DNA of 64,000 nucleotides from an uncultured Calditrichaceae bacterium (GTDB taxonomy: Bacteria > Calditrichota > Calditrichia > RBG-13-44-9), in the NCBI GenBank assembly GCA_964495805.1, contig CAZBWV010000051.1, positions 8,973 through 72,972 on the forward strand. Reading direction: 5' to 3'. This document shows positions 1 to 64,000 of this stretch, one piece after another. Every line of letters begins with the position of its first letter. The first letter of the stretch is position 1. A model generated the notes under the pieces. That model worked only from the letters and a program-made list of their open reading frames with translations. It searched no databases and was not told where the DNA came from. Made by a program: the position numbers and the translations under genes.

Positions 1-2
1 CG

Positions 3-509
3 TTGATTCGCTATCGCGGTGGTACCATTTCGTTGGGTGAATTCTTAAATGCCCAGAAAAAAATTCCGGTGAGCAATCGACCGCGGTTTCGCACACCTCG
101 CCAGCTTTCCAATAAAATGGGGAAATGGGTTCGGGATGAATTTTTGCTCAAAGAGGCCTATCGTAAAGGGATTGAAAATCATCCCCGGGTGAAGCGGGAA
201 GTACGCGAATTTGCGCTGGAACAAACCTACCTGTACTATTTAAAGCAGAAATATCAGGAGGTTGAGGTGCCGGATTCGGTGCGAGCGTTTTTTCAACATT
301 CTTCCGCGAAACGGAACGCGCCGGTTGGGTTGAGGCGATTTCACACGGTGAATGAATGGCGCTGGGAGCAGGCGCGGCGGCGGTTGCATCGGGAATTGCA
401 GCAACAAGCCCCTCCGGTGCAGATTGACCGGGAACTGCTCCGACGGGAAAGCAAACAAATGGACTGGCAGCGGCGAATTCGCATGTTTGTTATTCGCCAG
501 CCGGAATAA
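3..509 (+). CDS. hypothetical protein, 3' fragment (gene starts upstream of window); possible SurA/PpiD-like chaperone-domain repeats
   Basis: ORF open from window edge to stop at 509; charged helical repeats (LLKEAYRKGIENHPRVKREV). No catalytic motifs recognised. Confidence 0.35.
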   Translation: MIRYRGGTISLGEFLNAQKKIPVSNRPRFRTPRQLSNKMGKWVRDEFLLKEAYRKGIENHPRVKREVREFALEQTYLYYLKQKYQEVEVPDSVRAFFQHSSAKRNAPVGLRRFHTVNEWRWEQARRRLHRELQQQAPPVQIDRELLRRESKQMDWQRRIRMFVIRQPE

Positions 510-717
510 ACTCCTTCCGTTTTCTCAAAACAATAAACCACATTATTCTGGAATCATCCTGAAAAATTGGCTCACAGGAGTGATGGAGTTTGATGAATTT
601 TTTGGAAAAGGTGGGAGATGCGGGAAATTCGCTCCGGGAAAAACAGGGGTTAACCGTGTGGAAAAACTGGTAATTAAGAGAAATTCAGATAAAATGAAAA
701 AAATCTCAGAAAGGGTC

Positions 718-746
718 TTGACAAATTAGTTAGAATACCTTATATT
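718..746 (+). promoter_or_regulatory. sigma70-like promoter for lacI-family gene: TTGACA-17 nt-TATATT
   Basis: TTGACA at 718-723, 17-nt spacer, TATATT at 741-746, about 35 nt upstream of the ATG at 780. Confidence 0.5.
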
Positions 747-756
747 CCCAGTGCAA

Positions 757-770
757 GTTAAACGTTTAAC
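757..770. promoter_or_regulatory. perfect 14-bp palindrome GTTAAACGTTTAAC, candidate LacI-family operator (autoregulatory site)
   Basis: The sequence equals its own reverse complement and has a central CG, as LacI/GalR-type operators do. It sits between the -10 element and the start codon of the LacI-family gene. Confidence 0.55.
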
Positions 771-779
771 CTATGAGCT

Positions 780-1796
780 ATGGCTGTCACCATTAAAGAT
801 GTTGCCAAACGCGCGAATGTCTCCGTCGCCACCGTCTCCCTGGTGATTCATAATAATAGCCGAATCTCCCGGGAAACCCGCAAACGCGTCCTGAAAGCAA
901 TCCGCGAATTGAATTACCATCCCAGCCGATTTGCTCGTGGGTTGGTCTCCCAAAAAAGTGGTAATATCGGATTTATCCTCACCGAAGATCACTTCTCCCG
1001 TTCCGAACCGTTTTATACTCAGGTATTTCTGGGTACCGAATTTCAGGCCCGGGAACATGAATATTATATCTTGCTCACCACAGTGCCGGAAAACTATTCC
1101 CACAACGATCCATTACCCCGATTTGTGCTGGAAAATAATGTGGAAGGGGTCATTCTGGCCGGAAAAGTTCCCCAGGCGCTCATCGAGGGATTGGAACAAT
1201 TCCATTTACCTCTGGTATTTGTGGACTATGTGCCCCCCAGGGGAAATTATCCCGCAGTGATGATTGACAATATTGCCGGGGGATTGATGGCCACCAATCA
1301 TCTGATCGGGTGCCGCCACCGGAAAATTGCCTTTGTAGGGGGCGACCTGGATCATCCCAGCATCACCGAGCGCTTTCAGGGGTACAAAATGGCACTGGAA
1401 AAAGCCGGTATCGATTACCATTCCCGGTACGTGGTGGTCGATGAACCGTTGCCAACCAGAGAGTATGGCTATGAGGCGGGGAAGAAACTGTTAGATAAAG
1501 CCGGGGATGTTACCGCGGTATTTGCCTGTAACGATGCCATGGCGATTGGCTTGTTGCAGTACTTCAAAGAGCGTGGACTGAATGTCCCCGGGGATATTTC
1601 TCTGATTGGATTTGATGATGTGGAAGCAGACCTGTCGTTGGATCCTCCGCTTACGACCATTCGCGTCTCCAAAGTGGACCTGGGAGTGGAAGCAATTAAT
1701 CTCATCGCCGAAATTTTGAAAAAAGGACGTTCTAATCCTCACAAAATTCTGGTTCCGGTAGAGCTGGTCATTCGCCAATCGACCTGTTCCATCTGA
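780..1796 (+). CDS. LacI family transcriptional regulator
   Basis: N-terminal HTH motif IKDVAKRANVSVATVSLVIHNN...ELNYHPSRFARGL is classic LacI/GalR. It is followed by a periplasmic-binding-protein-like sugar-binding domain. Length 338 aa. Confidence 0.9.
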   Translation: MAVTIKDVAKRANVSVATVSLVIHNNSRISRETRKRVLKAIRELNYHPSRFARGLVSQKSGNIGFILTEDHFSRSEPFYTQVFLGTEFQAREHEYYILLTTVPENYSHNDPLPRFVLENNVEGVILAGKVPQALIEGLEQFHLPLVFVDYVPPRGNYPAVMIDNIAGGLMATNHLIGCRHRKIAFVGGDLDHPSITERFQGYKMALEKAGIDYHSRYVVVDEPLPTREYGYEAGKKLLDKAGDVTAVFACNDAMAIGLLQYFKERGLNVPGDISLIGFDDVEADLSLDPPLTTIRVSKVDLGVEAINLIAEILKKGRSNPHKILVPVELVIRQSTCSI

Positions 1797-1858
1797 TATT
1801 TCTTACGATTTCGATAATGCCGGAAAAGAATTTGTCGTCCCATAAATAGCTGTACTAA

Positions 1859-1872
1859 GTAAAACGTTTAAC
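1859..1872. promoter_or_regulatory. second LacI-type operator (GTAAAACGTTTAAC, 13/14 match to the site at 757-770)
   Basis: Near-identical palindrome 19 nt upstream of the start of the downstream T9SS CBM-like gene. Only two copies of the AAACGTTTAAC core were seen in the window. Confidence 0.5.
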
Positions 1873-1890
1873 TAAATTATGGAGGTCTGT

Positions 1891-3357
1891 ATGAAATTTC
1901 GCTTTCAAGCAATGACCCTGCTGGTCGGGATGATTCTGCTGACCACCGGAATCCTCCTGGCCCAAACCAACCTCCTTCCCAATGGTGATCTGGAGACGTG
2001 GGCGCCGAATTTCTGGAACAAGCTGAACGACGGATTGGGAGGTGCTTCGGTGGTGTGGACGGAGGATGCAGCGGCTCCGAATCCCTGGAATCAGGCGCTG
2101 CCGAGTTTGCGTTCGTTCAAGGTGATTAAGCCTTCGGCAACCGGTGATGTGGTAGGCTGGGTGAGTGTGAACAATGCCAAATTGTACTGGAACAATGCGG
2201 CTGGGAACGATCTGTACAATCTGAAGTTTTGGGCAAAGACCGATGGTGTGAACACCAATCCGGGCACACAGGATGAGAAGATCGGAGTTTGGTATCGGTT
2301 TTACAGTGGTGGTACGCTGATAGTGGAGAAGTTTGTGGGGGTGGATCAGAGTGTGGCCAGTAAGGATTGGACGGAGTACACCGATGGTGTTCTGGTGACC
2401 AGTGAGCCGGACAGTGTGGTGATTTCGCTGGTGATGGGCAAGGATGCCACGGGTACGGTATGGTTCGACAATGTGTACTGCAACACGAACAGCACCTGGT
2501 CGATGGGAGTGTTCAACGGGGATGCGGAGACGCCGGTTGGCTGGTTAAACTGGACGAGTTCGGATAAGATTGGGTTTGCCAACACGGTTCAGGATACGGG
2601 AGCGCACAGTGGGAACTGGGATGTATTGATGGTGGAGAAGGACACGCTGGATGATGAGATGGTGTTTTACAGTGAGCCGGTACCTGCGCAGCCGGGGAAG
2701 TGGTACAAGATAGGTGTTTGGGTAAAGACGGACAGCATCAACACGGGGGCGAACTGGTATCCCACCAATGTGATTCCGGATCGTGACAACGATCGGATGG
2801 GGATTTGCTTTTTCTTCCATCGTGCGCCGTTGCACACGGCCTGGGATTTGACCGGTGGAGATCAGTTTGCTTACATTGATCAGCGCAATCCCAGCAGTGG
2901 ATGGACGCACTATGTGGTGGTGGCTAAGGCGCCGGATGATGCGGCGGGAGTGAGCATGCGAGCTCGATTCACTTCCTTCCCCACCGGCTACGCCTGGTTC
3001 GACGATTTCTCCATCGAAGAGGTGAAAGAAGTGGTGGTTTCCATCGAAGATCCGGAAACACCGTCCACCACACTGGCCTCCAGTTACGAGTTGATGCAGA
3101 ACTATCCCAATCCGTTCAATCCGGAAACGGTGATTGAATATCGGGTACCGCACCGCGGAAAAGTGCAGCTGAACATCTACAATATGCTGGGTCAAAAGAT
3201 TCGCACACTGGTGGACGATGTGCTCCCTGCCGGTACCTATCAGGTGGTATGGGATGGGTTGGATGATTACGGCAACCGGGTGGCTACCGGTGTGTATCTC
3301 TATCAGCTGAAGGGTCAGAATGCCCTGATTACCAAAAAAATGATGTTAATTAAATAA
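1891..3357 (+). CDS. T9SS-secreted protein with two CBM4/9/16-like beta-sandwich carbohydrate-binding modules and a type-A Por_Secre_tail C-terminal domain
   Basis: Signal peptide (MKFRFQAMTLLVGMILLTTGILLAQT). GGAGG Shine-Dalgarno 5 nt before the ATG at 1891; alternative start at 1879. Two internal repeats (GDLETW...WFDNVYC and NGDAETP...AWFDDFSIEEV). C-terminus NYPNPFNPETVIEYRVP...GVYLYQLKGQNALITKKMMLIK. Confidence 0.7.
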   Translation: MKFRFQAMTLLVGMILLTTGILLAQTNLLPNGDLETWAPNFWNKLNDGLGGASVVWTEDAAAPNPWNQALPSLRSFKVIKPSATGDVVGWVSVNNAKLYWNNAAGNDLYNLKFWAKTDGVNTNPGTQDEKIGVWYRFYSGGTLIVEKFVGVDQSVASKDWTEYTDGVLVTSEPDSVVISLVMGKDATGTVWFDNVYCNTNSTWSMGVFNGDAETPVGWLNWTSSDKIGFANTVQDTGAHSGNWDVLMVEKDTLDDEMVFYSEPVPAQPGKWYKIGVWVKTDSINTGANWYPTNVIPDRDNDRMGICFFFHRAPLHTAWDLTGGDQFAYIDQRNPSSGWTHYVVVAKAPDDAAGVSMRARFTSFPTGYAWFDDFSIEEVKEVVVSIEDPETPSTTLASSYELMQNYPNPFNPETVIEYRVPHRGKVQLNIYNMLGQKIRTLVDDVLPAGTYQVVWDGLDDYGNRVATGVYLYQLKGQNALITKKMMLIK

Positions 3358-3734
3358 ACACCTCTTGCTGGTTGTTGTGTGGTCCCCTATGTCTGGCTGC
3401 CCTTCCTCTGGGAAGAGGGGGGGTGGCCGTAATATCCAGATGTGAAGTTCTGAAATGATTCTGGACGAAGCAGTCCGTTTTTGCTTTGGGTTTTATGAGA
3501 AGTGTATTTACGAAACCGTTGTTTAGATGTTGCCATGTGGAAGGGAAAACAGATAGGTCTTTTACGTATCATGTGATCGGTTCCGTGGGGAAATAGCGCG
3601 TGTTTGCCGCAATTGACCCGGAACGCGGGTAACAATCAGGAAATACACAGAGGATAATCAGAAATAGAAAATCATTCGACTTTAGTATAGAGCAAGGTTA
3701 ATTTATTTGAATCAATAGTCCGGGGAGGCTTTCC

Positions 3735-6440
3735 ATGCGCCGCCTACCAGTTTATTGGGATATGCCCGTTCAAATCATTGCCCTGCTTCTGATATTTCTG
3801 TCCCTGAGCTTTGCCGGTACCACCGGGAAAATTGTGGGTCGAATTGTGGATGCATCCACCGGGGAGCCGTTACCGGGAGTTAACGTACTGGTGGAAAACA
3901 CAACCTACGGTGCGGCAACGGATGTGGATGGCACTTTTTTAATTATCGGGATTCCGCCGGGCACATACACCCTGCGGGCCATGATGATTGGTTACAACGA
4001 CATGGTAGTCAAAAATGTGCGGGTGAGTGCGGACAAAACCACTCACGTGGATATGAAGTTACAGCAAACCACCCTGGAGTTAGGCGAGGCTATCGAGGTG
4101 ACAGCTGAGCGGCCACTGGTCAAAAAAGACCTGACCTCCACCGAATCCGCCGTAAGTAGCGATGTAATTGAAGCACTACCGGTGGAAACATTCTCTGATG
4201 TGGTCAATTTGCAGGCCGGGGTCATAGACGGACACTTCCGTGGCGGACGGCTGGGAGAGGTGGCTTATATGGTGGATGGCGTGCCGGTGAACGACGTGTA
4301 CTCCGGTTCCTACGCCATCGAGATGGAAAACAACGCCATCCAGGAACTGACTGTCATTAGCGGTACCTTCAATGCGGAGTACGGGCAGGCTATGTCCGGT
4401 GTGGTGAATATTGTGACCAAGGACGGTACGGACCATTTTACTGGGGATCTCAGTGTTTACGGAGGAGATTATCTCAGCACGCACGACGATATCTTCTGGA
4501 ATATCAAGGATTTCAATCCCATATTCAATTTGCAGGGGAACCTTAGCGGTCCGGTTCCCGGATTCGGGAAGAAGTTGAATTTTTTCCTCTCCGGACGCTA
4601 CTACGAAAATGCCGGTTACATTTACGGAAAGGAAGTTTTTCTCCCCACAGATAGTTCAGATTTCAGTCCGGATGACCCGGAAGACCGAATTGTGGAGAGT
4701 CATGGGGTACGCTATCCTTTCAGCGAGCAACTGGCACAGGATCTCATTCATCGGGCAAAGGCAGTGTCCATGAATCCCTCCCGGCGCCTGACCGGAGATT
4801 TGAAACTGACTTACCGTTTAACCGGAACGGATAAAATATCTGTGGACGGAATTTACCAGAATCGCCAGTGGCGGGAATACGATCACCGATTTCGCCTGAA
4901 TCCGGATGGCGATTACAAACGCTTTCAGCAGAGCGTGACGGCGCTGACACACTGGAACCATGTGTTCAGTGCACGCACTTTTATGGATGTGCGCTATTCT
5001 TACTTTTACACGGAGTACGACCAGTACGTGTACGAAGATCGGTTCGATCCCCGGTATGTTCCCGCTTCGCGATTGCAGTTAACCGGGGCCAATGCTTTTC
5101 TGGCCGGTGGTCAGCAGATGTGGCAATTCCATCGCAGTACCATGAGCCATCTTATTAAAGCAGAACTCACCAGTCAGGTGACCAACACCCATCAGCTCAA
5201 AGGAGGTGCACAGGTGCGCCGACACCGCCTGTGGCTTCACGAATATGAAGTGATTCCGGAAGACCCCGATCGCATGGCGCCCATCACTTCCTTCAATAAT
5301 AACATGTATCTGCACCATCCGCTGGAGTTTTCCGCCTACCTTCAGGACAAAATGGAATTTACCTACATGATTGTGAATGCTGGTGTTCGCTTCGATTATT
5401 TCGATCCCGATGGACAGGTGCCGGTGGATTTCTCCAACCCCTCCCAATCCCCCATGCGTAAAGCCGAAAGCAGCTGGCAGGTGAGTCCCAGATTGGGTAT
5501 TGCCTATCCCATTTCCGAAAAAGGGGTCATTCACGTTTCCTATGGTCATTTCTTCCAGGTGCCCAATTTCTTCTATCTGTACACCAACCCCGAGTTCGAT
5601 GTATTTCCGTTGCAGGGAACTCCCTCCCCACCGCCGCAATCGCTAATTAACACCATGGGAAATGCCGAGCTGAAACCGCAGAAAACGGTGATTTACGAAA
5701 TCGGGCTTCAGCAGCAGGTGGGAAGTATGTTTGGGCTGACCGTGACGGCTTATTACAAGGACATCCGTAACCTGCTGGGGACACAGGTGCTGGAAACCCA
5801 GCAGGGAATAAAATATGCGCGTTACATTAACCGGGATTATGGGTTTGTCCGCGGTATTACCCTGGAGCTGGAAAAGCGATATTCCAACGGAATTAGCGGA
5901 AGCGTGGACTACACCTACCAGATTGCCAAGGGAAACGCTTCGGATCCCAATACCGCCTTTTTAGATGCTCAGAGCGATCCGCCCAAACAAACGGAAAAGC
6001 AACTGGTTCCGCTGAACTGGGATCGTCGGCATCAGATTAATGCTACACTGACCCTGGGGACACCGGGGAAATTTGCCCTGACGCTGATTATGCGTTATGG
6101 TACCGGTCTGCCGTACACCCCCACCTTCCAGAATGTACAAACAGCCGTGGAAAACAGTGGGCGCAAACCGGATGAATTCTACATCGATTTGTATTTCAAT
6201 AAAGTGTTTAAATGGGGTGGGATGGAGTACAGTTTTTTCACCCGAATCTACAATTTGCTGGATCGGCTGAACGAGAGGAACGTGTTTACCGATACCGGTC
6301 GCGCGGGATATACCCTGGCTCCATTGTATGTGGGCGGGCTGCGTCCCCGCGGGTTAAACACCCTGGATCAGTACTTCATTCGACCCGATTTTTATTCCGA
6401 ACCGCGCCGGGTGCAAATTGGACTGGAACTTAGATTTTAA
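3735..6440 (+). CDS. SusC/RagA-like TonB-dependent receptor (CarboxypepD_reg N-terminal domain + plug + beta-barrel)
   Basis: Signal peptide. N-terminal GKIVGRIVDASTGEPLPGVNVLVENTTYGAATDVDGTFLI carboxypeptidase-regulatory-like domain. Plug motifs (VTAERPLVKKDLTSTESAVS). 901 aa, ending in ...GLELRF with a terminal Phe. GGGGAGG Shine-Dalgarno 7 nt upstream. Confidence 0.85.
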   Translation: MRRLPVYWDMPVQIIALLLIFLSLSFAGTTGKIVGRIVDASTGEPLPGVNVLVENTTYGAATDVDGTFLIIGIPPGTYTLRAMMIGYNDMVVKNVRVSADKTTHVDMKLQQTTLELGEAIEVTAERPLVKKDLTSTESAVSSDVIEALPVETFSDVVNLQAGVIDGHFRGGRLGEVAYMVDGVPVNDVYSGSYAIEMENNAIQELTVISGTFNAEYGQAMSGVVNIVTKDGTDHFTGDLSVYGGDYLSTHDDIFWNIKDFNPIFNLQGNLSGPVPGFGKKLNFFLSGRYYENAGYIYGKEVFLPTDSSDFSPDDPEDRIVESHGVRYPFSEQLAQDLIHRAKAVSMNPSRRLTGDLKLTYRLTGTDKISVDGIYQNRQWREYDHRFRLNPDGDYKRFQQSVTALTHWNHVFSARTFMDVRYSYFYTEYDQYVYEDRFDPRYVPASRLQLTGANAFLAGGQQMWQFHRSTMSHLIKAELTSQVTNTHQLKGGAQVRRHRLWLHEYEVIPEDPDRMAPITSFNNNMYLHHPLEFSAYLQDKMEFTYMIVNAGVRFDYFDPDGQVPVDFSNPSQSPMRKAESSWQVSPRLGIAYPISEKGVIHVSYGHFFQVPNFFYLYTNPEFDVFPLQGTPSPPPQSLINTMGNAELKPQKTVIYEIGLQQQVGSMFGLTVTAYYKDIRNLLGTQVLETQQGIKYARYINRDYGFVRGITLELEKRYSNGISGSVDYTYQIAKGNASDPNTAFLDAQSDPPKQTEKQLVPLNWDRRHQINATLTLGTPGKFALTLIMRYGTGLPYTPTFQNVQTAVENSGRKPDEFYIDLYFNKVFKWGGMEYSFFTRIYNLLDRLNERNVFTDTGRAGYTLAPLYVGGLRPRGLNTLDQYFIRPDFYSEPRRVQIGLELRF

Positions 6441-6454
6441 TCACGAGGATGACA

Positions 6455-9400
6455 ATGAAACGATTGTCATGGAAAACGTTGCTGGTTGCCTGTATGGTTT
6501 GGGTGTTCGCCCGGAGTGGGTGGGCACAACGAACCCCGGATCCCAACGTGGGAAACACCGAGTTGCGTCGCCAGGGAATTATGGATGGCAACCTGGTACG
6601 CACCATCTTTATTAACTGGGGCGAAATTGCTCACTGGCCGGATTCCCCTTCCGGGGAATGGCCCAAAGGGACCGGCCATCAGTATGTGGATGGTGTGGCG
6701 TTAATTGTTCAGGGACGCGCCATCGACAACAACGGAAACGTTATCCATCCCATGGAAACCCAGTACCGGGAATTTGTGGACAAAGGACCACACGACGAGC
6801 TGTGGGGCTGGGGTCCGCTTCCCGGCTATTTTAACGAAGAAGGAAACAGCCCTGCGATGAGCAACGATCCGCTTACCTGGCCGGACTACTGGCCGGATAA
6901 ACCGGACGGCTGGGTAAATCCCAACGAGGTGCGCAACGACCAGGATGATGATGGCAACGGATTGGTGGACGATCTGGTGTACTGGAATGGCTTCTTCGGA
7001 AAAGGTGTGCGCAATGCCGATCTGGAAACGTATTTTGTGTTTGATGACGATCCCGATGAGGAATGGGATTTTTATCCCGATCCGGCGCGTCCCGATCGTC
7101 GGGGAATGGGTCTGGAAGTGGCTGCGCGCTATTTTCAGTGGTCGCAGGTGCTGGCCGAAGACGTGATTTTTGCTGTGTACTTCATCACCAACGAGGGCAA
7201 GTACAATTACGATAGCACCTACTACTGTTTTTACATTGATTGGGGGATTGGGGGGACGGACGATTCCTCGGACGATACCGGTGATTACGACACCTATCTG
7301 GACATTGCCTGGGCATGGGATTACGATGGATTTGGTTCCCCGGGACACTGGCATCCGGTAGGAGTGGCGGGTTTCGCCTTTCTGGAGAGTCCCGGCATTG
7401 CCGATGACGGAGTGGATAACGACGATGATGGCATCGTGGACGAACGGCGCGATTCCGGCCCGGGAACCTGGCTGAGCGAATATCCCTACGGTGTGGATCC
7501 GGTGAAATACGAAGCCTATTTCGGGCATCCTCCCGCACCTCACTGGAGCGGTGATGAAGATGGCGACTGGAAACCCTACACCGATGTAAACCAGAACGGT
7601 CAGTGGGACGAGGGAGAACCGCTGAATGATGATGTGGGCGAAGACGGGCTGGGTCCCAACGATTTTGGTTATCCAGGACCCGATGTGGGCGAAGGAGACG
7701 GAATCCCCACAGCCGGTGAACCAGATTTCGATTACACCGACAAAGATGAGTCGGACCAGATTGGGTTAACCGGTTTCCGCATCTTTCCGGTTCATACTTA
7801 CGAATTGTGGAATGAGGAGCAGGATTGGGAAGTGTTTCGCTCCGCGCCACCACCCCATAGCAATCAAGTAACCGCCAATCTGGGGATGTTCTTCTCCTCC
7901 GGTCCTTTTCCCCTGAAAGCAGGGCAGACCGAAAATTATTCCATGGCGTTGCTGTTCGGAGAAGATAAAGATGATCTGGTGCTGACCAAGAAAACCATTC
8001 AACAAATTTATAATGCCGATTATCGCTTTGCCAAACCACCGGAAAAACCGCGACTCAAGGCGGTGATTCCGGGAGATAATCGGGTAATTCTGGTATGGGA
8101 TGACCGGGCCGAACGCTCCTGGGATCCCTTCCTGCAGGAATACGATTTTGAAGGGTACCGGATTTACCGCAGTACCGAACCGGAATTTCTGGAAACCCGA
8201 CTTATCACCGATGCCTACGGGCGGTTAACCTTCCGCAAACCCATCGCTCAGTTCGATTTGAAAAATGAATGGAGCGGTCTGCATCCCATCGATGTATCGG
8301 GTGTTCATTTCAATCTGGGAAACAATACCGGCTTGTCCCATTACTATGTGGATACCGATGTGAAAAACGGACAAACGTACTACTACGCAGTGGTATCTTA
8401 CGATCACGGTCTGGTGGATACCAGTGCAACCGGTACGCTGGTGGGATTGGCTCCCGCGGAGTGTACCAGTAAAATTCAGAAGGATATTTCCGGGAATGTG
8501 CAGGTAGATATTAACACAGCAGTGGTCACCCCCTCGGCGCCGGTTGCCGGCTATGTACCGCCCGAATTAGTGGGCGATTTTGTCCGGGAAACCGTGGGCA
8601 CCGGCGAGGTGAATCTGGAGTTTCTCATTCCCGATTCCGTACGGGATGGACATACCTATTCCATTGAGTTCGGTGATACTTCTTTCTTCCACAACGAAGG
8701 GAATTCGTACTATGTGATATATGATATTACCGGCGGAGAGAAAATTCCCAGAACGGATACCTTGTGGATTGATGGCGACAGCCAGTCTCCACTGGTGGAT
8801 GGCTTTGTGCTAACCATCCATAATGATGCCTGCGATCTGGATTACGACAACACCGGCTGGCTGGTGGGTTCTTCCACCTACAAATGGCGAGTGAATCAGG
8901 ACAGCCGCTTCTCCAATACCAATCCCGCATTGAATTTCAATATCAACTATCCTGCAGATTTCGAGGTAACCTTTTCCGATCAGATAATCGATACTGCGGA
9001 GAATGTACTGTTCCCGCCGGATGTGCCGACTAAATTTTCCATATACAACGTTACGGAGGATTCTGCCGCTCATTTTATGTTCCTGGAATTTGATAATCCC
9101 GATTCCACGCTCAGTCCGTACTATCCGGATGACGAGCAGATGGAAAGTGCCATTATCTGGGTACCCGATCCCAGACCGAGTAATCCGTTACACATCAAAA
9201 CTTCCTGGCGGCTCTATTTTGAGGCGGATACCACGGTGGATCACATGGTGCCGCCACAACCGGGCGATATTTTCCGCATCGCCACCAAAAAGCCGTTCCG
9301 CACCGGCGACCGTATCGAGTTTACTGTACGGGGTCAGCGCTACGATGTGGAAAAAGCGAAAAGCGATATGGATCAGATTGCTGTCGTTCCCAATCCCTAT

Positions 9401-9682
9401 GTGGTTACGGCTGCCTGGGAACCCAATTCTCCCTATCGTTTCGGACGGGGTGAGCGGCGGATTTACTTTATCCATCTGCCCAAAAAGTGTACCATTCGCA
9501 TCTACACCCTGCGGGGGTATCTGGTGGATACCATCGAACACAACAGTTCGCTGGAGAACGGACAGGAAGCCTGGGATATGCTGAATAAGGACGGACAGGA
9601 AATTGCCTATGGAATTTACATCTACCATGTGGATGCTCCGGGGGTAGGTGAGAAAATCGGGAAGTTTGCCATTATTAAATAA
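6455..9682 (+). CDS. large acidic cell-surface protein with TSP3-like Ca-binding Asp-rich repeats and a variant, extended T9SS-like C-terminal domain (cassette copy 1)
   Basis: Signal peptide (MKRLSWKTLLVACMVWVFARSGWAQ). Repeats DQDDDGNGLVDD, DNDDDGIVDE and GDEDGDWKPYTDVNQNGQWDEGE. FN3-like YDFEGYRIYRST. C-terminus VVPNPYVVTAAWEP...CTIRIYTLRGYLVDTIEH...GIYIYHVDAPGVGEKIGKFAIIK. GAGG lies 6 nt upstream of the ATG at 6455; the alternative ATG at 6449 has no spacing. Confidence 0.75.
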   Translation: MKRLSWKTLLVACMVWVFARSGWAQRTPDPNVGNTELRRQGIMDGNLVRTIFINWGEIAHWPDSPSGEWPKGTGHQYVDGVALIVQGRAIDNNGNVIHPMETQYREFVDKGPHDELWGWGPLPGYFNEEGNSPAMSNDPLTWPDYWPDKPDGWVNPNEVRNDQDDDGNGLVDDLVYWNGFFGKGVRNADLETYFVFDDDPDEEWDFYPDPARPDRRGMGLEVAARYFQWSQVLAEDVIFAVYFITNEGKYNYDSTYYCFYIDWGIGGTDDSSDDTGDYDTYLDIAWAWDYDGFGSPGHWHPVGVAGFAFLESPGIADDGVDNDDDGIVDERRDSGPGTWLSEYPYGVDPVKYEAYFGHPPAPHWSGDEDGDWKPYTDVNQNGQWDEGEPLNDDVGEDGLGPNDFGYPGPDVGEGDGIPTAGEPDFDYTDKDESDQIGLTGFRIFPVHTYELWNEEQDWEVFRSAPPPHSNQVTANLGMFFSSGPFPLKAGQTENYSMALLFGEDKDDLVLTKKTIQQIYNADYRFAKPPEKPRLKAVIPGDNRVILVWDDRAERSWDPFLQEYDFEGYRIYRSTEPEFLETRLITDAYGRLTFRKPIAQFDLKNEWSGLHPIDVSGVHFNLGNNTGLSHYYVDTDVKNGQTYYYAVVSYDHGLVDTSATGTLVGLAPAECTSKIQKDISGNVQVDINTAVVTPSAPVAGYVPPELVGDFVRETVGTGEVNLEFLIPDSVRDGHTYSIEFGDTSFFHNEGNSYYVIYDITGGEKIPRTDTLWIDGDSQSPLVDGFVLTIHNDACDLDYDNTGWLVGSSTYKWRVNQDSRFSNTNPALNFNINYPADFEVTFSDQIIDTAENVLFPPDVPTKFSIYNVTEDSAAHFMFLEFDNPDSTLSPYYPDDEQMESAIIWVPDPRPSNPLHIKTSWRLYFEADTTVDHMVPPQPGDIFRIATKKPFRTGDRIEFTVRGQRYDVEKAKSDMDQIAVVPNPYVVTAAWEPNSPYRFGRGERRIYFIHLPKKCTIRIYTLRGYLVDTIEHNSSLENGQEAWDMLNKDGQEIAYGIYIYHVDAPGVGEKIGKFAIIK

Positions 9683-9750
9683 ATTCATTTAGCCGGTAAA
9701 ACGGATGGAATCCGGTAAAATGTAAACATGAAAACGAACAGGTAAGCGGT

Positions 9751-10776
9751 ATGAAAGCCATTTCCCTTGTTCTGAGTCTGTTACTTTTGTGGAGTGTTTC
9801 GGGGCTATCGCAATACAGCAGTAAAGTGTCCAATGTGGGCACCACCGCTGCTCCTTTTCTGGAAATCGGGGTAGGTGCCCGGGCAATTGGCATGGGGGGC
9901 GCGTTCGTTTCCACTGCCAACGATGCCAGTGCCCTGTACTGGAATCCCGCCGGCGTGGCGCGATTGAAACGGCCGGAATTACTGTTCGTCCACACCAACT
10001 GGATTGCTGATATTCGCTACGATTTTGTGGGCGCCACCCTTCCCTTAGGGCGTTTTGGAACCCTGGGCGGTAGCATTACCAGTCTGGGTATGGACGACAT
10101 GAAAGTGCGCACCGAAGACCAGCCCGAAGGTACCGGCGAATACTTCAATGCCAGCGATCTGGCGCTGGCTATCTCCTATGCCTTTAATCTGACCGACCGG
10201 TTTTCCATCGGATTTAATGCCAAATACATTCACCAGCGCATCTGGAAGGAGAGCTCGCGCGGTTTTGCCCTGGACATCGGAACGCTATTTACCACCGGAT
10301 TTTACGGTATGCGCATCGGTGCAGCGCTCACTAATTTCGGAACCGATATGCGTCTGGAAGGTGATGATCTGCTGGTGTATCATGATATCGATCCCTACCA
10401 TCTGGGGAATAACGAACGTATATTTGCGGAGTTGAAGACGGATAAATGGCCCCTACCGCTCAATTTCCAGGTGGGGGTGGCAATGGAGGTGCTGAACAAC
10501 ACCCGGCACCGCCTGACTCTGGCCACCGAAGCCATGCATCCCATCAATAATACCGAAAGCATGAATGTGGGAATGGAATATGCATTTCGCGAGCTGTTTT
10601 TCCTGCGCGGGGGATATCGTAACCTGTTTCAGCGAGATAGTGAAGAAGGATTTACCCTGGGTGCCGGTTTTGCTGTGCGATTTCTGGGAAATTTTAAGGT
10701 AACCGTCGATTACGCATATGCCGATTTCGGACGGTTACAGAATTCCCAGCGGTTTTCCATTAATATGATGTTTTAG
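9751..10776 (+). CDS. FadL/PorV/PorP-like outer-membrane beta-barrel protein (cassette copy 1)
   Basis: Signal peptide. N-terminal motif GVGARAIGMGGAFVSTANDASALYWNPAGVARL resembles the FadL/TodX NPAGL region. Length 341 aa, alternating amphipathic strands, C-terminal ...SINMMF with a terminal Phe. Confidence 0.6.
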   Translation: MKAISLVLSLLLLWSVSGLSQYSSKVSNVGTTAAPFLEIGVGARAIGMGGAFVSTANDASALYWNPAGVARLKRPELLFVHTNWIADIRYDFVGATLPLGRFGTLGGSITSLGMDDMKVRTEDQPEGTGEYFNASDLALAISYAFNLTDRFSIGFNAKYIHQRIWKESSRGFALDIGTLFTTGFYGMRIGAALTNFGTDMRLEGDDLLVYHDIDPYHLGNNERIFAELKTDKWPLPLNFQVGVAMEVLNNTRHRLTLATEAMHPINNTESMNVGMEYAFRELFFLRGGYRNLFQRDSEEGFTLGAGFAVRFLGNFKVTVDYAYADFGRLQNSQRFSINMMF

Positions 10777-10873
10777 CAGTAGCTGTTAGCATTTGATATC
10801 GCCTCCTGCGGAGCACGTCTGGTGGAGGGGATTGATTCGACCACGAACGAAAGGAGAACAAAAAACGATTGAC

Positions 10874-12193
10874 ATGGAGGGCAACATCAGGCAAAGGTTC
10901 TGGATAACCGGGATAGGACCCCGCATTTTTCTGGGGGTCATTTTTTTTATTCTGATAGGTTGTCATCGCGAAAAACAGTCTGCGGAGCAGGCCATTGTGT
11001 ATTGGTCCTCCAACAACAATTACGAGATAGAGTTTGCCCGCGCGGTGGTGGCGGATTGGAACCGCTTGCATCCCGACGTACCGGTGAAAACTCAGCCGGT
11101 TCCCGAGGGACAATCCAGCGAAGAGGTGATCCTGGCTGCGGTGGTGGGGAAAACCACTCCGGATATCTATTCCAACATGTGGCAGGGCGATGTGGCATTT
11201 TATGCTTCCTCCGGTGTGCTGGTTGCATTGGACACTATTCCCGGTTTTCTGGAATTTCTCCGTCAACGCTGCGACAGCGCCACCCTCCAGGAAGTAACTG
11301 CGGAAAACGGGCATATTTATCAGATTCCCTGGAAAATGAATCCCATCATGATGATTTATAATCGAAAGGCGTTGCGGGAAATCGGTTTTCCGCGGCCGCC
11401 GCAAACCTACTCCCGTTATCTGGAGGCCGCGCGCCGGTTCAGCCGGGACGCTGACGGAGACGGGTATGTGGACCACTGGATTGGTTATACCAATGTTTCG
11501 GTCACCTGGTGGCAACGGTTGTTCGATTTTTACCCGCTCTACCTGGCAGCGTCCGGTGGGGCACCGCTGGTTCGGGGGAATCGAGTGATGTTCGAAAATG
11601 CCCATGCCGTGGAAGTGTTCCGTTTTCTGAAAACCCTGTTCGAGAAAAACTACTTCCCCCGGGAACAGCTTTCTGCCCGGCAGGATGCGTTTCTCTCCGG
11701 CATCATTGCTACACGAATTACCGGTCCGTGGGATATCATGCATGTGGAACGCTTTAAACCGAAAGGCTTCGAATATGCCTTTACTTCCGTACCCCGACCC
11801 GATGAGTGCGAAGGGCCGGTGTACACGTACTGCGATCCGAAAAATATCGTCATTTTTAACACCTGCACGCGACCGCAACAGGCGGTGGAATTTGTGAAGT
11901 TTATGTTGAGTGAGAAGAATGACTTCCGTTTGCTGGAAATGACACGTCAGCTACCCAGACGCAGGGATTTGTTCTCCAGCGATCGGTTTATGGCCTATTT
12001 TCTGGCTCACCCTCGCATGCTGCCCTTTGCCCGGCAGGCGCGGTATATCCGGGGAACAGACAATTCCCCGGTGCTGAAGGAAATTTTTGATGCCATTTCT
12101 CAGGAATTTGAAGCGTGTGTGGTGTACGGCACCAAATCCCCGGAACAGGCGATTCACGATGCCGCCACCGCAGCGCAGCTATTGTTAAAATAA
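10874..12193 (+). CDS. ABC transporter substrate-binding lipoprotein, family 1 (sugar/oligosaccharide)
   Basis: Lipobox (FFILIGCH) after the start at 10874; the upstream in-frame ORF from 10793 is unlikely to be translated. Size and composition fit extracellular solute-binding family 1. It is followed by two MalF/MalG-type permeases. Confidence 0.7.
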   Translation: MEGNIRQRFWITGIGPRIFLGVIFFILIGCHREKQSAEQAIVYWSSNNNYEIEFARAVVADWNRLHPDVPVKTQPVPEGQSSEEVILAAVVGKTTPDIYSNMWQGDVAFYASSGVLVALDTIPGFLEFLRQRCDSATLQEVTAENGHIYQIPWKMNPIMMIYNRKALREIGFPRPPQTYSRYLEAARRFSRDADGDGYVDHWIGYTNVSVTWWQRLFDFYPLYLAASGGAPLVRGNRVMFENAHAVEVFRFLKTLFEKNYFPREQLSARQDAFLSGIIATRITGPWDIMHVERFKPKGFEYAFTSVPRPDECEGPVYTYCDPKNIVIFNTCTRPQQAVEFVKFMLSEKNDFRLLEMTRQLPRRRDLFSSDRFMAYFLAHPRMLPFARQARYIRGTDNSPVLKEIFDAISQEFEACVVYGTKSPEQAIHDAATAAQLLLK

Positions 12194-12205
12194 CGGACGA
12201 GCCGC

Positions 12206-13069
12206 ATGAAACGGAAGTTGAAGAAACAACTGATTCCTTATGTGATGGTGTCGCCTTATGTACTGCACTTTTTGTTGTTTGTGTTGTTTCCGGTAGTATT
12301 TTCGTTTGTACTCATTTTTCACCGCTGGAATATCATTTCGCCTATGGAATTTGTGGGATTGGGCAATTTCGACCGCCTGTTTCATGACCGCTTGTTTTTC
12401 AAATCTCTGGGGAATACGCTAATTTTTTTGATTATCCACATTCCTTTACAAATTGCTGTGGCGTTGTTCTTTGCCGAATTGCTTAATCAGCGAATTCGGT
12501 TGCGGGGATTTTTCCGTGCGGCGTACTTCCTGCCGGTTGTGGTTTCCGGTGTGGTGGTCACTGTGTTATGGCAGCAATTGTACGGATTCGATACCGGTTT
12601 GCTGAATCGGTTACTGGTCAAACTGGGGCTGGGCCGCGTACCCTGGCTGGTAAGTCCCAAACTGGCTATGCCCTCCATTGCACTGATGGCAACCTGGAAA
12701 AATGTGGGTCTGTACATTGTGTTGTTTCTGGTCGGGCTTCAGAGTGTACCCAGCCATTATTACGAAGCCGCCGAATTGGAGGGCGCCACTCACTGGCAGA
12801 AGTTCTGGTATATTACCCTGCCCATGATTAATCCCACCATTTTTATGGTGGTGGTGCTTTCCACCATTGGCGGATTTTCTCTGTTTATTGAACCGTATGT
12901 GATGACCGGAGGCGGACCGTTAAATAGCACCCTCTCGGCGGTGTTGTACATTTACAAGCAGGGCTTCTTTTTCTACCACATGGGTTATGCCGCTACCCTG
13001 GGATTCTTCTTTGCCGCATTAATTTTGATGGTGGTGTTCTTACAGAAGCGGTTTGTGGAAAGGGAGTAG
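12206..13069 (+). CDS. ABC transporter permease (MalF/UgpA-like)
   Basis: Six-TM permease with the EAA-like loop region (YEAAELEGATHWQKFWYITLP). Confidence 0.8.
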   Translation: MKRKLKKQLIPYVMVSPYVLHFLLFVLFPVVFSFVLIFHRWNIISPMEFVGLGNFDRLFHDRLFFKSLGNTLIFLIIHIPLQIAVALFFAELLNQRIRLRGFFRAAYFLPVVVSGVVVTVLWQQLYGFDTGLLNRLLVKLGLGRVPWLVSPKLAMPSIALMATWKNVGLYIVLFLVGLQSVPSHYYEAAELEGATHWQKFWYITLPMINPTIFMVVVLSTIGGFSLFIEPYVMTGGGPLNSTLSAVLYIYKQGFFFYHMGYAATLGFFFAALILMVVFLQKRFVERE

Positions 13070-13370
13070 GGAAAGAAGGGGAAATAAGGGGGATAAGGAA
13101 ATAGATGAAATGTAGGATGGGGAAGTAGAATGAGTACTGAGGGTTTTATCTCATGAACAGGTGTGCAATTGGTGGTGCGGTTAAAAGTTTGTCAGACCTG
13201 ATTTCAGGAGGGTGAGGGGGAGCATAACACATTGATTTTTCGCTGTTTTCGCGAATGAATATATACGGCAGATTTTTCCTGGAATTTTGGTATTCGCTTC
13301 ATGATTGCTCGGTGTTTCTTTAATAGCAGTATAAGCGGTATTTTCGGGTGAGTGAAAAAAAGGGATTCAG

Positions 13371-14189
13371 GTGAAAGTGATTAAAAAAATCGGGTTGTAC
13401 GGAATTTTATTTGTGGGAGCAGTGGCATTCACCTATCCGTTTTTATGGATGCTGTTTGCTTCCCTGGCACCTGAATCGGAAATCGGGCGACTGACTTTGT
13501 TTCCTTCCGCCCTGACCCTGCACAATTATCAGCAGGTTGTGGAAAAAATCCCTATTTTTCGTTCTTTACTGAACAGCCTGATTGTTTCCTTCAGCGTCAC
13601 GGTCGGTGTTCTGGTGTTCAGCTCCATGGTGGGTTACGCTCTTTCTCGCCTGCGCTTCAAAGGTCGCAACCTGATTTTCTACATTATCATTTTTACCATG
13701 ACTCTGCCGTTTCAAATTACACTGATTCCCCAGTATATTTTGATGGTGAAATTTGGCTGGGTGGACAGTTACCTGGCATTAATTGTTCCCTACCTGCTCA
13801 GCGCTTTTGCCATCATCATGTTCCGACAATATTTTATGACCATTCCGCAGGATTTAATTGATGCGGCACGCATTGATGGATGCTCGGAATTTCAGATCCT
13901 CTTTCGCATCCTCTGGCCCAACTCCGTGCCCGCTCTGGTTACGGTGGGCATCATTACCTTCATGACTTCCTGGAACGAAGTGCTCTGGCCCATCATTGTA
14001 ATTCGTAACGAAAAGTTAATGACCATGCCTCAGCTGGTAACCCTGTTTGTAGTGGGAGGGCGTTCCGAATCCCAGCTGGGAGTGAAACTGGCCTCTGCCA
14101 CCATGCTGGCATTGCCCATTATTGTGGCGTACATCTTCTTCCAGCGGTATTTCATCCAGAGTATGGCCAGCACAGGAATGAAGGAGTAA
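13371..14189 (+). CDS. ABC transporter permease (MalG/UgpE-like)
   Basis: Six-TM permease with conserved IDAARIDGCSEFQILFRILWP (EAA motif). Confidence 0.8.
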   Translation: MKVIKKIGLYGILFVGAVAFTYPFLWMLFASLAPESEIGRLTLFPSALTLHNYQQVVEKIPIFRSLLNSLIVSFSVTVGVLVFSSMVGYALSRLRFKGRNLIFYIIIFTMTLPFQITLIPQYILMVKFGWVDSYLALIVPYLLSAFAIIMFRQYFMTIPQDLIDAARIDGCSEFQILFRILWPNSVPALVTVGIITFMTSWNEVLWPIIVIRNEKLMTMPQLVTLFVVGGRSESQLGVKLASATMLALPIIVAYIFFQRYFIQSMASTGMKE

Positions 14190-14285
14190 GGGAAGGCTCC
14201 GGCACGCTGTGGCGCACCGGAAAAAACGCGGAAAACAGGCTGGGTAGCAGAACAACATTAAACAAAGGGTAGAACCCGGAAACCT

Positions 14286-15611
14286 GTGGAATTTGACATG
14301 AAGTCTGGCTTTGTTACATTAACCGGGATGGTGCTTCTGTTGCTTATTTCCTGCACTTCGCAGAAGCGTTCCCGGGAGCCCATGCTGCGAATCAATCCGG
14401 CACACCTGAATTATCTGTACCAGGAGCGGGTGTTCGGGCAGGATACAGTGGGATTTGTGCGGATTTACGCTGAAGCACCGGATTACCACTATGTGGAAGC
14501 GCCGGGGGAGGGGATTGCCTGTGTGGACGATGCCGCGCGGGCAGCGGTGTTCTACATGCAATACTATTCTTATCGCAAAGACCCGGCAGATTTACTCAAG
14601 GCTCGCCGTTTGCTCAGGTTTGTCCTCCACATGCAGGCACCAAACGGAATGTTTTACAATTTCGTTTTTGAAGATGGGCGTATCAACCGGACGAGACATA
14701 ACAGCCGGCCGGTGGCGGATTGGTGGGGCTGGAGAGCCATGTGGGCGCTAAGCGAAGGTGCGCTATTTTTTCGCCATACCGATACGACATTCGCCGGAGA
14801 GCTGACCGATGCGCTGGAGAAGGCGCTTCCGGCGGTGGATTCGCTGCTAATTCGGTATCCCCGAACCCGGAAAGTAAAAGGATTACCGTGCCCGATCTAT
14901 CTGCCTTTTCAATCCGCCGCCGATCAGGCCTCCGTGCTGGTACAGGCACTGGTAAATTACATACAGATTCAACCGGACTCACAGGTCTCAGAAAATATTT
15001 CCCGACTGTGCCAGGGTATTTGCCTGATGCAAACCGGCGATTCCCTGCACTTTCCCTACGGAGTGCTTCGTTCCTGGGAGAACCAGTGGCACGCCTGGGG
15101 AAATAGCCAGAGCTATGCTCTGTTAAAAGCAGCTCGTTTACCCGGTCTGGATGCATTTGCCGAACCTGCTCTACAGGAACTCCGCTTTTTTGTTCCGTTG
15201 GGAATGCAGGTGGATTTTTCCGCATTTCTGAGTTTTCGCAGAACGGACGAGATGGTGCAACTGGTGGAAAAACACCGCTTTCCACAAATTGCCTATGGCA
15301 TACGACCGTATGTGTGGGCGGCGCTGGAAGCCTTTCGGTGGACCGGGTGTATCTGGTACGCCCGAGCGGCAGGGAAATGGGCGGCCTGGCTGGTGGGGGA
15401 AAATCCCGCTGGCGTGCCCATGTACCAGCCCGCAACCGGGCGTTGCTTCGATGGCCTCGAAAGCGAAACGGTGATCAATCGAAATTCCGGCGCTGAGTCC
15501 ACTATCGAAGCGCTGCTTACTCTGCTGAAGGTGCGACAGGTACCCGCAGCATGGGAGCAGCTCCAGCAGGCATACCGGAAACATCTGATAAAAGTGAGCT
15601 CTTCCCGGTAA
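14286..15611 (+). CDS. lipoprotein of unknown function; possible (alpha/alpha)6-barrel glycoside hydrolase-like protein
   Basis: Lipobox (LLLLISCTS). Aromatic-rich helical repeats (WWGWRAMWALSEGALFF). No secure family assignment from sequence alone. Confidence 0.3.
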   Translation: MEFDMKSGFVTLTGMVLLLLISCTSQKRSREPMLRINPAHLNYLYQERVFGQDTVGFVRIYAEAPDYHYVEAPGEGIACVDDAARAAVFYMQYYSYRKDPADLLKARRLLRFVLHMQAPNGMFYNFVFEDGRINRTRHNSRPVADWWGWRAMWALSEGALFFRHTDTTFAGELTDALEKALPAVDSLLIRYPRTRKVKGLPCPIYLPFQSAADQASVLVQALVNYIQIQPDSQVSENISRLCQGICLMQTGDSLHFPYGVLRSWENQWHAWGNSQSYALLKAARLPGLDAFAEPALQELRFFVPLGMQVDFSAFLSFRRTDEMVQLVEKHRFPQIAYGIRPYVWAALEAFRWTGCIWYARAAGKWAAWLVGENPAGVPMYQPATGRCFDGLESETVINRNSGAESTIEALLTLLKVRQVPAAWEQLQQAYRKHLIKVSSSR

Positions 15612-15706
15612 ATATCCGGGAAGTCCGTTTCCGGACCGGGCCCGGGTAGTTATCGGGAAAAACCTAATTATTGAAACGAAGGACTTAAAAATGAGGGTTT
15701 TGGAGA

Positions 15707-16636
15707 ATGGCAGAAGTGAAGCTGAAACGCGTGAACGGAGTTATTCTGGGACCGATTGCCGAACATCCCTGGGAGTCCCGTGCGGCGTTTAATCCGGGAG
15801 CTGTTCTGGTTAACCAGGAGGTGCATTTGCTGTACCGCGCGGTGGAAGGGGACAACTTCTCGACCATCGGATATGCTCGTCTTACACCGGACGGGCAGCT
15901 CCTTTACCGACATCCGGAACCGGTGATTCGGCGCGAGCAGGAACAGGAAAAACAGGGGGCCGAAGACCCGCGCATCGTGCCTTTTCAGGAAAAATACCTG
16001 GTGTTTTACACCGGTTACAATGGGCAAACCGTGCGGGTGATGATGGCCGAAACAGAAGACTTTTTACGTTTCCACAAACATGGTGTGGTGGGGCCGGATC
16101 ATAACGATAAGGACGCCATGCTCTTTCCGGAAACCTTCGGGAACCGGGTGGCATTTCTGCACCGTATTGAACCCAGCATTCAGCTGGCCTGGTTCGACGA
16201 CTTCCAGCATTTTCTCCATCCCGAAAAGGAATACTGGCCCACCCATCTGCAACAACTGGAGCAGCACGTGGTGATGCATCCCGAATACAGCTGGGAAGCG
16301 GAAAAGATTGGCGCGGGTCCTACCCCCATTCACACCGAGGCGGGATGGCTGCTGATTTACCATGGTGTGGATCGCCAGCTTACCTACCGGGCCGGGGCAG
16401 CGCTGTTGGACGAAAAAGACCCCACCCGGGTTATTGCCCGACTTCCGTATCCCATACTGGAACCGGAACGCGATTACGAGAAAATTGGCGATGTGAATAT
16501 GGTGGTGTTTCCGGAAGGAGCAGTGGTGGCGGAGAATGAATTGTACGTGTTTTACGGTGGGGCTGATAAAGTGGTGGGGCTGGCTGTTTGCCGCCTGTCC
16601 GATTTAATCGATGAACTCTGGCGACACCGAGTGTGA
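15707..16636 (+). CDS. GH130 family glycoside phosphorylase/hydrolase (beta-mannoside-acting, DUF377)
   Basis: N-terminal ...WESRAAFNPGAVL... and five-bladed-propeller-like repeats (LVFYTGYNGQ, LLIYHGV). Length 309 aa. Adjacent to a GH2 beta-mannosidase. Confidence 0.6.
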   Translation: MAEVKLKRVNGVILGPIAEHPWESRAAFNPGAVLVNQEVHLLYRAVEGDNFSTIGYARLTPDGQLLYRHPEPVIRREQEQEKQGAEDPRIVPFQEKYLVFYTGYNGQTVRVMMAETEDFLRFHKHGVVGPDHNDKDAMLFPETFGNRVAFLHRIEPSIQLAWFDDFQHFLHPEKEYWPTHLQQLEQHVVMHPEYSWEAEKIGAGPTPIHTEAGWLLIYHGVDRQLTYRAGAALLDEKDPTRVIARLPYPILEPERDYEKIGDVNMVVFPEGAVVAENELYVFYGGADKVVGLAVCRLSDLIDELWRHRV

Positions 16637-19600
16637 TGAAATCTTTGTTTCAACACAAAAAATGGCGTTTAGCGGCAGGCAGGGTGTGGTGGCAGATTTT
16701 ACTGCTGGTTGGCACTTCCGCGTTTAGCCAGCAGATCACCATTCCCCGCGTGAATCTGATGCCCGATTTCCCCCAGCCGTATCACATGCGTAACTGGAAA
16801 AAGGTGGCGCTGGGGTACGATTCGCTGGTGTTTAATTTCCACGCCAGCGGACAGTACCTGCCGCTTATTCGCTGGAACACTTCGCCGGTAAATTACCCGA
16901 ATCATCCCAGCTTTGGTTTGCATACCGTGGTGGGAACTCTGTACCCGGAAAGCGCCGAAGCGATTAATGCACTGCCTGCGGTTATAGGAGCCATGCTTTG
17001 CGGAGTGGACAAACGGCATCAGTTCGGGCAGGATTTTGTGCTGATGTGTGAGGAATGGTTCAATCGCCGACCGGCTGAAAATGTGTATCTGAACCATCCC
17101 TATACCAGCAGTGGTAGCGACTGGTGGTATGATACCATGCCGAACCTGTTCTTCTACCAGTTGTTCGATCTGGCCAGCGATCTTAGCATTGGCGAATTTG
17201 CCCTTCAGTTTGAACTGGTAGCCGACCGGTGGCTGGAAGCGCTTGGTGCCATGGGGGGAAGTGCCACCCCCTGGAACGTGCCCGGGATGAACTACCACGG
17301 ATGGCACCTTTCCACCATGACTCCCAACACGAACGGTGTTCCGGAGCCGGAAGCAGCGGGTGCCATAGCATGGCTCCTGTACATGGCGTGGAACAAACTT
17401 CATCATTTAAAATATCGCACGGGGGTGGAATGGGCGCTGGAGTTTCTGGAAGCGTGCCCCTCTAACCCCTCTTACGAGCTTCAGCTTCCCTACGGTGCCT
17501 ATGTTGCGGCCCGGATGAATGCCGAAGTGGGGACTACTTACGACATTCCCCGTCTGGTGAATTGGTGCTTCGACGTCGGCCCGTTGCGCAATTGGGGAGC
17601 TATTGTGGGAACCTGGGGTGGGTACGATTGTTCCGGTCTCATCGGAGAAATCAGCGGCAACGACTACGCTTTTTTCATGAACACGGTGGAACAGATTGGA
17701 GCTCTGGTTCCCCTGGTACGCTACGACGAACGGTTTGCCACTGCCATCGGAAAATGGGTATTGAATGCCACCAATGCCCTGCGCCTGTTTTATCCCAACT
17801 TTTTGCCGGACGACCACCAGGACAATGAACAATGGGCACATCAGTACGATCCACATTCCTGCATCGCTTACGAAGCGCTGCGGGAGGAGTATCAGGGCTA
17901 TAGTCCCTATGCTACCGGCGATGCCATGAGCGGTGGCTGGGGATTAACCAACTTGACTCTGTACGGCTCCTCCCACGTAGGCATTTTGGGTGCCATTGTG
18001 GATACTACCAACATTCCCGGTATTTTAAAACTGGATGTATTGAAGACAGATTATTTCCATCGTCCGGCCTATCCCACCTATCTGCTGTACAATCCTTATT
18101 CCGTGGATACTCTGGTGGCGCTACCCCTGCCGATCGGTAATCATGATATTTACGAGGTGGTGAGCAATCAATTTGTGCAGCAAGGGGTCAGCGGAACTGC
18201 CCTGTTAAATCTACCTGCCCATCAGGCCTGGCTGGTTGTGCTGACGCCGGCAGGTGGAGCTCTTGCCTACCGGCAGGAATGGATGCTGGTGAACGGGGTG
18301 GTAGTGGATTTCCGCTCCGGACAGCCTGTTAGCAATTATCCGCCCCGCATCAAAGGGCTGGCAGCTGACCCGCCCACAGTGGGAATTGCAGATACTACCA
18401 CACTGTTCTGCACGGCGGTAGATCGCGATGGCGATTCACTCACTTTCCAGTGGATCTGTTCTTCCGGAAATGTGTTTGGTAGCGGAAGTCAGGTTCAGTG
18501 GGTGGCTCCCGGTGTGGTTGGTCAGGGATCGGTGAGGGTGGTGGTAAGCGACGGGCTGGCAACGGATACCGCCCGGCTGGAAATTCCCGTTACCCAGCCG
18601 GTGAATCATCCTCCGGTCATTGAATCGCTCACCGCCCGTCCGCGGAAAATCGATCTGGGGGGAACCGTACGGTTGCAGTGTACGGCATACGATCCCGATG
18701 GCGATTCGTTGAGTTACGACTGGACGGCCAGTGCAGGGATTTTGCAGGATAGTTTGAACACCGCAACCTGGACGGCTCCCATGCAACCGGGGGATGACAC
18801 CATTTACTGTCGGGTGGTCGATTCCCGCGGGGCGGAAGCCCGGGACAGCATCGTGGTGCTGGTGCGCGACTTCTCCCAGTTTGTTCCCGGGAAGTTAATT
18901 GCTTACTATCCCATGAATGGGAACGCCAACGATGCCAGCGGACACGGTTACCACGGGGTGGTGCATGGTGCCGTACTTACGACCGACCGTTTCGGAAATC
19001 CTAATGCCGCTTACCGGTTCGACGGTGTGGACGATTACATCTCGGTAGCCAATCACGACAGTTTGAACTTCCGCCGGGCCATCTCTCTGAACTTCTGGAT
19101 GAAAATCGATCAGTTCTCCGGTCACGAAGCATTTCTTCTCTCCCACGGAAGCTGGCAGCATCGCTGGAAGGTCTCGCTGATTCCTTCCCGACATCTGCGC
19201 TGGACTGTCAATACCGATCAGGGAATTGTGGATCTGGACAGCGAAAATCCCCTGCAGGGAGGAATCTGGTACAACGTTACCTGCTATTACGATGGTTCCG
19301 GTATGGAGCTTTACCTGAATGGCGAGCTGGATAACTTTACTTCCTGCTCCGGTCTGATCCGGCAAACCAGCTACGATTTGACCATGGGTCAGATGCTTCC
19401 GGGAAACGCCAGCTACAACTTTGCCGGAGTGCTGGATGAGGTGCGAGTTTACAATTACGGATTGTCCGTGCCGGAAATCACCACTCTGTACCAGATGCCC
19501 AATGGAGTTACTCCGCCGGAGGGGGTTCCTCTTGCCCGGCAATTCAAAGTGTATCCGAATTATCCCAATCCGTTTAATTCCGTTACGGTAATCCAATACA

Positions 19601-19800
19601 CCCTTCCGCATACTCAAAGGGTGGAGGTGGTGGTTTTCGATGTAACCGGGCAGCGTGTCGCCGTACTGATGCACGGAATTCAGCAGGCTGGCAGACATAC
19701 CCTGCGCTGGCAGGCAGATAACCTCTCCGCAGGAATTTATTTCTGCCGGGTTCATAGCGAAAATAATTCGGGAACCATTAAAATGCTTTTGGTGAAGTAA
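16636..19800 (+). CDS. large T9SS-secreted multidomain protein: N-terminal catalytic-like domain, two PKD/Ig-like repeats, LamG (concanavalin-like) domain, type-A CTD
   Basis: ATG overlaps the GH130 stop in a TGATG arrangement (translational coupling). Signal peptide. Repeated DRDGDSLTFQW / DPDGDSLSYDW Ig-like modules. LamG region (YYPMNGNANDASGHGYHGVVHGA...LDEVRVYNYGLS). C-terminus NYPNPFNSVTVIQY...GIYFCRVHSENNSGTIKMLLVK. Confidence 0.7.
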   Translation: MKSLFQHKKWRLAAGRVWWQILLLVGTSAFSQQITIPRVNLMPDFPQPYHMRNWKKVALGYDSLVFNFHASGQYLPLIRWNTSPVNYPNHPSFGLHTVVGTLYPESAEAINALPAVIGAMLCGVDKRHQFGQDFVLMCEEWFNRRPAENVYLNHPYTSSGSDWWYDTMPNLFFYQLFDLASDLSIGEFALQFELVADRWLEALGAMGGSATPWNVPGMNYHGWHLSTMTPNTNGVPEPEAAGAIAWLLYMAWNKLHHLKYRTGVEWALEFLEACPSNPSYELQLPYGAYVAARMNAEVGTTYDIPRLVNWCFDVGPLRNWGAIVGTWGGYDCSGLIGEISGNDYAFFMNTVEQIGALVPLVRYDERFATAIGKWVLNATNALRLFYPNFLPDDHQDNEQWAHQYDPHSCIAYEALREEYQGYSPYATGDAMSGGWGLTNLTLYGSSHVGILGAIVDTTNIPGILKLDVLKTDYFHRPAYPTYLLYNPYSVDTLVALPLPIGNHDIYEVVSNQFVQQGVSGTALLNLPAHQAWLVVLTPAGGALAYRQEWMLVNGVVVDFRSGQPVSNYPPRIKGLAADPPTVGIADTTTLFCTAVDRDGDSLTFQWICSSGNVFGSGSQVQWVAPGVVGQGSVRVVVSDGLATDTARLEIPVTQPVNHPPVIESLTARPRKIDLGGTVRLQCTAYDPDGDSLSYDWTASAGILQDSLNTATWTAPMQPGDDTIYCRVVDSRGAEARDSIVVLVRDFSQFVPGKLIAYYPMNGNANDASGHGYHGVVHGAVLTTDRFGNPNAAYRFDGVDDYISVANHDSLNFRRAISLNFWMKIDQFSGHEAFLLSHGSWQHRWKVSLIPSRHLRWTVNTDQGIVDLDSENPLQGGIWYNVTCYYDGSGMELYLNGELDNFTSCSGLIRQTSYDLTMGQMLPGNASYNFAGVLDEVRVYNYGLSVPEITTLYQMPNGVTPPEGVPLARQFKVYPNYPNPFNSVTVIQYTLPHTQRVEVVVFDVTGQRVAVLMHGIQQAGRHTLRWQADNLSAGIYFCRVHSENNSGTIKMLLVK

Positions 19801-19802
19801 TC

Positions 19803-22244
19803 GTGAAAGAAAGTTTTCACAAAACGGAATTCCTCCGGGAAGGATGGCGGCTTGAACCGCTCACTTTACGGGATGCCCCGGCGGATTTCTCCCTCCCGGA
19901 GGAAGGATTACCCGTACAGGTACCCGGCAACGTGCACGCCGATTTACTAAACGCTGGTTTGATTCCCGACCCGTTTTACGGGGACAATGAAAAGCGCGTC
20001 CGCTGGGTTCAGCAAAGCGATTGGTGTTATCAGCGGGAAGTAAATCTGCCTCAATCGTTTGATGCGAAAAAGCCAATTTATCTGGTATTTCAGGGAGTGG
20101 ACACGGTTGCGAATATCTTCTGGAACGGGGAGGAGTTGCTGCACACGGAGAATATGTTTCGCTCCTATCGGGTGCGTTTACCACAGGTGCATTCTACGGG
20201 GAATCGCCTGCGGGTGGAGCTCTTTTCACCGGTTCGGTTTGCCCGGGAGCAGGAAAGGGTACATGGCAGATTGCCCGCTGCGGAATTTGCTGCCCGGGTT
20301 TATCTTCGTAAGGCTCAGTATTCATTTGGCTGGGATTGGGGACCATCCCTGCCCACCATGGGGTTATGGCGGCCGGTGGTTTTATGGCAGCCCGAACGTG
20401 CCTGGGTGGAAACGATACGCTTCCATACTGCCCGGCTTGAGTCGGACCGTGCACGGGTGATGGTGGAAGTGGAGGTACAGGGTGAATGGCGAGAAACGGA
20501 TTCCGTGCAGATTTCTCTGGTGGGGAACAAACAGGTGGTGGAACGCCAGGTGACGCTGAAAAAATCGGGCAATGTGCAGGTGGAAATGGATGTGCTGCAT
20601 CCCTGCCTGTGGTGGCCCAACGGAGAGGGTGAACCGTTCCTGTACTCCCTGCAGGTGCAACTGATTTCCCACAATTTAAACATTCTCGATCGCCAGACCC
20701 GACGGGTGGGCATTCGCACCATCCATCTGCAAACCCGGGAGAATGGCCAACCGGTATTCCGTCTGATGGTCAACGGACGATCCATCTTCGCCCGCGGTGC
20801 CAACTGGATTCCCGCACACTCCTTTTTAACCAGAGTCACTCCGGAAACTTACCGGGAACTGCTTTCCCGCGCCAGAGAGGCTCACATGAACCTCATCCGG
20901 GTGTGGGGCGGGGGCGTGTATGAGAGTGACCTGTTTTATCGGCTTTGTGATGAACTGGGACTGTTGGTATGGCAGGACTTGATGTTTGCCTGCGGTGTTT
21001 ATCCCACTCATCCCGAATTTCTTCAGAATGTCCGGGAAGAAGTGCGCCAGAATGTGGATCGGTTGCAGCATCACCCCTCCCTGGCACTGTGGTGCGGAAA
21101 TAACGAAAATCACTGGATATGGTATCGTGATCAGGGCAAAGCGGTAAAGGAAATGCCCGATTACATCATTTACCATCGGATTCTACCGGAAGTTTTGCGG
21201 GATAAGGACCCACTTCGTCCCTACTGGCCTTCATCTCCGTTCGGAGAGGAAGACGATCCCAATCATCCCGGTTCCGGCAATCGCCACCAGTGGGACATCT
21301 GGAGTTTTTGGCAGGATTATACCGGGGTTCAGCGGGATGAGAGTTTGTTTGTTACCGAATTCGGGTTTCAGGCGCCAGCCAATCATTCCACACTGGAACG
21401 GGTTATTCCCCCGGTACACCGTTTTCCTCAGAGCCGACTGTTTGAATGGCATAACAAACAACAATCCGGTAATGCCCGTCTGTTTCGCTTCCTGGCCGAG
21501 CATCTGCCGGTTGCCACGGAATGGGGAGCATTTATCTATCTCACCCAATTGAATCAGGCGTTTGCGCTGAAGACCTGCCTGGAGCACTGGCGATGCCGCT
21601 GGCCGGAAACTGCCGGAGCAGTGATCTGGCAGCTTAATGATTGCTGGCCGGTGAGCAGCTGGTCGCTGATTGATTCGGAATTAAAGCCAAAACTGTCTTA
21701 TTATCAGGTAAAACAGACGTTTGCTCCGTATCTTGTGGTGGCTGTGGAGGCAAATGGAGAGCGACACTGGCAGTTTCGCAATTTTGCTCGCCAGGATTTT
21801 CGAGGAAGGGTAACGTACCATCTGCTGGAGCTTTCCTCCGGTTTGCTGCTGGATGAGGTAGAAGAACCAATCCGTATTCCTGCGAACGGAAGGCTGAGCG
21901 GTCATCCGATTTCAGAAGGAGATGATCGGATTTCGGTGGTAAGTTTGTGGCGCGATGATGGGAAGTTACTCTCCCGCAACTGGTGGACCGCACTCCCCTA
22001 CAAATACCTGCGTTCTCGCGATCCGTTGTTGAATTTGATGGTGGAAAAAGATCAGCTTTACATTTCCGCTCAACGATTGGCATTATTTGTCATGCTGGAG
22101 CACCCGGCACTAACGTTTGTGGAGAACGGATTCATTCTGTTACCCGGAGAACGGCGGCGGGTGGCCAGCGTCGAGAAAAATCGGGTGATGCCGGAGTTAG
22201 AAGAAGTACGCATCTGGTGCCTGAACTATTTTTTACAGCGTTAA
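19803..22244 (+). CDS. GH2 family beta-mannosidase
   Basis: GTG start. Conserved beta-mannosidase blocks: VPGNVHADLLNAGLIPDPFYGDNE, WGGGVYESDLFYRLCDELGLLVWQDLMFACGVYP and LWCGNNENHW. Length 813 aa. Confidence 0.8.
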   Translation: MKESFHKTEFLREGWRLEPLTLRDAPADFSLPEEGLPVQVPGNVHADLLNAGLIPDPFYGDNEKRVRWVQQSDWCYQREVNLPQSFDAKKPIYLVFQGVDTVANIFWNGEELLHTENMFRSYRVRLPQVHSTGNRLRVELFSPVRFAREQERVHGRLPAAEFAARVYLRKAQYSFGWDWGPSLPTMGLWRPVVLWQPERAWVETIRFHTARLESDRARVMVEVEVQGEWRETDSVQISLVGNKQVVERQVTLKKSGNVQVEMDVLHPCLWWPNGEGEPFLYSLQVQLISHNLNILDRQTRRVGIRTIHLQTRENGQPVFRLMVNGRSIFARGANWIPAHSFLTRVTPETYRELLSRAREAHMNLIRVWGGGVYESDLFYRLCDELGLLVWQDLMFACGVYPTHPEFLQNVREEVRQNVDRLQHHPSLALWCGNNENHWIWYRDQGKAVKEMPDYIIYHRILPEVLRDKDPLRPYWPSSPFGEEDDPNHPGSGNRHQWDIWSFWQDYTGVQRDESLFVTEFGFQAPANHSTLERVIPPVHRFPQSRLFEWHNKQQSGNARLFRFLAEHLPVATEWGAFIYLTQLNQAFALKTCLEHWRCRWPETAGAVIWQLNDCWPVSSWSLIDSELKPKLSYYQVKQTFAPYLVVAVEANGERHWQFRNFARQDFRGRVTYHLLELSSGLLLDEVEEPIRIPANGRLSGHPISEGDDRISVVSLWRDDGKLLSRNWWTALPYKYLRSRDPLLNLMVEKDQLYISAQRLALFVMLEHPALTFVENGFILLPGERRRVASVEKNRVMPELEEVRIWCLNYFLQR

Positions 22245-22263
22245 AACATGATTGAAAAAACAG

Positions 22264-22305
22264 TTGATTTACCGGGAGCGCGGTGTTAAATTTTGCGCGC
22301 AAAAT
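22264..22305 (+). promoter_or_regulatory. tRNA promoter TTGATT-17-TAAATT with a GC-rich palindromic discriminator (ATTTTGCGCGCAAAAT)
   Basis: -35 and -10 hexamers with 17-nt spacing. The 16-bp perfect palindrome with a GCGCGC core lies between the -10 and the tRNA 5' end at 22311. Confidence 0.45.
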
Positions 22306-22310
22306 ATGGC

Positions 22311-22386
<76 letters not shown>

Positions 22387-22392
22387 GCGAAC

Positions 22393-22426
22393 AAAGGGCT
22401 TGCCTGTGCAAGCCCTTTTGATTTTT
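22393..22426. terminator. rho-independent terminator, probably bidirectional, between tRNA-Phe and a convergent gene
   Basis: Perfect hairpin AAAGGGCTTGC-CTGT-GCAAGCCCTTT followed by TGATTTTT. A complementary A-tract on the other side could serve the minus-strand gene ending at 22468. Confidence 0.75.
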
Positions 22427-22467
22427 CACACCCCAATTTCCACGAAATATCCGTGCATTCCCCATTT

Positions 22468-23829
22468 TTACTTCAATAACAACACCTTGCGAACCCGATA
22501 GTGATTCCGCCAGCGCGCCCGGATAAAATAGATGCCACCGGGAAGGTGCTCCATCTCTATGGGAATGGTGTGAACTCCTGTGAGAAAGAAACGGTGCAGA
22601 GCGGGACGAACCACCTTCCCCTGCACGTCAATTATTTCGATGGTTACACTCCCGGGGCGGGGAAGGGAGATGGGCAAAATGGTGCGAGAGTTAAAAGGAT
22701 TGGGATAATTGATACCCAGCCTGAACCTCCCTGGTAATTGCTGATCCGATTCCCCCCGGGAAACCGAAACGGTGGGACAACTGCCATAGTCGAACAGGTA
22801 ATACAGACCGCAATCCGATAAGTAAATACCGGAATGGGAATGTCCCACACCCGGAATGATGGCCAGTTCCTGAGTGGCGAAAATGGTGTTTCCAAAATAG
22901 TATTTGAGAAAGTTGAAATAGATGATTCCCCGCTCCAGGCGCTGGGAGCCCTGCAACATTGCTGCGCAGCTCACGTCCAGCCAGGGATCGTTGGGATTGG
23001 TGTCCTCCTCACCCAGCAAATAAATCACATTGCGGCCGGGATACTGTGCACGAATCTGAGTAGCCCCCACACTGCTCATGTAGCTGTTCAACCCCTCCAG
23101 CCCGTAGCGGTACTGGTTGTAAGTGGGGCAGGCCTGAATGACGTTGTAAGGAGGTACAGCAAACTGGGTGTAGGAGCCTTGCACGTGCCGTTCGCTGTTG
23201 AAATATAGGTAGGAGGAAGGATTTGCCACCACACAGCGTACGGTAATCCCGAAGTGTGTTTTCAGATAGTCAATCATGGGACTCCCCGCGGCGTAGCGGT
23301 TAACGTACTGCCCGCCTGCGGAATGTCCTGCCACCACAATGGTTTGCAGGTTGGGATTGTTACTGGCCAGTAAGTACAGCAGGGAATCCATCACCGCGAA
23401 AGAACTGATGCGAAAAGGGCGCGGATGCGAAGTGGTGCTTTTGGATTTGTGCCCGATTTTCCATCCCGAAGTACTCCAGAACAGAATATTGGAAGGCAGG
23501 TTGTGGGCGGAGATGTCCACTTCCACCAGAAATTGCGGAGCAATGAGAATGATGTTGGAAGACGGCACATACGCGTGACTGGCGGCAGTTTGCAGAGTGC
23601 TGTAATAGGTGTTGGCGTTCCGGGTGGCTCCGTGAATGAGGATTACTGCCCGGGTAACTGCGGTGTATTGATAATACAATGGCTTGCTGCGGTAAAAGGG
23701 AATGTACAGCGTGTCGTTCTGAACCTCCACACCAAACCGGTAGGGCGCCACCACCGACACCGGATCGGTGGCGAAAACGGTTCCCCACAGAAGGAAAAAA
23801 ATTGTGCTAATAAAAATGAACAGTTTCAT
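22468..23829 (-). CDS. T9SS-secreted alpha/beta-hydrolase (esterase/lipase-like) with type-A CTD
   Basis: Signal peptide. GHSAGG nucleophile-elbow (GxSxG) motif in VVAGHSAGGQYVNRYA. C-terminus NYPNPFNSRTILPISLP...GIYFIRARWRNHYRVRKVLLLK. Confidence 0.65.
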   Translation of the reverse strand: MKLFIFISTIFFLLWGTVFATDPVSVVAPYRFGVEVQNDTLYIPFYRSKPLYYQYTAVTRAVILIHGATRNANTYYSTLQTAASHAYVPSSNIILIAPQFLVEVDISAHNLPSNILFWSTSGWKIGHKSKSTTSHPRPFRISSFAVMDSLLYLLASNNPNLQTIVVAGHSAGGQYVNRYAAGSPMIDYLKTHFGITVRCVVANPSSYLYFNSERHVQGSYTQFAVPPYNVIQACPTYNQYRYGLEGLNSYMSSVGATQIRAQYPGRNVIYLLGEEDTNPNDPWLDVSCAAMLQGSQRLERGIIYFNFLKYYFGNTIFATQELAIIPGVGHSHSGIYLSDCGLYYLFDYGSCPTVSVSRGESDQQLPGRFRLGINYPNPFNSRTILPISLPRPGSVTIEIIDVQGKVVRPALHRFFLTGVHTIPIEMEHLPGGIYFIRARWRNHYRVRKVLLLK

Positions 23830-23851
23830 GAAAGGCTCCTTAAACTTCTGT

Positions 23852-25003
23852 TTACACCGAACGGATCCGACGGTGAATTCTCTGGAGTTCGGGTACTGCT
23901 TTCAGTGCACTGCCGGTAAAAATAGCCACCACATTCTCTTCCGTTTCGATCAGGCCATCGGCTTGCAAATGCCGCAGTCCCGGGAGGACCACCGCAGAGG
24001 TGGGTTCCACCAAAATGCCTTTGCGATGAAGTTCCTGCGTTCCCCGAACGATTTCCTCTTCGCTCACGGCTGTAATAGCGCCTCCGGTTTCCCGGACAAT
24101 AGTTAAAACCATTTCCCCGCGAATGGGTGTTTCTGCCGCGATGCCTTCGGCCAGAGTGGGTGCGATTTGGGCGGATTTTTCCGGTTGAAGAAGCCCCTTA
24201 CGGAAGGCCTGGTACAGGGGAGCGCAATGGAGTGCCTGCACCCCCATCATTCGCGGAAGGCGGGAAATAACCCCGGCCTGCTGAAGTTCTCGAAAACCGT
24301 GGTACACCCCGATGAACAATCCGCCAAATCCCAGCGGCAGAATTACCACTTCCGGTGCCTGCCAGCGGAGTTGTTCGGCAATTTCGAAAGCAATGGTTTT
24401 CAGTCCTTCCAGAAAGAAAGGGTTCCAGTTGTGAGAAGCGTAGAATGTATGCCGAACAGCTTTTAGAATAGCCTGGGCGGTTTCTGCCCGACTACCCGGG
24501 ATGCGATGAACCTGTGCACCGGTAAATTCCATCTGAGCAATCTTGCCGGAGGAAGCATGTGCGGGGGTGTAAATTTCGCAACGGATACCAGCATGTGCCG
24601 CGTAGGCAGAAAGCGCCGAACCGGCATTCCCGGAAGAATCCTCCACACAGCGGGAAATGCCGATTTCCTTTAAAAAGCTAACCAGCACACTGGCTCCGCG
24701 ATCTTTAAAGGAACCGGTGGGAGAAACATATTCCAGCTTACCCAGGAGGTTCCCCCGGAGCCGGGGAATGGGGATGAGCGGTGTCATCCCCTCTCCCAGC
24801 GACACCACTGCTGCGGAATCCTCAATGGGAAGGGCGGTGCGATACCGCCACATGGAGTACTGTCCGGACTGAATCTGATCCGGTCGGAATCGTGCCTGGC
24901 TCTCCAGCGTTAGATAGCTGCCACAATCGCAGCGAAATCGCTGCTCGGTAATGGAATAGGTTTGCCCGCATCGGGGGCAGCGGTATCTCCGTTTCATGAG
25001 CAT
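23852..25003 (-). CDS. thrC: threonine synthase (PLP-dependent, fold type II) with N-terminal Cys4 zinc-ribbon
   Basis: YVSPTGSFKDRGASV (PLP-lysine motif) and SSGNAGSALSAYAAHAGI. N-terminal YRCPRCGQ...FRCDCGS zinc ribbon. Length 383 aa. Confidence 0.65.
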   Translation of the reverse strand: MLMKRRYRCPRCGQTYSITEQRFRCDCGSYLTLESQARFRPDQIQSGQYSMWRYRTALPIEDSAAVVSLGEGMTPLIPIPRLRGNLLGKLEYVSPTGSFKDRGASVLVSFLKEIGISRCVEDSSGNAGSALSAYAAHAGIRCEIYTPAHASSGKIAQMEFTGAQVHRIPGSRAETAQAILKAVRHTFYASHNWNPFFLEGLKTIAFEIAEQLRWQAPEVVILPLGFGGLFIGVYHGFRELQQAGVISRLPRMMGVQALHCAPLYQAFRKGLLQPEKSAQIAPTLAEGIAAETPIRGEMVLTIVRETGGAITAVSEEEIVRGTQELHRKGILVEPTSAVVLPGLRHLQADGLIETEENVVAIFTGSALKAVPELQRIHRRIRSV

Positions 25004-25026
25004 GTTCGCGAAATATTTTTCCCTGA

Positions 25027-27618
25027 TTAGTGATTCAAAAAAAGCACGCTTCGTTGAATACTGTTAAACAGCAACCGGTAGGTTCCGTGGGTCTGGGCGC
25101 GGTGTTGAATCCGGATGCCGAACAGAATGATGAAACCTTTGCCGTAGCGAATTTCCACAATGGCCGGTTGACCGGCGATGTGTTCTTCGCCCATCAGCCA
25201 GCCGCTTTCCAGTACGGGGGAATCCGCATAGCGGGAAACGACAGTGGCTTGCACCGGTACCAATTCTTTCCCATCCGGTTGCTCCACGGTGAACACCTGC
25301 GAGCGGTTGAAATACCCGGAAAACCATTCCGGCATGCCGTACCCAACCGGATGCGATGGGTTCAGGTGCAGGCGCAGAATGGAACCACTGCAAAAAAATT
25401 GCTCGCGCCCCAGTCCCTTCAGGGCATCCCGTACCGGCACCTGAAAATAGGTAAGGACGAACCGGCTGGAACGATCGTTACAGATTAACGTGCCACCTGC
25501 TTCCACAAATTCTTTAAGATGCTGAATGCCCGTCTCCCCGATGCCTCCGGTGTACCGGGGGAAGGTGGTTCCTGGTTTCCGGCCCTGTACAATAGTGCTC
25601 GGCCGGAGGGAAGGTAAAATCAGGCAATCGAACTGCTCATGAAGCCGACCGGCGCGGATGTCCTGATTGTGCACCACCTGATAGCGGTACTCGAAATCGT
25701 CCAGTACATACCGCATCCACCCCTCGTCGATGCTGGCAGTCCAGGGCTGGAAAATGGCAATGCGTGGTTCCCGCAGGAGATGCAGTGCCTGCTGCAACCG
25801 CTGGTCGGGTTCGGGAATGGCGATGGGGGAGACGGACAGGCTGTCTAACAAAGGTTTAAGCCGGGAAGCGGAGGCACGGATGATCAGTGAACCTTCCGGG
25901 ATGCGTTGATCCTGAAGCGTCCAGGGGACTGCTCCGGTGTAGATTTGCATCGGAATGCCAGCGCGAAACAACCGGTTTTCCAGCCGAAACTGGTCGTTCT
26001 GTCCGGCCGGTAGCAAATAGGTGTTTCCTTTTCCCCGAAGCTTTCCCTGCGGAAAAGGGATTTCCGATAGCAATCTGGTCTTGCACTGAAACGGATGCTG
26101 AACCGCAGTGTAATTGACACCCATGAGCAGAGGAAACGTCCAGCCGGCGACGTCGTACGGGGATTCGATGGGGCATCCTCTGGGGGTGGGCGGAACAGGA
26201 TAGTGCTGAATCTCCATCATATCCATGAGATGGGGACGATAAGGTTGTGCGCAGTACATGATGTAAGTACCCGCCGGGTAGCGAATGCCATCTGCCCGGA
26301 AAGGCTGGCTTGCCTGATGCACTTCAATGCCGGTGGCATGCAGCCGTTCCAGCATCTGGTAAGCGGATTCCGGATCGCGCTGGTCAGCCGGGATGATCCA
26401 GGCAAAGGGTGGTTCGCTGCGCCCTTTTGCCAGGGCATCCCGCCCCATTTGCAGGTAATTCCGTTGCAGCAGATCATGAAAACGGGCGACGTAAGTAAGC
26501 AATGCCATGGCCGAAGTTTTTTCGTAGTCCACAATGTCGCGCAGATGCCACCATCCTCCCGGCCAGGGATCGGGGAAATTCACCGTCATAGTATAAGCGG
26601 GCATTCCGCGGCCGCCGCCCACTAACTGTTCCGGTTTCCAGAAGATGGGCGAGGCCATGTTTGCGCTGGCTGCTTCGGACAAAAGTCCCAGAATGTTGTG
26701 CCGCTGGGGAGTGGTGCGAAAACCACCCGCCCAGTAGTTATCGAAACTCACCTCCTGTACCACACCGGTCATGCCCCGGGCGGTCAGTGCCTGTGCCATC
26801 TGACCTCCCACCACGTGGAGCATCCGTTCAATGAGCGGATGCGTATTGGGATTTTTGGGGTCATGAAAGGGTGGAAGAAATAGTCGGTAGCTGTTTTTGC
26901 GCGTCTGATGGATGTCCCACACCACGGTGGGAAACCATTCCCGATACAGCATTCGGGTAACCAGGCGAGTTTCCTTCAGGTTCAGCATAAACCAGTCCCG
27001 GTTGTTGTCGTGTCCGGCATATTTGTGGTACAACCAGGGCGGGAACGAACCTTCCCAGGGAGTATGAAGCGTCTGTTTGTAGTATTCCGCTACCATCTGC
27101 TGGCCGTCGGGATTGGCACAGGGAATCAGCAACACGATGGTTTTGTCCAGAATTTCGCGAATTTCCGGTGAATCACCGCTGGCCAGGTCGTAAGCCAGTT
27201 CCATAGCCATCTGGCTGGCAGCCACCTCGGTGGAATGAATCTGGCAATTTAGCAACACCACCGGTTTGCTTTCCCGAATCAGGCGTTCTTCTTCCCGGGT
27301 ATTTTGAATCAAGCGCGGATCGGCTAATTTGTGCTGATTCTCCCTGTGTACTTCCAGTTGGTGCAGGGTAGCAGGATGGGCAATCTCCACCAACAGGAAC
27401 GGCTTCCCCAGGGTGGTTTTCCCCAGCTCCCGTACGCGAATCCTTTCGGAGTGTTGATCCAGTTGATAAAAATAAGTCACGATGGAATCCCAGGGAGCCA
27501 GTTTAAAGTCGCTTCCCATGCGGTACCCAAAAAATGCTTCCGGAGCGGGAATTGACTGACTCCACGTTAGGGTGTAAAGATAGAGGACGAGCCCTATCCA
27601 TTTAAACAGTTGCTTCAT
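25027..27618 (-). CDS. large secreted M14-family zinc metallopeptidase-like protein
   Basis: Signal peptide. M14 HxxE zinc-binding motif (CQIHSTEVAASQMAMEL). Length 863 aa with long C-terminal extension domains. Confidence 0.6.
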   Translation of the reverse strand: MKQLFKWIGLVLYLYTLTWSQSIPAPEAFFGYRMGSDFKLAPWDSIVTYFYQLDQHSERIRVRELGKTTLGKPFLLVEIAHPATLHQLEVHRENQHKLADPRLIQNTREEERLIRESKPVVLLNCQIHSTEVAASQMAMELAYDLASGDSPEIREILDKTIVLLIPCANPDGQQMVAEYYKQTLHTPWEGSFPPWLYHKYAGHDNNRDWFMLNLKETRLVTRMLYREWFPTVVWDIHQTRKNSYRLFLPPFHDPKNPNTHPLIERMLHVVGGQMAQALTARGMTGVVQEVSFDNYWAGGFRTTPQRHNILGLLSEAASANMASPIFWKPEQLVGGGRGMPAYTMTVNFPDPWPGGWWHLRDIVDYEKTSAMALLTYVARFHDLLQRNYLQMGRDALAKGRSEPPFAWIIPADQRDPESAYQMLERLHATGIEVHQASQPFRADGIRYPAGTYIMYCAQPYRPHLMDMMEIQHYPVPPTPRGCPIESPYDVAGWTFPLLMGVNYTAVQHPFQCKTRLLSEIPFPQGKLRGKGNTYLLPAGQNDQFRLENRLFRAGIPMQIYTGAVPWTLQDQRIPEGSLIIRASASRLKPLLDSLSVSPIAIPEPDQRLQQALHLLREPRIAIFQPWTASIDEGWMRYVLDDFEYRYQVVHNQDIRAGRLHEQFDCLILPSLRPSTIVQGRKPGTTFPRYTGGIGETGIQHLKEFVEAGGTLICNDRSSRFVLTYFQVPVRDALKGLGREQFFCSGSILRLHLNPSHPVGYGMPEWFSGYFNRSQVFTVEQPDGKELVPVQATVVSRYADSPVLESGWLMGEEHIAGQPAIVEIRYGKGFIILFGIRIQHRAQTHGTYRLLFNSIQRSVLFLNH

Positions 27619-27704
27619 TCCGTACTCCTGAATCGATGCCCGTGGTTTTTTCCACGAATATACGTTCTTTTGTTTTACGGAGGGAACCTTTTTCTTGACC
27701 GGGC

Positions 27705-28892
27705 TTATTCGGTTTCGAAGGTTCCTCGAACCCGAAGTTTGCTCTGCTGCATCAAAATTCGTCCCCGGGCAAATACGGTATCTAAGGAGAAATCCTCCGC
27801 ATTAATCAGAAGCAGGTCGGCATCTTTCCCTGCTTCGAGCCGACCTTTTCGCGATAGCCGGAGCAGCGTTGCCGGATTGCTGGTTACCGGAAGCAGGGCG
27901 ATTTCCGGGGACACCTGATGGCGAGTAACCAGTTCGCGCACTGTCTCCCACAGTGTTTGAATTTTACCCACACTCAGGCCAACAAGCTGACCCTCATCAT
28001 TGAAATTGGGGATGCTGCCTTGAGCATCCGAGGAGAAGAGAATATGCGTTGCCGGAGCACCCTGTTCCAGCAAATAAAGGAACGAAGCTGCCGTGCTGCC
28101 CTGTTTTCCGTTCGGAAGCAGAGAAGGGGTACTGGTGGTCAGGTCCACAAACCCACCCGGTCGAATATATTCCAGCGCTGCTTTCAGTAACTCCGGGGTG
28201 CGATCCATGTGAGTGGGTAAAAGCTGTCGAGCGGGAATATCGGTGTTAGCCAGAATATCCTGTAGCGTGCGAATATTCCAGGAACCCTTTCCCACATGAA
28301 ACATCACCAGACCTGCTTTACCGGAGAGTAACCCGGCCACATAAGCCTCGGAGACAATTTTAAGAATATCGTTGTATGTGGGCTGAGAGGAACGATGGTC
28401 GGAGATAGCCACTTCTCCTACCCCGATGATTTTATCCACGAAAATGATATCTTTCTGGATGGAATCGGTGAGGGTAAGTACCGGTACCTGGTAGGAACCG
28501 GTGTAAATGTAGGTGGTGATGCCTTCTTCTTCTAACGCGCGGGCTTTAGCCAGCAAATCGCTCAAGTTGCGAGTGATGCCATCGGTACCCAGACAACCGA
28601 CAGCTGTGGTAACACCTGCCTGTACGATTTCCGAAAACTGAATTTCCGGAGTTCGGGTGCGGAAACCGCCTTCGCCACCTCCCCCAATCAAATGAACGTG
28701 ATTGTCAATGAATCCGGGCAAGACCAGTTTTCCGCTGGCATCAATCACCTGAACGTCGCCGGAGAGGTCGATACGATCCTCCACCGCCGCAATGGTGCCT
28801 CCGGCAATTAACACATCTTTTTTCCCCAGATATTCCGGGGCGTACACTTCTCCCTGTTGAATCAGGTATAGATATCCATTGTCCTCGTCCAT
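27705..28892 (-). CDS. iadA: isoaspartyl dipeptidase (beta-aspartyl peptidase), amidohydrolase superfamily
   Basis: Strong colinear similarity to E. coli IadA: GFIDNHVHLIGGGGEGGFRTRTPE, ISDHRSS, LPTHMDRTPELLKAALEY and GKDADLLL. Confidence 0.85.
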   Translation of the reverse strand: MDEDNGYLYLIQQGEVYAPEYLGKKDVLIAGGTIAAVEDRIDLSGDVQVIDASGKLVLPGFIDNHVHLIGGGGEGGFRTRTPEIQFSEIVQAGVTTAVGCLGTDGITRNLSDLLAKARALEEEGITTYIYTGSYQVPVLTLTDSIQKDIIFVDKIIGVGEVAISDHRSSQPTYNDILKIVSEAYVAGLLSGKAGLVMFHVGKGSWNIRTLQDILANTDIPARQLLPTHMDRTPELLKAALEYIRPGGFVDLTTSTPSLLPNGKQGSTAASFLYLLEQGAPATHILFSSDAQGSIPNFNDEGQLVGLSVGKIQTLWETVRELVTRHQVSPEIALLPVTSNPATLLRLSRKGRLEAGKDADLLLINAEDFSLDTVFARGRILMQQSKLRVRGTFETE

Positions 28893-29009
28893 GCTTCCTC
28901 CTTGTTACCAATTCATGGTTGGTTCAAATTCATGATTTGCTGTGCCTCAAACAATTTCTGTGCTGAGAACTTTTGTGCGAGTATATTTCTCTCAATTGAG
29001 AATTCAAGG

Positions 29010-30443
29010 TCAACTGCCAATTTCCGTTTCATCCTCCCGAATTTTGGGTGCCATAGTTATTCCGGTGAAACCGAAAATGATGAGTATGATGACGGAAAGG
29101 TAATTCATGAAAGCGTAAGGTAAATATTCGAACGGAGAGACCCCGATGGTTCCGGTAACATACACACCGGCCATGCTCCAGGGAATGAGCGGAACGATGA
29201 TGGCGCCACTCTCTTCAATGATGCGAGAGAGATTTTTAGCGGCTAATTTTTTCCGGCGGTAAATGGGAGCCAGCAGTTCTCCCGGTACAATCATGGAAAG
29301 GTAGGAGCTACCGGTTACCAGGGCGGTGAGAATAGCTGCGCCCACGGTGGTGAGGACGATAGACCATACCTTTCGGGTAAACCGGGTGATTTTGTTGAAG
29401 ATGACTTCCAGCATTCCGGAACTTTGCATGATGCCACTGAAGCTAAAGGCGGTAAACGCCACCAACTGAACTTCCATCATGCTCATCATCCCGCCGCGGG
29501 AGATAAGGCGATCCACCACCGCCACTCCGGTTTGGGATTGATATCCGGTGTTCATAGCCCGGGCAACTTCCACCACGCTGGCACCCTGAAAAATCACTGC
29601 CAGCGCTCCGGCCACAAAGGAGGAAATGAGCATGCCGGGCAGCACCGGAAGTTTGCGAAAAGCAAAGTAAAAAACGATAATCATGGGAATGAGCAACCAT
29701 AAATTAAAACGGAAGTGCTGTTCCAGAGTCATCAGAATGGTTTGCATGGTTTCCGATTCCACGTGGGTGGCGGAATAGTGAAGTCCGATGATAAAATAGA
29801 TAAGAAGTCCTATCAGCCAGGCAGGAATAGCTGAGTACATCATGTGTTTGATGTGATCGAACAGGTTGGAGCCAGCGGCCACCGGTGCCAGATTGGTGAC
29901 GTCTGAGAAGGGAGACATTTTGTCTCCGAAATAGGCGCCGGCTACAATGGCACCGGCCGCCTGGGGTAACGGTACACCCAGGGCGGTGGCAATTCCAATG
30001 AACGCCACCCCCAGCGTTCCGATGGTTCCCCAGGAAGTACCTGTGGCCAGCGAAGTCAGACTGCACACAAAACTGGCAGTAACCAGAAAAAAACGCGGGG
30101 AGATGAGTTTGAGTCCGTAGTAAATCACCATGGGAATAGTACCGCTGATGATCCAGCTTCCGACCAGAATGCCGACCGCCAGCATAATCAGCACCGCCGG
30201 AAGTGCTTTGTGAATGCTTTCCACAATTCCCCGCTCCAGTACCTTCCAGGGGAAACGAAGTGCCACTGCAATGATGCCGGTAAGAAACGCAGCGGTTACC
30301 AGCAGTACCTGCGCTTTAATGTGGTACATCCCATAGCCTACGATGAGCAGAATCATCATGGCCAGAATGGGAGTCAGGGCGATCCAGAGACCGGGTTGGA
30401 TCGGTTTGCTCGATTCGGTACCCTGATTTTCCGATTTCGCCAT
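29010..30443 (-). CDS. NhaC-family Na+/H+ antiporter-like membrane transporter
   Basis: Multi-TM protein with NhaC-like blocks (GTIPMVIYYGLKLISP, GTSWGTIGTLGVAFIGIA, AGAYFGDKMSPFSDVTNLAPVAAG). Length 477 aa. Confidence 0.65.
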   Translation of the reverse strand: MAKSENQGTESSKPIQPGLWIALTPILAMMILLIVGYGMYHIKAQVLLVTAAFLTGIIAVALRFPWKVLERGIVESIHKALPAVLIMLAVGILVGSWIISGTIPMVIYYGLKLISPRFFLVTASFVCSLTSLATGTSWGTIGTLGVAFIGIATALGVPLPQAAGAIVAGAYFGDKMSPFSDVTNLAPVAAGSNLFDHIKHMMYSAIPAWLIGLLIYFIIGLHYSATHVESETMQTILMTLEQHFRFNLWLLIPMIIVFYFAFRKLPVLPGMLISSFVAGALAVIFQGASVVEVARAMNTGYQSQTGVAVVDRLISRGGMMSMMEVQLVAFTAFSFSGIMQSSGMLEVIFNKITRFTRKVWSIVLTTVGAAILTALVTGSSYLSMIVPGELLAPIYRRKKLAAKNLSRIIEESGAIIVPLIPWSMAGVYVTGTIGVSPFEYLPYAFMNYLSVIILIIFGFTGITMAPKIREDETEIGS

Positions 30444-30446
30444 ATT

Positions 30447-32018
30447 CTATTTCTCCTGCAATGATTGGGAAAGGATTGGGATCAGCTTGACCGAAAGCGG
30501 TTGCGGAAGACGCCGCACCGGGTAAAAATTGCTCTCCTGAAGAAATTCCGCAAAACGGTACTTACGACCGTTCCGTTGTTGGGCAATACTGTATGTGGAT
30601 TGGGGTTCCAGAATGAGCGGAAGAAGGTTTGCCGCTGGCTGATTGAGCGGAATCAGAATATCCTCTTTCGAGATGGTTACCTGCCCGGAAATGAATTCAC
30701 CGTCCACCATTAGAGCGGGTTTGTCCTCTTCCTGACGCGGGGTAATATGCCGGATGAAAAATTGTTCCACGGTGGCAAGGATCGGTGTTTCTACCCGGTA
30801 CATTCGGATGCGATGGCGGTTCAGCAACTGGATAAGCCGTTTCCGGGTACCGGGAATCAGATACGCCCGGGGCCGTTTTACACTTTTTTTAATTTGGACG
30901 AGCGGATAGAAATTGTCCAGCTCCCGAATTTCGTGATGCCAGGTGTACAGGTTAAAAACAGGGAAAGGGAGGGTGGGGTGTGCCGGATCGGGGAAGTAAT
31001 CCATCTGGATGTGAACGTAATCGGATTGGGTGGCGAAAGTGAGTAATTTTTCCCGCGCCCGGGTTACGGTGGTGAGAATCTGCCCGGTGTGGTCGCTCAT
31101 GGTGTGCAAAAACGCCAGGAGCGCAGCATGTTGCCCGAGTGTGCGCCGTTCAAGCCGGGTGGTTAAATCTCCGTAACGTTTTCCCTCAATAATGAACGAA
31201 AGGGTATTGTAGATACCCATGCTCTGTCGGCCATCGTTGATGTTGGTAGTGCTGAAGCGCAATCGCTGACCCTCGAATGGGCTGCCCACCACGTAACGGT
31301 GGAAAGTAAAACCGGATTGCTGGATTCGTTTACCGGTTTCCGGAATCAGCTCCCGACCCAGCCTGATGAGTGTGCTGTCGATATTCAGGTTGGTCACCGT
31401 GCCCATCATTTCTTCGGCATCTTTCACATAACCGTGTTCCACCCAGTTTTTTTTGATGGCGTTGTACTCGTGAACATCCAGCGTGACCTCCGGCATCCAA
31501 TCCAGAAACAATTGATGCAATGCCTGAGCTTCCGGTTCGCTTAAAATTACGTGATTCCGGTTTAAATCCATATTGTGAGCATTGCGTCGTTTACCGGCTT
31601 CGGCACCGTCGGGATTCACCTGAGGCACCAGAATCACATCCAGTGCGTTAAGCAGCGATTTTTCGGTGGTCAGAAGGTCTTTGGTGAGCAGCAAAGCCGC
31701 TTCCTTGCCAGATGGTTCGTTGCCATGTTGCTGGCAGTAGATGAGTATCACCGGTTTACGATCCCGCTGGCTGGCAAAATGCGGATCGGTGGTGAAAAAC
31801 AGAGCGGGAATTTCTCGCCCCTGTACCGAATGACCGATAATTTGCAGATTAACAATTTCGTTCTCCCGGGCCAGTTCCTTCAAATATTGCATCATCTCCG
31901 CATGGGAAGTAAGGCTCCGGAACCGGTGCTGTTCCGGAGGGGAAGTGAGCTGAGCGGCGAAAATACCCGAAACGATGGTCAAATGGAGCGCCAGCAGAAA
32001 GGAAAGTAAGCGCTTCAT
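30447..32018 (-). CDS. secreted M14-family zinc carboxypeptidase
   Basis: Signal peptide. HGNEPSG (M14 HxxE zinc ligands), and a second zinc-His region (TLDVHEY). Confidence 0.75.
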   Translation of the reverse strand: MKRLLSFLLALHLTIVSGIFAAQLTSPPEQHRFRSLTSHAEMMQYLKELARENEIVNLQIIGHSVQGREIPALFFTTDPHFASQRDRKPVILIYCQQHGNEPSGKEAALLLTKDLLTTEKSLLNALDVILVPQVNPDGAEAGKRRNAHNMDLNRNHVILSEPEAQALHQLFLDWMPEVTLDVHEYNAIKKNWVEHGYVKDAEEMMGTVTNLNIDSTLIRLGRELIPETGKRIQQSGFTFHRYVVGSPFEGQRLRFSTTNINDGRQSMGIYNTLSFIIEGKRYGDLTTRLERRTLGQHAALLAFLHTMSDHTGQILTTVTRAREKLLTFATQSDYVHIQMDYFPDPAHPTLPFPVFNLYTWHHEIRELDNFYPLVQIKKSVKRPRAYLIPGTRKRLIQLLNRHRIRMYRVETPILATVEQFFIRHITPRQEEDKPALMVDGEFISGQVTISKEDILIPLNQPAANLLPLILEPQSTYSIAQQRNGRKYRFAEFLQESNFYPVRRLPQPLSVKLIPILSQSLQEK

Positions 32019-32199
32019 GAATAGTTCTCCTGAGCTTTCGTCAAACGGTTGGTTTCCTTTTCAACCGCATATTAGGTTGAATGGTGGAACCATTTAAGTG
32101 CTTGTAGTTTCAGGTACAAATTGAAACGAAACAGATGTTTCATATTTGAACACAATTCAATCTTTTCCGTTGGAAGTCCCTGACTCCTGTTTGTCCGGA

Positions 32200-33069
32200 T
32201 TAGCTTTTACCTGCGTGTTCTTTGCGAACGTGATCCAGTGATTTAATGGTTTTCAGTGTTTTATGCTTCAGATCTTTACCAATCTGCCCCACCATCCCGT
32301 AAATCACCGTCAGTACAGGCATAACCGAGTTGGAAATGCTCACTGTTTCCACCGCCACCTGAATAATGTAATTGCTGAACTGAATGATGTGGCTGGTGGC
32401 TTTGTCGGTGAAAGAAATCACCGGAATATGCTTTTCCTGAGCGTAAGCGGCTGCCTGAATGGTTGCTTCCGAATAGGGCGGGAACGAGAATGCAATGATT
32501 GCGTCGTTTTTGTCCAGGTGAATAATTTGTTCCGAAAAGCTAAGCGCTCCGGCGGAAAAGGCAGCGGCACGAATCGAAACCCGATTGAGCAGGTAAGCCG
32601 TAAGCTGTGAGAGGTAGTAGGAAATACCCAGGCCCATGGTGTACACATGCCGGGCTCCTTCGATGACCTGCAGGATTTCGCGCAACTGATGAGGGTCGTT
32701 CAGCTCCAGGGTTCGCTGAATGTTTTCCACCGTTTCCTGAGCAATAAATTCCAGCGTGTTTTCGATGTCCTCAAAATTTTCCAGATGGGATTTGTAGCGG
32801 TAAATGGGGTCCAGGCTGTTGCGAATGGATTTGAGAAATTCTGCCTTCAATTCGGCAAAACCTTCGTAACCCAGTGCCTGAGCCAATCGCACGATGGTGG
32901 ATTTACTGGTGTGCAGCTCCTCCTCCAGCTCCCGGACAGAACATAAGGCGAATTTTTTGGGGTTTTCCACTATGTAATTGGCAATGATTTTTTGAGATCG
33001 GGTGAGCTGGGGAATTCGGCTGCGAATTCGTTTCTTTAAGTCCTCGAGATCGATTTTAATGTTCTGCAT
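32200..33069 (-). CDS. RpiR/MurR-family transcriptional regulator (HTH + SIS domain)
   Basis: N-terminal HTH_6 (LTRSQKIIANYIVENPKKFALCSVRELEEELHTSKSTIVRLAQALGYEGFAELK), followed by a SIS sugar-phosphate-binding domain. Confidence 0.85.
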   Translation of the reverse strand: MQNIKIDLEDLKKRIRSRIPQLTRSQKIIANYIVENPKKFALCSVRELEEELHTSKSTIVRLAQALGYEGFAELKAEFLKSIRNSLDPIYRYKSHLENFEDIENTLEFIAQETVENIQRTLELNDPHQLREILQVIEGARHVYTMGLGISYYLSQLTAYLLNRVSIRAAAFSAGALSFSEQIIHLDKNDAIIAFSFPPYSEATIQAAAYAQEKHIPVISFTDKATSHIIQFSNYIIQVAVETVSISNSVMPVLTVIYGMVGQIGKDLKHKTLKTIKSLDHVRKEHAGKS

Positions 33070-33194
33070 GGTTTTTTTTGAAGTGGAATTTAAAAACTAT
33101 TTTTTTCGAATAAAATTTGTTTTCCTCAAAGTTGTCTCCAGTCCTTGAGGGAACCGCCAGGGGAAAAGTGCTTTCTCCCTGACGGTTGCTGGTC

Positions 33195-34214
33195 TTAGAA
33201 TTGGATTCCCACGGTAAAGTGCTGCACATTGTTGAAAATGCCGAAATCGGCATAGGCGAAATCGATGACCACGCGGGTGCGTGCCGAAAGGGGCAAACGG
33301 AGTCCTGCTCCGGCTGTCAGCCCTTCCTCATCGGTATTGCCGCGATATCCGCCGCGCAGGAAAAACATCTCGTTATAAGCAAACTCCATCCCGAAGTTGT
33401 AGTGTTCCGGATTGTCGTTGGGATGCATGAGCTCGGCGATGGCGGTAAGTCGGGTTTTGCTGCTCTGCATCAAGGATTCCGCGCCGCCAATGATGTCCGA
33501 AGCGATGGAGATGCGCAGATTGGTAGGCAGCGGCCAGGCTTCGGTGCTCAGTTTGGCTTCTGTATCGGGATTGAGCTTGCTGTCCGGCATCTGGTCGTAG
33601 CCACGGATCAGGTCGCGCCCGTCCAGCTTCATATCCGTACCGAAGTTGGTCATAATCATCCCCAACTTAATTCCTCGGATGCCGGTGTTGAGCATCAACC
33701 CCAGGTCGATGGCATAACCGGTGGCTTTTTCGTTCCAGATTTGCTGGTGAATCATTTTGGCGGTAATGCCAAAGTGCACAAAATTGGTCATAGCCCGGGC
33801 ATAGGTCACCCCCAGAGCAAAATCCTGTGCGGCAAAGGTAAGTCCGGTTCCTTTGGGCTGGTCGATGGTGGTTTGCTCCATCTCATCCATGGTCAGGTAC
33901 TTAACCTGAATGCCAATGGCGTTGGTTCCGCCCAGCGGCACCGCTGCTCCCACAAAACCGGTGGAAATATCGGCAATCCAGCGGGTGTGGGTAAAGGTAA
34001 CCTCGTAAAAGTCCAGCTGGGCGATGCCGGCGGGATTCCAGTACAGTGCGCTGGCATCGTTGGCAATGGCGCCAAAACAGCCACCCATTCCCAGCGCGCG
34101 GGCACCTACCTCAATCTTTAAAAATTGTGCTGCGGTGGTACCCACTTTATTGAAGGCCAGTCCCTGAAAAACAAGAAAAAGGATGAGTGTAATGATGATT
34201 GTCAATCGTTTCAT
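33195..34214 (-). CDS. FadL/PorV/PorP-like outer-membrane beta-barrel protein (cassette copy 2; paralog of 9751-10776)
   Basis: Signal peptide. Motif EVGARALGMGGCFGAIANDASALYWNPAGIAQL shared with copy 1. Length 339 aa. C-terminal ...FTVGIQF with a terminal Phe. Confidence 0.6.
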   Translation of the reverse strand: MKRLTIIITLILFLVFQGLAFNKVGTTAAQFLKIEVGARALGMGGCFGAIANDASALYWNPAGIAQLDFYEVTFTHTRWIADISTGFVGAAVPLGGTNAIGIQVKYLTMDEMEQTTIDQPKGTGLTFAAQDFALGVTYARAMTNFVHFGITAKMIHQQIWNEKATGYAIDLGLMLNTGIRGIKLGMIMTNFGTDMKLDGRDLIRGYDQMPDSKLNPDTEAKLSTEAWPLPTNLRISIASDIIGGAESLMQSSKTRLTAIAELMHPNDNPEHYNFGMEFAYNEMFFLRGGYRGNTDEEGLTAGAGLRLPLSARTRVVIDFAYADFGIFNNVQHFTVGIQF

Positions 34215-34230
34215 TCGTTTGCTCCCATTA

Positions 34231-37053
34231 CTATTTAATTAGAGCGAATTTGCCAACATGTTGTTTTCCGTCCGGAGTTTTAACCACGTACACGTACACC
34301 CCGAAGGCCAGGTCCTGTTTGGACCGGGAAGTCAGATTCCAATCCAGAGTGCCGGAATCGCTATCGTGCTCCAGAACGTTCACCAGTTCCCCCCGCAGTG
34401 TGTAGATGTAAATGGTGCATCTGGGAGGCAGGTACATGAATTCAATTCGACGCACGTTTTTAGCGCGCTCCCATGCAGCATTGACCACATACGGATTGGG
34501 AACCACCCGAATCTCGCTCAGCTCGGACTCGGAAACGCTGCGGTACGAGTAACCGTTAAACCGCAGAGTGTACACGTCCGAGGGGGTATGGGTTCGCCTG
34601 GTGGTGACGTGAACCAGTTGCCCCTCGATGGGTGGTTTATTCAAACTGTCCTGAGGAGCATTCTTGACGGTAATTTGATAGGGCACTTCATCGATAATGT
34701 TCAGGGAGTACGTTTCGCCAATCTCCACATCCGGGTAGGGAACGTTGACAATATAAATGGGTTCGTCCTCGTCGTATTCCAGGTCACCGTCATCTAACAC
34801 AATGGCAGTTACTTCCTGATTGTAGGTCACATTCCACACCTCGAAAGGAACCGTTTCGGTAACCGTCACAGTGGGCGAGAGTCGGGTTCCCACTTTGGAA
34901 CCCCGGGCGGTAAAGCGAATTTCGTAGTCGGAAGTCTTCGCATCGAAATTGCCCCATTTGGAAATTCCTTCCACGTACCAGGACCCGGTGGTGTCGGTGT
35001 GTTCGGCACCCCACACGTTGCGACCGAATTCGTCGGTAATGGAAACAATACCGCCATTTTCCTCATCCCCGTTTACCCGCACGCTAAAGCCGTCCACCAC
35101 AGGCATCTCGTCGGTGTTGATGGGATAGTTGGTTAACTTCACTTCGCCGGTGGTGGCGTCTGACACATCAAAATGGACGCCGGGACTATCCGGAAAGGTG
35201 ATGCGGTACACGTGGTCGGTCAAAGCATCGGGATCGACGATGCGAATATCCAGACTGCCCTTTCCGTGTCCTTCGGTGTGCTCGTACGAGGCTTCCGGTG
35301 GTACAAATCCCAGTGGTCTGGGCTGGGGCATCACCTTCACAAAATTATCTTCCGTTTCCTTGGAACCTTTGGATGACTCGAAAGCCTGGATATTGTTGGC
35401 AGGATCGCCCTTGTCGTAGGCAGTGATGGTATAGGTGTAGATGATCCCGTTTTTCACATCGGTATCCACAAAGCTGTGCCGGATACCGGAATCGTTGCCC
35501 AGGTAGAAGTTCGCATTCAACGGATCCAGGCCCATGATGTTGTCTTTCAAATCGAAGGTTGCAATGGGCAGGTAGCCCACCAATCCTCCGCTGCCATCGT
35601 AAATGGGTTCGCCCCAGGTCTGGCCGTCATCTGTGCTCCGGTAAATTTTGTAGCCCTCAAAATCGTACTCGCCGGTAAAGGGATCGGCCACATGTTCCGG
35701 ATCGTCCGTCCAGTACAGAGTAACTTTCATATCTCCGGGAACGGCATACAGTTTTGGGGGTTTGGGTCCGCTGGGACCCTGGTAATTCTTCAGGTACATG
35801 CTTTTGGCCATTTCGATGTTGGCTTTAAAATCGTCCACGTTTTCGCCGCCACACACCACAATCACAGATTTAACCGATTCCCCCGGTGCCAGATCGAACG
35901 GCCCGGTGGCTACAATGTTTACCCAGTCGAACCCCATGGCTCCCTGGGTAAGGGTGTAGTCGTCCATGCGTACATCGCTGCCATGGAAAAAGTCGTTGCG
36001 CATGGGGGCGATGTTGGGATCGTTGGGATTGCTGGTGATAATGGGGAATAGCTGTTCGTCGGAGGTGGGGCCGGTATCCAGAAAGTAATGCGTGTCGGTA
36101 ATTCCCATATCTTTGGGGGTTTTCAGAAAGGCTACCCCGAACACCCCGCGCTCGAACTCATTGGGGTCGGTAATCTCCGGATCCAGCTCGTAAATCACGT
36201 CCCAGGGACCGGGATTCAGGCCGGTGCTGTAAGTAAAGTAAGCTTCGTCCTCGTATTCCCCGTAGTCGATGTCCATGTAGTAGCCCCACCAGCAGCTATC
36301 CAGGGTGGAATCCGTGGTGTTGGTGATGGTGACTTCGTAGAAGTGAAAATCGGCTGCATAGGGACGTCCGTATTCAAAATTTTGCACACGCAACTGGATT
36401 CCCAGCGGTGGGTGCTGAAGGTTGGTGTGGTCATCTAACATGCTAAAGGTAACGCGGTCGGCGGAAAATTCGCCCGGTACCGGTTGCCCGTAATTGGGGG
36501 ATTGGGGATTAATGTCCAGACGAAAATCGCCCGGCCAGTGGTGTTCGCCGGGTGTCTCCACCCAATTTCCCTGGTCGTCGAAGTAGCCGGTCGGCCAGGT
36601 TTCAGGAACATCGCTTACCGCAAGATGAGGATAGCCCTGATGTTTTAGCTCCTCCGGCTGATCCTTGGCATGGTAGTAACCCCAACTCCCCGGCACAGGA
36701 CTCCAGTCCTCCTGCCGGTAAGCGGTATATCCGTCGATGACATTGCCTTTACGGGCGAACAGAAAGGAGAAGTCGTCCACAGCATTGTCGTCCGAGGCAA
36801 TGGCCCCTTTGCTCTTCGGCCACATGAAGTCAAAAAATTCGGTTTGAAAATACGAATCGGTAATCTGGCCGAAGTTCATATAGCAATTCAGCAGTTCTCC
36901 CTTGTTCATAATGGCGTAACCGATATCCGGACCCTGAGCCCCTGGTTTCAGGATTGTGCCGGAGCCCTCATCCTTCTCCCGATCCGGATGTTCGGCTGCC
37001 ACCAGCGAGGAAATCAGCCAGATGATAATCAGAATTAAAACACTTCGTTTCAC
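34231..37053 (-). CDS. large cell-surface protein with variant extended T9SS-like C-terminal domain (cassette copy 2; paralog of 6455-9682)
   Basis: Signal peptide. Conserved blocks shared with copy 1 (YDFEGYKIYRSTDDG, VDTDVKNG). C-terminus VVPNPYVVNAAWER...CTIYIYTLRGELVNVLEH...GVYVYVVKTPDGKQHVGKFALIK. Confidence 0.75.
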   Translation of the reverse strand: MKRSVLILIIIWLISSLVAAEHPDREKDEGSGTILKPGAQGPDIGYAIMNKGELLNCYMNFGQITDSYFQTEFFDFMWPKSKGAIASDDNAVDDFSFLFARKGNVIDGYTAYRQEDWSPVPGSWGYYHAKDQPEELKHQGYPHLAVSDVPETWPTGYFDDQGNWVETPGEHHWPGDFRLDINPQSPNYGQPVPGEFSADRVTFSMLDDHTNLQHPPLGIQLRVQNFEYGRPYAADFHFYEVTITNTTDSTLDSCWWGYYMDIDYGEYEDEAYFTYSTGLNPGPWDVIYELDPEITDPNEFERGVFGVAFLKTPKDMGITDTHYFLDTGPTSDEQLFPIITSNPNDPNIAPMRNDFFHGSDVRMDDYTLTQGAMGFDWVNIVATGPFDLAPGESVKSVIVVCGGENVDDFKANIEMAKSMYLKNYQGPSGPKPPKLYAVPGDMKVTLYWTDDPEHVADPFTGEYDFEGYKIYRSTDDGQTWGEPIYDGSGGLVGYLPIATFDLKDNIMGLDPLNANFYLGNDSGIRHSFVDTDVKNGIIYTYTITAYDKGDPANNIQAFESSKGSKETEDNFVKVMPQPRPLGFVPPEASYEHTEGHGKGSLDIRIVDPDALTDHVYRITFPDSPGVHFDVSDATTGEVKLTNYPINTDEMPVVDGFSVRVNGDEENGGIVSITDEFGRNVWGAEHTDTTGSWYVEGISKWGNFDAKTSDYEIRFTARGSKVGTRLSPTVTVTETVPFEVWNVTYNQEVTAIVLDDGDLEYDEDEPIYIVNVPYPDVEIGETYSLNIIDEVPYQITVKNAPQDSLNKPPIEGQLVHVTTRRTHTPSDVYTLRFNGYSYRSVSESELSEIRVVPNPYVVNAAWERAKNVRRIEFMYLPPRCTIYIYTLRGELVNVLEHDSDSGTLDWNLTSRSKQDLAFGVYVYVVKTPDGKQHVGKFALIK

Positions 37054-37108
37054 AGGTTGTCTCCTTTACCAATCTATTAACTTCATTTAATTGGGCATTC
37101 GGGTTCGG

Positions 37109-39904
37109 TTAAAAAAGGAATCGAATTCCCACAGAGGTTAATCGGGGAATTCCCACATTTCCCGGATTGTGAATGCGATCCTGACTGTAGGAACTGGTGG
37201 GACCGGCATCCCAGGCTTTTCCGGTACGAGACCACACGTAATTCTGGTTCAATCGGTTAAACAGATTTTTTACCACCAGGAATCCCACCACATCAACGTT
37301 TTCCCAGATGCCGATGCGCTTTTGCACCCGCAGGTCCACCTGAGCAAACCAGGGCTTACGACCGGTGTTGCGTTCCAGAAACACATTTTCCGTTTGTTCT
37401 TCCACGAAGGGGGTGTATGGTAAACCGCTGGCCACCTGCACCAGGAGGTTGAAATGCCAGCGGGCAAATGGTCGGAAGCCCATCCATTCGGTGCCGTAAT
37501 TTCGAGGGGTTTTCACGATGGCGTTTAGCGAAATCGTGTGTCGCCGGTCGAAGTCCAGGTAGTATTCCCGGTTGGGGCGCAGGGTCACATCCACACCGCG
37601 GTAATAATTGTACCCGTCCGAAGCGGACGACTCATTCCCGCGGGCAACGGAGAGTGAGTAATTAAACATGGCCGTAAAAAATCGTCCGGTCTTTCGTTCC
37701 AGCGTAAAATCGATCCCTTTCACACTGGCGTAGTCGCTGTTGTCGAACACGGTAAAATTGTACGGGAAAACCAGCCGGTAAGTGCTTCCGGCCAGGTAGG
37801 TGATATCTTTGAAGTAAGCGTTTACATCAAAAGCCCAATTTTGCGCCAGTTGAAGTTTGATGCCAAATTCGTATTGAACCGTTTTCTGGCTTTTGATTTT
37901 GGGATTTCCCAGCAGCGGACTACCACCGGTGGTAACATCGTGATGTTTGTACATATTGTAGAAACTGGGAACTTCGTAGTAATGTCCATAAGAGGTGTAA
38001 AACACCAGATGCTGGGTGACCGGATAAGCAATACCCAGCCGGGGACTGATGTGTTGCTGAGCGGGAGCCGGTTCTTCCGGCGCGGGAATCCATTGACCGG
38101 TGGAATCCAGATAGCCGGGGGTGTAAATGTCCTCCCACATGGTTGCTCGGGGATCGAAATATTCGTAGCGCAGCCCGAAATTGAGCACAAAGCGATCATA
38201 CTCCATTTTGTCCTGCGCGTAAGCGGCAAATTCCACCGGATATCGCTCAAAAATTTCGATGTAGTGGGCCGAACCGGGCCACGGGTAGCGCCATCGGTCG
38301 CGCCAGACATCGTGGTATTTGTACAGCAAGCCGGTTTTTATCTCGTGCCGCTTGCTCACCTGGCTCACCAGGTCAAAACGCACGGAATAGGTGGTTACCC
38401 GATTGTCCTCGTAGCGTCCCCGGTCTCCCTGAACGTAAAATCCGTCCGAATTACTGGAACTGCGTTCCCAGTCCGAGTACAGATTGAGCATGGAATCCAG
38501 CCTGGCCGCATCGTTGTAAATTTCCGGGGGTAAATCACTGATTTTAAATTTCCGGTTCGGATTAAAGCGATAATAGCGGTGGTAATAGCGAGAGATGCGC
38601 AAATTGTAGAAGGTTTTGGCACTGATGGTGTGGATGAATTCCACCATGTAACGATCGATGATGCTCTGGCGATCTTCCAGTGCCCAGGGACGGTACTTCC
38701 AGCGGTGGCTGTACGGTTTGTAATAGCGACGGCTTTGCTGATAGGAAAATTTCATTTTAAACCAGCGATGCTGGTAATTGAGTTTGGCGTTCAATTCCCG
38801 CCGGGCATCGTACCCGAAAGGTAAATGACTGTAATAGTTGGAATAGCGTCCCGCTACAAAAAAGGAAAGATTTTTGATGAACGGAATTGGGCCGGATAGG
38901 TTTCCGGTGAACAATCCGTACAACGGGGAACCAAACAGGGTGGGTAGTTTACCGACCGTGGGAATGGATTCGAATTTGGGTACTTTATACTGGGACACAC
39001 CGATACTATCGATGGGGGTAGGGGTGGTGGAGAAAGAGGTGTCGTCCACGCGATACCAGCGCAATGCGTCGCGGTACTCGTTTTCTTTTCCCGGAGGCAC
39101 GTCCACCAGGTCCGAGGAGAGCATCCAGTCCACTTTGCGGTAGGGAGAATCCTCCAGCCAGTGGGATTCGTATTCCAGGCGTCCGCTATATTTGGTAAAC
39201 GATCCGTCGCGGGTGACGATGTTAATCACACCGGACATGGCCTGGCCGTATTCGGCGCCATAAGCACCGGTAAGCATTTGTAATTCCTGAATCACATATT
39301 TATCCAGCATAATGCTGGCGCCCCCGCTTTTGTAGAAGGGATCCTGCACCAGCACCCCGTCGATCATGTAAGCGATTTCGCCGGCCCGACCACCGCGTAA
39401 ATGCAGGTCACCGGATTCGTCCCGAACCACACCGGCCTGAGCTGCTACCGCTTCGTCAAAATCCTGAATGGGCATATCGGTGAACGTGGTAAAATCCATG
39501 ATCACCGTTTTATTGGTCTCGTCCTTGTTAATCATGGGACGTTTGGCCACCACTTCCACGGCTTCGCCTTCGATGGCCTGAACCTTGAGCCGGAAGTTGA
39601 CCTCAGTGGCCAGGTCGGTGCGTACCGGTACACCGGTTTTCACCATCTTCTGGTACCCGATCATGGAAGCTTCCACATCGTAGGTTCCCGGGGGAATATT
39701 CAGGATGATGAAGTATCCGTCCATATCCGTAGCGGCACCTAAGTTCGTTCCCTTCAGAACCACATTCACCCCCGGCAGGGGTTCGCCGGTGTCCGCGTCC
39801 TTCACCACTCCGCGAATTTTACCGGTGGTACCGGCCAGTCCGAAGCTATACAGGAGAAAAAACAGTACGACGAAAGATAAGGTGAGCGGTTTTTTGCGGT
39901 ACAT
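37109..39904 (-). CDS. SusC/RagA-like TonB-dependent receptor (cassette copy 2; paralog of 3735-6440)
   Basis: Signal peptide. N-terminal GKIRGVVKDADTGEPLPGVNVVLKGTNLGAATDMDGYFII CarboxypepD_reg-like domain. Plug. 931 aa ending ...SVGIRFLF. Confidence 0.85.
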   Translation of the reverse strand: MYRKKPLTLSFVVLFFLLYSFGLAGTTGKIRGVVKDADTGEPLPGVNVVLKGTNLGAATDMDGYFIILNIPPGTYDVEASMIGYQKMVKTGVPVRTDLATEVNFRLKVQAIEGEAVEVVAKRPMINKDETNKTVIMDFTTFTDMPIQDFDEAVAAQAGVVRDESGDLHLRGGRAGEIAYMIDGVLVQDPFYKSGGASIMLDKYVIQELQMLTGAYGAEYGQAMSGVINIVTRDGSFTKYSGRLEYESHWLEDSPYRKVDWMLSSDLVDVPPGKENEYRDALRWYRVDDTSFSTTPTPIDSIGVSQYKVPKFESIPTVGKLPTLFGSPLYGLFTGNLSGPIPFIKNLSFFVAGRYSNYYSHLPFGYDARRELNAKLNYQHRWFKMKFSYQQSRRYYKPYSHRWKYRPWALEDRQSIIDRYMVEFIHTISAKTFYNLRISRYYHRYYRFNPNRKFKISDLPPEIYNDAARLDSMLNLYSDWERSSSNSDGFYVQGDRGRYEDNRVTTYSVRFDLVSQVSKRHEIKTGLLYKYHDVWRDRWRYPWPGSAHYIEIFERYPVEFAAYAQDKMEYDRFVLNFGLRYEYFDPRATMWEDIYTPGYLDSTGQWIPAPEEPAPAQQHISPRLGIAYPVTQHLVFYTSYGHYYEVPSFYNMYKHHDVTTGGSPLLGNPKIKSQKTVQYEFGIKLQLAQNWAFDVNAYFKDITYLAGSTYRLVFPYNFTVFDNSDYASVKGIDFTLERKTGRFFTAMFNYSLSVARGNESSASDGYNYYRGVDVTLRPNREYYLDFDRRHTISLNAIVKTPRNYGTEWMGFRPFARWHFNLLVQVASGLPYTPFVEEQTENVFLERNTGRKPWFAQVDLRVQKRIGIWENVDVVGFLVVKNLFNRLNQNYVWSRTGKAWDAGPTSSYSQDRIHNPGNVGIPRLTSVGIRFLF

Positions 39905-39997
39905 AAAATGGACTCCTGCAATAAATTCGCTTTTTTGTTCAATTAAATCAGAGAAATCGGGGAACCCCTTTGCAAAAGGAGTTCCCCGACGGTAGCA

Positions 39998-41719
39998 CTA
40001 TTTCACCAGCAGCATTTTTCGAGTTGCGGTAAAATCTCCCGCTTTCAGGGTGTAGAAGTAAGTTCCCGAAGGCATCTGGCTGGCATCCCATACCACCGCT
40101 TTAAATCCGGCGGTCATGCGCTGGTTTACCAGAGTGGTGATTTCCTGTCCCAGTGCGTTGTAGATGGTAAGCGTCACGTGAGCGTCCCGGGTCAGATCGA
40201 AGCGGATGGTGGTGGTGGGGTTGAAAGGATTGGGGTAATTCTGATGCAGGTTGAATTTTTCCGGCATGATTCGGGTGAGCGGTGGTTGAATGCCCACAAT
40301 GCTTTTGACGGTGTCGGTGGGGACTCCCATGTAGTAAAGCTGGTCGGTGTGGGGATCGCACTCTTTGCGGTACACAATATGCAATTTGTCCGTAGCGATA
40401 CGTGCCATGCCGTTGGGGGATTGTCCGACCCAGTGATCGAGCACGGAAACCGGTCCCTGCCAGGTGTCGCCGTTATCTTCGGAGAAGACGATGAACATGT
40501 TGAAATTAAACAGCTTGGGGTCTCCATGGGAGCCGGTGGTATCCACCACATCGGAGTAGCAGTAGTACAGCGTACCGTCCGGTCCGATGGCCGGATCGTT
40601 CATGGGATGACGTTCCAGATCGGGTGGTAGGTCGCCCCAGGCAGCCAGACCGTTTACCAGCAATTGCGGTAGCACAAATTCGTTGATGCTCCAGGTAGTT
40701 CCGTCAAAGCGCAGGTCGTAAGCGCGGTAAGGCTGGTCTCCGGGAACACCGCTGGAGGTGTGCGCCAGAGTAGTGTCGAAGCCCAGACCGAAGATGTGCC
40801 AATTTCCGGCATTATCCAGAATGGGGTTGCTGAAGTTGCGGTACACGTCGCTGTTCTGGAAGGTGAGCGATTCGCTTCCCGGAATGCCAGAGATAGCGCT
40901 CCAGGTTTGTCCCCCATCGCTGGAATGGGAGTAGATGAGGCGCCACATATCATCTTTTTGAATTTTGGCCAGTCCTACAGCCATTAATTCATTGTTGGGG
41001 CCGCAGGTAACTCCCAGACCGGAAGAGGAAAGGTCATGCACCCAGTTGGGGGCACCACTGTCTGCGGGAACCGCCGATGCGACCACGTGCGGTGCACTCC
41101 AGTTGAATCCACCGTCCGTGGAGATGTAGCAATACAGGCCTTCGCCCGGAGCAGCATTGTGATAGGAGCCAACTGCCATTAAATTGGGATTGTCCGGTGC
41201 CACAGAAATGGAGTTGTACCGGCTGTACAGCACCGTGTCCGCTGAACCGGAGTTGTCGATCATGATGTTGTCGAATAAACCGCCTCCCCATCCCAATACG
41301 TCGTAGGCCAGCACGGGACGGCTATCCTGATCCGGGCCCTCCGGATTGCGGTCGGCATACACGATGAGCGGAGTGGTGGTGGTTCCCCAAACCGAAGCGT
41401 AACGGGCGTTCATTTCCGTACCCACTCCCTGATTGATGTTTTCGTAGATCGTCCAGGTCTGACCCCCGTCGGTGGATACCGCTGCGGTAATTCGGCGCGG
41501 ATTTGGCTGACCACTATAGTAACGGTACCAGGCAACAATGAGATTGCCGGTAGTAGGTTCGCAGAAAATCTGCGATTGATGGCCCCGGTAAATACCGTTG
41601 TACACCGCCGAGTCGATATACGTGGGGGTGACAATCGGAACCGGGCCCTGTGCCAGCACGGTGGAACCCATGGCGAATAAAAGAACAAATAAAATGAGGC
41701 TGGTAACTTTGGTATGCAT
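39998..41719 (-). CDS. T9SS-secreted BNR/Asp-box repeat (sialidase-like beta-propeller) protein with type-A CTD
   Basis: Signal peptide. Three Asp-box SxDxGxTW motifs (STDGGQTW, SSDGGQTW, SEDNGDTW). C-terminus NYPNPFNPTTTIRF...GTYFYTLKAGDFTATRKMLLVK. Confidence 0.7.
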   Translation of the reverse strand: MHTKVTSLILFVLLFAMGSTVLAQGPVPIVTPTYIDSAVYNGIYRGHQSQIFCEPTTGNLIVAWYRYYSGQPNPRRITAAVSTDGGQTWTIYENINQGVGTEMNARYASVWGTTTTPLIVYADRNPEGPDQDSRPVLAYDVLGWGGGLFDNIMIDNSGSADTVLYSRYNSISVAPDNPNLMAVGSYHNAAPGEGLYCYISTDGGFNWSAPHVVASAVPADSGAPNWVHDLSSSGLGVTCGPNNELMAVGLAKIQKDDMWRLIYSHSSDGGQTWSAISGIPGSESLTFQNSDVYRNFSNPILDNAGNWHIFGLGFDTTLAHTSSGVPGDQPYRAYDLRFDGTTWSINEFVLPQLLVNGLAAWGDLPPDLERHPMNDPAIGPDGTLYYCYSDVVDTTGSHGDPKLFNFNMFIVFSEDNGDTWQGPVSVLDHWVGQSPNGMARIATDKLHIVYRKECDPHTDQLYYMGVPTDTVKSIVGIQPPLTRIMPEKFNLHQNYPNPFNPTTTIRFDLTRDAHVTLTIYNALGQEITTLVNQRMTAGFKAVVWDASQMPSGTYFYTLKAGDFTATRKMLLVK

Positions 41720-42440
41720 AGCTGACCCCTTATTTTAGTTGATGTGAGATTTAATGGTATCGCATTTACTCAAAAAAACAGATTATGCGCATCTCAGGTA
41801 AGCATTCAACAACAGAGGGAACGGGTCGCTACCATGCCTGTGGAGAGGTGGAGGATGGATCGATTCGAGAGTGGATTAAAGTAGTATTTTCACAAGTCAA
41901 AAGTCATTTTCCAGTGTTTGTTCCCATTCACTGAGAGTATAATAAAACCAACCAAAAATGTCAACCCCTATTTGCAACATATTTTTCAAATTTAATCGAT
42001 AATTGAAACAAATATTTTCAACAAAAAACTGTAATGTATTGTTTTCGGGGGAGTTAAAATGTCCTAATTTATTAAATTAAATCGATGTTTATCGTTAACA
42101 TAACTGAAACAACGGAGTTTCTACCTGAAAATATTGTTTCAGAAAAGATAATAGTTGATTTTTTCCGTTCCCATATTTTATATTGAATTGGCATAAAAAA
42201 CGGATGATCTGGTAACTTCTTAAGATGGCAAATCGCTGAAAAACAATCTCTACCGGATAACCTCCTCTCCTCCGAAGATTCCGGGTTTGTGCATTTCGTG
42301 TTTTGGACATTCCTGTTTGAACAGCTTGCAACGGTGTTTGGAGAAGAAGGTGATTGATAATTAGTGCTGTTGTTTCGCTTACCCCGGGAAGTTGATTGCG
42401 GGGAAAAGATGCCCACTTTTAAATTGCAGGAGGCCGCAGG

Positions 42441-43712
42441 GTGCAAATGGAAGTGGTTGTTTTTGTGGTGATGACGCTCTCTTTTATTCTGGCGGCCATG
42501 TGGTTGAAATGGCCCATTGGTGTTTCGCTGATGGCTGCCTCCGTCATTGGTGCACTGGTGGGGGGAGTGGGTTTTCCCCTGCGTCACCTGGTGGAAGGAA
42601 CTTTCGCATATCTCGACCCCATTTTAATTATTGCCACCGCCATGGTGTTCATGGAGGTGCTTCGACGCTCGGGTTCGCTGGAAAATCTGAGTCGGCTTAT
42701 TCTGCTGAAGCTTCATCGCTATCCCCTCTGGCTGATTGTGTCCATCACGCTGTTTATCATGTTTCCCGGAATGATTACCGGTCTTTCCACTGCCACGGTA
42801 CTGACCACGGGTGCCATTGTAGCACCTGCGCTCATTCGGCTGGAAATCCCCCGGCTCAAAGTGGCTGCCATGATTGCCATGAGCGCCATTTACGGGATGA
42901 TTGCTCCGCCCATAAATGTTCCGGCTATGATTATTGGCGGCGGTGTGGACATGCCTTACATCGGTTTCGACCTTCCCTTAATTGTGGCAACATTTCCGCT
43001 GGCTATTGTGGTCAATCTGGCGCTGGGTTACTCCCATGTTCGTCGGGCAAACATGGAACGGGTACTTGCCGCGCTTCGGAAGGAAGACCAACAGGCGGGA
43101 ACGGTGTGGTTGCATTTCCCGCTGGTTCTGGTTATTCTGCTACTGGTGGGCATTCGGGTGTTTCCGGGAATTTTCCCCAATCCGGGAATTCCGCTTATTT
43201 TTCTCATTGGAAGCGGGGTAGGGGTTTTTACCGGAAAGAAATTTCGTTTCTTCTCGGTGGCCACCGATTCGCTTCACCAGGGATTGCCAGTAATCGGGAT
43301 TTTGTTGGGCATCGGAATGTTCATTCAGATTATGACCCTGACCGGTGTGCGCGGTTTGCTGGTGATGGCCAGTCTGAGTTTGCCCTCCCTATGGCGATAC
43401 CTGGGCATTTCCACCATGATGCCACTTTTCGGAGCCATTTCCGCTTACGGGTCGGCTTCGGTTTTAGGAGTGCCGTTTCTGCTGGCGTTTCTGGGTAAGA
43501 ACGAAATCATCGTCGGGTCAGCGCTTTCGCTCATCTCCGGTTTAGGAGATTTAATGCCTCCTACTGCTCTGGCGGGTATTTTTGCCGCTCAGGTGGTGGG
43601 CGAAAAAAATTATTTCAAAGTGCTGAAGTACACCATCCTGCCAGCCGTCCTTACCGCTGTGTGGGGTATTGGAATGATTGTTTTTGCCAATGCGCTGGCC
43701 AGAATCCTGTAA
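42441..43712 (+). CDS. polytopic membrane permease, DctM-like (TRAP large-permease / ion-transporter superfamily); no DctP or DctQ partner in window
   Basis: About 12 TM segments in 423 aa. DctM-like region RRSGSLENLSRLILLKL. AGGAGG Shine-Dalgarno 7 nt before the GTG at 42441; alternative ATG at 42447. Confidence 0.4.
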   Translation: MQMEVVVFVVMTLSFILAAMWLKWPIGVSLMAASVIGALVGGVGFPLRHLVEGTFAYLDPILIIATAMVFMEVLRRSGSLENLSRLILLKLHRYPLWLIVSITLFIMFPGMITGLSTATVLTTGAIVAPALIRLEIPRLKVAAMIAMSAIYGMIAPPINVPAMIIGGGVDMPYIGFDLPLIVATFPLAIVVNLALGYSHVRRANMERVLAALRKEDQQAGTVWLHFPLVLVILLLVGIRVFPGIFPNPGIPLIFLIGSGVGVFTGKKFRFFSVATDSLHQGLPVIGILLGIGMFIQIMTLTGVRGLLVMASLSLPSLWRYLGISTMMPLFGAISAYGSASVLGVPFLLAFLGKNEIIVGSALSLISGLGDLMPPTALAGIFAAQVVGEKNYFKVLKYTILPAVLTAVWGIGMIVFANALARIL

Positions 43713-43743
43713 TCTGACTTTAACAAATAATCCGGGTGCAACC

Positions 43744-43890
43744 ATGTTGACAATGATTTATCAGGGAATTCTTCTTTTTTTTATTGTACTATTTGTGCGG
43801 GCGGTGTTTCGGGAGAAGAAAAAAAGCATGCAACTCACCGCGGCTGTGGCTTGCATTCCGTTTATCCTGCGGCTGCTCATGATAAAGTGA
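43744..43890 (+). CDS. small hydrophobic protein (2 predicted TM helices), uncertain
   Basis: 49-aa ORF (MLTMIYQGILLFFIVLFVRAVFREKKKSMQLTAAVACIPFILRLLMIK) lying between the permease and the AstE/AspA-like gene. No other support. Confidence 0.2.
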   Translation: MLTMIYQGILLFFIVLFVRAVFREKKKSMQLTAAVACIPFILRLLMIK

Positions 43891-43953
43891 AACAATTCGG
43901 CATTCTCCGCCCTTTTATGTGGTAAAAAATGACCCTGTGAAAGATATCCCGGA

Positions 43954-45123
43954 ATGGATGCGCAAAAAATGAATCATAAAAAACGGAAAGATAGGGTGAA
44001 ACCAAAAGTTTTCCATGAGGCAGGAATCAGCCTTCTTTTTCTGCTTGCGGTGGTTGGGGTGATGGTGCTGGTGGCACGGGATTTCCGCAGGATGTGGCAA
44101 CCGGAAATGCTTCATCCATCCCCGGCTCTCACGCGCATTCTGCATCTGCACGATTTCCATGCCCCGCTGGCGGGAACCCGGGGAGACGCGGAAATTTATT
44201 GTTTTGAATCCGGCCAATCGGGTGGCAAAATTCTGGTTCTGGGGGGAACCCATCCTAATGAACCGGCCGGATTTGTGGCTGCGGCGCTGTTAGTGGAAAA
44301 TTTACAGGTACGAACTGGCAGTGTGTATGTAATTCCCCGGGCAAACAGCAGCGCATTCACTCATACCGAACCGCAGGAGGCTTCCCCGGAATATTTTACC
44401 ATTCCCGGGAAGAATGGTCCCCGCACGTTCCGCTTCGGTTCCCGCTTCACCAATCCCATTGACCAGTGGCCCGATCCGGATATATACCTGCACTACCCGT
44501 CCGGTCAGGAACTGGCTGGCAGCGAAACACGCAACCTGAATCGCTCCTATCCCGGTAAACCGGATGGCTCCCTTACCGAGCAAATCGCTTATGCCATTGT
44601 GCAATTTATTAAAGGAGAAAAAATCGACCTGGCTTTCGATTTACATGAAGCATCTCCGGAATATCCGGTGGTGAACGCCATTGTTGCCACCGAGAGCAGT
44701 CAGGATATTGCTACCGAAGCGGTGCTGGAACTGGCTTTCGAAAATCTACACTATTCCCTGGAGCCGTCTCCCTACAATTTTCGCGGATTGAGTCATCGGG
44801 AATGGGAAAATTTCACCGGGGCAAAACCCATCCTGATGGAAACGGCTAATCCCATTCAGGGGCGTTTGCGGGGTCGCACCGATGCCCGCTTGATATTAAC
44901 CGGCTGGGATCGCATGTACCTGAAAGCTGCCCGCCTGGGAATTCTGAGTGTGCCTTACGATTCCACCGGTCTGCCTCTGAAGTTGCGGGTGGGGCGGCAT
45001 CTGGAAGCATTTGCTAAAATTGTGGAAGTTTTCTCCCGTCATTATCCCGACCGGGCTGTACAACTGGACGGAATTCCCTCCTATCAGATGCTGATGGCAA
45101 AGGGACTGCGGGAGTATTTTTAG
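43954..45123 (+). CDS. succinylglutamate desuccinylase/aspartoacylase (AstE/AspA, M14-like) family zinc hydrolase with N-terminal membrane anchor
   Basis: Single N-terminal TM helix. ILVLGGTHPNEPAG matches the AstE/AspA and M14 HxxE zinc motif. Length 389 aa. Confidence 0.6.
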   Translation: MDAQKMNHKKRKDRVKPKVFHEAGISLLFLLAVVGVMVLVARDFRRMWQPEMLHPSPALTRILHLHDFHAPLAGTRGDAEIYCFESGQSGGKILVLGGTHPNEPAGFVAAALLVENLQVRTGSVYVIPRANSSAFTHTEPQEASPEYFTIPGKNGPRTFRFGSRFTNPIDQWPDPDIYLHYPSGQELAGSETRNLNRSYPGKPDGSLTEQIAYAIVQFIKGEKIDLAFDLHEASPEYPVVNAIVATESSQDIATEAVLELAFENLHYSLEPSPYNFRGLSHREWENFTGAKPILMETANPIQGRLRGRTDARLILTGWDRMYLKAARLGILSVPYDSTGLPLKLRVGRHLEAFAKIVEVFSRHYPDRAVQLDGIPSYQMLMAKGLREYF

Positions 45124-45238
45124 CCGGAGCTGCCCGGATTGGGATTGTGTGCAAGGTGTGGAAAGGAATTTTCGTTCCGGCTGAAGTGTGGTTTGGAAAT
45201 CACTATTGACGGATGAATAAAAAAACCGGAGGTTTGGA

Positions 45239-45793
45239 ATGAGACAGCTTATGGTGTCTTTGCTGATGTTGATGGTGCTGAGCGCTATGGCGGCAGAAAA
45301 AACTGCTTCTGAATTTCACGCCAGCGATCCGGTGCTAATTACCAGCGCCGGGCAGAGCTCCGATGTGCTGATGGTGAAACTGTTAGCAGAACGTGCGGGT
45401 ATTGCCTATCAGTTCGATAAAATGGCGCAACCGGACATGCTGAAAGAGGTGAAAACTCTGATTCTGGTAGCCGGTGGCAGCAGCAAAGGGTTGGGCGCTG
45501 CCCGCATCGATAAGGAACAGGAGTTGAATCGGGTGAAACAATTAGTGGCCAGGGCAGAGCAGGATCGTATTCCCATCGTGGCCATTCATGTAGGGGGCAA
45601 AGCACGGCGTGGAAAGTTGTCCGATTATTTTAGCGACTATGTTGCCCGCCATGCCAATCTGCTGATTGTGGTAAAAGAAGGGGATTACGACGGGTTCTTT
45701 TCCCGAATTGCTCAGGAAAAAAAGATCCCCATTCATTTGCCTGATGAATTGCAGGATGTTCAGCAAGAATTGAAACAGGTGTTTCAGAAATAG
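45239..45793 (+). CDS. secreted hypothetical protein
   Basis: Signal peptide (MRQLMVSLLMLMVLSAMAAEK). 184 aa. No recognised motifs. Confidence 0.4.
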   Translation: MRQLMVSLLMLMVLSAMAAEKTASEFHASDPVLITSAGQSSDVLMVKLLAERAGIAYQFDKMAQPDMLKEVKTLILVAGGSSKGLGAARIDKEQELNRVKQLVARAEQDRIPIVAIHVGGKARRGKLSDYFSDYVARHANLLIVVKEGDYDGFFSRIAQEKKIPIHLPDELQDVQQELKQVFQK

Positions 45794-45806
45794 AGTGTGA
45801 GGCAAG

Positions 45807-47282
45807 ATGAAAAGACTGCTCACTGCTCTTGCTCTCCTGATGGGGTTTTCCCTTCTGTCGGCTTCCACCATTGGGGTGGCCACCGGAAGCTGCACGGTGG
45901 ATGGTCGGCCGCTGCTGTTTAAAAATCGGGATCGCACTGACGCCTGGCCGCCGGATGTCATCTTCTATCTGGGACTCGCCGGAGAGTACAGCTTTGTGTA
46001 TCACAACACCTATTCCCACGGACACACCCAGGCTCGAATGGGGATTAACACGGCGGGATTTGGTATTGGCAATACCGATAGCGAAAATTTGCAGGGTGCC
46101 GGGGTAGGGATGAACAATGGCGAGCTGATTATGCACGCGTTGAAGTATTGCGCGACCATTCAGGATTTTCGCAATATGCTGGATAGCACCAACGGTGCGC
46201 GGCGCGTGCATGCCCACATCGGTGTTATCGATTCCACCGGAGCCGGATCTCTGTTCGAAGTGGATGGATTCACATACGTGGAACTTATGGTGGTGGACAG
46301 TGCCGCCACCATGGCCAACACCGCCAAGTTTCATCCCAATGCCGGGCCACCCGCATCCGGCTCCACCTCCCCGCAGCGAGAAGGACGGGTGGCGGAACTG
46401 TTTAGCCTGGCACCCAACGGAGTGATGGATTATCGCTATTTTGTGGAAGAAATCATGCAGGATTTTTCGGAGACTCAGGCAATTGAGAATATGATGCCGG
46501 TGGGGCAGTACCTGACCAATCCGGTAATCTCGCGCTACAAAACGGTGGCCGGAGCAGTGATTCGCGGGTGCAAGCCGGGGGACAATCCGCTGATTGAATC
46601 AACAATGTGGCTGGCGATGGGAGAACCGTCCCTTTCTATTGTGCTACCCTTCTTCCCCAATGTACCGGTGACGTTTGCTTTTGTGCGGCCAACCGCCGGA
46701 GACGGAGGTATGGCCGGTTCCACCGACCGGATGCGCCAATTGGTGTACAGTTACGCCAACGGACGCTACGGCGACCACTGGGCAGATACCTATCGTTTGG
46801 TGGATATCCGTTCCTACACGTTTCCCCTGGAAGATAGCCTCTTCCACAATTATGAGCAGCAACTCCCGGTCTGGCGTAGCCTCCCTGCTCAGCAAGCAGC
46901 GGATTCCATGTTGTTCTGGAGTTATCGGATTCAGATGTTTGCCAAACAGGAGTACGACCATATTTACCAGCTGCTCGGTGTACAGAAGCCCCGGACGGAA
47001 ATATCGCAAAGCACGGTGTTGTTGCATCTGTATCCCAACCCGTTTAACGGAAGTTTACGACTGCGTTACCGAATTACCCGGGGGGATTCCCCGCAATTTC
47101 GCATCTACGACGTGTCGGGACGATTGCGCTGGGAGAAACAGCTTGCACCTCAATCACCAGGCTGGCATGAGCTCGAACTGCCTTTTTCCGCCATTTTACC
47201 CCGTGCTGGAGCCGGGATTTATTTTGTGGAATATCGGTGCAGCGGTGCGATGCGGGTGAAAAAAGTGGTGTATGTCCCGTAA
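45807..47282 (+). CDS. T9SS-secreted Ntn-hydrolase-like protein (C69/C59-like, Cys nucleophile after signal peptide) with CTD-like tail
   Basis: Signal peptide, then GVATGSCTVDGRPLLFKNRD, which resembles the C69 dipeptidase / choloylglycine-hydrolase N-terminal nucleophile region. C-terminus YPNPFNGSLRLRYRI...GIYFVEYRCSGAMRVKKVVYVP. Confidence 0.45.
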   Translation: MKRLLTALALLMGFSLLSASTIGVATGSCTVDGRPLLFKNRDRTDAWPPDVIFYLGLAGEYSFVYHNTYSHGHTQARMGINTAGFGIGNTDSENLQGAGVGMNNGELIMHALKYCATIQDFRNMLDSTNGARRVHAHIGVIDSTGAGSLFEVDGFTYVELMVVDSAATMANTAKFHPNAGPPASGSTSPQREGRVAELFSLAPNGVMDYRYFVEEIMQDFSETQAIENMMPVGQYLTNPVISRYKTVAGAVIRGCKPGDNPLIESTMWLAMGEPSLSIVLPFFPNVPVTFAFVRPTAGDGGMAGSTDRMRQLVYSYANGRYGDHWADTYRLVDIRSYTFPLEDSLFHNYEQQLPVWRSLPAQQAADSMLFWSYRIQMFAKQEYDHIYQLLGVQKPRTEISQSTVLLHLYPNPFNGSLRLRYRITRGDSPQFRIYDVSGRLRWEKQLAPQSPGWHELELPFSAILPRAGAGIYFVEYRCSGAMRVKKVVYVP

Positions 47283-47318
47283 TAAAAAAAGAATGGAGTA
47301 AGCAGGAAAGGGCTGAGT

Positions 47319-48875
47319 GTGAAGAGGAAAAAGGGAATGCTACCCGGAAGTTGGAGAATCTGTTGGGTTGTGTGGCTGGTGATTGCATTAGTGTGGAGTT
47401 CACCGGCGCAGGATGATGGCGAAGCGTGTACCATCGGAGTGGCTTCGGGAATGGCAACCAGCGATGGCCGTCCGTTGCTCTGGAAAACCCGCGACAACAG
47501 CGACAAACCCAACAACGAAGTGGTGTTTAACACCTCCTACCGATATGGTTTTGTTGAAGTGGTCAATGCCGGTGGGTCGTATGCCTGGATGGGGGTTAAC
47601 GAAAAAGGTTTTGCCATTGTGAACTCTTACGCAGGGGATTTGCCGGCAGCCTCTTCCGGAATGACCAACGGGTTGTTAATGAAGGTTGCTCTGGGTACCT
47701 GTGCCTCTGTGGCTGATTTTGAGCATTTGCTGGACAGCACCAACGTCACCGGTCGGAAAACCCGGGCCAATTTCGGCGTCATCGATTCCACTGGCGCAGC
47801 GGCTATTTTCGAGACGGCAGGATATGTGTACTGGAAATTCGATGCCACGGACAGCACCCAGGCACCGGAAGGCTATATCGTACGGACGAATTTTGCCCTG
47901 AATGGCGGAGGAACCAGTGGTATCGAGCGGTACATCCGTTCCAACAATTTGATTCACACTTTCTGGAGCGGCGACTCTTTGAACTACCGATCGGTGCTGC
48001 GCTACCAGATGCGCGATTTTTCCGACAGCAGTTCCAATCCCATTCCCATTCCCTACCATGGTTACTGGGCGGGCGGTTACCCCTACGGTTACATCGATGC
48101 CAGTTACAGTATTTGCCGCTGGTCGTCCGTCTCTGCTGCAGTGATTCAGGGTGTGTTGCCGGGCGAGTCACCTCGATTATCCACCATGTACACCCATCTG
48201 GGGCAACCGGCGATGGGCATATTCGTTCCCTACTGGCCGGTGGGTACCACACCACCGGTGGCGAACGGAAGCCCCACTGCTCCTCTGTGCGATGTCGCCA
48301 ATCTGATTCGCTCCCATGTATTCGATTTTTATTATGACAAACACTATTTGAATAGTTTTAAGTTGCGAGACGATGATGGAACAGGCATCTGGAGCCAGAC
48401 TTTTCCCGCAGAAGATTCAATTCTGGCAGTTACCGACTCTGTGTTAGCCCTGTGGCGGTCTCAAATGCCCTCCTCCACGGAGATGCGCATCGTGGAATAT
48501 CAGCTGGCGAATTATGCTTACGGAAAGATTCAGCAGGTGCTGGGGTGGATTTCTACCATCACTTCTCCCGTTTCCGAAACCGCCCCCGGCGATTTTCGGA
48601 TTGTGGGCAGTTACCCCAATCCGTTTAATGCGGAAACGGTGGTGGAGTTTACCGTACCGGTTCGCCAGCGAGTCGAGCTGGCTGTGTTTAACATTTTAGG
48701 GCAGTGTGTTGCCACTTTGTTGTCCGGTTCGGTGAGTCCCGGCACGCATCGGGTGCGGTGGAAAGCAGGTGGTTTCCCCTCCGGGGTGTATCTGGTCCGG
48801 TTGAAGGTGCCGGGAACCGCGAATACCATGCCATCTCGCTCCATGCACATAACCAGGGTGGTGCTGTTGAAATAG
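47319..48875 (+). CDS. T9SS-secreted Ntn-hydrolase-like protein, paralog of 45807-47282, type-A CTD
   Basis: GVASGMATSDGRPLLWKTRD aligns with the paralog motif; note that the Cys is replaced by Met or Thr here. C-terminus SYPNPFNAETVVEF...GVYLVRLKVPG...RVVLLK. Confidence 0.45.
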   Translation: MKRKKGMLPGSWRICWVVWLVIALVWSSPAQDDGEACTIGVASGMATSDGRPLLWKTRDNSDKPNNEVVFNTSYRYGFVEVVNAGGSYAWMGVNEKGFAIVNSYAGDLPAASSGMTNGLLMKVALGTCASVADFEHLLDSTNVTGRKTRANFGVIDSTGAAAIFETAGYVYWKFDATDSTQAPEGYIVRTNFALNGGGTSGIERYIRSNNLIHTFWSGDSLNYRSVLRYQMRDFSDSSSNPIPIPYHGYWAGGYPYGYIDASYSICRWSSVSAAVIQGVLPGESPRLSTMYTHLGQPAMGIFVPYWPVGTTPPVANGSPTAPLCDVANLIRSHVFDFYYDKHYLNSFKLRDDDGTGIWSQTFPAEDSILAVTDSVLALWRSQMPSSTEMRIVEYQLANYAYGKIQQVLGWISTITSPVSETAPGDFRIVGSYPNPFNAETVVEFTVPVRQRVELAVFNILGQCVATLLSGSVSPGTHRVRWKAGGFPSGVYLVRLKVPGTANTMPSRSMHITRVVLLK

Positions 48876-48992
48876 ATTTGGCCAATTGCCGGAGCCGAAA
48901 ATGGTGCTGTCGGGCAATCTGATGTCCGTTTTCTTTTTTCCGGGAAGATAATTGTCAGTCGGGAAGTTCCAGGTTCCGGTGGCTGCGATGAT

Positions 48993-50696
48993 TTGCGAGA
49001 AATAGCGAAGGGTGGAAAAACCATGCGAAACATCTCTCGAATTCGACCGGTGCTGGTGCTTGTCGCCGCACTTTTTTGTGGGTTTGTTCTGCTGACCGGT
49101 GCGGGAAACGCTCAGGATGTGGTGGCTTCGCACGGAATGGTCGCCAGTGCGCATCCGCTGGCTTCCCGGGCCGGACTGGAAATATTGCAGCAGGGCGGCA
49201 ATGCTGTGGATGCGGCCGTTGCCACCGCATTCGCTCTGGGAGTGGTGGAACCCAACGCCTCGGGGATAGGCGGCGGCGGTTTTATGGTGATTCGAACAGC
49301 AGACGGGCGAACGGTCACCATTGACTATCGTGAAGTGGCACCGCAAAAAGCAACAGCGGATTTGTACTACCGAACCAGCGAGAGTTTCGACAGCTTGACT
49401 CACCACGGTCCCATGTCTATCGGTGTACCCGGAACAGTTGCCGGGTTGACGCTGGCGCTGGAGAAGTATGGTACCCTGCCCCTGAGTCGGGTTCTGCAAC
49501 CGGCCATCCGCTATGCCGAAGAGGGATTTCCGGTCAGTGCCAAACTTTCTGACATCATCATGCAGAAATACGAAATTATTCAGATGTTTCCCGCAACGGC
49601 GGCCATCTATCTGGACAACGGTTTACCCCTCATGGCCGGAAATGTGTTGAAAAATCCCGACCTGGCAGCAACCTACCGACTTCTCTCGGATAGTGGCGCA
49701 ACTGCTTTTTACCGCGGGCATCTGGCGCGGGAAATAGTCCGGCAGGTTCAGGCGCTGGGTGGCATCCTTACCATGGCGGATTTGCAACAGTATCGAGCAT
49801 TGGAGAAGACACCCGTTCAGGGAAGTTACCGGGGATATCACATCGTTTCTTCGGCTCCTCCCACCGGAGGGGGCACCCATCTGGTTGAACTGCTGAATAT
49901 TCTGGAGCAAACCAATGTGAACAGTCTGGGACACAACAGTGCGGATTATCTTCATCTGCTGGCTGAGGCCATGAAGATGGTTCTGGCCGATAAAGCGTAC
50001 AACATGGGCGATCCCGCATTTTACCGGGTGCCGGTGGAAAAACTTACCAGCAAAGCCTATGCGGAATCGCTCTTTACCTGCATTGATATGCAACATGCCC
50101 GTTTCGATTATCAGCCTCCGCACTGGATTGCCCCGGAGTCCCGCAATACCACCCATCTTTCCGTGGTGGATTCCCTCGGGAATGTGGTGGCGCTTACCCA
50201 GAGTATTAATTTGTGGTTTGGTTCCGGGGTGGTGGTGGAGGGTACGGGAATTTTGCTCAACAACCATTTGCGGGATTTCGACAAACGTCCCGGACATCCC
50301 AATTCCATCCAGCCGGGGAAGCGTCCCGTCAGCAGCATCGCACCAACCATTGTGCTAAAGGGAGATGCCCCATTCCTGACCATTGGTACGCCAGGCGGAA
50401 CACGCATTATCGGCGCACTGGCGCAAATTCTGGTAAATATCATCGATTTTGGTATGGGCATCGACCAGGCCATCGAAGCACCCAGAATTCACGCTTACAA
50501 AAAAACGCTCCATGCAGAAGGCCGAATTCCGGAAACCGTTCTTGAAACGTTGAAACAGCGCGGACACCGGGTTAAAGTACACGACAACTACGATGCTTAT
50601 TTTGGTGGGGCTCAGGGCATTTTGATTGATTCTGAAACGGGTGAACTGCGAGGTGGGGCGGATTCTCGCCGGGATGGGGTGGCCATGGGATATTAA
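48993..50696 (+). CDS. ggt: gamma-glutamyltranspeptidase
   Basis: Signal peptide. Threonine nucleophile block TTHLSVVDSLGNVVALTQSINLWFGSGVVVEGTGILLNN, then PTIVLKGD...TIGTPGGTRII. Colinear with E. coli GGT. Confidence 0.9.
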   Translation: MREIAKGGKTMRNISRIRPVLVLVAALFCGFVLLTGAGNAQDVVASHGMVASAHPLASRAGLEILQQGGNAVDAAVATAFALGVVEPNASGIGGGGFMVIRTADGRTVTIDYREVAPQKATADLYYRTSESFDSLTHHGPMSIGVPGTVAGLTLALEKYGTLPLSRVLQPAIRYAEEGFPVSAKLSDIIMQKYEIIQMFPATAAIYLDNGLPLMAGNVLKNPDLAATYRLLSDSGATAFYRGHLAREIVRQVQALGGILTMADLQQYRALEKTPVQGSYRGYHIVSSAPPTGGGTHLVELLNILEQTNVNSLGHNSADYLHLLAEAMKMVLADKAYNMGDPAFYRVPVEKLTSKAYAESLFTCIDMQHARFDYQPPHWIAPESRNTTHLSVVDSLGNVVALTQSINLWFGSGVVVEGTGILLNNHLRDFDKRPGHPNSIQPGKRPVSSIAPTIVLKGDAPFLTIGTPGGTRIIGALAQILVNIIDFGMGIDQAIEAPRIHAYKKTLHAEGRIPETVLETLKQRGHRVKVHDNYDAYFGGAQGILIDSETGELRGGADSRRDGVAMGY

Positions 50697-50738
50697 CCGG
50701 CAGGGATGTGCACAAACGTAAAGAAAAAGGAGATATCA

Positions 50739-51782
50739 ATGAATATCGGCCAGGGGAGTCGTCTGTGGCGCCGCGGAGGAATTTTTTTGCTCTTTTTATT
50801 GCTGGTTCAGCTTTCCTGTACCGCTCAGTTAAGTGATGAGCAAAAGTTCGAGCGCTTTTTTCACAAAAAGTCGCCCACCATTTTAGTTACCGATTCCGGG
50901 TTGGGCGGGGTATCCATTGCTGCGGATGTGGTGGAGCGCTTGAAGCCATCCGGCCTGTTTCAATCCGCCAGGGTGGTATTTTTCAACGCTCAACCGCACC
51001 TAAAAAGCGGTTACAACCGCATGAAAACCACCGAACAAAAAGTGCACGTCTTCGAGAATGCTCTGCAAGCTATGGAGAAGACGTTCCATCCGGATATGAT
51101 TCTGATTGGATGCAACACACTTTCCGTACTCTATCCGTACACCCGGTTTGCCAGCCAAACGCAAATTCCGGTGGTGGGTATTGTGCGCACCGGAGTAAAG
51201 GTGATTGAGCAGGCGTACCGGAAGTATCCCGACGCCCAGATTTTTATTTTTGCTACAAAGACCACCGTAAAGCAGGGAAAGCACAAGCAGTTGCTGGTGC
51301 AGGATGGAATTCCGACAGACCACATCATTGCGCAGGCCTGCCCCGGACTGGCCGGTCGCATTGAGCGCGGCCCGGATAGTCCGGAAACACGTGCCCGGGT
51401 GCAAAAATATGTGGATCGAGCGCTGGAAAGCTTTGCCGATACCACCCGACCAATTCTGGTTAGCTTGAATTGCACCCATTACGGATATGTGCGTCACCTG
51501 TTTGAGGAAGCGTTTCAGAAACGCGGTTACCAGGTGGCGGACGTTCTGGACCCCAATCCGTATCTGGGAGATTTTCTGTTTCGGACGGATTACCTGCACC
51601 GCTATCCAGAAACAGATGTGAGTGTGGAAGTGTATTCCCAGCCGGTGCTTCCCCGGCAACGTCTGGAGAATATTGCTCGCCTGATCGAAAAGCGCTCTCC
51701 CCAAACAGCGGAAGCGTTGCGGCAGTGTCAGTTTACTCCCGATCTGTTCGAATGGAAGTCCATTGCCGGGGATACGCAGTAG
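50739..51782 (+). CDS. Asp/Glu racemase superfamily protein (glutamate racemase-like) with predicted signal peptide
   Basis: AAGGAG Shine-Dalgarno 6 nt before the ATG at 50739. Signal peptide (MNIGQGSRLWRRGGIFLLFLLLVQLSCTAQ). ILVTDSGLGGVSIA and the two catalytic-Cys blocks MILIGCNTLS and ILVSLNCTHYGYV match the MurI-type DSGxGG / xCNT / GCTHYP motifs. Confidence 0.5.
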   Translation: MNIGQGSRLWRRGGIFLLFLLLVQLSCTAQLSDEQKFERFFHKKSPTILVTDSGLGGVSIAADVVERLKPSGLFQSARVVFFNAQPHLKSGYNRMKTTEQKVHVFENALQAMEKTFHPDMILIGCNTLSVLYPYTRFASQTQIPVVGIVRTGVKVIEQAYRKYPDAQIFIFATKTTVKQGKHKQLLVQDGIPTDHIIAQACPGLAGRIERGPDSPETRARVQKYVDRALESFADTTRPILVSLNCTHYGYVRHLFEEAFQKRGYQVADVLDPNPYLGDFLFRTDYLHRYPETDVSVEVYSQPVLPRQRLENIARLIEKRSPQTAEALRQCQFTPDLFEWKSIAGDTQ

Positions 51783-51789
51783 ATGAGAA

Positions 51790-52902
51790 TCAGGAGGGAG
51801 TCTTTTTTAAGAAGAACATCATGAGCACGAGTAACATGAGGGAAAAAATAGCCAGCGGACGGGTAGCCCGGGTGCGGAAGTAAGGGAGATGAAGTCCCGG
51901 TGGAATAAATCGACCGGGAGCAATGGGAAGCCCGTATCGGGAGGCCAATCCGCGGATGTCCAACAGGTGAATAACCGGAATTCCACGCCGTAGAAAGTAA
52001 AAAATCAGCCCGGAGTTAGGTTGGAGGGAGGAAGCGTGTCGTCGAACCACTCCCCCGGGGAGAAGCGCTGCCGCCGTTCCTTCCCCCAACGCAGTTTGAT
52101 TTCCCCCGATATTGATGAAACAGCGAATCCGATGCTGCCGGGTGAACAGAGCGATTTTCCGTTGAATGGCTTCGGTCAAATCTTTCGGAACGGTCAGAGG
52201 GTAACCGTTCCGTTGAACGGCCTGGCGAACCAGTTCCATTCCGGTGTGGTAAAAAGACGAGCCGTTGTCCTGGTTACCTCCCGGGGTAACCAGCTCACTG
52301 CGGTGGTGGATGATGCCCCGGCGAAAGAGAATCTGTTCCATATCCGGATAAGTAAACCCGGGGAGATTGGCGCCATAACTGCTGGCACCCACCGAAGCGG
52401 AAATCACCGGCTGGAGTCCCAGCGTTTCGCAGGCTACGATTGCGGCAATGTTGAGTGCCGGGAAGGAACCGGAACACTGGATGCCCACTTCATCGCCGGG
52501 CTGCAAAGGGAGTTCGTAAAGCCAGCGTACCAGAAGGGCGGCAAAATCCGGCTGCGCACTGGTTTGCTTGGCCGCTAAATTTCCCAGTGTGGTGGTGATG
52601 GGAGTGAATTCCGTGCCGATGAACCCGGTGCGCGCCGGGTCCAGCCCGGAAAGGATGGGGATATCCTGAAGTGTTCGTTCCTCACGAATTACCTGAATTG
52701 CCCGGTGCATGGTAGCAGAAGCCTCCACCATGGCACGGTAGGCGGGATGAAACTCCCGAGTGGGGAAATAACCGTACATGGTGAGCAGAAAAATAGCCAA
52801 CAGGGTGGCGATTACATAGCGTATGGTGTGGTGTCTGAGATTCATTTTTGAAATACCACTTTTCGTTGAATAAACGGAGAAATTGTCCCGGGGCGGATGC
52901 AA
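51790..52902 (-). CDS. membrane-anchored poly-gamma-glutamate system accessory protein (non-CapA type), putative
   Basis: Third gene directly downstream of pgsB and pgsC on the same strand. N-terminal TM anchor. It lacks the metallophosphatase motifs of CapA/PgsA. Confidence 0.35.
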   Translation of the reverse strand: MHPPRDNFSVYSTKSGISKMNLRHHTIRYVIATLLAIFLLTMYGYFPTREFHPAYRAMVEASATMHRAIQVIREERTLQDIPILSGLDPARTGFIGTEFTPITTTLGNLAAKQTSAQPDFAALLVRWLYELPLQPGDEVGIQCSGSFPALNIAAIVACETLGLQPVISASVGASSYGANLPGFTYPDMEQILFRRGIIHHRSELVTPGGNQDNGSSFYHTGMELVRQAVQRNGYPLTVPKDLTEAIQRKIALFTRQHRIRCFINIGGNQTALGEGTAAALLPGGVVRRHASSLQPNSGLIFYFLRRGIPVIHLLDIRGLASRYGLPIAPGRFIPPGLHLPYFRTRATRPLAIFSLMLLVLMMFFLKKTPS

Positions 52903-52920
52903 ATATTAACTATGTGCAAT

Positions 52921-53352
52921 TCAAAAATAAATTAACTGAAGAAGGAAAAAAACAACCGCCGAGACCACCGCCATTCCGGCAAATGTTTTCAGCACCCCCT
53001 GACGCAAAAATTCGTTGGCCATCAGACCAGGGATAATGTAACCGATAGCCCGCAGGTCCATTCCGGTTTCCGGGAGAAACCACAGAAGGTAATCCGCTCC
53101 TAATCGCAGAACAAATCCGAACAAAATGGCTAACAGAAAGCGGCGGCGACCAAAAATTATCAACCGCTGTTGCAGCAGGTAAACCAATCCTGCAGAGATG
53201 AGCGCTAATAGAATAGTAACACCAATCCGCCCGGGTTGCTGAATAAACAGAGCCAGATATCCGGGTACCACAATTCCTCCGGCGGTTAAGCCGGTCAGCT
53301 CAAAAAATAAAAATCCGATGAAAATACCCAGTCCAAAAGCGGAAAGAATCAT
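52921..53352 (-). CDS. pgsC: poly-gamma-glutamate biosynthesis protein PgsC/CapC
   Basis: 143-aa membrane protein. GGIVVPGYLALFIQQP and IIPGLMANEFLRQG align closely with B. subtilis PgsC (GLVVPGYLGLVF... and IVPGLIANTIQKQG). Confidence 0.8.
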   Translation of the reverse strand: MILSAFGLGIFIGFLFFELTGLTAGGIVVPGYLALFIQQPGRIGVTILLALISAGLVYLLQQRLIIFGRRRFLLAILFGFVLRLGADYLLWFLPETGMDLRAIGYIIPGLMANEFLRQGVLKTFAGMAVVSAVVFFLLQLIYF

Positions 53353-53500
53353 TGATGAGTCCTTTGCTTAAGTTTAAAAATTTCAAACGGTTCCTTTCCG
53401 AATCTCCTGCCTTTCTCTGTTGCTATCTCAATATACAGGAATCCACAAGGGGATTTGCTCACTTTTCTGTTCGCTGGAAAAAAGTCTCTCCGTTTTTTCT

Positions 53501-54667
53501 TTACTCTGTGTGATCGGTGCCGGGTAAAAAATGTTCGGCATCGCGATGGTTGGCCAGGGCAAACAGGGTGGTGGGTCGGTTAAATCCCTGACGAAGCCGT
53601 CGGCCGGTTTCCCGGAAGTTCAGTACCTCTACTTTACCGGAGAATGAGTTGAGCAATCGTTTTCCCAGATGTCGTCCGCTGCCGGTGAGCCACACCTGCG
53701 ATTCGGGAAACATGCGTTGTACCAGACGGATAAAGTCCTGGCTTCGCAGTGGGCGATCCTGACGCAAGTTCAGTAGCACGACCTGTTCGTTGCTGATAGG
53801 TAGCAGACTTTGCAGATGGTTGATCAGCTTCCCGGCGGTGGGAGCGTCGTTTACCGAGAGCAGGTTAATCAGATGAAATTGCTGGTCGGGGAAATTCCGG
53901 ACAATGTTGCGGTCAATTCCTTCCCACACTTCCCGAAATGCCCGGGTGGTTTCCACCGACGAAACACCCAGATCCCCAAGCAGTGCAGAGAGCAAACCCC
54001 ACTGGCTTTCGATGAGCTCTCCGGGAAAATGAACCGGTCGATAGGCAGGAGGAACTGTCGGACAGAGGCGAAACCCGGTCGTTTCTGCCGAAATATGGGG
54101 TAGAAAAACTTCCTGCTCTGTTTCCGGAAGGTATATGTGAGCCTGCAGACGAAGGCAACGTGATAGTGTGGCGGCAATTTCCGCCCGGGTTTGTCCCATC
54201 ACCTCCCGGTGGTCAACCTCCGCACCGGTCAGTAGAATGTGAGTGGGGCGAAAGATATGCCTGGCCAGAATCTGCTGATTCTCCGCCTGGAGCGCATTGC
54301 ATTCCAGTATTACTGCACGAGGATGTTCCTGAGCCACGCGAAATAAAAACCAGATATTCTCCCGAATACCTGCCGGTGCGCGACGAACCACCATCCGGGT
54401 TCTACCATCGGACTGGTAGATCAAAGGTGCGTCTCCGGTGGTTTTAGCTACGGCGGAAATTCCAGAGCGGTTTAGTGCAAGATGAATGATTTTCACGGCG
54501 GTGGACTTGCCACGAGTGCCATTCACTAAAATGCGCAATGGAACGCTCCGCAGAATCCGTTGCAGCATCCATTGCTCCATACCAAAGGCAATTAGCAAAA
54601 GACCGAGAGAAAAGAGGTAAATAATGGCGGTCACCTTTCTTTTTTGCCGATGAAAAATACTTCCCAT
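53501..54667 (-). CDS. pgsB: poly-gamma-glutamate synthase PgsB/CapB (Mur-ligase-like amide ligase)
   Basis: N-terminal TM helix, then the P-loop block ILVNGTRGKSTAVKII (matches VNINGIRGKSTVTRL in PgsB). Length 388 aa. Confidence 0.8.
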   Translation of the reverse strand: MGSIFHRQKRKVTAIIYLFSLGLLLIAFGMEQWMLQRILRSVPLRILVNGTRGKSTAVKIIHLALNRSGISAVAKTTGDAPLIYQSDGRTRMVVRRAPAGIRENIWFLFRVAQEHPRAVILECNALQAENQQILARHIFRPTHILLTGAEVDHREVMGQTRAEIAATLSRCLRLQAHIYLPETEQEVFLPHISAETTGFRLCPTVPPAYRPVHFPGELIESQWGLLSALLGDLGVSSVETTRAFREVWEGIDRNIVRNFPDQQFHLINLLSVNDAPTAGKLINHLQSLLPISNEQVVLLNLRQDRPLRSQDFIRLVQRMFPESQVWLTGSGRHLGKRLLNSFSGKVEVLNFRETGRRLRQGFNRPTTLFALANHRDAEHFLPGTDHTE

Positions 54668-54784
54668 TCGGCGAACAAAGCAACCGGAAGATGGATTGTA
54701 CGGAAAGAAATTTTATTCTCCCGTTTGAAATGCTGGCGAAAAAGTTTAATTTTTGCCCCTGGTGATCATAGAAAGGGTGCTGGT

Positions 54785-55669
54785 ATGGCGCTGGTAATTG
54801 TGGCGGTTGTTCTGGTAATGGCAGTGCTTTTATTGAATCGCCTGTTGGGTAAGCTGTACACCAATCCGGTTCGGAAAAATCGCACTACACCTGCGGACAT
54901 TGGTCTGGAATTCCGGGAGACACGGATTCCCACCGAAAATGACCGTCAGCTTTATGGCTGGTGGATTCCCGCCAGAGAAGCCTCTTCCGTGACGCTGGTA
55001 CTGGTGCACGGTTGGGGCCAGAATTCCGAGAAAATGCTTCCCTTTGTCAAAGAACTGCATCCACGGGGATACAATCTGGTTACCTTCGACGGACGGAGCC
55101 ATGGGCAGAGCGACCACGATGGCTATTCCACCATGCTTAAATTTGCCCGGGATATTTCCGCAACCATTGATTTTGTGCAGCAGACTTACCCGGAGCGCAG
55201 CAAGACGGTGGGTGTCATTGGTTTTTCCATCGGTGGAGCAGCAACCATCTATGCTGCGGTGCATGATACCCGTATTGCCCTGGCCGTGAGCGTGGGAGCA
55301 TTTGCCCATCCCCTGGACGTTATGCGCATGGAGCTGGAAAAGAAACATGTTCCTTACATCCCTTTTGTGTGGTTGCTGTTTCGCTATGTGGAATTGCGAG
55401 TGGGATTTCGGTTCGACAGTATTGCTCCGGTTCGCAATATACCCCGGCTGCGCACACCGTTGATGCTCATTCACGGAGAGAAAGATCCGGTGGTGCCAAT
55501 TACTCAGGCACGCAAAATACTGGCTGCTGCTCCGAACGGGCTGGTAGAATCCTGGTTTGTGCCGGGCAAAGGCCATTTCGACGCCATTACGCACCCGGAA
55601 TTCTGGCCGCGTGTTCTGGAATTTCTGCAGCGAAAACTAAAACAGAATGCCTCCACTGCCGAAAAATGA
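54785..55669 (+). CDS. alpha/beta-hydrolase fold protein with N-terminal membrane anchor
   Basis: Start moved to the ATG at 54785; the annotated 54644 start overlaps pgsB. LVHGWGQNSEKMLPF and the GFSIGG nucleophile elbow are present. His and Asp residues in the C-terminal third. Confidence 0.7.
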   Translation: MALVIVAVVLVMAVLLLNRLLGKLYTNPVRKNRTTPADIGLEFRETRIPTENDRQLYGWWIPAREASSVTLVLVHGWGQNSEKMLPFVKELHPRGYNLVTFDGRSHGQSDHDGYSTMLKFARDISATIDFVQQTYPERSKTVGVIGFSIGGAATIYAAVHDTRIALAVSVGAFAHPLDVMRMELEKKHVPYIPFVWLLFRYVELRVGFRFDSIAPVRNIPRLRTPLMLIHGEKDPVVPITQARKILAAAPNGLVESWFVPGKGHFDAITHPEFWPRVLEFLQRKLKQNASTAEK

Positions 55670-55713
55670 ACTGAACCGCAAGCGATTTCTTCTATTCGGA
55701 ATAAATTCCTGCC

Positions 55714-55743
55714 GGAAATGGAAAAATTTTTCCTGTAATTTCC
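55714..55743. promoter_or_regulatory. nested inverted repeat GGAAAT-GGAAAAATTTTTCC-N4-ATTTCC upstream of the RND efflux operon, candidate operator
   Basis: A 14-bp perfect palindrome (55720-55733) is flanked by a second pair of GGAAAT/ATTTCC arms. It lies about 170 bp upstream of the MFP gene in an AT-rich leader. Confidence 0.3.
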
Positions 55744-55909
55744 AAAAAATGTTTTTATGAACTGAAATAATTCTTTAACTTTAGTGAAATGTGTGAATTA
55801 TTATCTTGAGGGTAGGAGTTTTGTTGCCATAAACCCGCTACTTTTAACTCCTTGGTAGAATTTTCAAATTGATAAACATGATGAACACTGTTTTATTGGA
55901 GGTCTCGGA

Positions 55910-57067
55910 ATGAGAAATTTGTTCTCCGTGGTATTCTTTTTAGCCGGATGGATACTCCTGATTTCCTGTGGAGGAGAATCCGGTGAGGTGCTGGCACCAC
56001 CGGAAGTGGTGGTGGTGACCACCCAGGCGGAAAAAGTACCCATTTATCAGGAATTTGTGGGGCAGATTTACGGTCAGAAGGACATCCGGATTCCCGCCCG
56101 GGTAGAGGGGTTTCTGGAAGGCATTTATTTTAAGCAGGGTTCGGTGGTTAAAAAGGGGCAGTTGCTCTATACAATCGATCCGCAACCGTTTGAAGCAAAA
56201 GTGGCTGCACAGATGAGTCGGCTGGCTGAGGCAAAAACCATGCTGGCCAAAGCCCAGAGCGATTTAAACCGAATTCGCCCTCTGGCAAAAATCAATGCCG
56301 TGAGTCAGAGCGAACTGGATGCGGCGGTGGCACAATTCGAAGCCGCCCAGGCGGGAGTGAAAGCGGCGGAAGCCAATCTCCGTGCGGCACGAATTCAATT
56401 AAGCTACACCCGCATCAAAGCGCCCATTACCGGCATCATTGGTAAAACCAAAGCGAAAGTGGGCGATTTCGTGGGACGTTCGCCCAATCCTGTGGTGCTA
56501 AACACCATCTCTAAAATCGATACCATTCTGGTGGATTTCTTTCTGAATGAATCCCAGTATCTGAAACTGGCTCGTGCCTATCTGAAAAAGACCAAGCAGG
56601 ACCTGGAAAAAGTGCAGGAAGCGAAAACTCAGAATCTGGAGCTGATTCTGGCTGATGGTTCGGTACATCCCTACAAAGGTGGAATTATGTTTGTGGACCG
56701 CAACATCGATCCCTCCACCGGCGCCATCCTGGTGGAAGCTTACTTCCCCAATCCGCGTAAGTTACTTCGCCCCGGCCAGTATGCCAAAGTACGAGCGGAA
56801 GTGGATGTAGTGGAAAACGGCATTCTTATTCCCCAGCGTGCTGTGAGTGAATTCCAGGGCATTTACCGGGTGTTTGTGGTAAATGATTCCAATGTGGTTC
56901 AGCTCCGGGAGGTGAAAACCGGCCCCACTGTAAAGGATAAATGGCTGGTTCTGGAAGGCTTGAAACCCGGTGAACAGGTGGTGGTGGAAGGCATTCAGAT
57001 GCTGAAACCGGGAATGACCGTGAAACCGGTTGCAAAAACGGAAAGTACCGAACAACCGCAACCGTAG
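55910..57067 (+). CDS. RND efflux periplasmic adaptor (membrane fusion protein, AcrA/MexA-like lipoprotein)
   Basis: Lipobox LLISCGG. Coiled-coil hairpin region with Ala- and Gln-rich repeats. Beta-barrel and MP domains. Gene order is MFP, then RND, then OMF. Confidence 0.85.
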   Translation: MRNLFSVVFFLAGWILLISCGGESGEVLAPPEVVVVTTQAEKVPIYQEFVGQIYGQKDIRIPARVEGFLEGIYFKQGSVVKKGQLLYTIDPQPFEAKVAAQMSRLAEAKTMLAKAQSDLNRIRPLAKINAVSQSELDAAVAQFEAAQAGVKAAEANLRAARIQLSYTRIKAPITGIIGKTKAKVGDFVGRSPNPVVLNTISKIDTILVDFFLNESQYLKLARAYLKKTKQDLEKVQEAKTQNLELILADGSVHPYKGGIMFVDRNIDPSTGAILVEAYFPNPRKLLRPGQYAKVRAEVDVVENGILIPQRAVSEFQGIYRVFVVNDSNVVQLREVKTGPTVKDKWLVLEGLKPGEQVVVEGIQMLKPGMTVKPVAKTESTEQPQP

Positions 57068-57172
57068 TGCGGAAACATGCAACCTCCTGCGGGGGGACTC
57101 TCCGGGAGAATCCGGTGGGAAAATACGATGTTTTCAAATAAACCGAACAAATTAAAAAGGTAATAAGATAAC

Positions 57173-60100
57173 ATGGGTGAATTTTTTGTTCGAAGACCAA
57201 TTGTCGCTATGGTAATCGCCATTGTGCTGGTTATTGTGGGAGTTGTTTCCATGATGCAGTTACCTGTGGAACAATATCCCGCACTCACCCCGCCCATGGT
57301 GGAAATTAATACCAATTATGTGGGCGCCAATGCGCTAAACGTAGAACAATCCGTCGCCACACCGCTGGAGCAAAAAATCAACGGTGTGGAGAATATGATT
57401 TACATGCAATCCACCAACACTAATTCCGGCTACATGAGCATCAAGGTTTCCTTCCGATTGGGAACCGATCCCAATATGAATACGGTACTGGTGCAGAATC
57501 GGGTTTCTACCGTAACACAGATTCCAGCGGAAGTGAAACAGTACGGTGTAACCACTGAAAAAACATTTTCTTTCCCGCTTTTGGTGATTGCGGTATATTC
57601 GCCCAACGGCACGTACGACCGGAATTTCATCGGAAACTATTCGCGCATTAATCTGATGGATGAGCTGGCACGGATTTACGGTGTGGGCAAGGTGGATGTA
57701 ATTGGGGTGAAGGATTATGCCATGCGCATCTGGATTAAACCGGATCGGGTGGCGCAGTTAGGGTTAACCATTCCCGAAATTGCCAATGCCCTCAAGGAGC
57801 AGAACCGGCTGGTGCCGGGTGGTAAGTTTGGCGGGGAACCGGCACCGCCAGGAACGGAATTTACTTATACGGTCAACCTGAAGGACCGCCTGAAAACACC
57901 GGAAGAGTTTGGTAATGTGGTGTTGCGCACCAATCCGGATGGCTCCCAGATTCGCCTGAAAGACGTCGCCCGCATCGAAATGGGAACCGAACTCTACGAA
58001 GCATACACCCGCCTGAACGGGCAGGATTGTGCGCTGATTTTTATCTACCAGGCACCCGGTTCCAACGCCATGGATGTGGCTCAACGCGTCAAGGATGCCA
58101 TGACCAGAATGTCCCAGAATTTCCCCGACGATATGGATTACGTGCTTTCGCTGGATACCACCCGTCCCATTCAGGCCGGGTTAAAGGAAATTGTGGTTAC
58201 TTTGTTCATCGCCCTGCTGTTGGTGATTCTGGTGGTGTACATCTTTTTGCAGGATTGGCGCGCCACGCTGATTCCCACAATGGCGATTCCCGTTTCGCTG
58301 GTAGCAGCGTTCATCGCGTTTCCGTTTCTGGGATTTTCCATTAATACCCTTTCGCTGCTGGGTTTGGTGTTAGCCATCGGAATTGTGGTGGACGACGCCA
58401 TTGTGGTGGTGGAGGCGGTGACGGTGTACATCGAAAAGGGACTTTCACCCGCCAAAGCAACCATTCAGGCCATGCGCGATGTAACTGCGCCGGTTATTGC
58501 CACCACGCTGGTACTGGTGGCGGTGTTCGTACCGGTGGTGTACATTAGCGGAATTACCGGACGGCTCTATCAACAGTTTGCTATTACCATCGCTGTGTCG
58601 GTAATGTTTTCCTCTCTGAATGCTCTCACACTCAGTCCCGCCCTCTGTTCGTTGTTACTGCGCAAACGTCAGCCTGGTAAAGGAATTCTGGGAAAATTCT
58701 TTGGTAAGTTTAACCAGGGTGTGGAAGTCTCTACCGAAAAATATTTGAGCTTCGCATCTATTCTTTCCCGCAAAATCAAACGTGGATTGATTTTTATTGC
58801 CATTGTTTCGGTACTTATTGTAGTCATCGGAAAATTTGTACCCAGCGGTTTTGTGCCTGAAGAGGATCAGGGGTATTTCATGATTAATATTCAGCTGCCC
58901 AGCGCTGCCTCTCTGCAACGCACGCTGGAGGTGGTGGAAAAAGTGGAGAAAATTCTGGAACGCTACCCGGAAGTTGAGTATCAATCCGCCATTCCCGGTT
59001 ACAGTCTGTTGATCAACAGTATGGCCACCAACAACGCCTCGGTGTTCATTACGCTTAAAAATTGGAGCGAACGGGACCGCACCGCCAAGGAAATCATTAA
59101 TGCCCTTAATGAGGATTTGCGCCGGGAAGTCAAGAAGGCGGTTGCGGTAGCGTTTGGTCCACCAGCGATTCAGGGACTGGGTACCGGTTCGGGCTTCAGC
59201 ATTATGATTCAGGATAAGGGTGGAAATTCGGTGGAATATCTGGCAGAGAATACCCGCCGGTTTATTGAAGCGGCGCAGAAACGCCCGGAGATTGGAACGG
59301 CTTTTACCACCTTCCAGGCCACTGTGCCCCAGCGATTTATCGATGTGAACACCGAAAAGGTGCTGAAGGCTGGTGTTTCCCTGAATGATCTGTACACGAC
59401 CCTGAGTGCTTTTCTGGGTGGTATGTACGTGAATGATTTTAACCGTTTCGGGCGTTTGTACAAAGTGTACATGCAGGCGGATAGTAAATATCGCCAGAGT
59501 CCCGATGAATTGCAGAATTATTTTGTCAAAAATAAAGAAGGGAAGATGGTTCCGCTCTCTACCTTGCTCACGGTGAAGAGTGTGGTTGGCCCGGAATACA
59601 CCACCCGGTTTAACCTGTTTCGCTCCATTGAAGTGATGGGTTCGCCCGCACCGGGTTATTCCTCCAGCCAGGCCATGCAGGCGTTACGCGAAGTGGCGGC
59701 TGAAGTACTCCCCGGCGATATGGGTTATGCCTGGAACGCCATGTCCTATCAGGAGGACCAGGCCTCCGGAACCGCAGCGGTGGTGTTTGCTTTCTCGCTG
59801 CTGTTTGTATTCCTGATTCTGGCGGCTCAGTACGAAAGCTGGTCGCTGCCATTTGCTATTTTGCTGGGAACCCCGTTTGCAATTTTCGGAGCCTTCCTGT
59901 TCCTGATGCTGGCGCGCTTTTTCAGCCCTTCGTACGAAAACAACATTTTTGCTCAGATCTCACTGGTGATGTTAATTGCCATGGCTGCTAAAAATGCTAT
60001 CCTTATTGTGGAATTTGCCAAGATGAAATTCGATGAAGGGTATAATCTTTTCGATGCCGCCATGGAAGCAGCCAAACTTCGCTTCCGTCCCATTTTAATG

Positions 60101-60334
60101 ACTGCTTTTTCATTTATTCTGGGAATTCTACCGCTCCTGGTGGCTTCCGGTGCCGGTGCCGAAGCCCGCAAAGTGATGGGCATGACCCTGTTTGGTGGAA
60201 TGTTGATGGCAACGGTGATCGGGGTGTTTATGTATCCCATGCTGTTTGTGTTTATCGGGAAAATTGCCCGTTACGAACAGAAGCGGGAGAAACTGGCCGG
60301 TGGTTCTGCCTCTGCTCCGGTACAGGGGGAATAA
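57173..60334 (+). CDS. RND multidrug efflux transporter permease (HAE1, AcrB/MexB-like)
   Basis: 1053 aa with 12 TM segments and two large periplasmic loops. Classic N-terminus MGEFFVRRPIVAMVIAIVLVIVGVVSMMQLPVEQYP. Confidence 0.9.
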   Translation: MGEFFVRRPIVAMVIAIVLVIVGVVSMMQLPVEQYPALTPPMVEINTNYVGANALNVEQSVATPLEQKINGVENMIYMQSTNTNSGYMSIKVSFRLGTDPNMNTVLVQNRVSTVTQIPAEVKQYGVTTEKTFSFPLLVIAVYSPNGTYDRNFIGNYSRINLMDELARIYGVGKVDVIGVKDYAMRIWIKPDRVAQLGLTIPEIANALKEQNRLVPGGKFGGEPAPPGTEFTYTVNLKDRLKTPEEFGNVVLRTNPDGSQIRLKDVARIEMGTELYEAYTRLNGQDCALIFIYQAPGSNAMDVAQRVKDAMTRMSQNFPDDMDYVLSLDTTRPIQAGLKEIVVTLFIALLLVILVVYIFLQDWRATLIPTMAIPVSLVAAFIAFPFLGFSINTLSLLGLVLAIGIVVDDAIVVVEAVTVYIEKGLSPAKATIQAMRDVTAPVIATTLVLVAVFVPVVYISGITGRLYQQFAITIAVSVMFSSLNALTLSPALCSLLLRKRQPGKGILGKFFGKFNQGVEVSTEKYLSFASILSRKIKRGLIFIAIVSVLIVVIGKFVPSGFVPEEDQGYFMINIQLPSAASLQRTLEVVEKVEKILERYPEVEYQSAIPGYSLLINSMATNNASVFITLKNWSERDRTAKEIINALNEDLRREVKKAVAVAFGPPAIQGLGTGSGFSIMIQDKGGNSVEYLAENTRRFIEAAQKRPEIGTAFTTFQATVPQRFIDVNTEKVLKAGVSLNDLYTTLSAFLGGMYVNDFNRFGRLYKVYMQADSKYRQSPDELQNYFVKNKEGKMVPLSTLLTVKSVVGPEYTTRFNLFRSIEVMGSPAPGYSSSQAMQALREVAAEVLPGDMGYAWNAMSYQEDQASGTAAVVFAFSLLFVFLILAAQYESWSLPFAILLGTPFAIFGAFLFLMLARFFSPSYENNIFAQISLVMLIAMAAKNAILIVEFAKMKFDEGYNLFDAAMEAAKLRFRPILMTAFSFILGILPLLVASGAGAEARKVMGMTLFGGMLMATVIGVFMYPMLFVFIGKIARYEQKREKLAGGSASAPVQGE

Positions 60335-60392
60335 CCCCACCAGGGCTTTAAATTGCATGGTAAGTGAAAAACAAAAAGAGAAATAGATAGCG

Positions 60393-61811
60393 ATGAGACG
60401 AACCATAGGATTAATGATTCTGGTAGCCGTCATCTGGTTTTCCGGCTGTTCCTTTGCACCCAGGTTCAAACAGCCGGAGGTGCAGGTACCGCAAAATTTT
60501 CGTTTCGACTCCCTGCAGGTGGATACGTTAACCACCCTGCGCTGGTGGGAACTGTTTGATGACCCGCAGTTGAAGGAGCTCATTCAGATTGGCTTGCAAA
60601 ATAATCAGGATGTGCGCATTGCCGCGGCAAGGGTGGAACAGGCACGCGCTCTGCACGGATTTAACAAAGCGGATTTGTTTCCCGCACTGAATCTGGCCGC
60701 CAGCGGTTCCCGCGGAGATTTTGCCTTCATGAAACTTCCCCGGGTGTCCAACAATTTTTACGCCACTGCGGTGCTCTCCTGGGAACTGGACTTCTGGGGC
60801 AAATATCGCAACATGACCCGGGCTGCAAAGATGGAATATCTGGCCTCTGCCTACGGAATGCGTTCGGTGCAAATCAGTTTAATTGCCGAGATTGCCCGGA
60901 CGTACTATCTGTTGCTGGATTACCGCGAACGTCTGAACATTGCCCGGAAAACGCTGAGACTGCGCGAGGAAGCGTTACATATCATTCAACAGCGGTTCGA
61001 AAAAGGAATTATTCCCGAAATCGATCTGAACCAGGCGCAGATTCAAAAAGCGGTAGCAGAAACCGCTATACCTTACTACGAACGGCTGGCAAAAAAAACA
61101 GAGAATGCCCTGAGTGTGCTGCTGGGACGCAGCCCATCGGATATTACCTCGCAAAAAACATTAGATGAACTGAATCTGCCACCGGATATTCCACCGGGAT
61201 TACCTTCCACTCTTCTGCTTCGCCGACCGGATGTGGTGCAGCAGGAACATATGTTACGTGCCCAACTCGCCCGGGTGGGGGTGGCACAGGCCATGCGCAT
61301 TCCTTCCATCAGCCTTACCGGTTTGCTGGGTCTGGCCAGCGGCGAATTGAATACCCTGCTGGAATCTGAATCGGGTACCTGGAATATTGGCGCCAACCTT
61401 GTGGGACCAATCTTTCAGTTTGGCAAAAATTTGCGCCGGGTGGATGTGGAAAAAGCCCGTGCCGAGGAAGCCCTCCGACAGTACGAGAAAACCATCCTGC
61501 AGGCTTTCCGGGAAGTAGATGATGCCCTGGTGGATATCCATACGCTAAAACGGGAATTGATAGCGCGGGAAGAACACTTTCGGGCAGCGAAAAATGCCGA
61601 GCGTCTGGCAATGGAACGCTATGACAAGGGCGTGACCAGCTATCTGGAAGTGATTGAAACTCAGCGGTCTGCTTTCGAAGCAGAACTGGCGCTTTCGCAG
61701 ACCCGCCAGCAGCTCTTCTCAGCCTACGTGAGTCTGTACAAAGCACTGGGGGGCGGCTGGATTTCTCAGGCTGAAGAGGTGAATGCCCGGTCTCAGGGGC
61801 AATCGCAATAA
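60393..61811 (+). CDS. outer-membrane efflux lipoprotein (TolC/OprM, NodT family)
   Basis: Lipobox WFSGCSF. Two OEP repeats. LWELFDDPQL near the N-terminus. Length 472 aa. Confidence 0.85.
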   Translation: MRRTIGLMILVAVIWFSGCSFAPRFKQPEVQVPQNFRFDSLQVDTLTTLRWWELFDDPQLKELIQIGLQNNQDVRIAAARVEQARALHGFNKADLFPALNLAASGSRGDFAFMKLPRVSNNFYATAVLSWELDFWGKYRNMTRAAKMEYLASAYGMRSVQISLIAEIARTYYLLLDYRERLNIARKTLRLREEALHIIQQRFEKGIIPEIDLNQAQIQKAVAETAIPYYERLAKKTENALSVLLGRSPSDITSQKTLDELNLPPDIPPGLPSTLLLRRPDVVQQEHMLRAQLARVGVAQAMRIPSISLTGLLGLASGELNTLLESESGTWNIGANLVGPIFQFGKNLRRVDVEKARAEEALRQYEKTILQAFREVDDALVDIHTLKRELIAREEHFRAAKNAERLAMERYDKGVTSYLEVIETQRSAFEAELALSQTRQQLFSAYVSLYKALGGGWISQAEEVNARSQGQSQ

Positions 61812-62085
61812 CCGTTTACCAGTCATGGGTTGCTTCTCTTCGGAGAACAACTGAATGTGATGGCGCTGTCGGATCGCTGTCAGGGTTCCAACAAAATTTT
61901 GTTTGATAACGTAGCGGGGGAGAGAGAAAAACTTAACTCTTCCCCCGAAACCGAAACATGTCGTGTGCTCTATTCCGTTCGGATGTGATCATCAGGATTC
62001 CCACCTTTTTCACCCGTGAAATTCACAAATCTGAATTTTTTTGTCTGGATAAAAAAATAATTTTGTTTTTCCGAAAAAATTGTTT

Positions 62086-62109
62086 ATATTCTACCCGGAG
62101 GTAGAATAT
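62086..62109. promoter_or_regulatory. perfect 24-bp palindrome ATATTCTACC-CGGA-GGTAGAATAT overlapping the Shine-Dalgarno and start codon of the Rrf2 gene
   Basis: 10-bp arms are exact reverse complements. GGAGG and the ATG at 62108 lie inside the right arm. It is either a DNA operator for the Rrf2 dimer or an mRNA hairpin that sequesters the RBS. Confidence 0.4.
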
Positions 62110-62521
62110 GCGATTTTATAAGACATCCGAATATGCCATTCGGGCGCTGGTGTACATGGCGATACGCAAAGAGGAAATCTTTTCCGTACGACGCCTGCAT
62201 CAGGCGCTGAACATACCTTACAAATATCTCTCCCGTCTTATGCATCGGCTGGCAGACGCTGGTCTGGTGCGCTCCATTCAGGGAAAACAGGGCGGATTTC
62301 AAATCTGCCAGAACATTGAAAGCGTTTACATTTATCAGATTATCGATGCGGTGGAAGGACTGGAAAACTACAACCGCTGCATTCTCGGCTTCGAGGAGTG
62401 TTCCGACGACAATCCCTGTCCCCTGCACGATTACTGGCTTCCCATTCGCGATCAGATTAATCACCTGCTTTATCATGTCTCATTAGCCAATCTGGTGGAA
62501 AAAGTCCAGAATAAAATTTGA
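62108..62521 (+). CDS. Rrf2-family transcriptional regulator, NsrR/IscR-like (3-Cys Fe-S ligand motif)
   Basis: N-terminus MRFYKTSEYAIRALVYMA with wHTH. CILGFEECSDDNPCPLHDYW gives Cys-x6-Cys-x5-Cys. It sits immediately upstream of a qNOR gene. Confidence 0.8.
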   Translation: MRFYKTSEYAIRALVYMAIRKEEIFSVRRLHQALNIPYKYLSRLMHRLADAGLVRSIQGKQGGFQICQNIESVYIYQIIDAVEGLENYNRCILGFEECSDDNPCPLHDYWLPIRDQINHLLYHVSLANLVEKVQNKI

Positions 62522-62607
62522 GTGGCGAACAAACAGTGAATGTTCAATAATTACATTGCTTTACCATTATTTTCTTCATCAAGGTATAATTTAACAGGAG
62601 GTATCCT

Positions 62608-64000
62608 ATGGATTCTTGGTTGGAAAAACTGTTGAGCCGGAAAGGCCTGTACACGGCTTTCTGGGTAACGGCCATTGTGATGGTGGCGGTACTGATTTTT
62701 TACAGCGCCAATCTGGTCAAAGAAGTGCCCCCCATCCCTGAGGTCGTGCAGAGTGAGAGCGGAGAGGTGCTCTACACTCACGACGACGTAATTGCTGGTA
62801 AGGGCTATTTCCAGCAGTTCGATTTAATGGATTACGGTACCCTGTTAGGAATGGGTGCGTATCTGGGTCCGGATTTCAGTACTGAATTTTTCCATCGTCG
62901 GGCAGAATTTTTGTACGATTACTACGCAAAGGCAATGTACGACACTGGTGCTTCGGCTTTGACCGATGTGCAATTGGGTGCTGTAAAGGCACGGGTCAAA
63001 CGAGATTTCCACAAGGAAACCAGTTTGAATCCCGACAAGGTGGTGTACACCGAAGCTTCCGCTCAGGCGTTCAAAGCCAATCGGGCATTTTTAGTGGATT
63101 TTCTGGTGAATGGGAACAAAGAACTGGCCTGGCCGGGTGGGGTGATTCGTCCGGACGAAGCGGAAAAGATTGCTGCATTTGTGGATTGGTCGCAGTTAGT
63201 GGCCTCTTCCAAACGTCCCGGCACCAACCGAACCTGGTCCAATGACTGGCCGCATGAACCATTGGTGGATCAGAACTCCGACTGGGACAATGTTTTCTGG
63301 TCGTTGTTCCAGTTGCTGGCGCTGTGGTCACTTACCATTCTGGTTTTCTATCTGTTGTACGAATATTTCCTGCGCCGGGAGGATGACTACCAGCTGGAAC
63401 CCCCGCTGAGCATTACCGAGCTGTTCCCCTCCCAGAAGAAACTGATGAAATACATCCCGGTGGTGGCGTTGTTCTTCCTGTTGCAAACTATTATTGGAGG
63501 TTACATTGCTCACATCTACACCGAGCCGTCCAAGAACTTTATTATCCCGCAGAGCATTTTACCGTTTAACGTGATGCGGGCAGCGCATATTAATCTGGCG
63601 ATTGTATGGGTTGCCATTGGCTGGCTGGTGGGTGGTATGTTCATCGCACCGCTGGTGGCCAAACAGGACTTGCGCTTCCCCTGGCTGGTGGATGTGCTTT
63701 GGCTGGCGCTGTTAGTGGTGGGCGGCGGCGGTTTGATTGGCATTTATTTGGGTGCCACCGGCCAGTTACGTGATGTCTGGTTCTGGCTGGGTAACGAAGG
63801 TCGCGAATACCTGAATCTGGGCCGTATCTGGGACATCGGACTGGTGGTCGGCCTGGTGCTGTGGTTTGGGATGGTCTTCTCCACCATCCGAAAAGCCAAA
63901 GAAAACAATGTACTGGTAGGAACTATCATCTGGTCGGCGTTTGGTATTGCCACCCTGTATATGGCCGGAATGGCTCCGCTGCACAAAATAATGCCCAACT
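62608..64000 (+). CDS. norZ: quinol-dependent nitric oxide reductase (qNOR, NorZ/NorB large subunit), 5' partial; it continues beyond the window
   Basis: AGGAGG Shine-Dalgarno 6 nt upstream. N-terminal TM, then a periplasmic domain with NDWPHEPLV, and heme-copper TM blocks (LLQTIIGGYIAHIYTE, MRAAHINLAIVWVAIGWLVGGMFIAP) that align closely with qNOR. No stop codon before 64000. Confidence 0.8.
   Translation, partial: MDSWLEKLLSRKGLYTAFWVTAIVMVAVLIFYSANLVKEVPPIPEVVQSESGEVLYTHDDVIAGKGYFQQFDLMDYGTLLGMGAYLGPDFSTEFFHRRAEFLYDYYAKAMYDTGASALTDVQLGAVKARVKRDFHKETSLNPDKVVYTEASAQAFKANRAFLVDFLVNGNKELAWPGGVIRPDEAEKIAAFVDWSQLVASSKRPGTNRTWSNDWPHEPLVDQNSDWDNVFWSLFQLLALWSLTILVFYLLYEYFLRREDDYQLEPPLSITELFPSQKKLMKYIPVVALFFLLQTIIGGYIAHIYTEPSKNFIIPQSILPFNVMRAAHINLAIVWVAIGWLVGGMFIAPLVAKQDLRFPWLVDVLWLALLVVGGGGLIGIYLGATGQLRDVWFWLGNEGREYLNLGRIWDIGLVVGLVLWFGMVFSTIRKAKENNVLVGTIIWSAFGIATLYMAGMAPLHKIMPN

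What the first reader, a model, noticed from the sequence alone, without database searches (positions are those of the whole stretch)
9751..10776. Dedicated FadL/PorV/PorP-like barrel encoded immediately after each variant-CTD cargo
A ~340-aa barrel with a FadL-like NPAG motif and terminal Phe follows each large protein, in both copies. This matches the SprB/SprF and type-B-CTD/PorP pattern, where a cargo-specific outer-membrane adaptor is encoded next to its cargo. The same pairing around a SusC-like receptor would tie T9SS cargo docking to a TonB transporter.
Basis: inference. Interest (0 to 1): 0.65.

Follow-up and report, generated by a model that had tools for sequence, protein, structure and literature searches.

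The report
Cargo-dedicated PorV/PorQ-like outer-membrane barrel
This gene encodes an outer-membrane barrel of the type IX secretion PorV/PorQ family that, here and in many other bacterial phyla, sits directly after a large uncharacterised surface protein with an unusual secretion tail and a TonB-dependent receptor, which points to an undescribed way of tethering a nutrient-capture protein beside its importer.

Summary
ORF 9751-10776(+) encodes a 341-aa signal-peptide protein with YWNPAG and a terminal Phe. A 45%-identical paralogue lies at 33195-34214(-). Each follows a ~1000-aa protein and a TonB-dependent receptor.

The barrel is a full-length member of NCBIfam "PorV/PorQ family" (246 bits, cutoff 90). 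It falls below the PorV, PorQ and PorV2 equivalog cutoffs and the FadL cutoff, and it does not hit PorP/SprF. Its AlphaFold model matches F. johnsoniae PorV best (TM 0.68).

The large proteins have no Pfam or NCBIfam family. They end in a distinct, highly conserved derivative of the type-A T9SS C-terminal domain.

The order receptor, large protein, barrel is complete in 49 of 55 assessable loci, from Calditrichota, KSB1, Gemmatimonadota, Marinimicrobia, Ignavibacteriota, Rhodothermales and others. Of 81 variant-tail genes, 75 are directly followed by such a barrel, against 0 of 109 canonical type-A cargo genes in the same loci.

Best reading: a cognate PorQ-like carrier and anchor that holds an uncleaved variant tail, tethering a surface partner beside its TonB-dependent transporter. 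This is inferred, not shown. I found no paper describing the module. Two Rhodothermus locus descriptions list the genes without comment.

The parts
780..1796 (+). LacI-family regulator at the head of locus 1
   Evidence: Pfam LacI 76.9 bits and Peripla_BP_3 129 bits
1879..3357 (+). Canonical type-A CTD (T9SS cargo) protein directly upstream of the receptor, with a weak CBM_4_9 hit
   Evidence: TIGR04183 36 bits vs cutoff 23; FlgD_ig 36 bits. A type-A CTD gene lies directly upstream of the receptor in 37/57 related triads.
3735..6440 (+). TonB-dependent receptor 1: CarboxypepD_reg-like N-terminal domain, Plug, 22-strand-type barrel
   Evidence: PF00593 100 bits, PF13715 73 bits, Plug 26.8 bits. 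SusC/RagA TIGR04056 reaches only 60 bits vs 368.
6449..9682 (+). Large (1077 aa) secreted all-beta multidomain protein 1 of an unannotated family
   Evidence: No Pfam family at E<=0.01. AF2 pLDDT 77, all-beta, no enzyme fold found. The family has 9284 50%-identity clusters at E<=1e-3.
9365..9679 (+). Variant type-A-like C-terminal domain of large protein 1 (VVPNPY...GKFAIIK, with a ~15-aa insertion)
   Evidence: hhalign vs local type-A CTDs gives 96.8% probability, E 2.6e-10. Score classes are separate. Alignments.
9751..10776 (+). The finding: PorV/PorQ-family outer-membrane barrel 1 (341 aa)
   Evidence: NF033709 245.7 bits vs 90. AF2 pLDDT 81. Best PDB fold match is PorV 8gl6_F/6h3i_F, TM 0.68-0.69. 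The only solved sequence relative is PorV, E 8e-18.
10793..14189 (+). ABC sugar importer: solute-binding protein and two permeases, immediately downstream of the barrel
   Evidence: SBP_bac_8/SBP_bac_1 and BPD_transp_1. The gap between barrel stop and SBP ORF is 16 nt.
15707..22244 (+). GH130 phosphorylase, a Laminin_G_3 protein with type-A CTD, and a GH2 beta-mannosidase-like enzyme. Likely substrate class of locus 1 is beta-mannosides.
   Evidence: PF04041 194 bits; PF13385 + PF18962; PF22666 185 bits + Ig_mannosidase
39998..41719 (-). Locus 2: BNR-repeat protein with type-A CTD, upstream of receptor 2
   Evidence: PF18962 36.5 bits, BNR_2 33.9 bits
37109..39904 (-). TonB-dependent receptor 2, paralogue of receptor 1
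   Evidence: Pfam. 49% identity over the N-terminal 236 aa and 26% over the barrel.
34231..37053 (-). Large protein 2 (940 aa) with the same variant CTD
   Evidence: 31% identity to large protein 1 over the C-terminal 611 aligned positions, E 4e-70. CTD alignment.
33195..34214 (-). PorV/PorQ-family barrel 2 (339 aa)
   Evidence: NF033709 212.7 bits. Full-length but sub-threshold alignment to PorQ (105 bits vs 220). 45% identity to barrel 1.
32200..33069 (-). RpiR/SIS regulator downstream of triad 2, followed by peptidase and amidohydrolase genes
   Evidence: HTH_6 + SIS; M14, amidohydrolase, PALP

Best explanation
The barrel is a cargo-dedicated member of the PorV/PorQ family. It probably acts like PorQ does for PorZ, as a cognate carrier and permanent outer-membrane anchor for the protein encoded just upstream.

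Proposed sequence of events:
1. The ~1000-aa all-beta protein is exported by Sec. (Signal peptide shown.)
2. Its variant type-A-like C-terminal domain directs it to the T9SS translocon. (Homology to type-A CTDs shown; secretion inferred.)
3. It leaves the translocon bound to its own PorV/PorQ-like barrel instead of the general PorV. (Inferred.)
4. The tail is not cleaved by PorU, so the protein stays non-covalently tethered to the barrel on the cell surface. (Inferred.)
5. The tethered protein works with the TonB-dependent receptor encoded immediately upstream, as a substrate-capturing or lid-like partner. That is the position SusD and surface glycan-binding proteins occupy in Bacteroidota loci. 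Captured oligomers then pass to the periplasm and to the ABC importer and GH130/GH2 enzymes of the locus. (Gene content shown; function inferred.)

Each triad carries its own barrel because recognition is pair-specific.
For: - Family and fold. NF033709 scores 245.7 and 212.7 bits against a cutoff of 90, full length. The best solved fold is PorV from the SprA-PorV-substrate-CTD complex (TM 0.68-0.69, E 3e-15), ahead of FadL (TM ~0.5-0.57). PorV is the only solved sequence relative (E 8e-18).
- The tail of both large proteins is homologous to type-A CTDs (hhalign 96.8%, E 2.6e-10) but forms a separate class. The type-A HMM gives it 16-36 bits against 46-124 for true type-A. The variant HMM gives 115-177 bits against <=34.
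- Synteny in 79 loci from many FCB-group phyla. 67/73 have the large gene directly upstream of the barrel (median gap 14 nt). 49/55 have the full receptor-large-barrel order. The same order is seen in Caldithrix abyssi and KSB1.
- Specificity. 75/81 variant-CTD genes are directly followed by a barrel, against 0/109 canonical type-A genes in the same loci (Fisher p 2e-46).
- The three genes diversify together. Nearest-neighbour congruence is 0.58-0.67 against ~0.02 expected; Spearman 0.54-0.75. 41/58 barrels from the other retrieved triads are closer to barrel 1 than its in-genome paralogue is, so these are old, separately maintained pairs.
- Several loci carry 2-3 triads (L019, L041, L022, L034), like multiple SusCD pairs.
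- The CTD is the most conserved part of the module (53% mean pairwise identity, against 39% for the rest of the large protein).
- The window holds at least 5 canonical type-A CTD proteins, so the organism uses T9SS-type sorting.
- Precedent. PorU and PorZ keep their CTDs and stay bound to PorV and PorQ, and cognate PorV-like barrels have been proposed to protect CTDs from cleavage (PMC10202324). Type-B cargo leaves the translocon on alternative carriers that anchor it (PMC10994853; PMC9143113).
Against: - Nothing here shows a physical barrel-tail contact, retention of the tail, surface exposure, or any contact with the receptor. All rest on synteny and homology.
- No T9SS core genes (SprA/Sov, GldKLMN, PorU) lie in the window. 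I found no paper on T9SS in Calditrichota.
- The tail misses the curated type-A and type-B models: no TIGR04183/PF18962 hit at E<=0.01, and CHU_C scores 19.5 bits against 27.
- The barrel keeps the FadL-type NPA(G) hatch motif and gives a sub-threshold Toluene_X hit (24.5 vs 29.7), so a channel function cannot be excluded.
- The loci were picked by similarity to barrel 1 (the best 80 of at least 577), so the synteny figures describe this subfamily, not all PorV/PorQ proteins.
- A few loci deviate: two variant-tail genes per barrel, or the receptor between them (L017, L051).
Confidence: 0.55

Rival explanations
1. The barrel is simply one of the organism's general PorV shuttles, or the PorQ of the attachment complex. 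It would serve all type-A cargo, and its position next to the large protein would be incidental.
For: It belongs to the PorV/PorQ family and folds like PorV. Many canonical type-A cargo genes lie in the same loci.
Against: - It is below the PorV (89/250), PorQ (93-105/220) and PorV2 (120/325) equivalog cutoffs.
- There are two copies in 64 kb and up to three in 21 kb elsewhere, each tied to its own receptor and large protein.
- 0/109 canonical type-A genes precede such a barrel, against 75/81 variant-tail genes.
- Paralogues are older than the phyla that share them.
Confidence: 0.08
2. The barrel is a FadL-type diffusion channel that moves a small, amphipathic or hydrophobic compound (a substrate, product or signal) across the outer membrane for the locus. 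This would be independent of the large protein's tail.
For: NPAG hatch motif and terminal Phe. Sub-threshold Toluene_X hit (24.5 bits). FadL, TodX and TbuX are significant structural matches (TM 0.50-0.59). It sits in nutrient-uptake loci.
Against: - The PorV/PorQ model scores ten times higher than FadL, and PorV is the better structural match.
- The partnership is with the variant-tail gene specifically.
- It persists across loci whose enzymes point to different hydrophilic substrates: mannosides, starch-binding CBM20, peptidases, amidase. It also appears in Rhodothermus alginate and xylan loci (PMC9530828, PMC6987092).
Confidence: 0.1
3. Barrel and large protein form a T9SS-independent two-partner surface-display or assembly system. 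The barrel itself would translocate or insert the C-terminal domain, in the manner of Slam for TbpB or type V systems, or would act as an assembly factor for the receptor complex.
For: The tail fails the curated T9SS CTD models. Its extra ~15-aa insertion is unique. No T9SS core genes are in the window. FadL-like barrels have been recruited to other machines, such as BamG in Bacteroidota BAM (hits 9hiv_F and 9hjm_F).
Against: - The tail is clearly homologous to type-A CTDs.
- 61/81 loci also carry canonical type-A cargo.
- A 14-strand-class barrel with a hatch is too narrow to pass a folded ~1000-aa protein. This is established knowledge of FadL and PorV, not tested here.
- The BamG model scores only 22 bits against 250.
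Confidence: 0.15

Closest known systems
PorQ-PorZ and PorV-PorU pairs of the T9SS attachment complex (Porphyromonas gingivalis)
   Same: A PorV/PorQ-family barrel holds a T9SS protein whose type-A-like C-terminal domain is retained rather than cleaved (PMC10202324). The barrel here is of PorQ size, and copy 2 aligns end to end with the PorQ model.
   Different: It is below the PorQ and PorV equivalog cutoffs. It is multi-copy per genome. The partner is not a secretion-machine component but a variable ~1000-aa protein encoded between a TonB-dependent receptor and the barrel. The tail has its own conserved signature and insertion.
SprF/PorP-like barrels with type-B CTD cargo (SprB/SprF; PMC9143113)
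   Same: The logic is the same. A cargo-specific barrel gene lies next to its cargo gene, and the cargo leaves the translocon on that carrier and is anchored by it (PMC10994853).
   Different: The barrel family differs: no PorP_SprF hit at E<=0.01. The tail class differs too: it is a type-A derivative, not type B. Known type-B pairs are not described as linked to TonB-dependent receptors (my own knowledge).
SusC/SusD pairs and 'utilisomes' of Bacteroidota polysaccharide utilisation loci
   Same: A TonB-dependent receptor with the carboxypeptidase-regulatory-like N-terminal domain is followed by a gene for a surface partner, inside regulated loci with CAZymes and cargo proteins. There are several paralogous sets per genome.
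   Different: The receptor fails TIGR04056 (60 bits vs 368). The partner is not a SusD-fold lipoprotein but an all-beta Sec/CTD protein. A third gene, the barrel, is obligatory. Inner-membrane uptake here is by an ABC system.
TbpA-TbpB-Slam type systems of Proteobacteria (comparison from my own knowledge, not tested)
   Same: A three-part design: a TonB-dependent receptor, a surface-exposed substrate-capturing partner, and a dedicated outer-membrane barrel needed to display that partner, often encoded together.
   Different: The protein families are unrelated (DUF560 Slam barrel, lipoprotein partner) and the export route is different.
FadL/TodX hydrophobic-compound channels
   Same: The fold class is shared, including the N-terminal hatch with an NPA motif and a C-terminal Phe.
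   Different: Below the Pfam cutoff (24.5 vs 29.7). The protein is smaller (341 aa against ~420). The structural match is weaker than to PorV. The genomic partnership is with a CTD protein.

Membership tests
PorV/PorQ family (NCBIfam NF033709) | Full-length match above the curated cutoff (90 bits) | tested here: met
   245.7 bits (residues 31-340 on model positions 1-325 of 326) and 212.7 bits for copy 2
PorV/PorQ family (NCBIfam NF033709) | FadL-like beta-barrel with an N-terminal hatch, closest to PorV in structure | tested here: met
   AF2 pLDDT 81, pTM 0.75, with 16 DSSP strand segments after a helical N-terminal segment. Foldseek best hits are PorV 8gl6_F and 6h3i_F, TM 0.68-0.69. The exact strand count could not be read without coordinates.
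PorV/PorQ family (NCBIfam NF033709) | Organism has a T9SS | tested here: inconclusive
   At least 5 canonical type-A CTD proteins are in the window, but no core T9SS gene lies in the 64 kb.
PorV proper (NF033710 equivalog) | Score >= 250 bits | tested here: not met
   89.4 and 74.4 bits, N-terminal half only
PorQ proper (NF033711 equivalog) | Score >= 220 bits | tested here: not met
   92.9 bits (copy 1) and 105 bits (copy 2, full-length alignment)
PorV2 (NF052325 equivalog) | Score >= 325 bits | tested here: not met
   120.5 and 94.9 bits
PorP/SprF (PF11751, TIGR03519) | Match to the family model | tested here: not met
   No hit at E<=0.01 in Pfam or NCBIfam for either copy
FadL/TodX (PF03349 Toluene_X) | Score >= 29.7 bits over the barrel | tested here: not met
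   24.5 and 16.6 bits, covering only the ~30-residue NPA motif region
FadL/TodX (PF03349 Toluene_X) | Lateral opening and a continuous passage for hydrophobic substrates | not testable with these tools
BamG (NF053685) | Score >= 250 bits | tested here: not met
   22.3 bits. The structural match to 9hiv_F is only TM 0.50.
T9SS type-A CTD (TIGR04183 / PF18962), for the large proteins | Match to the curated CTD model at the C-terminus | tested here: not met
   No hit at E<=0.01. Profile-profile homology is nevertheless clear (96.8%, E 2.6e-10), so it is a derived subclass.
T9SS type-B CTD (PF13585 CHU_C / TIGR04131), for the large proteins | Match above cutoff | tested here: not met
   Large protein 2 scores 19.5 bits vs 27. 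Large protein 1 has no hit.
SusC/RagA (TIGR04056), for the receptors | Score >= 368 bits | tested here: not met
   60.3 and 62.7 bits, restricted to the N-terminal part of the model
SusD/RagB, for the large proteins | SusD-like fold or family match, and a lipoprotein signal | tested here: not met
   No Pfam or NCBIfam hit. The AF2 model is all-beta. The signal peptide has no convincing lipobox.

The most novel reading that the evidence does not exclude
The receptor / variant-tail protein / PorQ-like barrel triad is a distinct, ancient and very widespread nutrient-acquisition architecture of the non-Bacteroidia FCB-group phyla. It would be a SusD-independent counterpart of the SusCD system. In it, the surface partner of a TonB-dependent transporter is delivered by type IX secretion and held in place by its own carrier barrel through an uncleaved, specialised C-terminal domain. 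The variant tail would then be a third functional class of T9SS sorting signal ('retain on cognate PorQ-like barrel'). The ~9000-cluster large-protein family would be a new class of substrate-capture proteins.
Probability: 0.4. Interest if true: 0.8.

Novelty: new variant of a known kind. Interest (0 to 1): 0.66.

Why it matters
If correct, this explains how bacteria that lack SusD lipoproteins equip their TonB-dependent transporters with a surface capture protein. That would apply to Calditrichota, KSB1, Marinimicrobia, Ignavibacteriota, Gemmatimonadota and Rhodothermales, groups that are abundant in sediments, oceans and hot springs.

It would give a simple three-gene marker for finding their substrate-utilisation loci, as SusC/SusD does for Bacteroidota.

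It would also extend T9SS biology in two ways: a tail subclass that specifies retention on a cognate barrel, and a direct functional link between secretion and TonB-dependent import.

Finally, it assigns a testable role to two large unannotated protein families. One has no Pfam or NCBIfam model at all. The triad already sits unremarked in published Rhodothermus marinus alginate and xylan loci, and that organism is cultivable, so experiments are feasible.

Tried and rejected
- PorP/SprF membership is rejected. There is no model hit.
- Weak NCBIfam hits of the variant tails to the C-termini of PorZ and PorU (18-25 bits) looked like a specific link to the two CTD-retaining proteins. The canonical type-A protein 1879-3357 hits the PorU C-terminus more strongly (38 bits), so these hits are generic to CTDs and I do not use them as evidence.
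- The third large-database search, with the tail profile, returned almost only short contig-end fragments. It said nothing about which architectures carry the tail, so I used local HMMs on the fetched loci instead.
- Foldseek of the whole 1077-aa model against PDB gave only generic FN3/Ig multi-domain matches with TM<0.1. The profile search of PDB gave only a marginal PorU-tail hit (E 0.11). The function of the N-terminal ~950 aa is therefore unresolved.
- The promoter and terminator scan of 1-14500 was at background level and does not define the operon. Co-transcription is inferred from the 8-68 nt gaps only.
- Ten literature searches found no description of the module and nothing on T9SS in Calditrichota.
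- Mirror-tree style correlations show co-inheritance of the module but cannot prove physical interaction.
Full report
**1. What is at the coordinates**

ORF 9751-10776(+) is real. It encodes 341 aa with a signal peptide, the motif YWNPAGVARL at residues 63-72, and a C-terminal Phe.

It starts 68 nt after the stop of a 1077-aa ORF (6449-9682). That ORF starts 8 nt after a 901-aa ORF (3735-6440).

A second set lies on the minus strand:
- receptor, 37109-39904
- 940-aa protein, 34231-37053
- 339-aa barrel, 33195-34214

Identity between the two sets:

| Component | Identity |
|---|---|
| Barrels | 45% (E 2e-107) |
| Large proteins | 31% over the C-terminal 611 aligned positions (~24% over a 309-column N-terminal stretch) |
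| Receptors | 49% in the N-terminal 236 aa, 26% in the barrel |

**2. Classification of the barrel**

| Model | Copy 1 (bits) | Copy 2 (bits) | Cutoff |
|---|---|---|---|
| NF033709 PorV/PorQ family | 245.7 | 212.7 | 90 |
| NF033710 PorV | 89 | 74 | 250 |
| NF033711 PorQ | 93 | 105 (aligned end to end) | 220 |
| NF052325 PorV2 | 120 | 95 | 325 |
| NF053685 BamG | 22 | no hit | 250 |
| PF03349 FadL/Toluene_X | 24.5 | 16.6 | 29.7 |

- Both PorV/PorQ-family matches are essentially full length.
- Pfam places only the N-terminal half in PorV (47 bits) and UPF0164.
- No PorP/SprF model is hit at E<=0.01 in either library.
- An AlphaFold2 model built from 48 homologues has mean pLDDT 81 and pTM 0.75. 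It shows a short helical N-terminal segment containing the NPAG motif, followed by 16 DSSP strand segments.
- Foldseek against the PDB ranks F. johnsoniae PorV first: 8gl6_F, the SprA-PorV complex with a bound substrate CTD, and 6h3i_F (TM 0.68-0.69, E 3e-15 and 4e-12). FadL, TodX, TbuX, CymD and BamG follow at TM 0.50-0.59.
- A profile of the family finds only PorV among all solved chains (E 8e-18).

The barrel is therefore a PorV/PorQ-family protein of PorQ size. It is not an orthologue of PorV, PorQ or PorV2, not PorP/SprF, and not a FadL-type transporter by the curated criteria.

**3. The neighbours**

*Receptors.* Both carry the carboxypeptidase-regulatory-like N-terminal domain, a Plug and a TonB-dependent barrel. 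They reach only 60-63 bits on the SusC/RagA model, whose cutoff is 368.

*Large proteins.*
- They have no Pfam family at E<=0.01, apart from a sub-threshold CHU_C hit for large protein 2 (19.5 bits vs 27). They have no NCBIfam family beyond weak tail hits.
- The AF2 model of the 1077-aa protein (pLDDT 77) is an all-beta multidomain chain with acidic, calcium-binding-type loops and FN3-like domains.
- Foldseek found no enzyme fold, only generic FN3/Ig matches.

*The tail.* Their last ~105 residues align with the canonical type-A CTDs of six other proteins in the window:
- VVPNPY against NYPNPFN
- IYTLRG against IYNxLGQ
- GxYxYxV
- a terminal GKFAIIK against KxxLxK
- an extra ~15 residues after the PNPY motif

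Profile-profile comparison of 60 such tails with 111 canonical type-A CTDs from the same loci gives 96.8% probability, E 2.6e-10. Cross-scoring separates two classes cleanly:

| HMM | Score on variant tails (bits) | Score on canonical type-A CTDs (bits) |
|---|---|---|
| Type-A | 16-36 | 46-124 |
| Variant | 115-177 | <=34 |

"Variant CTD" is therefore an accurate description. It is a derived subclass of type A, not type B.

*Locus 1* is otherwise a LacI-regulated sugar locus. It holds a type-A CTD protein, an ABC importer, GH130, a Laminin_G_3 CTD protein and a GH2 beta-mannosidase-like enzyme.

*Locus 2* holds a BNR CTD protein, an RpiR regulator, two M14 peptidases, an amidohydrolase and a PLP enzyme.

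**4. Source and relatives**

- The identical barrel is on a 138.7-kb metagenome contig and in a MAG.
- The nearest named relatives are Calditrichia and Caldithrix, then KSB1 and Zixibacteria.
- NCBI already names many homologues "PorV/PorQ family protein". All homologues of the large protein that carry a name are called "hypothetical protein".
- The large-protein family is big. It has 9284 clusters at 50% identity with E<=1e-3, and 1535 with E<=1e-30.

**5. Conservation of the arrangement**

A scan of one genome per species returned at least 577 relatives of the barrel. I examined the best 79 loci. They come from Calditrichota, KSB1, Gemmatimonadota, Neomarinimicrobiota, Ignavibacteriota/Melioribacteraceae, Rhodothermales, other Bacteroidota MAGs, Zhuqueibacterota and Kryptonium.

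| Test | Result |
|---|---|
| Loci with enough upstream sequence that have a large-family gene directly before the barrel | 67/73 (median gap 14 nt) |
| Loci with at least 7 kb upstream that have the full receptor-large-barrel order | 49/55 |
| Variant-tail ORFs directly followed by a barrel | 75/81 |
| Canonical type-A CTD ORFs directly followed by a barrel | 0/109 (Fisher p 2e-46) |
| Receptors with a canonical type-A CTD gene directly upstream | 37/57 |

- Most of the remaining loci are near-variants, with a split or duplicated large gene or an inserted gene.
- Caldithrix abyssi and a KSB1 MAG show the same order in independently called genes.
- Several loci hold two or three triads (L019, L041, L022, L034).
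- In the more divergent secondary triads of L003 and L034, the middle protein shares only the tail with the window's proteins. This points to the tail-barrel pair as the conserved core.
- The upstream type-A CTD gene is often an FG-GAP protein. Flanking genes vary: CBM20, S8 protease, amidase, dockerin.
- The three genes diversify together. Nearest-neighbour congruence is 0.58-0.67, and Spearman is 0.54-0.75.
- 41 of 58 barrels from the other retrieved triads are closer to barrel 1 than its in-genome paralogue is. The paralogous modules are therefore old and separately maintained.
- The tail is the most conserved segment: 53% mean pairwise identity, against 39% for the rest of the large protein. 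It is also more conserved than canonical type-A CTDs in the same loci (54% against 38%).

*Caveat.* The loci were selected by similarity to barrel 1. The figures describe this subfamily, not all PorV/PorQ proteins.

**6. Mechanism**

Established T9SS biology gives the template:
- Type-A cargo is carried from the SprA translocon by PorV, whose extracellular loops contact the CTD (PMC10994853).
- PorU and PorZ keep their CTDs and remain bound to PorV and PorQ. A review has proposed that cognate PorV-like barrels protect CTDs from cleavage (PMC10202324).
- Type-B cargo leaves on PorP/SprF-like carriers that anchor it (PMC9143113; PMC10994853).

The best-supported reading here is a cognate PorQ-like carrier and anchor for a variant-tail protein. 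That protein would be the surface partner of the adjacent TonB-dependent transporter.

*Shown:* family, fold class, tail homology and distinctness, synteny and its specificity, and locus content.

*Inferred:* T9SS dependence, tail retention, barrel-tail binding, and cooperation with the receptor.

I put this at about 0.55. The rivals are a general PorV/PorQ (0.08), a FadL-type channel (0.10), and a T9SS-independent display or assembly role (0.15). They are weighed in their own sections.

**7. Comparison with what is known, and novelty**

- In mechanism the closest precedents are PorQ-PorZ and PorV-PorU.
- In gene logic the closest is SprB/SprF.
- In locus role the closest is SusC/SusD.
- In overall design it resembles TbpA-TbpB-Slam. 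That last comparison is from my own knowledge.

It fails the membership tests for PorV, PorQ, PorV2, PorP/SprF, FadL, SusC and SusD. It passes only the broad PorV/PorQ family test.

Ten full-text searches found no description of the module. It does appear, without interpretation, in two places:
- probably the same arrangement in the xylan locus, as Rmar_1070-1072 (PMC6987092).

I rate it a new variant of a known kind. Cognate PorV-like barrels for CTD proteins are known. A dedicated tail subclass and systematic coupling to a TonB-dependent receptor across many phyla are not.

**8. Verdict**

- Interest is 0.66. A specialist in T9SS or glycan uptake would find the breadth and strictness of the association surprising. 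It is directly testable in cultivable carriers.

Noticed in passing
window 22468-33069 (minus strand): The second triad heads a cluster that looks peptide- or amino-sugar-oriented rather than glycan-oriented. It holds an RpiR/SIS regulator, two M14 carboxypeptidase-domain proteins (523 and 863 aa), a Na_H_antiporter-family transporter, an amidohydrolase, a PLP-dependent enzyme and another type-A CTD protein. The substrate could be peptidoglycan-derived or other peptides.
   Followed up: partly
window 42441-51782 (+): A run of genes: DctM-like permease, AstE/AspA-like deacylase, DUF6305, two proteins with type-A CTD-like tails (one an AAT/peptidase-C45-like), gamma-glutamyltranspeptidase and an Asp/Glu racemase. 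This may be a gamma-glutamyl or D-amino-acid peptide utilisation cluster.
   Followed up: no
window 55910-61811 (+): A complete RND efflux operon: HlyD-type adaptor, AcrB-family pump (1034 bits) and an OEP/TolC-like outer-membrane factor.
   Followed up: no
window 14286-15611 (+), 51790-52902 (-), 53501-54667 (-): Three sizeable ORFs (441, 370 and 388 aa) have no Pfam match at E<=0.01. The 441-aa one sits inside the mannoside-type locus, between the ABC permease and GH130.
   Followed up: no
window 12001-14000 and 42001-44000: Local GC dips (0.47) with strongly negative AT skew (-0.20, -0.17) coincide with membrane-permease genes. This is most simply a codon-composition effect of hydrophobic proteins, not foreign DNA.
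   Followed up: partly
L017:5121-11014, L051:1221-11005, L021-L023: These are variants of the module. A Gemmatimonadota locus has two variant-tail genes in tandem before one barrel. L051 has two variant-tail genes, then the receptor, then the barrel. L021 and L023 have ~1.4 kb, and L022 ~0.5 kb, of extra sequence between the large gene and the barrel.
   Followed up: partly
L071:1537-3420, L064:1628-3430, L061:1565-3439: In Rhodothermales, Marinimicrobia and Melioribacteraceae loci, the gene directly upstream of the receptor is an FG-GAP-repeat protein with a canonical T9SS tail. Overall, 37/57 receptors have a type-A CTD gene upstream, which suggests a frequent four-gene unit.
   Followed up: partly
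window 6449-9682 and relatives: The large-protein family (9284 clusters at 50% identity with E<=1e-3) has no Pfam or NCBIfam model, and every homologue that carries a name is called 'hypothetical protein'. Its N-terminal ~480 aa carries repeated acidic DxDxDG-like motifs suggestive of calcium binding.
   Followed up: partly

Follow-up and report, generated by a model that had tools for sequence, protein, structure and literature searches.

Cassette B consists of three minus-strand open reading frames, matching the ORF list exactly, that fill positions 33195-39904 of the window, by which we mean the whole stretch of 64,000 nt analyzed here. They encode a TonB-dependent receptor (TBDR), a large protein and a barrel. 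A paralogous cassette, A, lies on the plus strand. The features of both are as follows.

33152-33187, minus strand: hairpin just 3′ of the barrel stop, closing the three-gene unit (read from the sequence)
33195-34214, minus strand: barrel of cassette B, 339 aa, PorV/PorQ-family outer-membrane barrel
34231-37053, minus strand: large protein of cassette B, 940 aa, all-beta, predicted surface protein
37109-39904, minus strand: TBDR of cassette B, 931 aa, TonB-dependent receptor, paralogue at 3735-6440
39958-39988, minus strand: hairpin, then a T-rich tract, in the spacer that separates the BNR gene from the TBDR gene (read from the sequence)
3735-6440, plus strand: TBDR of cassette A, 901 aa (Pfam/NCBIfam, BLASTP)
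6449-9682, plus strand: large protein of cassette A, 1077 aa (Pfam/NCBIfam, BLASTP)
9751-10776, plus strand: barrel of cassette A, 341 aa (NF033709, 245.7 bits)

Within the window the gaps between the TBDR and large-protein genes are 8 and 55 nt. The hairpin with its T-rich tract upstream of TBDR B, where a consensus scan made no call, suggests that the trio may have its own transcription start. The hairpin behind the barrel gene was rejected as a canonical intrinsic terminator, as no T-run follows it.

An earlier note on this DNA had described the cassette as duplicated and inverted with its gene order kept, and pairwise BLASTP alignment confirmed that all three pairs are paralogous. The barrels are 47% identical across 322 aa (E 3e-104) and the large proteins 31% identical over the C-terminal 611 aa (E 5e-70). 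For the TBDRs, identity is 51% in the N-terminal 213 aa and 26% in the barrel region (E 1e-60 and 3e-58). The motifs quoted in that note were recovered in the large protein (EYDFEGYKIYRST / EYDFEGYRIYRST and FVDTDVKNG / YVDTDVKNG) and in the barrel (VGTTAAQFLKIEVGARALGMGG / VGTTAAPFLEIGVGARAIGMGG). Its dating of the duplication as ancient also held, as A and B are only 29-47% identical, whereas each copy has closer relatives in other genomes: orthologues of copy A (L058, L073) at ∼62-73% identity and homologues of copy B at 56-89%. The duplication is older than the split of several lineages.

The receptor, the large protein and the barrel

TBDR B comprises, in this order, a signal peptide, a CarboxypepD_reg-like N-terminal domain, a TonB-box-like sequence, a plug and a beta-barrel. 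Pfam matches were found to TonB_dep_Rec_b-barrel (89.1 bits, cutoff 27), CarbopepD_reg_2 (75 bits) and Plug (25.6 bits, cutoff 23.9), along with a partial match to OMP_b-brl_4. The TonB-box-like sequences (GEAVEVVAKRP / GEAIEVTAERP), which were judged by eye, sit between the N-terminal domain and the plug, and the protein carries the plug, barrel domain and TonB box of a TonB-dependent receptor. Membership of the SusC/RagA family was rejected: TIGR04056 gave 62.7 bits for B and 60.3 bits for A against a cutoff of 368, and matched the N-terminal region only. The TBDR has a SusC-like architecture and lies outside the SusC family. Neither TBDR gene is preceded by a riboswitch, which speaks against transport of a cofactor.

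Large protein B has a type I signal peptide without a lipobox, as do 42 of the 46 members of its family. Apart from the C-terminus it has no match in Pfam or NCBIfam, and every homologue is annotated as "hypothetical". The AF2 model (pLDDT 87.4, pTM 0.76) is nearly all beta, with a beta-supersandwich, an FN3 domain and more beta-sandwiches arranged in series ahead of a C-terminal domain (CTD) of a diverged type IX secretion (T9SS) kind, and Foldseek matched it to multi-FN3 ectodomains. Three of these domains were delimited.

35779-36921, minus strand: N-terminal beta-supersandwich, residues ∼45-425, variable (A-B identity 25%)
35374-35766, minus strand: FN3-like domain, residues ∼430-560, conserved (A-B identity 47%)
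34234-34518, minus strand: diverged T9SS CTD, residues 846-940 (A-B identity 51%)

The FN3-like domain bears the conserved blocks DFEGYKIYRS and VDTDVKNG, and the middle domains are variable (A-B identity 21%). Such conservation of the FN3-like domain and the CTD, set against a variable supersandwich and middle, fits an anchor-plus-adaptor design. In the large protein no site for ligand binding was found.

The CTD is modeled with seven beta strands and contains the motifs VVPNPY, GVYVYVV and, at its end, GKFALIK. Aligned by hhalign with canonical type-A CTDs from the same genomes it scored 97.2% (E 4e-11); both homology to genuine CTDs and the seven-stranded beta-sandwich are found at the extreme C-terminus. 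The domain falls below the T9SS-tail thresholds, with no match to Por_Secre_tail (Pfam) or TIGR04183; the type-B models CHU_C / TIGR04131 were not passed either, CHU_C giving 19.5 bits (cutoff 27), and a type-A CTD HMM built from the window missed it at E 1e-3. Among named families it comes closest to PorZ and PorU, whose CTDs are retained. The large protein was rejected as a member of either family: it reached 24.9 of 260 bits for PorZ and, in copy A only, 14.8 of 420 bits for PorU, in both cases through the CTD only, and it has neither beta-propellers in its model nor a C25 peptidase domain. It was also rejected as a SusD/RagB protein, having no SusD Pfam match, an all-beta model and no lipobox.

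Both barrels score above the cutoff of 90 bits for NF033709 (PorV_fam), with 212.7 bits for B and 245.7 bits for A. For barrel B (AF2 model, pLDDT 86.2) the top Foldseek PDB matches were PorV in the SprA translocon, 8gl6_F (E 1.6e-15, TM 0.69) and 6h3i_F, with FadL and BamG ranking after PorV. Orthology with PorV, PorQ or PorV2 was rejected for both barrels, as the respective scores and cutoffs in bits were 74.4/250 (NF033710), 105.0/220 (NF033711) and 94.9/325 (NF052325) for B, and 89.4/250, 92.9/220 and 120.5/325 for A. A PorP/SprF-type carrier was rejected as well, the family matches being restricted to PorV, UPF0164 and FadL models; in Pfam the barrel weakly matches Toluene_X.

Gene neighborhoods and the link to T9SS

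Annotation of the window bears out the neighbors previously assigned to cassette B, namely an RpiR regulator, M14 peptidases, iadA and a BNR-repeat protein.

22468-33069, minus strand: peptide-catabolism locus downstream of cassette B
25027-27618: second M14 peptidase
27705-28892: iadA, isoaspartyl dipeptidase (TIGR01975 498 bits, cutoff 331)
30447-32018: M14 peptidase
32200-33069: RpiR/MurR-family regulator
39998-41719, minus strand: BNR-repeat protein with a T9SS type-A tail, directly 5′ of TBDR B
1879-3357, plus strand: T9SS type-A cargo protein directly 5′ of TBDR A

The downstream locus also holds an NhaC-family transporter, a PLP enzyme and a T9SS cargo protein; NhaC-type and DctM-like carriers, GGT and a racemase were recorded near copy B, and LacI, GH130, a GH2 mannosidase and an ABC importer near copy A. 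The tail of the BNR protein matches Por_Secre_tail / TIGR04183 (41.8 bits, cutoff 23), its BNR_2 match being weak, and the protein is likely a locus-specific surface cargo. A BNR+CTD gene likewise lies 5′ of B-type cassettes at L001 and L085. The cargo encoded ahead of TBDR A has only the CTD in common with the BNR protein.

Type-A CTD genes were a recurrent feature of related loci. One lies directly 5′ of the TBDR in 26 of 54 loci and within 3.5 kb of the trio in 30 of 34; their density is 1.94 per 10 kb within this distance (<=3.5 kb) and 0.10 farther out, a ∼19-fold difference. The many Por_Secre_tail proteins imply that these genomes probably encode a T9SS. The PorV/PorQ identity of the barrel, the cryptic CTD and the flanking T9SS cargo genes all go beyond the earlier note, and together they tie the module to T9SS.

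Reuse of the cassette as a module for different substrates had been suggested from the window, and it is seen again in 80 related loci, which contain CBM20/alpha-amylase, GH53, GH94, mannan enzymes and M14/M16 peptidases; the census of neighbors also includes ABC sugar-binding proteins and LacI. A strict polysaccharide utilization locus (PUL) was rejected, as no SusD-family match was found among the window proteins scanned with Pfam. The cassette is PUL-like in layout alone.

Conservation and co-divergence of the trio

The TBDR gene is immediately 5′ of the large-protein gene in 64 of 70 evaluable loci, and the barrel gene immediately 3′ in 65 of 68. In ∼65 of 70 related loci the three genes adjoin one another on one strand. 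Calditrichota, Ignavibacteriota, KSB1, Marinimicrobia, Zixibacteria and WOR-3 are among the sources of these loci. Species-representative genomes yielded at least 590 loci of the module, and a profile search with the large protein returned 2662 clusters (50% identity) at E<=1e-30. Several paralogous cassettes per genome are found in the window, at L050 and as pairs of locus tags. Pairs of large protein and barrel without an adjacent TBDR also exist (L087, L021, L052), so the link to the TBDR is frequent and not obligatory. A description of the three-gene module was not found in the literature; it is a widespread, undescribed module that relatives of the Bacteroidota reuse in loci for different nutrients.

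The proposed covariation of the three components was recovered by several measures. Their divergences are correlated (Mantel r 0.90/0.79/0.74, with 0 of 2000 permutations as high), the nearest-neighbor locus is identical between components in 37-38 of 58 cases, and assignment to A or B type agrees among components in 52 of 64 loci. The strongest covariation is that of TBDR and large protein (r 0.90), for which the partial r is 0.50-0.74 with the barrel controlled. CTD-specific covariation with the barrel was absent after controlling for TBDR distance (partial r 0.02-0.09). Part of the covariation is accounted for by the common ancestry of genes that are linked. Across several FCB-group phyla, the trio behaves as one unit in inheritance, duplication and divergence.

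A proposed capture model, its alternatives and related systems

We lean modestly toward reading cassette B as a three-gene operon and as an outer-membrane unit for nutrient capture and import, built partly of T9SS parts. A similarly slight preference goes to the mechanism in which the T9SS-exported large protein, kept on its own PorV-like carrier, is the SusD-like capture partner of the TBDR. The large protein would pass the inner membrane via Sec and then the outer membrane via the T9SS translocon, after which the PorV-like barrel of the cassette would take up its CTD and the protein would stay attached and uncleaved. By analogy, PorU-PorV, PorZ-PorQ and SprB-SprF may serve as models for carrier binding, and there is precedent for carrier-anchored T9SS cargo (PMC9143113, PMC12618676, PMC10994853, PMC12365241). 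A one-to-one protein anchor would replace the lipid anchor of SusD. Positioned beside the TBDR, the large protein could capture, on its variable supersandwich and middle domains, oligomers freed by the neighboring T9SS-secreted enzymes or binders, and would hand them to the TBDR for TonB-driven import. Judging from the genes nearby, the substrate of copy A may be mannan oligosaccharides (LacI, GH130, GH2 mannosidase, ABC importer) and that of copy B peptides, possibly with atypical linkages (IadA, the M14 peptidases, NhaC-type/DctM-like carriers, GGT, racemase).

Large protein and barrel might instead form a barrel-anchored adhesin or binding protein, or an S-layer-like coat, with the TBDR merely co-regulated and no hand-off; we consider this unlikely. 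The pairs that have no adjoining TBDR, a multi-FN3/Ig architecture like that of S-layer proteins and adhesins (Foldseek) and the SprB-SprF precedent (PMC9143113) would suit such a role, but the TBDR is directly 5′ in most evaluable loci, closely spaced in the window, and its correlation with the large protein persists when the barrel is controlled. It is more doubtful still that the two proteins serve their own locus as a T9SS pair for attachment or processing, comparable to PorU-PorV or PorZ-PorQ, which sorts or attaches the adjacent type-A cargo and binds no nutrient. Although the top named matches of the CTD are PorZ and PorU, the barrel is in the PorV/PorQ family and type-A cargo genes are enriched beside the trio, the PorZ/PorU likeness is limited to the CTD, and many divergent TBDR-tied paralogues per genome are unexpected for a general sorting machine.

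Two further readings seem very improbable. The TBDR could act as an exporter, a direction proposed for Myxococcus xanthus Oar, and send out a large protein that the barrel then holds; a TBDT is needed for protein secretion in one case (PMC6434023), and the CarboxypepD_reg N-terminus and partial OMP_b-brl_4 match would agree, yet the large protein has a T9SS-type CTD in genomes encoding many T9SS cargos, its pairing with the barrel occurs without a TBDR, and the loci around it serve catabolism and encode inner-membrane importers. Nor do we give much credence to a T9SS-independent scheme in which the barrel lets small or hydrophobic substrates diffuse through it, as FadL-like channels do, and the large protein is a periplasmic or secreted binder. 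FadL-family structures are the second-best fold matches and Toluene_X matches weakly, but the E-value of PorV is better than that of FadL by some five orders of magnitude, the NF033709 score is more than twice its cutoff, the CTD is homologous to T9SS tails and the neighboring substrates are polar glycans and peptides.

The capture model extends to a broader proposal, which is tentative and in our estimate falls a little short of an even chance. FCB phyla other than the Bacteroidota may possess a third class of pair linking a T9SS signal with its carrier, namely a diverged type-A-like CTD and a dedicated PorV paralogue, which in Ignavibacteriota would exist alongside SusCD. With it, these bacteria may mount a protein-anchored lid or capture subunit on a TBDR. 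This would amount to a T9SS-built "utilisome", a separate solution to the SusCD problem, and would account for many unexplained PorV/PorQ-family paralogues in these genomes. Outer-membrane polymer capture is known chiefly from SusCD of the Bacteroidota. Among the sister phyla of the Bacteroidota are Calditrichota, Ignavibacteriota, KSB1, Marinimicrobia and Zixibacteria, which are plentiful in sediments, in hot springs and in the deep ocean. If the capture model is true, T9SS serves to assemble nutrient importers in addition to its roles in secretion and gliding, and many orphan PorV/PorQ paralogues gain a role. The three genes would then be a marker that finds substrate-utilization loci where SusD-based PUL prediction yields little, and T9SS cargo prediction would need revising, because the tail of the large protein evades standard models.

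Compared with known systems, the module resembles PorU-PorV and PorZ-PorQ of Porphyromonas gingivalis in that a T9SS-exported CTD protein is predicted to sit on a PorV/PorQ-family barrel. It differs in being multi-copy, specific to substrate loci and TBDR-linked, with barrels below the PorV, PorQ and PorV2 equivalog cutoffs and a large protein similar to PorU (a C25 sortase) and PorZ (beta-propellers) in the CTD alone. In SprB-SprF and PG1035-PorP, which have type-B CTDs, the cargo gene likewise adjoins its own barrel gene, with several pairs per genome, and the barrel is carrier and surface anchor of its cargo (PMC9143113, PMC12618676). The carrier here, in contrast, is PorV/PorQ (FadL-like) and not PorP/SprF, the CTD is type-A-related (hhalign 97%), and the link is to a TBDR and not to gliding adhesins. 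A beta-rich surface accessory captures the ligand of the TBDT in BtuG-BtuB of Bacteroides and TbpB-TbpA of Neisseria. BtuG and TbpB are lipoproteins, and we know of no accessory of this type that is delivered by T9SS or anchored by a dedicated barrel.

With SusC/SusD (RagA/RagB) the module shares a TBDR with a CarboxypepD_reg-like N-terminal domain whose gene adjoins that of a surface partner, and many copies per genome, each lying in a locus for a particular substrate together with genes for surface enzymes, regulators and inner-membrane importers. Unlike SusC, the TBDR fails the SusC model (62.7 vs 368 bits), and whereas SusD is an alpha-helical lipoprotein of ∼550 aa, the partner here is ∼950-1100 aa, all-beta, with a signal peptide and a T9SS-type tail. 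The module also adds an obligatory third gene, the PorV-family barrel, and its flanking enzymes are T9SS cargos, not lipoproteins. A true SusD co-occurs with the module in one genome (L072). This genome belongs to Rosettibacter primus, a cultured carrier of the module.

A second copy of the cassette and its relatives

The span 33195-39904, which an earlier note had described as an inverted, second copy of a three-gene cassette, fits exactly to three minus-strand ORFs. They encode a TonB-dependent receptor (TBDR), a large protein and a PorV/PorQ-family barrel. This cassette (copy B, peptide locus) and its counterpart on the plus strand (copy A, mannan locus) are composed as follows:

37109-39904, minus strand: TBDR of copy B, 931 aa
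34231-37053, minus strand: large protein of copy B, 940 aa
33195-34214, minus strand: barrel of copy B, 339 aa
3735-6440, plus strand: TBDR of copy A
6449-9682, plus strand: large protein of copy A
9751-10776, plus strand: barrel of copy A

Pairwise BLASTP, the check proposed in the note, gave significant alignments for all three gene pairs and recovered every conserved motif quoted there in both copies. The TBDRs share 51% identity in the N-terminal 213 aa (E 1e-60) and 26% in the barrel part (E 3e-58), the large proteins 31% across 611 aa (E 5e-70), and the barrels 47% across 322 aa (E 3e-104). The nearest relatives are labelled Calditrichaeota. Copies A and B are each closer to relatives in other genomes than to each other; thus, the duplication is old, as had been suggested. 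Among 58 loci, the proteins closest to TBDR B and to large protein B come from outside this genome, whereas for barrel B the closest is its counterpart in copy A (47% identity). This may be due to sparse sampling of B-type cassettes or to constraint by a shared host partner, e.g., the translocon.

A degenerate-pattern scan using one genome per species yielded at least 590 loci with large-protein relatives, and 2662 relatives at E ≤ 1e-30 were retrieved when a profile was run against 1.84 billion cluster representatives. Going by record titles, the carriers belong to Calditrichia, Ignavibacteriota/Melioribacteraceae, KSB1, Neomarinimicrobiota, WOR-3, Stahlbacteria, Zixiibacteriota, Kryptonium and others, along with some bins under uncertain Bacteroidota labels, and include the cultured Rosettibacter primus (locus L072). 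For synteny counts 80 loci were kept. The TBDR gene lies immediately upstream on the same strand at 64 of the 70 loci evaluable for it, and the barrel gene immediately downstream of the large-protein gene at 65 of 68. These counts rule out chance adjacency of the three genes. Several genomes carry more than one cassette, seen as pairs or triplets of locus tags within single assemblies. The three genes move and duplicate together as one block. Two tandem cassettes, complete or near-complete, are found in a Neomarinimicrobiota locus (L050:3540-17727), and a Calditrichaeota MAG may be arranged likewise, judging from its locus tags GXO74_08200 and GXO74_08215.

The distance matrices of the three proteins were compared pairwise over 58 complete trios with 2000 permutations. 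Mantel r was 0.90 for TBDR and large protein, 0.79 for TBDR and barrel, and 0.74 for large protein and barrel, values not reached in any of the permutations. The nearest-neighbour locus was identical for two components in 37–38 of the 58 cases. At 52 of 64 loci all three genes were nearer to the same window copy, the exceptions being loci distant from both. The co-variation of the three components asserted in the note is thus borne out, and as covariation among linked genes it is partly shared history.

Identity of the three proteins

Pfam divides the TBDR into a CarboxypepD_reg-like domain at the N-terminus, the plug and the barrel, and a TonB-box-like GEAVEVVAKRP was seen by eye ahead of the plug. 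This domain layout is like that of SusC, but the protein scores 62.7 bits with the SusC/RagA family model, far below its cutoff of 368. An Rfam scan found no riboswitch before either TBDR gene or elsewhere in the window, and a role as cofactor transporter was rejected on that account.

Barrel B scored 212.7 bits against the PorV/PorQ family model NF033709 (cutoff 90) and stayed under the equivalog cutoffs of PorV, PorQ and PorV2. The closest structure to its AlphaFold model (pLDDT 86.2) is PorV as bound in the Flavobacterium SprA translocon (8gl6_F, E 1.6e-15, TM 0.69), followed by FadL and BamG. In another genome, the barrel P0225 (L086:3728-4759), encoded directly behind a 962-aa family member, carries the NCBI name [quoted passage not shown] despite its cassette position, which indicates that cassette barrels can be mis-called as housekeeping PorV.

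No Pfam domain was found in the large protein, and its homologues are all annotated as hypothetical. A type I signal peptide without lipobox is present in large protein B and in 42 of 46 family members. The predicted model is almost wholly beta (pLDDT 87.4, pTM 0.76), with an N-terminal supersandwich, an FN3-like domain that bears the DFEGYKIYRS and VDTDVKNG blocks, further sandwiches, and a seven-stranded domain at the C-terminus. As a type IX secretion (T9SS) tail this domain was missed by Pfam, TIGRFAM and a custom HMM of the type-A C-terminal domain (CTD), and was detected only via profile-profile comparison and structure. A CTD profile built from 48 loci matched a profile of 49 canonical type-A tails of the same loci (97.2% probability, E 4e-11); among named proteins, PorZ and PorU gave the best matches, with their C-terminal domains, and the motifs VVPNPY and GVYxY and a terminal K are present. 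The end of the large protein is, as predicted from these profiles and the model, a diverged T9SS C-terminal domain.

Between the window copies, the CTD (51% identity) and the barrel (47%) are the most conserved parts, and the supersandwich (25%) and middle domains (21%) of the large protein are variable. A CTD-specific co-evolution with the barrel was dropped as an explanation: in domain-wise distance matrices the partial correlation of the two, controlled for TBDR distance, was 0.02–0.09, which is neither support nor strong counter-evidence for a private CTD-barrel code. Both are simply conserved. A subgroup of large proteins of ∼1035 aa, mostly of Ignavibacteriota type (P0062, P0066, P0069, P0073, P0076, P0079, P0083, P0087, P0093, P0098, P0102; loci L012, L013, L014, L036), has a single CxxCH 3–10 residues past the predicted signal-peptide cleavage site. 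The motif, which is absent from both window copies, could be a haem-c attachment site.

Genomic surroundings and substrate context

Genes for proteins with a canonical T9SS type-A tail (type-A cargo) lie directly upstream of the TBDR gene at 26 of 54 loci and within 3.5 kb of the trio at 30 of the 34 loci with enough flank. Near the trio there are 1.94 such genes per 10 kb, farther off 0.10 per 10 kb. The two cargo genes of the window encode proteins with only their tails in common:

39998-41719: BNR protein, cargo of copy B
1879-3357: cargo protein of copy A

In a Pfam census of two genes on each side, LacI regulators, histidine kinases, SurA-like PPIases and alpha-amylase were found upstream of the trio, and ABC sugar-binding proteins and permeases, CBM20, GH94, GH53, alpha-amylase and M14/M16 peptidases downstream. 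Copy A is surrounded by LacI, an ABC importer, GH130 and a GH2 mannosidase. Around copy B we found an RpiR/MurR-type regulator, two M14 peptidases, an NhaC-family carrier (TIGR00931, 479 bits, cutoff 370) and an isoaspartyl dipeptidase (TIGR01975, 498 bits, cutoff 331), and farther away a DctM-like carrier, an AstE-like deacylase, gamma-glutamyltranspeptidase and Asp/Glu racemase. All neighbours that the note had listed for this copy (RpiR regulator, M14 peptidases, iadA and BNR protein) are therefore in place, and the mannan, amylase/CBM20 and peptidase contexts among neighbours agree with its suggestion that the cassette is reused across substrates. In other genomes, too, B-type cassettes are accompanied by the BNR cargo gene and by some of the peptide context.

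A conserved block encoding a DctM-like carrier, an AstE/AspA-like deacylase, DUF6305 and a T9SS cargo adjoins B-type cassettes in three genomes (window 42441-51782; L085; L086), with an additional 48-aa ORF after the carrier gene in L085 and L086. Gamma-glutamyltranspeptidase comes next in the window and in L085, and Asp/Glu racemase additionally in the window; the block may encode a pathway acting on gamma-linked peptides or on peptides with D-amino acids. At nine loci, including L072:70-3493, a SurA-like PPIase with two rotamase domains is encoded directly upstream of the TBDR. The sole Rfam match in the window, a tRNA-Phe (GAA) at 22311-22386, separates the mannan locus (end of GH2 at 22244) from the peptide locus (start 22468). 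Four ORFs of 370–491 aa without Pfam match (14286-15611, 45807-47282, 51790-52902, 53501-54667) lie in or beside the two nutrient loci, and a complete RND efflux operon (membrane-fusion protein, AcrB-family pump, outer-membrane factor; 55910-61811) is unrelated to the cassette.

Possible mode of action

No description of the cassette was found in the freely readable full-text literature (subscription journals being mostly outside this scope), nor does it figure in the genome papers of Caldithrix abyssi and Melioribacter roseus. In its gene layout and in being reused at different loci the cassette resembles SusCD, but its proteins fall outside SusC and SusD in membership tests. Type-B cargos of the T9SS are anchored on their own PorP/SprF-like carriers encoded by adjacent genes (PMC9143113, PMC12618676). 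The cassette is similar to such cargo-carrier pairs, but it has a PorV-family carrier, a type-A-like tail and a tie to a TBDR.

To the observed gene identities, synteny, co-divergence and context we add the following model. The large protein would be a substrate exported by the T9SS, and its diverged tail would be caught and kept by the cassette's own PorV paralogue. Such binding would form a protein anchor of one-to-one stoichiometry, which would explain why each cassette has its own barrel although barrel and tail are its most conserved parts. The variable supersandwich and middle domains would bind a locus-specific oligomer, which the large protein would pass to the TBDR, its tightest co-varying partner. 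We infer export by the T9SS, retention, oligomer binding and hand-off by analogy.

Large protein and barrel could instead form an independent, barrel-anchored binder or adhesin. In favour of this are pairs without an adjacent TBDR gene (L087, L021, L052); given the TBDR gene at 64 of 70 loci, we regard it as unlikely. At L087:4955-9023 (CP070762.1) a full-length family member (hhalign 100%, E 5e-149) and a PorV-family barrel have no TBDR upstream; on that side lies an M1 peptidase gene in divergent orientation, whose product has a T9SS tail. The minimal unit may be the pair of large protein and barrel rather than the trio. The PorZ and PorU matches of the tail also recall the attachment complex of PorU-PorV and PorZ-PorQ (PMC9143113, PMC12365241), and that the pair forms a local version of it is less probable still. 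We give hardly any credence to the TBDR being an Oar-like exporter (PMC6434023), or to the barrel, for which FadL ranks after PorV in structural matches, being a FadL-like channel.

The idea that the "SusC, SusD, SusE" operon of Melioribacter roseus (PMC3534657) is the trio was dropped, as a true SusD_RagB gene lies beside the cassette in Rosettibacter (L072). This gene is found two genes upstream, so that SusD and the cassette coexist in Ignavibacteriota.

Follow-up and report, generated by a model that had tools for sequence, protein, structure and literature searches.

The described poly-gamma-glutamate (PGA) systems closest to the locus analysed here are those of Bacillus subtilis (pgsBCAE, with pgdS and ggt), Bacillus anthracis (capBCADE) and Fusobacterium nucleatum. 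PgdS, a hydrolase of the B. subtilis PGA synthase operon, acts on the cell's own polymer, as does the capD product of the B. anthracis PGA operon. The topology of the Bacillus synthase complex has been mapped experimentally. F. nucleatum reportedly secretes PGA (Candela et al. 2009), and its cluster is reported to comprise a capB/pgsB-like gene, a capC/pgsC-like gene and a third gene. The third conserved gene of such clusters in Gram-negative bacteria is now covered by TIGR04332 and called pgsW. Reviews cite the work on PGA secretion by F. nucleatum.

Analysis of the window (the whole 64,000-nucleotide stretch, from an uncultured Calditrichaceae bacterium) distinguished a cluster of 11 genes at positions 42441–54667. 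This locus probably encodes a PGA synthase of the type of two-membrane bacteria together with an extracytoplasmic tailoring, degradation and salvage module. The reading draws on what the genes were identified as, where their products are predicted to lie, and the conservation of catalytic residues and of linkage. Every gene named in the original prediction lies where it was placed and is supported by profiles. The cluster proved larger than first proposed: it begins earlier, at 42441, and the permease and a 48-aa open reading frame (ORF) had been missed. The significance of the DUF6305 protein had also been overlooked. The genes are as follows:

42441–43712, plus strand: DctM-like permease, 423 aa, 12 helices (PF06808 DctM, 35.6 bits, cutoff 23.8)
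43744–43890, plus strand: 48-aa peptide with two predicted transmembrane helices, MLTMIYQGILLFFIVLFVRAVFREKKKSMQLTAAVACIPFILRLLMIK (read from the sequence)
43954–45123, plus strand: membrane-anchored AstE/AspA-type zinc hydrolase, 389 aa (PF24827, 37 bits, cutoff 25)
45239–45793, plus strand: DUF6305 protein, 184 aa, signal peptide and small alpha/beta domain (PF19823, 184.5 bits)
45807–47282, plus strand: T9SS-exported Ntn-hydrolase paralog, "Ser-type", 491 aa (TIGR04183, 30.9 bits, cutoff 23)
47319–48875, plus strand: T9SS-exported C45/AAT-type Ntn-hydrolase, "Cys-type", 518 aa (TIGR04183, 31.5 bits, cutoff 23)
48993–50696, plus strand: gamma-glutamyltransferase (GGT), 567 aa, signal or anchor sequence (TIGR00066, 540 bits, cutoff 358)
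50706–51782, plus strand: MurI-like Asp/Glu racemase homolog, 358 aa, lipoprotein-type signal peptide (PF01177, 38 bits, cutoff 31)
51790–52902, minus strand: TIGR04332 "poly-gamma-glutamate system protein" (pgsW; 344 bits, cutoff 100)
52921–53352, minus strand: PgsC, polytopic membrane subunit, 143 aa (TIGR04011, 113 bits, cutoff 96; PF14102, 112 bits)
53501–54667, minus strand: divergent PgsB amide ligase, 388 aa, N-terminal membrane anchor (TIGR04012)

The plus-strand operon opens with the permease and runs through eight genes to the racemase. It converges on the minus-strand genes, which are read in the order PgsB, PgsC, TIGR04332 protein (NCBI gene symbol pgsW), so the two sets do not form a single transcript here.

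Judged by its gene content, the three-gene synthase is of the F. nucleatum type: the same genes occur in the same order, no PgsA was found among the window ORFs scanned, and the TIGR04332 proteins score almost alike (344 bits in the window, 343 bits in F. nucleatum). The profile searches originally proposed for PgsC and for a TIGR04332 partner both gave matches above cutoff, the latter a strong one. The two systems differ in PgsB. The window protein comes from a fast-evolving subfamily and matches TIGR04012 with 148 bits (E 2.6e-43), under the curated cutoff of 222.7, whereas F. nucleatum PgsB scores 481 bits; the folC profile matches the window protein with E 0.007. The good confidence placed in PgsB has to be qualified in view of this score, although catalytic residues and gene order are kept; by sequence it is a divergent family member rather than a clean equivalog. 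The sub-cutoff score was counted against the PGA-system reading.

Such a score could also mean that PgsB has lost or changed its function, the pgs genes decaying or making a product other than free PGA. The identity of PgsB to its nearest relatives, at most 39% compared with 59–69% for GGT and PgsC in the same genomes, would fit this explanation. However, the pgsB ORF is intact and includes the membrane anchor, and the protein retains 21 of the 21 columns that are invariant in an alignment of 15 PgsBs, F. nucleatum PgsB included. Among the retained residues are the P-loop GTRGKS, E122, the DH motif (D152-H153) and the N300/R302/D304/R305/R308 motif. Divergence of this degree is general in the fast-evolving Calditrichia/KSB1-like PgsB clade (31–42% mutual identity), in which the window copy is no outlier, and the order pgsB-pgsC-TIGR04332 is conserved. 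Loss or change of function is thus considered very unlikely.

The TIGR04332 protein probably starts at the ATG at 52845, giving 351 aa, and has a transmembrane helix at each end with an alpha/beta domain, predicted to be periplasmic, in between. Its AlphaFold2 model (pLDDT 93.3) had no match in a Foldseek search of solved structures (best TM-score 0.19); the absence of a fold match suggesting a mechanism was counted against the PGA-system reading. The family comprises 873 clusters at 50% identity (E<=1e-30). The predicted topology places PgsB in the cytoplasm and the third subunit in the periplasm, in agreement with the Bacillus complex. Also common to the window and the Bacillus systems are the PgsB and PgsC homologs and the presence, with or near the synthase genes, of a GGT-family enzyme without a lid loop and a further hydrolase. 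In contrast to Bacillus, the third subunit has an unrelated fold, and no PgsA/CapA (PGA_cap domain) was found among the approximately 45 large window ORFs scanned with profiles. In place of PgdS (NlpC/P60) the window encodes a zinc hydrolase of the AstE/AspA type and Ntn-hydrolases of the C45 type, and the bacterium possesses both an outer membrane and a T9SS. No outer-membrane export component was evident, which was counted against the PGA-system reading.

Related loci were compared across genomes. Of 35 TIGR04332-seeded loci (at least 15 kb, species-representative genomes), 33 carry pgsB and pgsC. The permease, AstE-like and DUF6305 genes are present as well in 17, with GGT in 14 of those 17; the complete trio is missing in 18 of the 35, and all three genes are absent in 14. 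Among 18 metagenome loci that were seeded with DUF6305 and are 15 kb or longer, the trio and GGT occur together in 16 and pgsBC with TIGR04332 in 10, while eight have the module without pgs genes within 10 kb. As their conserved linkage indicates, the GGT, DUF6305, permease, small peptide and AstE-like genes constitute one module. Roughly half of the long loci have it next to pgsB-pgsC-pgsW, and neither module nor synthase strictly requires the other as a neighbour. Their separate occurrence was counted against the PGA-system reading.

A collinear operon (GGT-DUF6305-permease-AstE-pgsB-pgsC-TIGR04332) was found in Fusobacterium, Treponema, Cetobacterium, Bacillota and gut metagenomes. In F. 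nucleatum the accessory genes lie upstream in the same operon, whereas those of the window converge from the opposite strand, a layout common to close relatives. The opposite strands and separate transcripts would be compatible with a chance neighbourhood of unrelated genes. Against this, the genes are found together across at least six phyla, often forming a single operon, and the DUF6305 family is small (510 proteins at E<=1e-5 when 5.8 billion were searched by word index). The grouping, seen in dozens of loci spread over many phyla, lies far beyond chance; the comparative data refute the chance explanation, the probability of which we consider negligible. The proposed association of GGT and the AstE-like hydrolase with the pgs genes is accordingly borne out by synteny conserved across phyla. 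The idea of a locus that both makes and processes the polymer holds, but the combination, originally thought unusual, is common among TIGR04332-type loci, including that of F. nucleatum.

The small subunit of the window GGT begins at Thr386. Its lid-loop region aligns without gaps to the GGTs of B. subtilis and B. licheniformis, so the enzyme is lid-loop negative, and the loop is absent from all of the approximately 92 GGTs of related loci. A review relates the missing lid loop, a trait also of PGA-hydrolysing Bacillus GGTs, to the access that polymeric PGA gains, and in its account the GGTs of Gram-negatives possess the loop. The suggested resemblance to a PGA depolymerase agrees with these features. 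Another possibility is that the GGT is a CapD-like transpeptidase that bonds PGA covalently to an acceptor in the envelope, such as peptidoglycan, and that the remaining hydrolases release or trim the capsule so formed. B. anthracis CapD is likewise a GGT-family enzyme without a lid loop, encoded in a PGA operon, and no gene accompanies the module more regularly than GGT. Yet the window GGT is far closer to canonical GGTs than to CapD (431 bits against full-length E. coli GGT; 174 and 76 bits against the large and small CapD chains), it scores above the GGT equivalog cutoff, and the PGA of F. nucleatum is reported to be secreted (Candela 2009). Covalent anchoring therefore seems improbable.

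The zinc hydrolase was correctly placed in the AstE/AspA type. The solved structures that it matches are those of DoeB and AstE/AspA proteins, and GGTHPNE and FDLHE lie within the aligned parts. The PghP-like identity also suggested for it is not supported, as it matches neither the PghP Pfam family nor any PHROG; the two enzymes are alike only generally, as zinc hydrolases related to carboxypeptidase A. With AstE, aspartoacylase and DoeB it shares the Pfam catalytic domain, the zinc ligands and a putative carboxylate-binding Asn-Arg pair. Among 83 homologs, conservation reaches 95% or more at H100, E103, H231, R164, R193, N194, N196, R197 and E296, and by analogy with aspartoacylase the conserved Arg and Asn residues probably bind a carboxylate. 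The enzyme differs in its insertion between the two motif regions (approximately 57 residues, against approximately 12 in a solved homolog) and scores far under every NCBIfam equivalog (32.6 against 402.7). It also has an N-terminal hydrophobic anchor, as do 73 of the 83 homologs, and hydropathy and motif reading predict that its catalytic domain faces the periplasm. To our knowledge, members of the AstE/aspartoacylase/DoeB family are cytoplasmic.

The two exported hydrolases, each with the TIGR04183 sorting domain of the type IX secretion system (T9SS), are paralogs (29% identity, E 2e-56). The "Cys-type" protein matches PF03417 AAT just above cutoff (23.8 bits against 23.2) and the C45 proenzyme family NF040521 below it (50 bits, cutoff 85). 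Its candidate nucleophile, Cys37, aligns with Ser20 of the "Ser-type" protein. The motif (E/D)E-CTIGVA..DGRP is kept in "Cys-type" homologs, and in "Ser-type" homologs the signal peptide is directly joined to STIG.

The racemase homolog scores 71 bits against TIGR00067 (cutoff 147), and all 13 of its solved-structure matches are MurI glutamate racemases. It shares with MurI the DSGxGG, CNT and CTHY motifs, the last two aligned as catalytic Cys motifs, and both catalytic cysteines; a lipoprotein signal peptide ending in ..LVQLSC and a C-terminal extension of approximately 80 residues are additional. Since an N-terminal hydrophobic signal occurs in 20 of 20 homologs, followed in most by a lipobox-type Cys, hydropathy and motif reading predict export. 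An exported racemase cannot supply D-glutamate to the cytoplasmic PgsB, and the role first proposed for it is not supported. That export of the racemase and of the AstE-like domain is read from hydropathy and motifs rather than from a dedicated predictor was counted against the PGA-system reading. Our literature search yielded no account of a MurI-type racemase that is exported. Relative to F. nucleatum, this gene and the two T9SS hydrolases are additions, and they are confined to Calditrichia-like, Ignavibacteria-like and KSB1-like relatives.

The permease aligns to PF06808 over its full length, while NCBIfam and solved-structure searches gave no match; its Cetobacterium ortholog is named "TRAP transporter large permease subunit" in RefSeq. 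Among 39 loci seeded with DUF6305 and 8 kb or longer, 34 have it beside DUF6305 and the AstE-like gene. Between permease and AstE-like gene, a small peptide of this kind is found in 57 of 62 loci from all phyla, most copies ending in ..IP.(I/L)LR.L.IK. The ORF has no gene call on the source contig; the Cetobacterium counterpart is annotated as a 47-aa hypothetical protein. The DUF6305 protein, predicted to be periplasmic, has the invariant motifs SAGQSxD, GGSxKGxGAA and HxGGxxRRGxxSD. The best solved fold match of its AlphaFold2 model (pLDDT 94.8) is ThiM kinase, with a TM-score of only about 0.5. Permease, peptide and DUF6305 protein may form a transporter complex, their three-part layout (DctM-family permease, small membrane protein, secreted periplasmic protein) being that of TRAP systems (DctP-DctQ-DctM). 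However, the small subunit has 48 aa and two helices, compared with four in DctQ, and in place of a DctP or TAXI binding protein the periplasm would hold a DUF6305 domain of 160 aa. The size of DUF6305, half that of known TRAP binding proteins, and its lack of an informative fold match were both counted against the PGA-system reading.

The module might also act upstream of the synthase, the GGT, AstE-like, DUF6305 and permease genes serving to scavenge external gamma-glutamyl compounds (glutathione, gamma-glutamyl peptides or the PGA of other organisms) and to import glutamate for PgsB. The loci in which the module stands alone, its position upstream of pgsB in collinear operons, the glutathione use reported for F. 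nucleatum and the abundance of peptide-degrading genes around the window locus all favour such a supply role. GGTs of oral bacteria degrade glutathione too, so small gamma-glutamyl peptides could be substrates of the window GGT, a point counted against the PGA-system reading. On the other hand, every module-linked GGT is of the lid-loop-less type tied to polymer access, not to Gram-negative glutathione use, and PgdS and CapD, two hydrolases encoded within PGA synthase operons, are known to work on polymer that the cell itself has made. Supply and recycling are mutually compatible; a supply role in place of processing appears rather unlikely.

We therefore prefer a PGA synthase with a processing module. 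From family membership and topology, PgsB, anchored in the inner membrane, would link glutamates via gamma-amide bonds with its cytoplasmic ATP-dependent ligase domain. PgsC and the TIGR04332 protein would complete the synthase and pass the chain outward, the large periplasmic domain of the latter standing in for PgsA/CapA. The periplasmic GGT may attack the chain end bearing a free amino group. The AstE-like hydrolase may cut off the C-terminal glutamate or cleave gamma-Glu-Glu, as its relatives cleave N-succinyl-glutamate, which has nearly the same shape. In this lineage, the two Ntn-hydrolases would work at the cell surface, and the MurI-like lipoprotein would interconvert free D- and L-glutamate outside the cytoplasm. 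Most speculatively, DUF6305, the permease and the 48-aa peptide could act as a TRAP-like importer of glutamate or gamma-glutamyl dipeptides.

We found no description of this exported-enzyme and transporter set accompanying pgs genes in the searchable literature. The present comparison indicates that such exported enzymes and a putative transporter accompany pgs genes in many phyla, the MurI-like racemase and the T9SS Ntn-hydrolases being lineage-specific additions to an otherwise widespread module.

Open reading frame (ORF) listing and profile searches recovered all genes named in the original prediction at their coordinates (43954-54667): pgsB and pgsC, implicated in poly-gamma-glutamate (PGA) synthesis, and genes for a gamma-glutamyltranspeptidase (GGT), a glutamate racemase-like protein, an M14-like zinc hydrolase and two Ntn hydrolases. 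The proposed extent required revision, as the cluster starts earlier, with a permease gene and an ORF of 48 amino acids (aa). In the ORF listing of the window the plus-strand genes converge on the minus-strand genes pgsB, pgsC and a third gene encoding a TIGR04332 protein.

Genes of the cluster (window coordinates, strand, assignment and support; scores in bits against the model cutoff)
42441-43712, plus strand, DctM-like permease (PF06808, 35.6 against 23.8, full length)
43744-43890, plus strand, ORF of 48 aa with two predicted membrane helices (read from the sequence)
43954-45123, plus strand, AstE/AspA-type zinc hydrolase (PF24827, 37 against 25)
45239-45793, plus strand, DUF6305 protein (profile search)
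45807-47282, plus strand, T9SS sorting-domain protein, Ntn paralog 1 (TIGR04183, 30.9 against 23)
47319-48875, plus strand, T9SS sorting-domain protein, Ntn paralog 2 (TIGR04183, 31.5 against 23)
48993-50696, plus strand, GGT (TIGR00066, 540 against 358)
50706-51782, plus strand, Asp/Glu racemase homolog (profile search)
51790-52902, minus strand, TIGR04332 "poly-gamma-glutamate system protein" (344 against 100)
52921-53352, minus strand, PgsC (TIGR04011, 113.3 against 96.45)
53501-54667, minus strand, PgsB-like ligase (TIGR04012, 148.2 against 222.7)

The permease gene is preceded by an AT-rich non-coding stretch of ~720 bp (window 41720-42440), which is likely to be the regulatory region of the plus-strand operon. 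A promoter and terminator scan gave counts equal to those in shuffled sequence, and no credible RNA element was found by an Rfam scan of window 41000-56500. Relative to the source contig in ENA (locus L001), gene coordinates shift by one base between the Ntn-hydrolase genes (window 47283-47318), from which it follows that assemblies of this organism differ by 1 bp in the intergenic sequence.

The putative synthase genes pgsB, pgsC and the third gene are contiguous on the minus strand and run in this order from window position 54667 to 51790. PgsC and the TIGR04332 protein exceed their curated cutoffs. The assignment of PgsB held in part: TIGR04012 is its best family by far (E 2.6e-43, followed by folC with E 0.007), but the score lies under the curated cutoff, while PgsB of F. 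nucleatum reaches 481 bits with the same model. An N-terminal anchor and the P-loop GTRGKST were recognised in the window protein. It was aligned (alignment A4) with F. nucleatum PgsB, six relatives from its clade and seven other PgsB-like homologs, which their sources mostly call PgsB. The window copy retains every invariant column of this alignment (21/21); these columns cover the P-loop, the Mg-binding E122, D152-H153 and the C-terminal residues N300/R302/D304/R305/R308 (N-x-R-x-D-R motif). The clade evolves fast, with a mutual identity of 31-42%; the window copy is no outlier in it, and comparison of identities within the clade gave no sign of decay. Clade members bearing an NCBI name are called "hypothetical protein", and two others are called PgsB/CapB by JGI. 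Judging from these sequence features, we treat the window PgsB as divergent but functional. Protein locations were all predicted from hydropathy and motifs. PgsB is predicted to be anchored by its N-terminus with the ligase domain in the cytoplasm, and PgsC to be a polytopic membrane protein; this prediction for the synthase matches the published, experimentally mapped topology of Bacillus PgsB and PgsA.

The product of the third gene, modelled and named pgsW by NCBI, was predicted with helices at both ends and a periplasmic alpha/beta domain (model pLDDT 93), and the model had no informative fold match among solved structures. No PGA_cap (PgsA/CapA) domain was matched among the ~45 large window ORFs scanned. 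The TIGR04332 family forms 873 clusters at 50% identity (E<=1e-30), and the closest named relatives of the window protein come from metagenome-assembled genomes (MAGs) labelled Calditrichia, Caldithrix, Melioribacteraceae, KSB1 and Bacteroidota. Look-alike motifs suggested homology between the DUF6305 and TIGR04332 domains, which was rejected because the profile-profile probability was 10.7%. Some family members (P0320, P0361, P0379, P0405, P0437 and P0398) are ~550-690 aa long. One of the long members has a tandem domain duplication, and the others contain an additional hydrophobic segment and a beta-rich C-terminal domain of ~300 aa with no Pfam match. Fusion partners were sought as a clue to function, and no Pfam domains were detected in the eight longer members scanned.

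The GGT carries a signal peptide and is predicted to be periplasmic. Its Thr386 aligns with residue 1 of solved small chains, i.e. the catalytic Thr. The small subunit aligns without gaps to its B. subtilis and B. licheniformis counterparts through the lid-loop region, whereas the small chain of the E. coli enzyme has 8 more residues across this span. The lid loop is absent from all of the ~92 GGTs encoded by related loci, in which this region is 24-28 residues long. According to a review, GGTs of Gram-negative bacteria normally carry the loop, and its absence opens the active site to polymeric PGA. The protein also matches the two CapD chains (174 and 76 bits), and a CapD-like role in anchoring could be envisaged; this is less likely because the window GGT is much closer to canonical GGTs (431 bits against the full-length enzyme of E. 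coli). Many of the related loci (L002, L007, L009, L013, L065, L072, L073, L090-L092, L096, L139 and L147) carry a pair of GGT paralogs that belong to distinct classes. Class 1 is distinguished by DDF...PNSIEPGKRPxSS and class 2 by N.FS...N...P.K.PRST, both classes lack the lid loop, and only class 1 is present in the window.

The zinc hydrolase, originally likened to the PghP-type PGA hydrolases of phages, turned out to be of the AstE type; searches gave no match to the PghP family in Pfam (E<=0.01) and no PHROG match. It falls below the AstE, ASPA and DoeB equivalog cutoffs, the best being DoeB (32.6 bits against 402.7). The zinc ligands H100, E103 and H231 (H-x-x-E...H) are each kept in at least 95% of 83 homologs, as is each of R164, R193, N194, N196, R197 and E296. 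These Arg, Asn and Glu residues presumably correspond to those by which aspartoacylase binds the free carboxylate of the released amino acid. N-succinyl-glutamate, the substrate of AstE, has almost the same shape as the C-terminus of gamma-Glu-Glu. In view of these residues and this substrate shape, we propose that the AstE-like protein may be a C-terminal gamma-glutamyl carboxypeptidase or dipeptidase. An N-terminal anchor follows a strongly basic stretch, and the catalytic domain is predicted to lie outside the cytoplasm. Several relatives differ from the window in having a shorter AstE/AspA paralog (277-291 aa) beside the TIGR04332 gene, placed between it and the gene of the racemase lipoprotein (L002 11084-11917, L005 10892-11767).

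The racemase homolog scores 71.4 bits with TIGR00067 (equivalog cutoff 146.65) and contains the motifs DSGLGG, CNT and CTHY. The last two align to Aquifex MurI, and MurI is the only match among solved structures. Both catalytic Cys motifs are well conserved among homologs (CNT in 20/20, CTHY in 17/20). The window protein has a lipoprotein-type signal (..LVQLSC); all 20 of the homologs have an N-terminal hydrophobic signal, in most cases followed by a lipobox-type Cys (LLLLAC, FSVGC, LLQSC). It is predicted to be exported and not cytoplasmic, and so could not supply D-Glu to the cytoplasmic PgsB, the function first suggested for it. The close relatives L002 and L003 encode, upstream of pgsB (6319-7848), a protein of 509 aa that faintly matches Asp/Glu racemases; the window has no such gene.

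The two Ntn paralogs share 29% identity. Cys37 of paralog 2 aligns with Ser20 of paralog 1 at the position directly after the leader; this conserved Cys (Ser in the paralog) is a candidate nucleophile, located where one is expected after the signal peptide. Paralog 2 matches the AAT family of Pfam (23.8 bits against 23.2) and scores 50 bits against 85 with NF040521 (C45 proenzyme). Both proteins have signal peptides and T9SS tails and are predicted to reside on the cell surface; PorV-like genes and many further T9SS-tailed proteins are encoded elsewhere in the window. Together with the labels of the closest named relatives of the TIGR04332 protein, these features place the host among the uncultured members of the Fibrobacteres-Chlorobi-Bacteroidetes (FCB) group.

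The DUF6305 protein has a signal peptide and is predicted to be periplasmic. Its model (pLDDT 95) gave no informative match to a solved structure, and no DctP- or TAXI-type family was matched in Pfam or NCBIfam. Among the ~45 large window ORFs scanned there were no DctQ or DctP/TAXI genes; within the cluster the DctQ subunit and the binding protein of TRAP transporters are represented by positional analogs only. The 48-aa peptide adjoins the permease and not the pgs genes, and has no gene call on the source contig of the window. Across phyla, 57 of 62 loci nevertheless have a conserved small ORF between the permease and AstE-like genes, e.g. at ~6990-7140 in the F. nucleatum locus (L025) and at 6132-6275 in that of Cetobacterium (L149), and most copies end in ..IP.(I/L)LR.L.IK. 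The 48-aa product may be a small subunit of a transporter or a peptide akin to PgsE/CapE.

Searching species-representative genomes with TIGR04332 as the seed yielded 63 loci from many phyla, among them loci of F. nucleatum, Treponema vincentii, Cetobacterium, Aminicenantes, Atribacterota, WOR-3 and Bacillota. All 63 were then searched with the window proteins. Of the 35 that reach 15 kb or more, 33 contain pgsB, pgsC and the TIGR04332 gene, in nearly all cases in the order seen in the window. Genes for the permease, the AstE-like protein and DUF6305 are present as well in 17 of the 35, and these three together with GGT in 14. With DUF6305 as the seed instead, metagenomes provided 18 loci of 15 kb or more, 16 with permease, AstE-like, DUF6305 and GGT genes and 10 with pgsB, pgsC and the TIGR04332 gene. 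A collinear operon of GGT, DUF6305, permease, AstE-like, pgsB, pgsC and TIGR04332 genes was found in Fusobacterium, Treponema, Cetobacterium, a Bacillota MAG and gut metagenomes. The RefSeq annotation of a Cetobacterium somerae replicon lists, as consecutive genes 1-8, ggt, a DUF6305 family protein, a TRAP transporter large permease subunit, a 47-aa hypothetical protein, succinylglutamate desuccinylase, pgsB, pgsC and pgsW. The comparison thus strengthens the core idea of synthesis genes beside gamma-glutamyl-processing genes; the combination, first thought unusual, is instead the common arrangement of this PGA system across phyla.

Genes for a histidine kinase and a response regulator lie directly upstream of ggt in Cetobacterium (L149 487-2389), heading the 8-gene operon, and a histidine kinase gene occupies the same place in F. 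nucleatum (L025 1755-3143). They may regulate the PGA system. No such pair adjoins the window cluster.

The racemase and the two T9SS proteins were found only in loci of MAGs labelled Calditrichia, Melioribacteraceae, KSB1 and Bacteroidota and in unlabelled loci from metagenomes that share their architecture. The layout in this lineage is permease, AstE-like, DUF6305, Ntn hydrolase, second GGT, Ntn hydrolase, GGT and racemase genes, converging, as in the window, on TIGR04332, pgsC and pgsB. The window differs from it by the loss of the second GGT gene.

The cluster is best read as a two-membrane-type PGA system, for which we infer three parts: synthesis, tailoring or degradation, and glutamate recovery. 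PgsB, PgsC and the TIGR04332 protein would synthesise PGA and pass the polymer outward. The extracytoplasmic module would tailor or degrade it, with GGT acting from one end and the AstE-like protein from the other; in this lineage the surface Ntn hydrolases may also act on PGA. During recovery, the periplasmic racemase would even out D- and L-glutamate, and a TRAP-like importer formed by DUF6305, the permease and the 48-aa peptide would take up the recovered glutamate. The PGA operon of B. subtilis combines the synthase with the hydrolase gene pgdS. That of B. anthracis, as reviewed, combines it with capD. Since known PGA operons join synthase and hydrolase genes, a combined locus is to be expected rather than futile. 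The main rival explanation is that the module feeds glutamate from external gamma-glutamyl compounds into PGA synthesis. It is favoured by the occurrence of the module without neighbouring pgs genes in 8 of the 18 long DUF6305-seeded loci, and by the use of glutathione reported for F. nucleatum in a review. Supply of this kind and the tailoring and recycling of PGA are mutually compatible.

Several other gene groups were distinguished in the window. A run of peptide and amino-acid breakdown genes (22468-33069, minus strand) encodes two M14 carboxypeptidases of 863 and 523 aa and an isoaspartyl dipeptidase (498 bits with TIGR01975), along with a PLP-dependent enzyme (PALP), an NhaC/ArcD-type antiporter, a T9SS-tailed protein and an RpiR regulator. 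The run fits a protein-degrading lifestyle and may be related to glutamate supply. A glycan utilisation region, probably for mannan (780-22244, plus strand), encodes a GH130 mannooligosaccharide phosphorylase and a GH2 enzyme together with an ABC sugar binding protein, two permeases and a LacI regulator; a T9SS protein of 1055 aa encoded there has a Laminin_G_3 domain. Two paralogous three-gene modules (3735-10776, plus strand; 33195-39904, minus strand) each encode a TonB-dependent receptor with CarboxypepD_reg, a ~1000-aa protein without a Pfam domain and a PorV-like/UPF0164 outer-membrane protein. Between the modules, identity is 31% across ~610 residues for the large proteins; for the receptors it is 49% in the first ~235 residues and 26% over the remainder.

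To our knowledge, almost everything known about PGA comes from Bacillus. A three-gene PGA core is reportedly known from Candela et al. 2009. Our literature search found no paper on TIGR04332, on DUF6305 or on pgsW in this sense, and no relevant paper on exported glutamate racemases, Gram-negative PGA clusters or the extended module. A review on the virulence traits of F. nucleatum published in 2026 makes no mention of polyglutamate.

One joint reading goes further and is offered tentatively, as a possibility with the balance somewhat against it. The diderm PGA system would be a conserved unit of ~8 genes (GGT, DUF6305, DctM-like permease, 48-aa peptide, AstE-like, PgsB, PgsC and PgsW), in which DUF6305, permease and peptide would form a new three-part TRAP-like transporter, the AstE-like protein would represent a new class of extracytoplasmic gamma-glutamyl carboxypeptidase, and PgsW would be a synthase subunit with a fold absent from solved structures. 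Calditrichia-, Ignavibacteria- and KSB1-like lineages would add a cofactor-independent glutamate racemase as a periplasmic lipoprotein.

The comparative result provides a concrete list of candidate genes in Fusobacterium, Treponema and Cetobacterium, which are culturable and partly genetically tractable, and a functional context for DUF6305, TIGR04332/pgsW and the overlooked 48-aa peptide. Several uncharacterised families thereby gain roles that are testable in growable organisms. The membrane-anchored AstE-type hydrolase, the two T9SS Ntn hydrolases and the exported MurI-type racemase are candidate new enzymes of interest for PGA materials and D-amino-acid metabolism.
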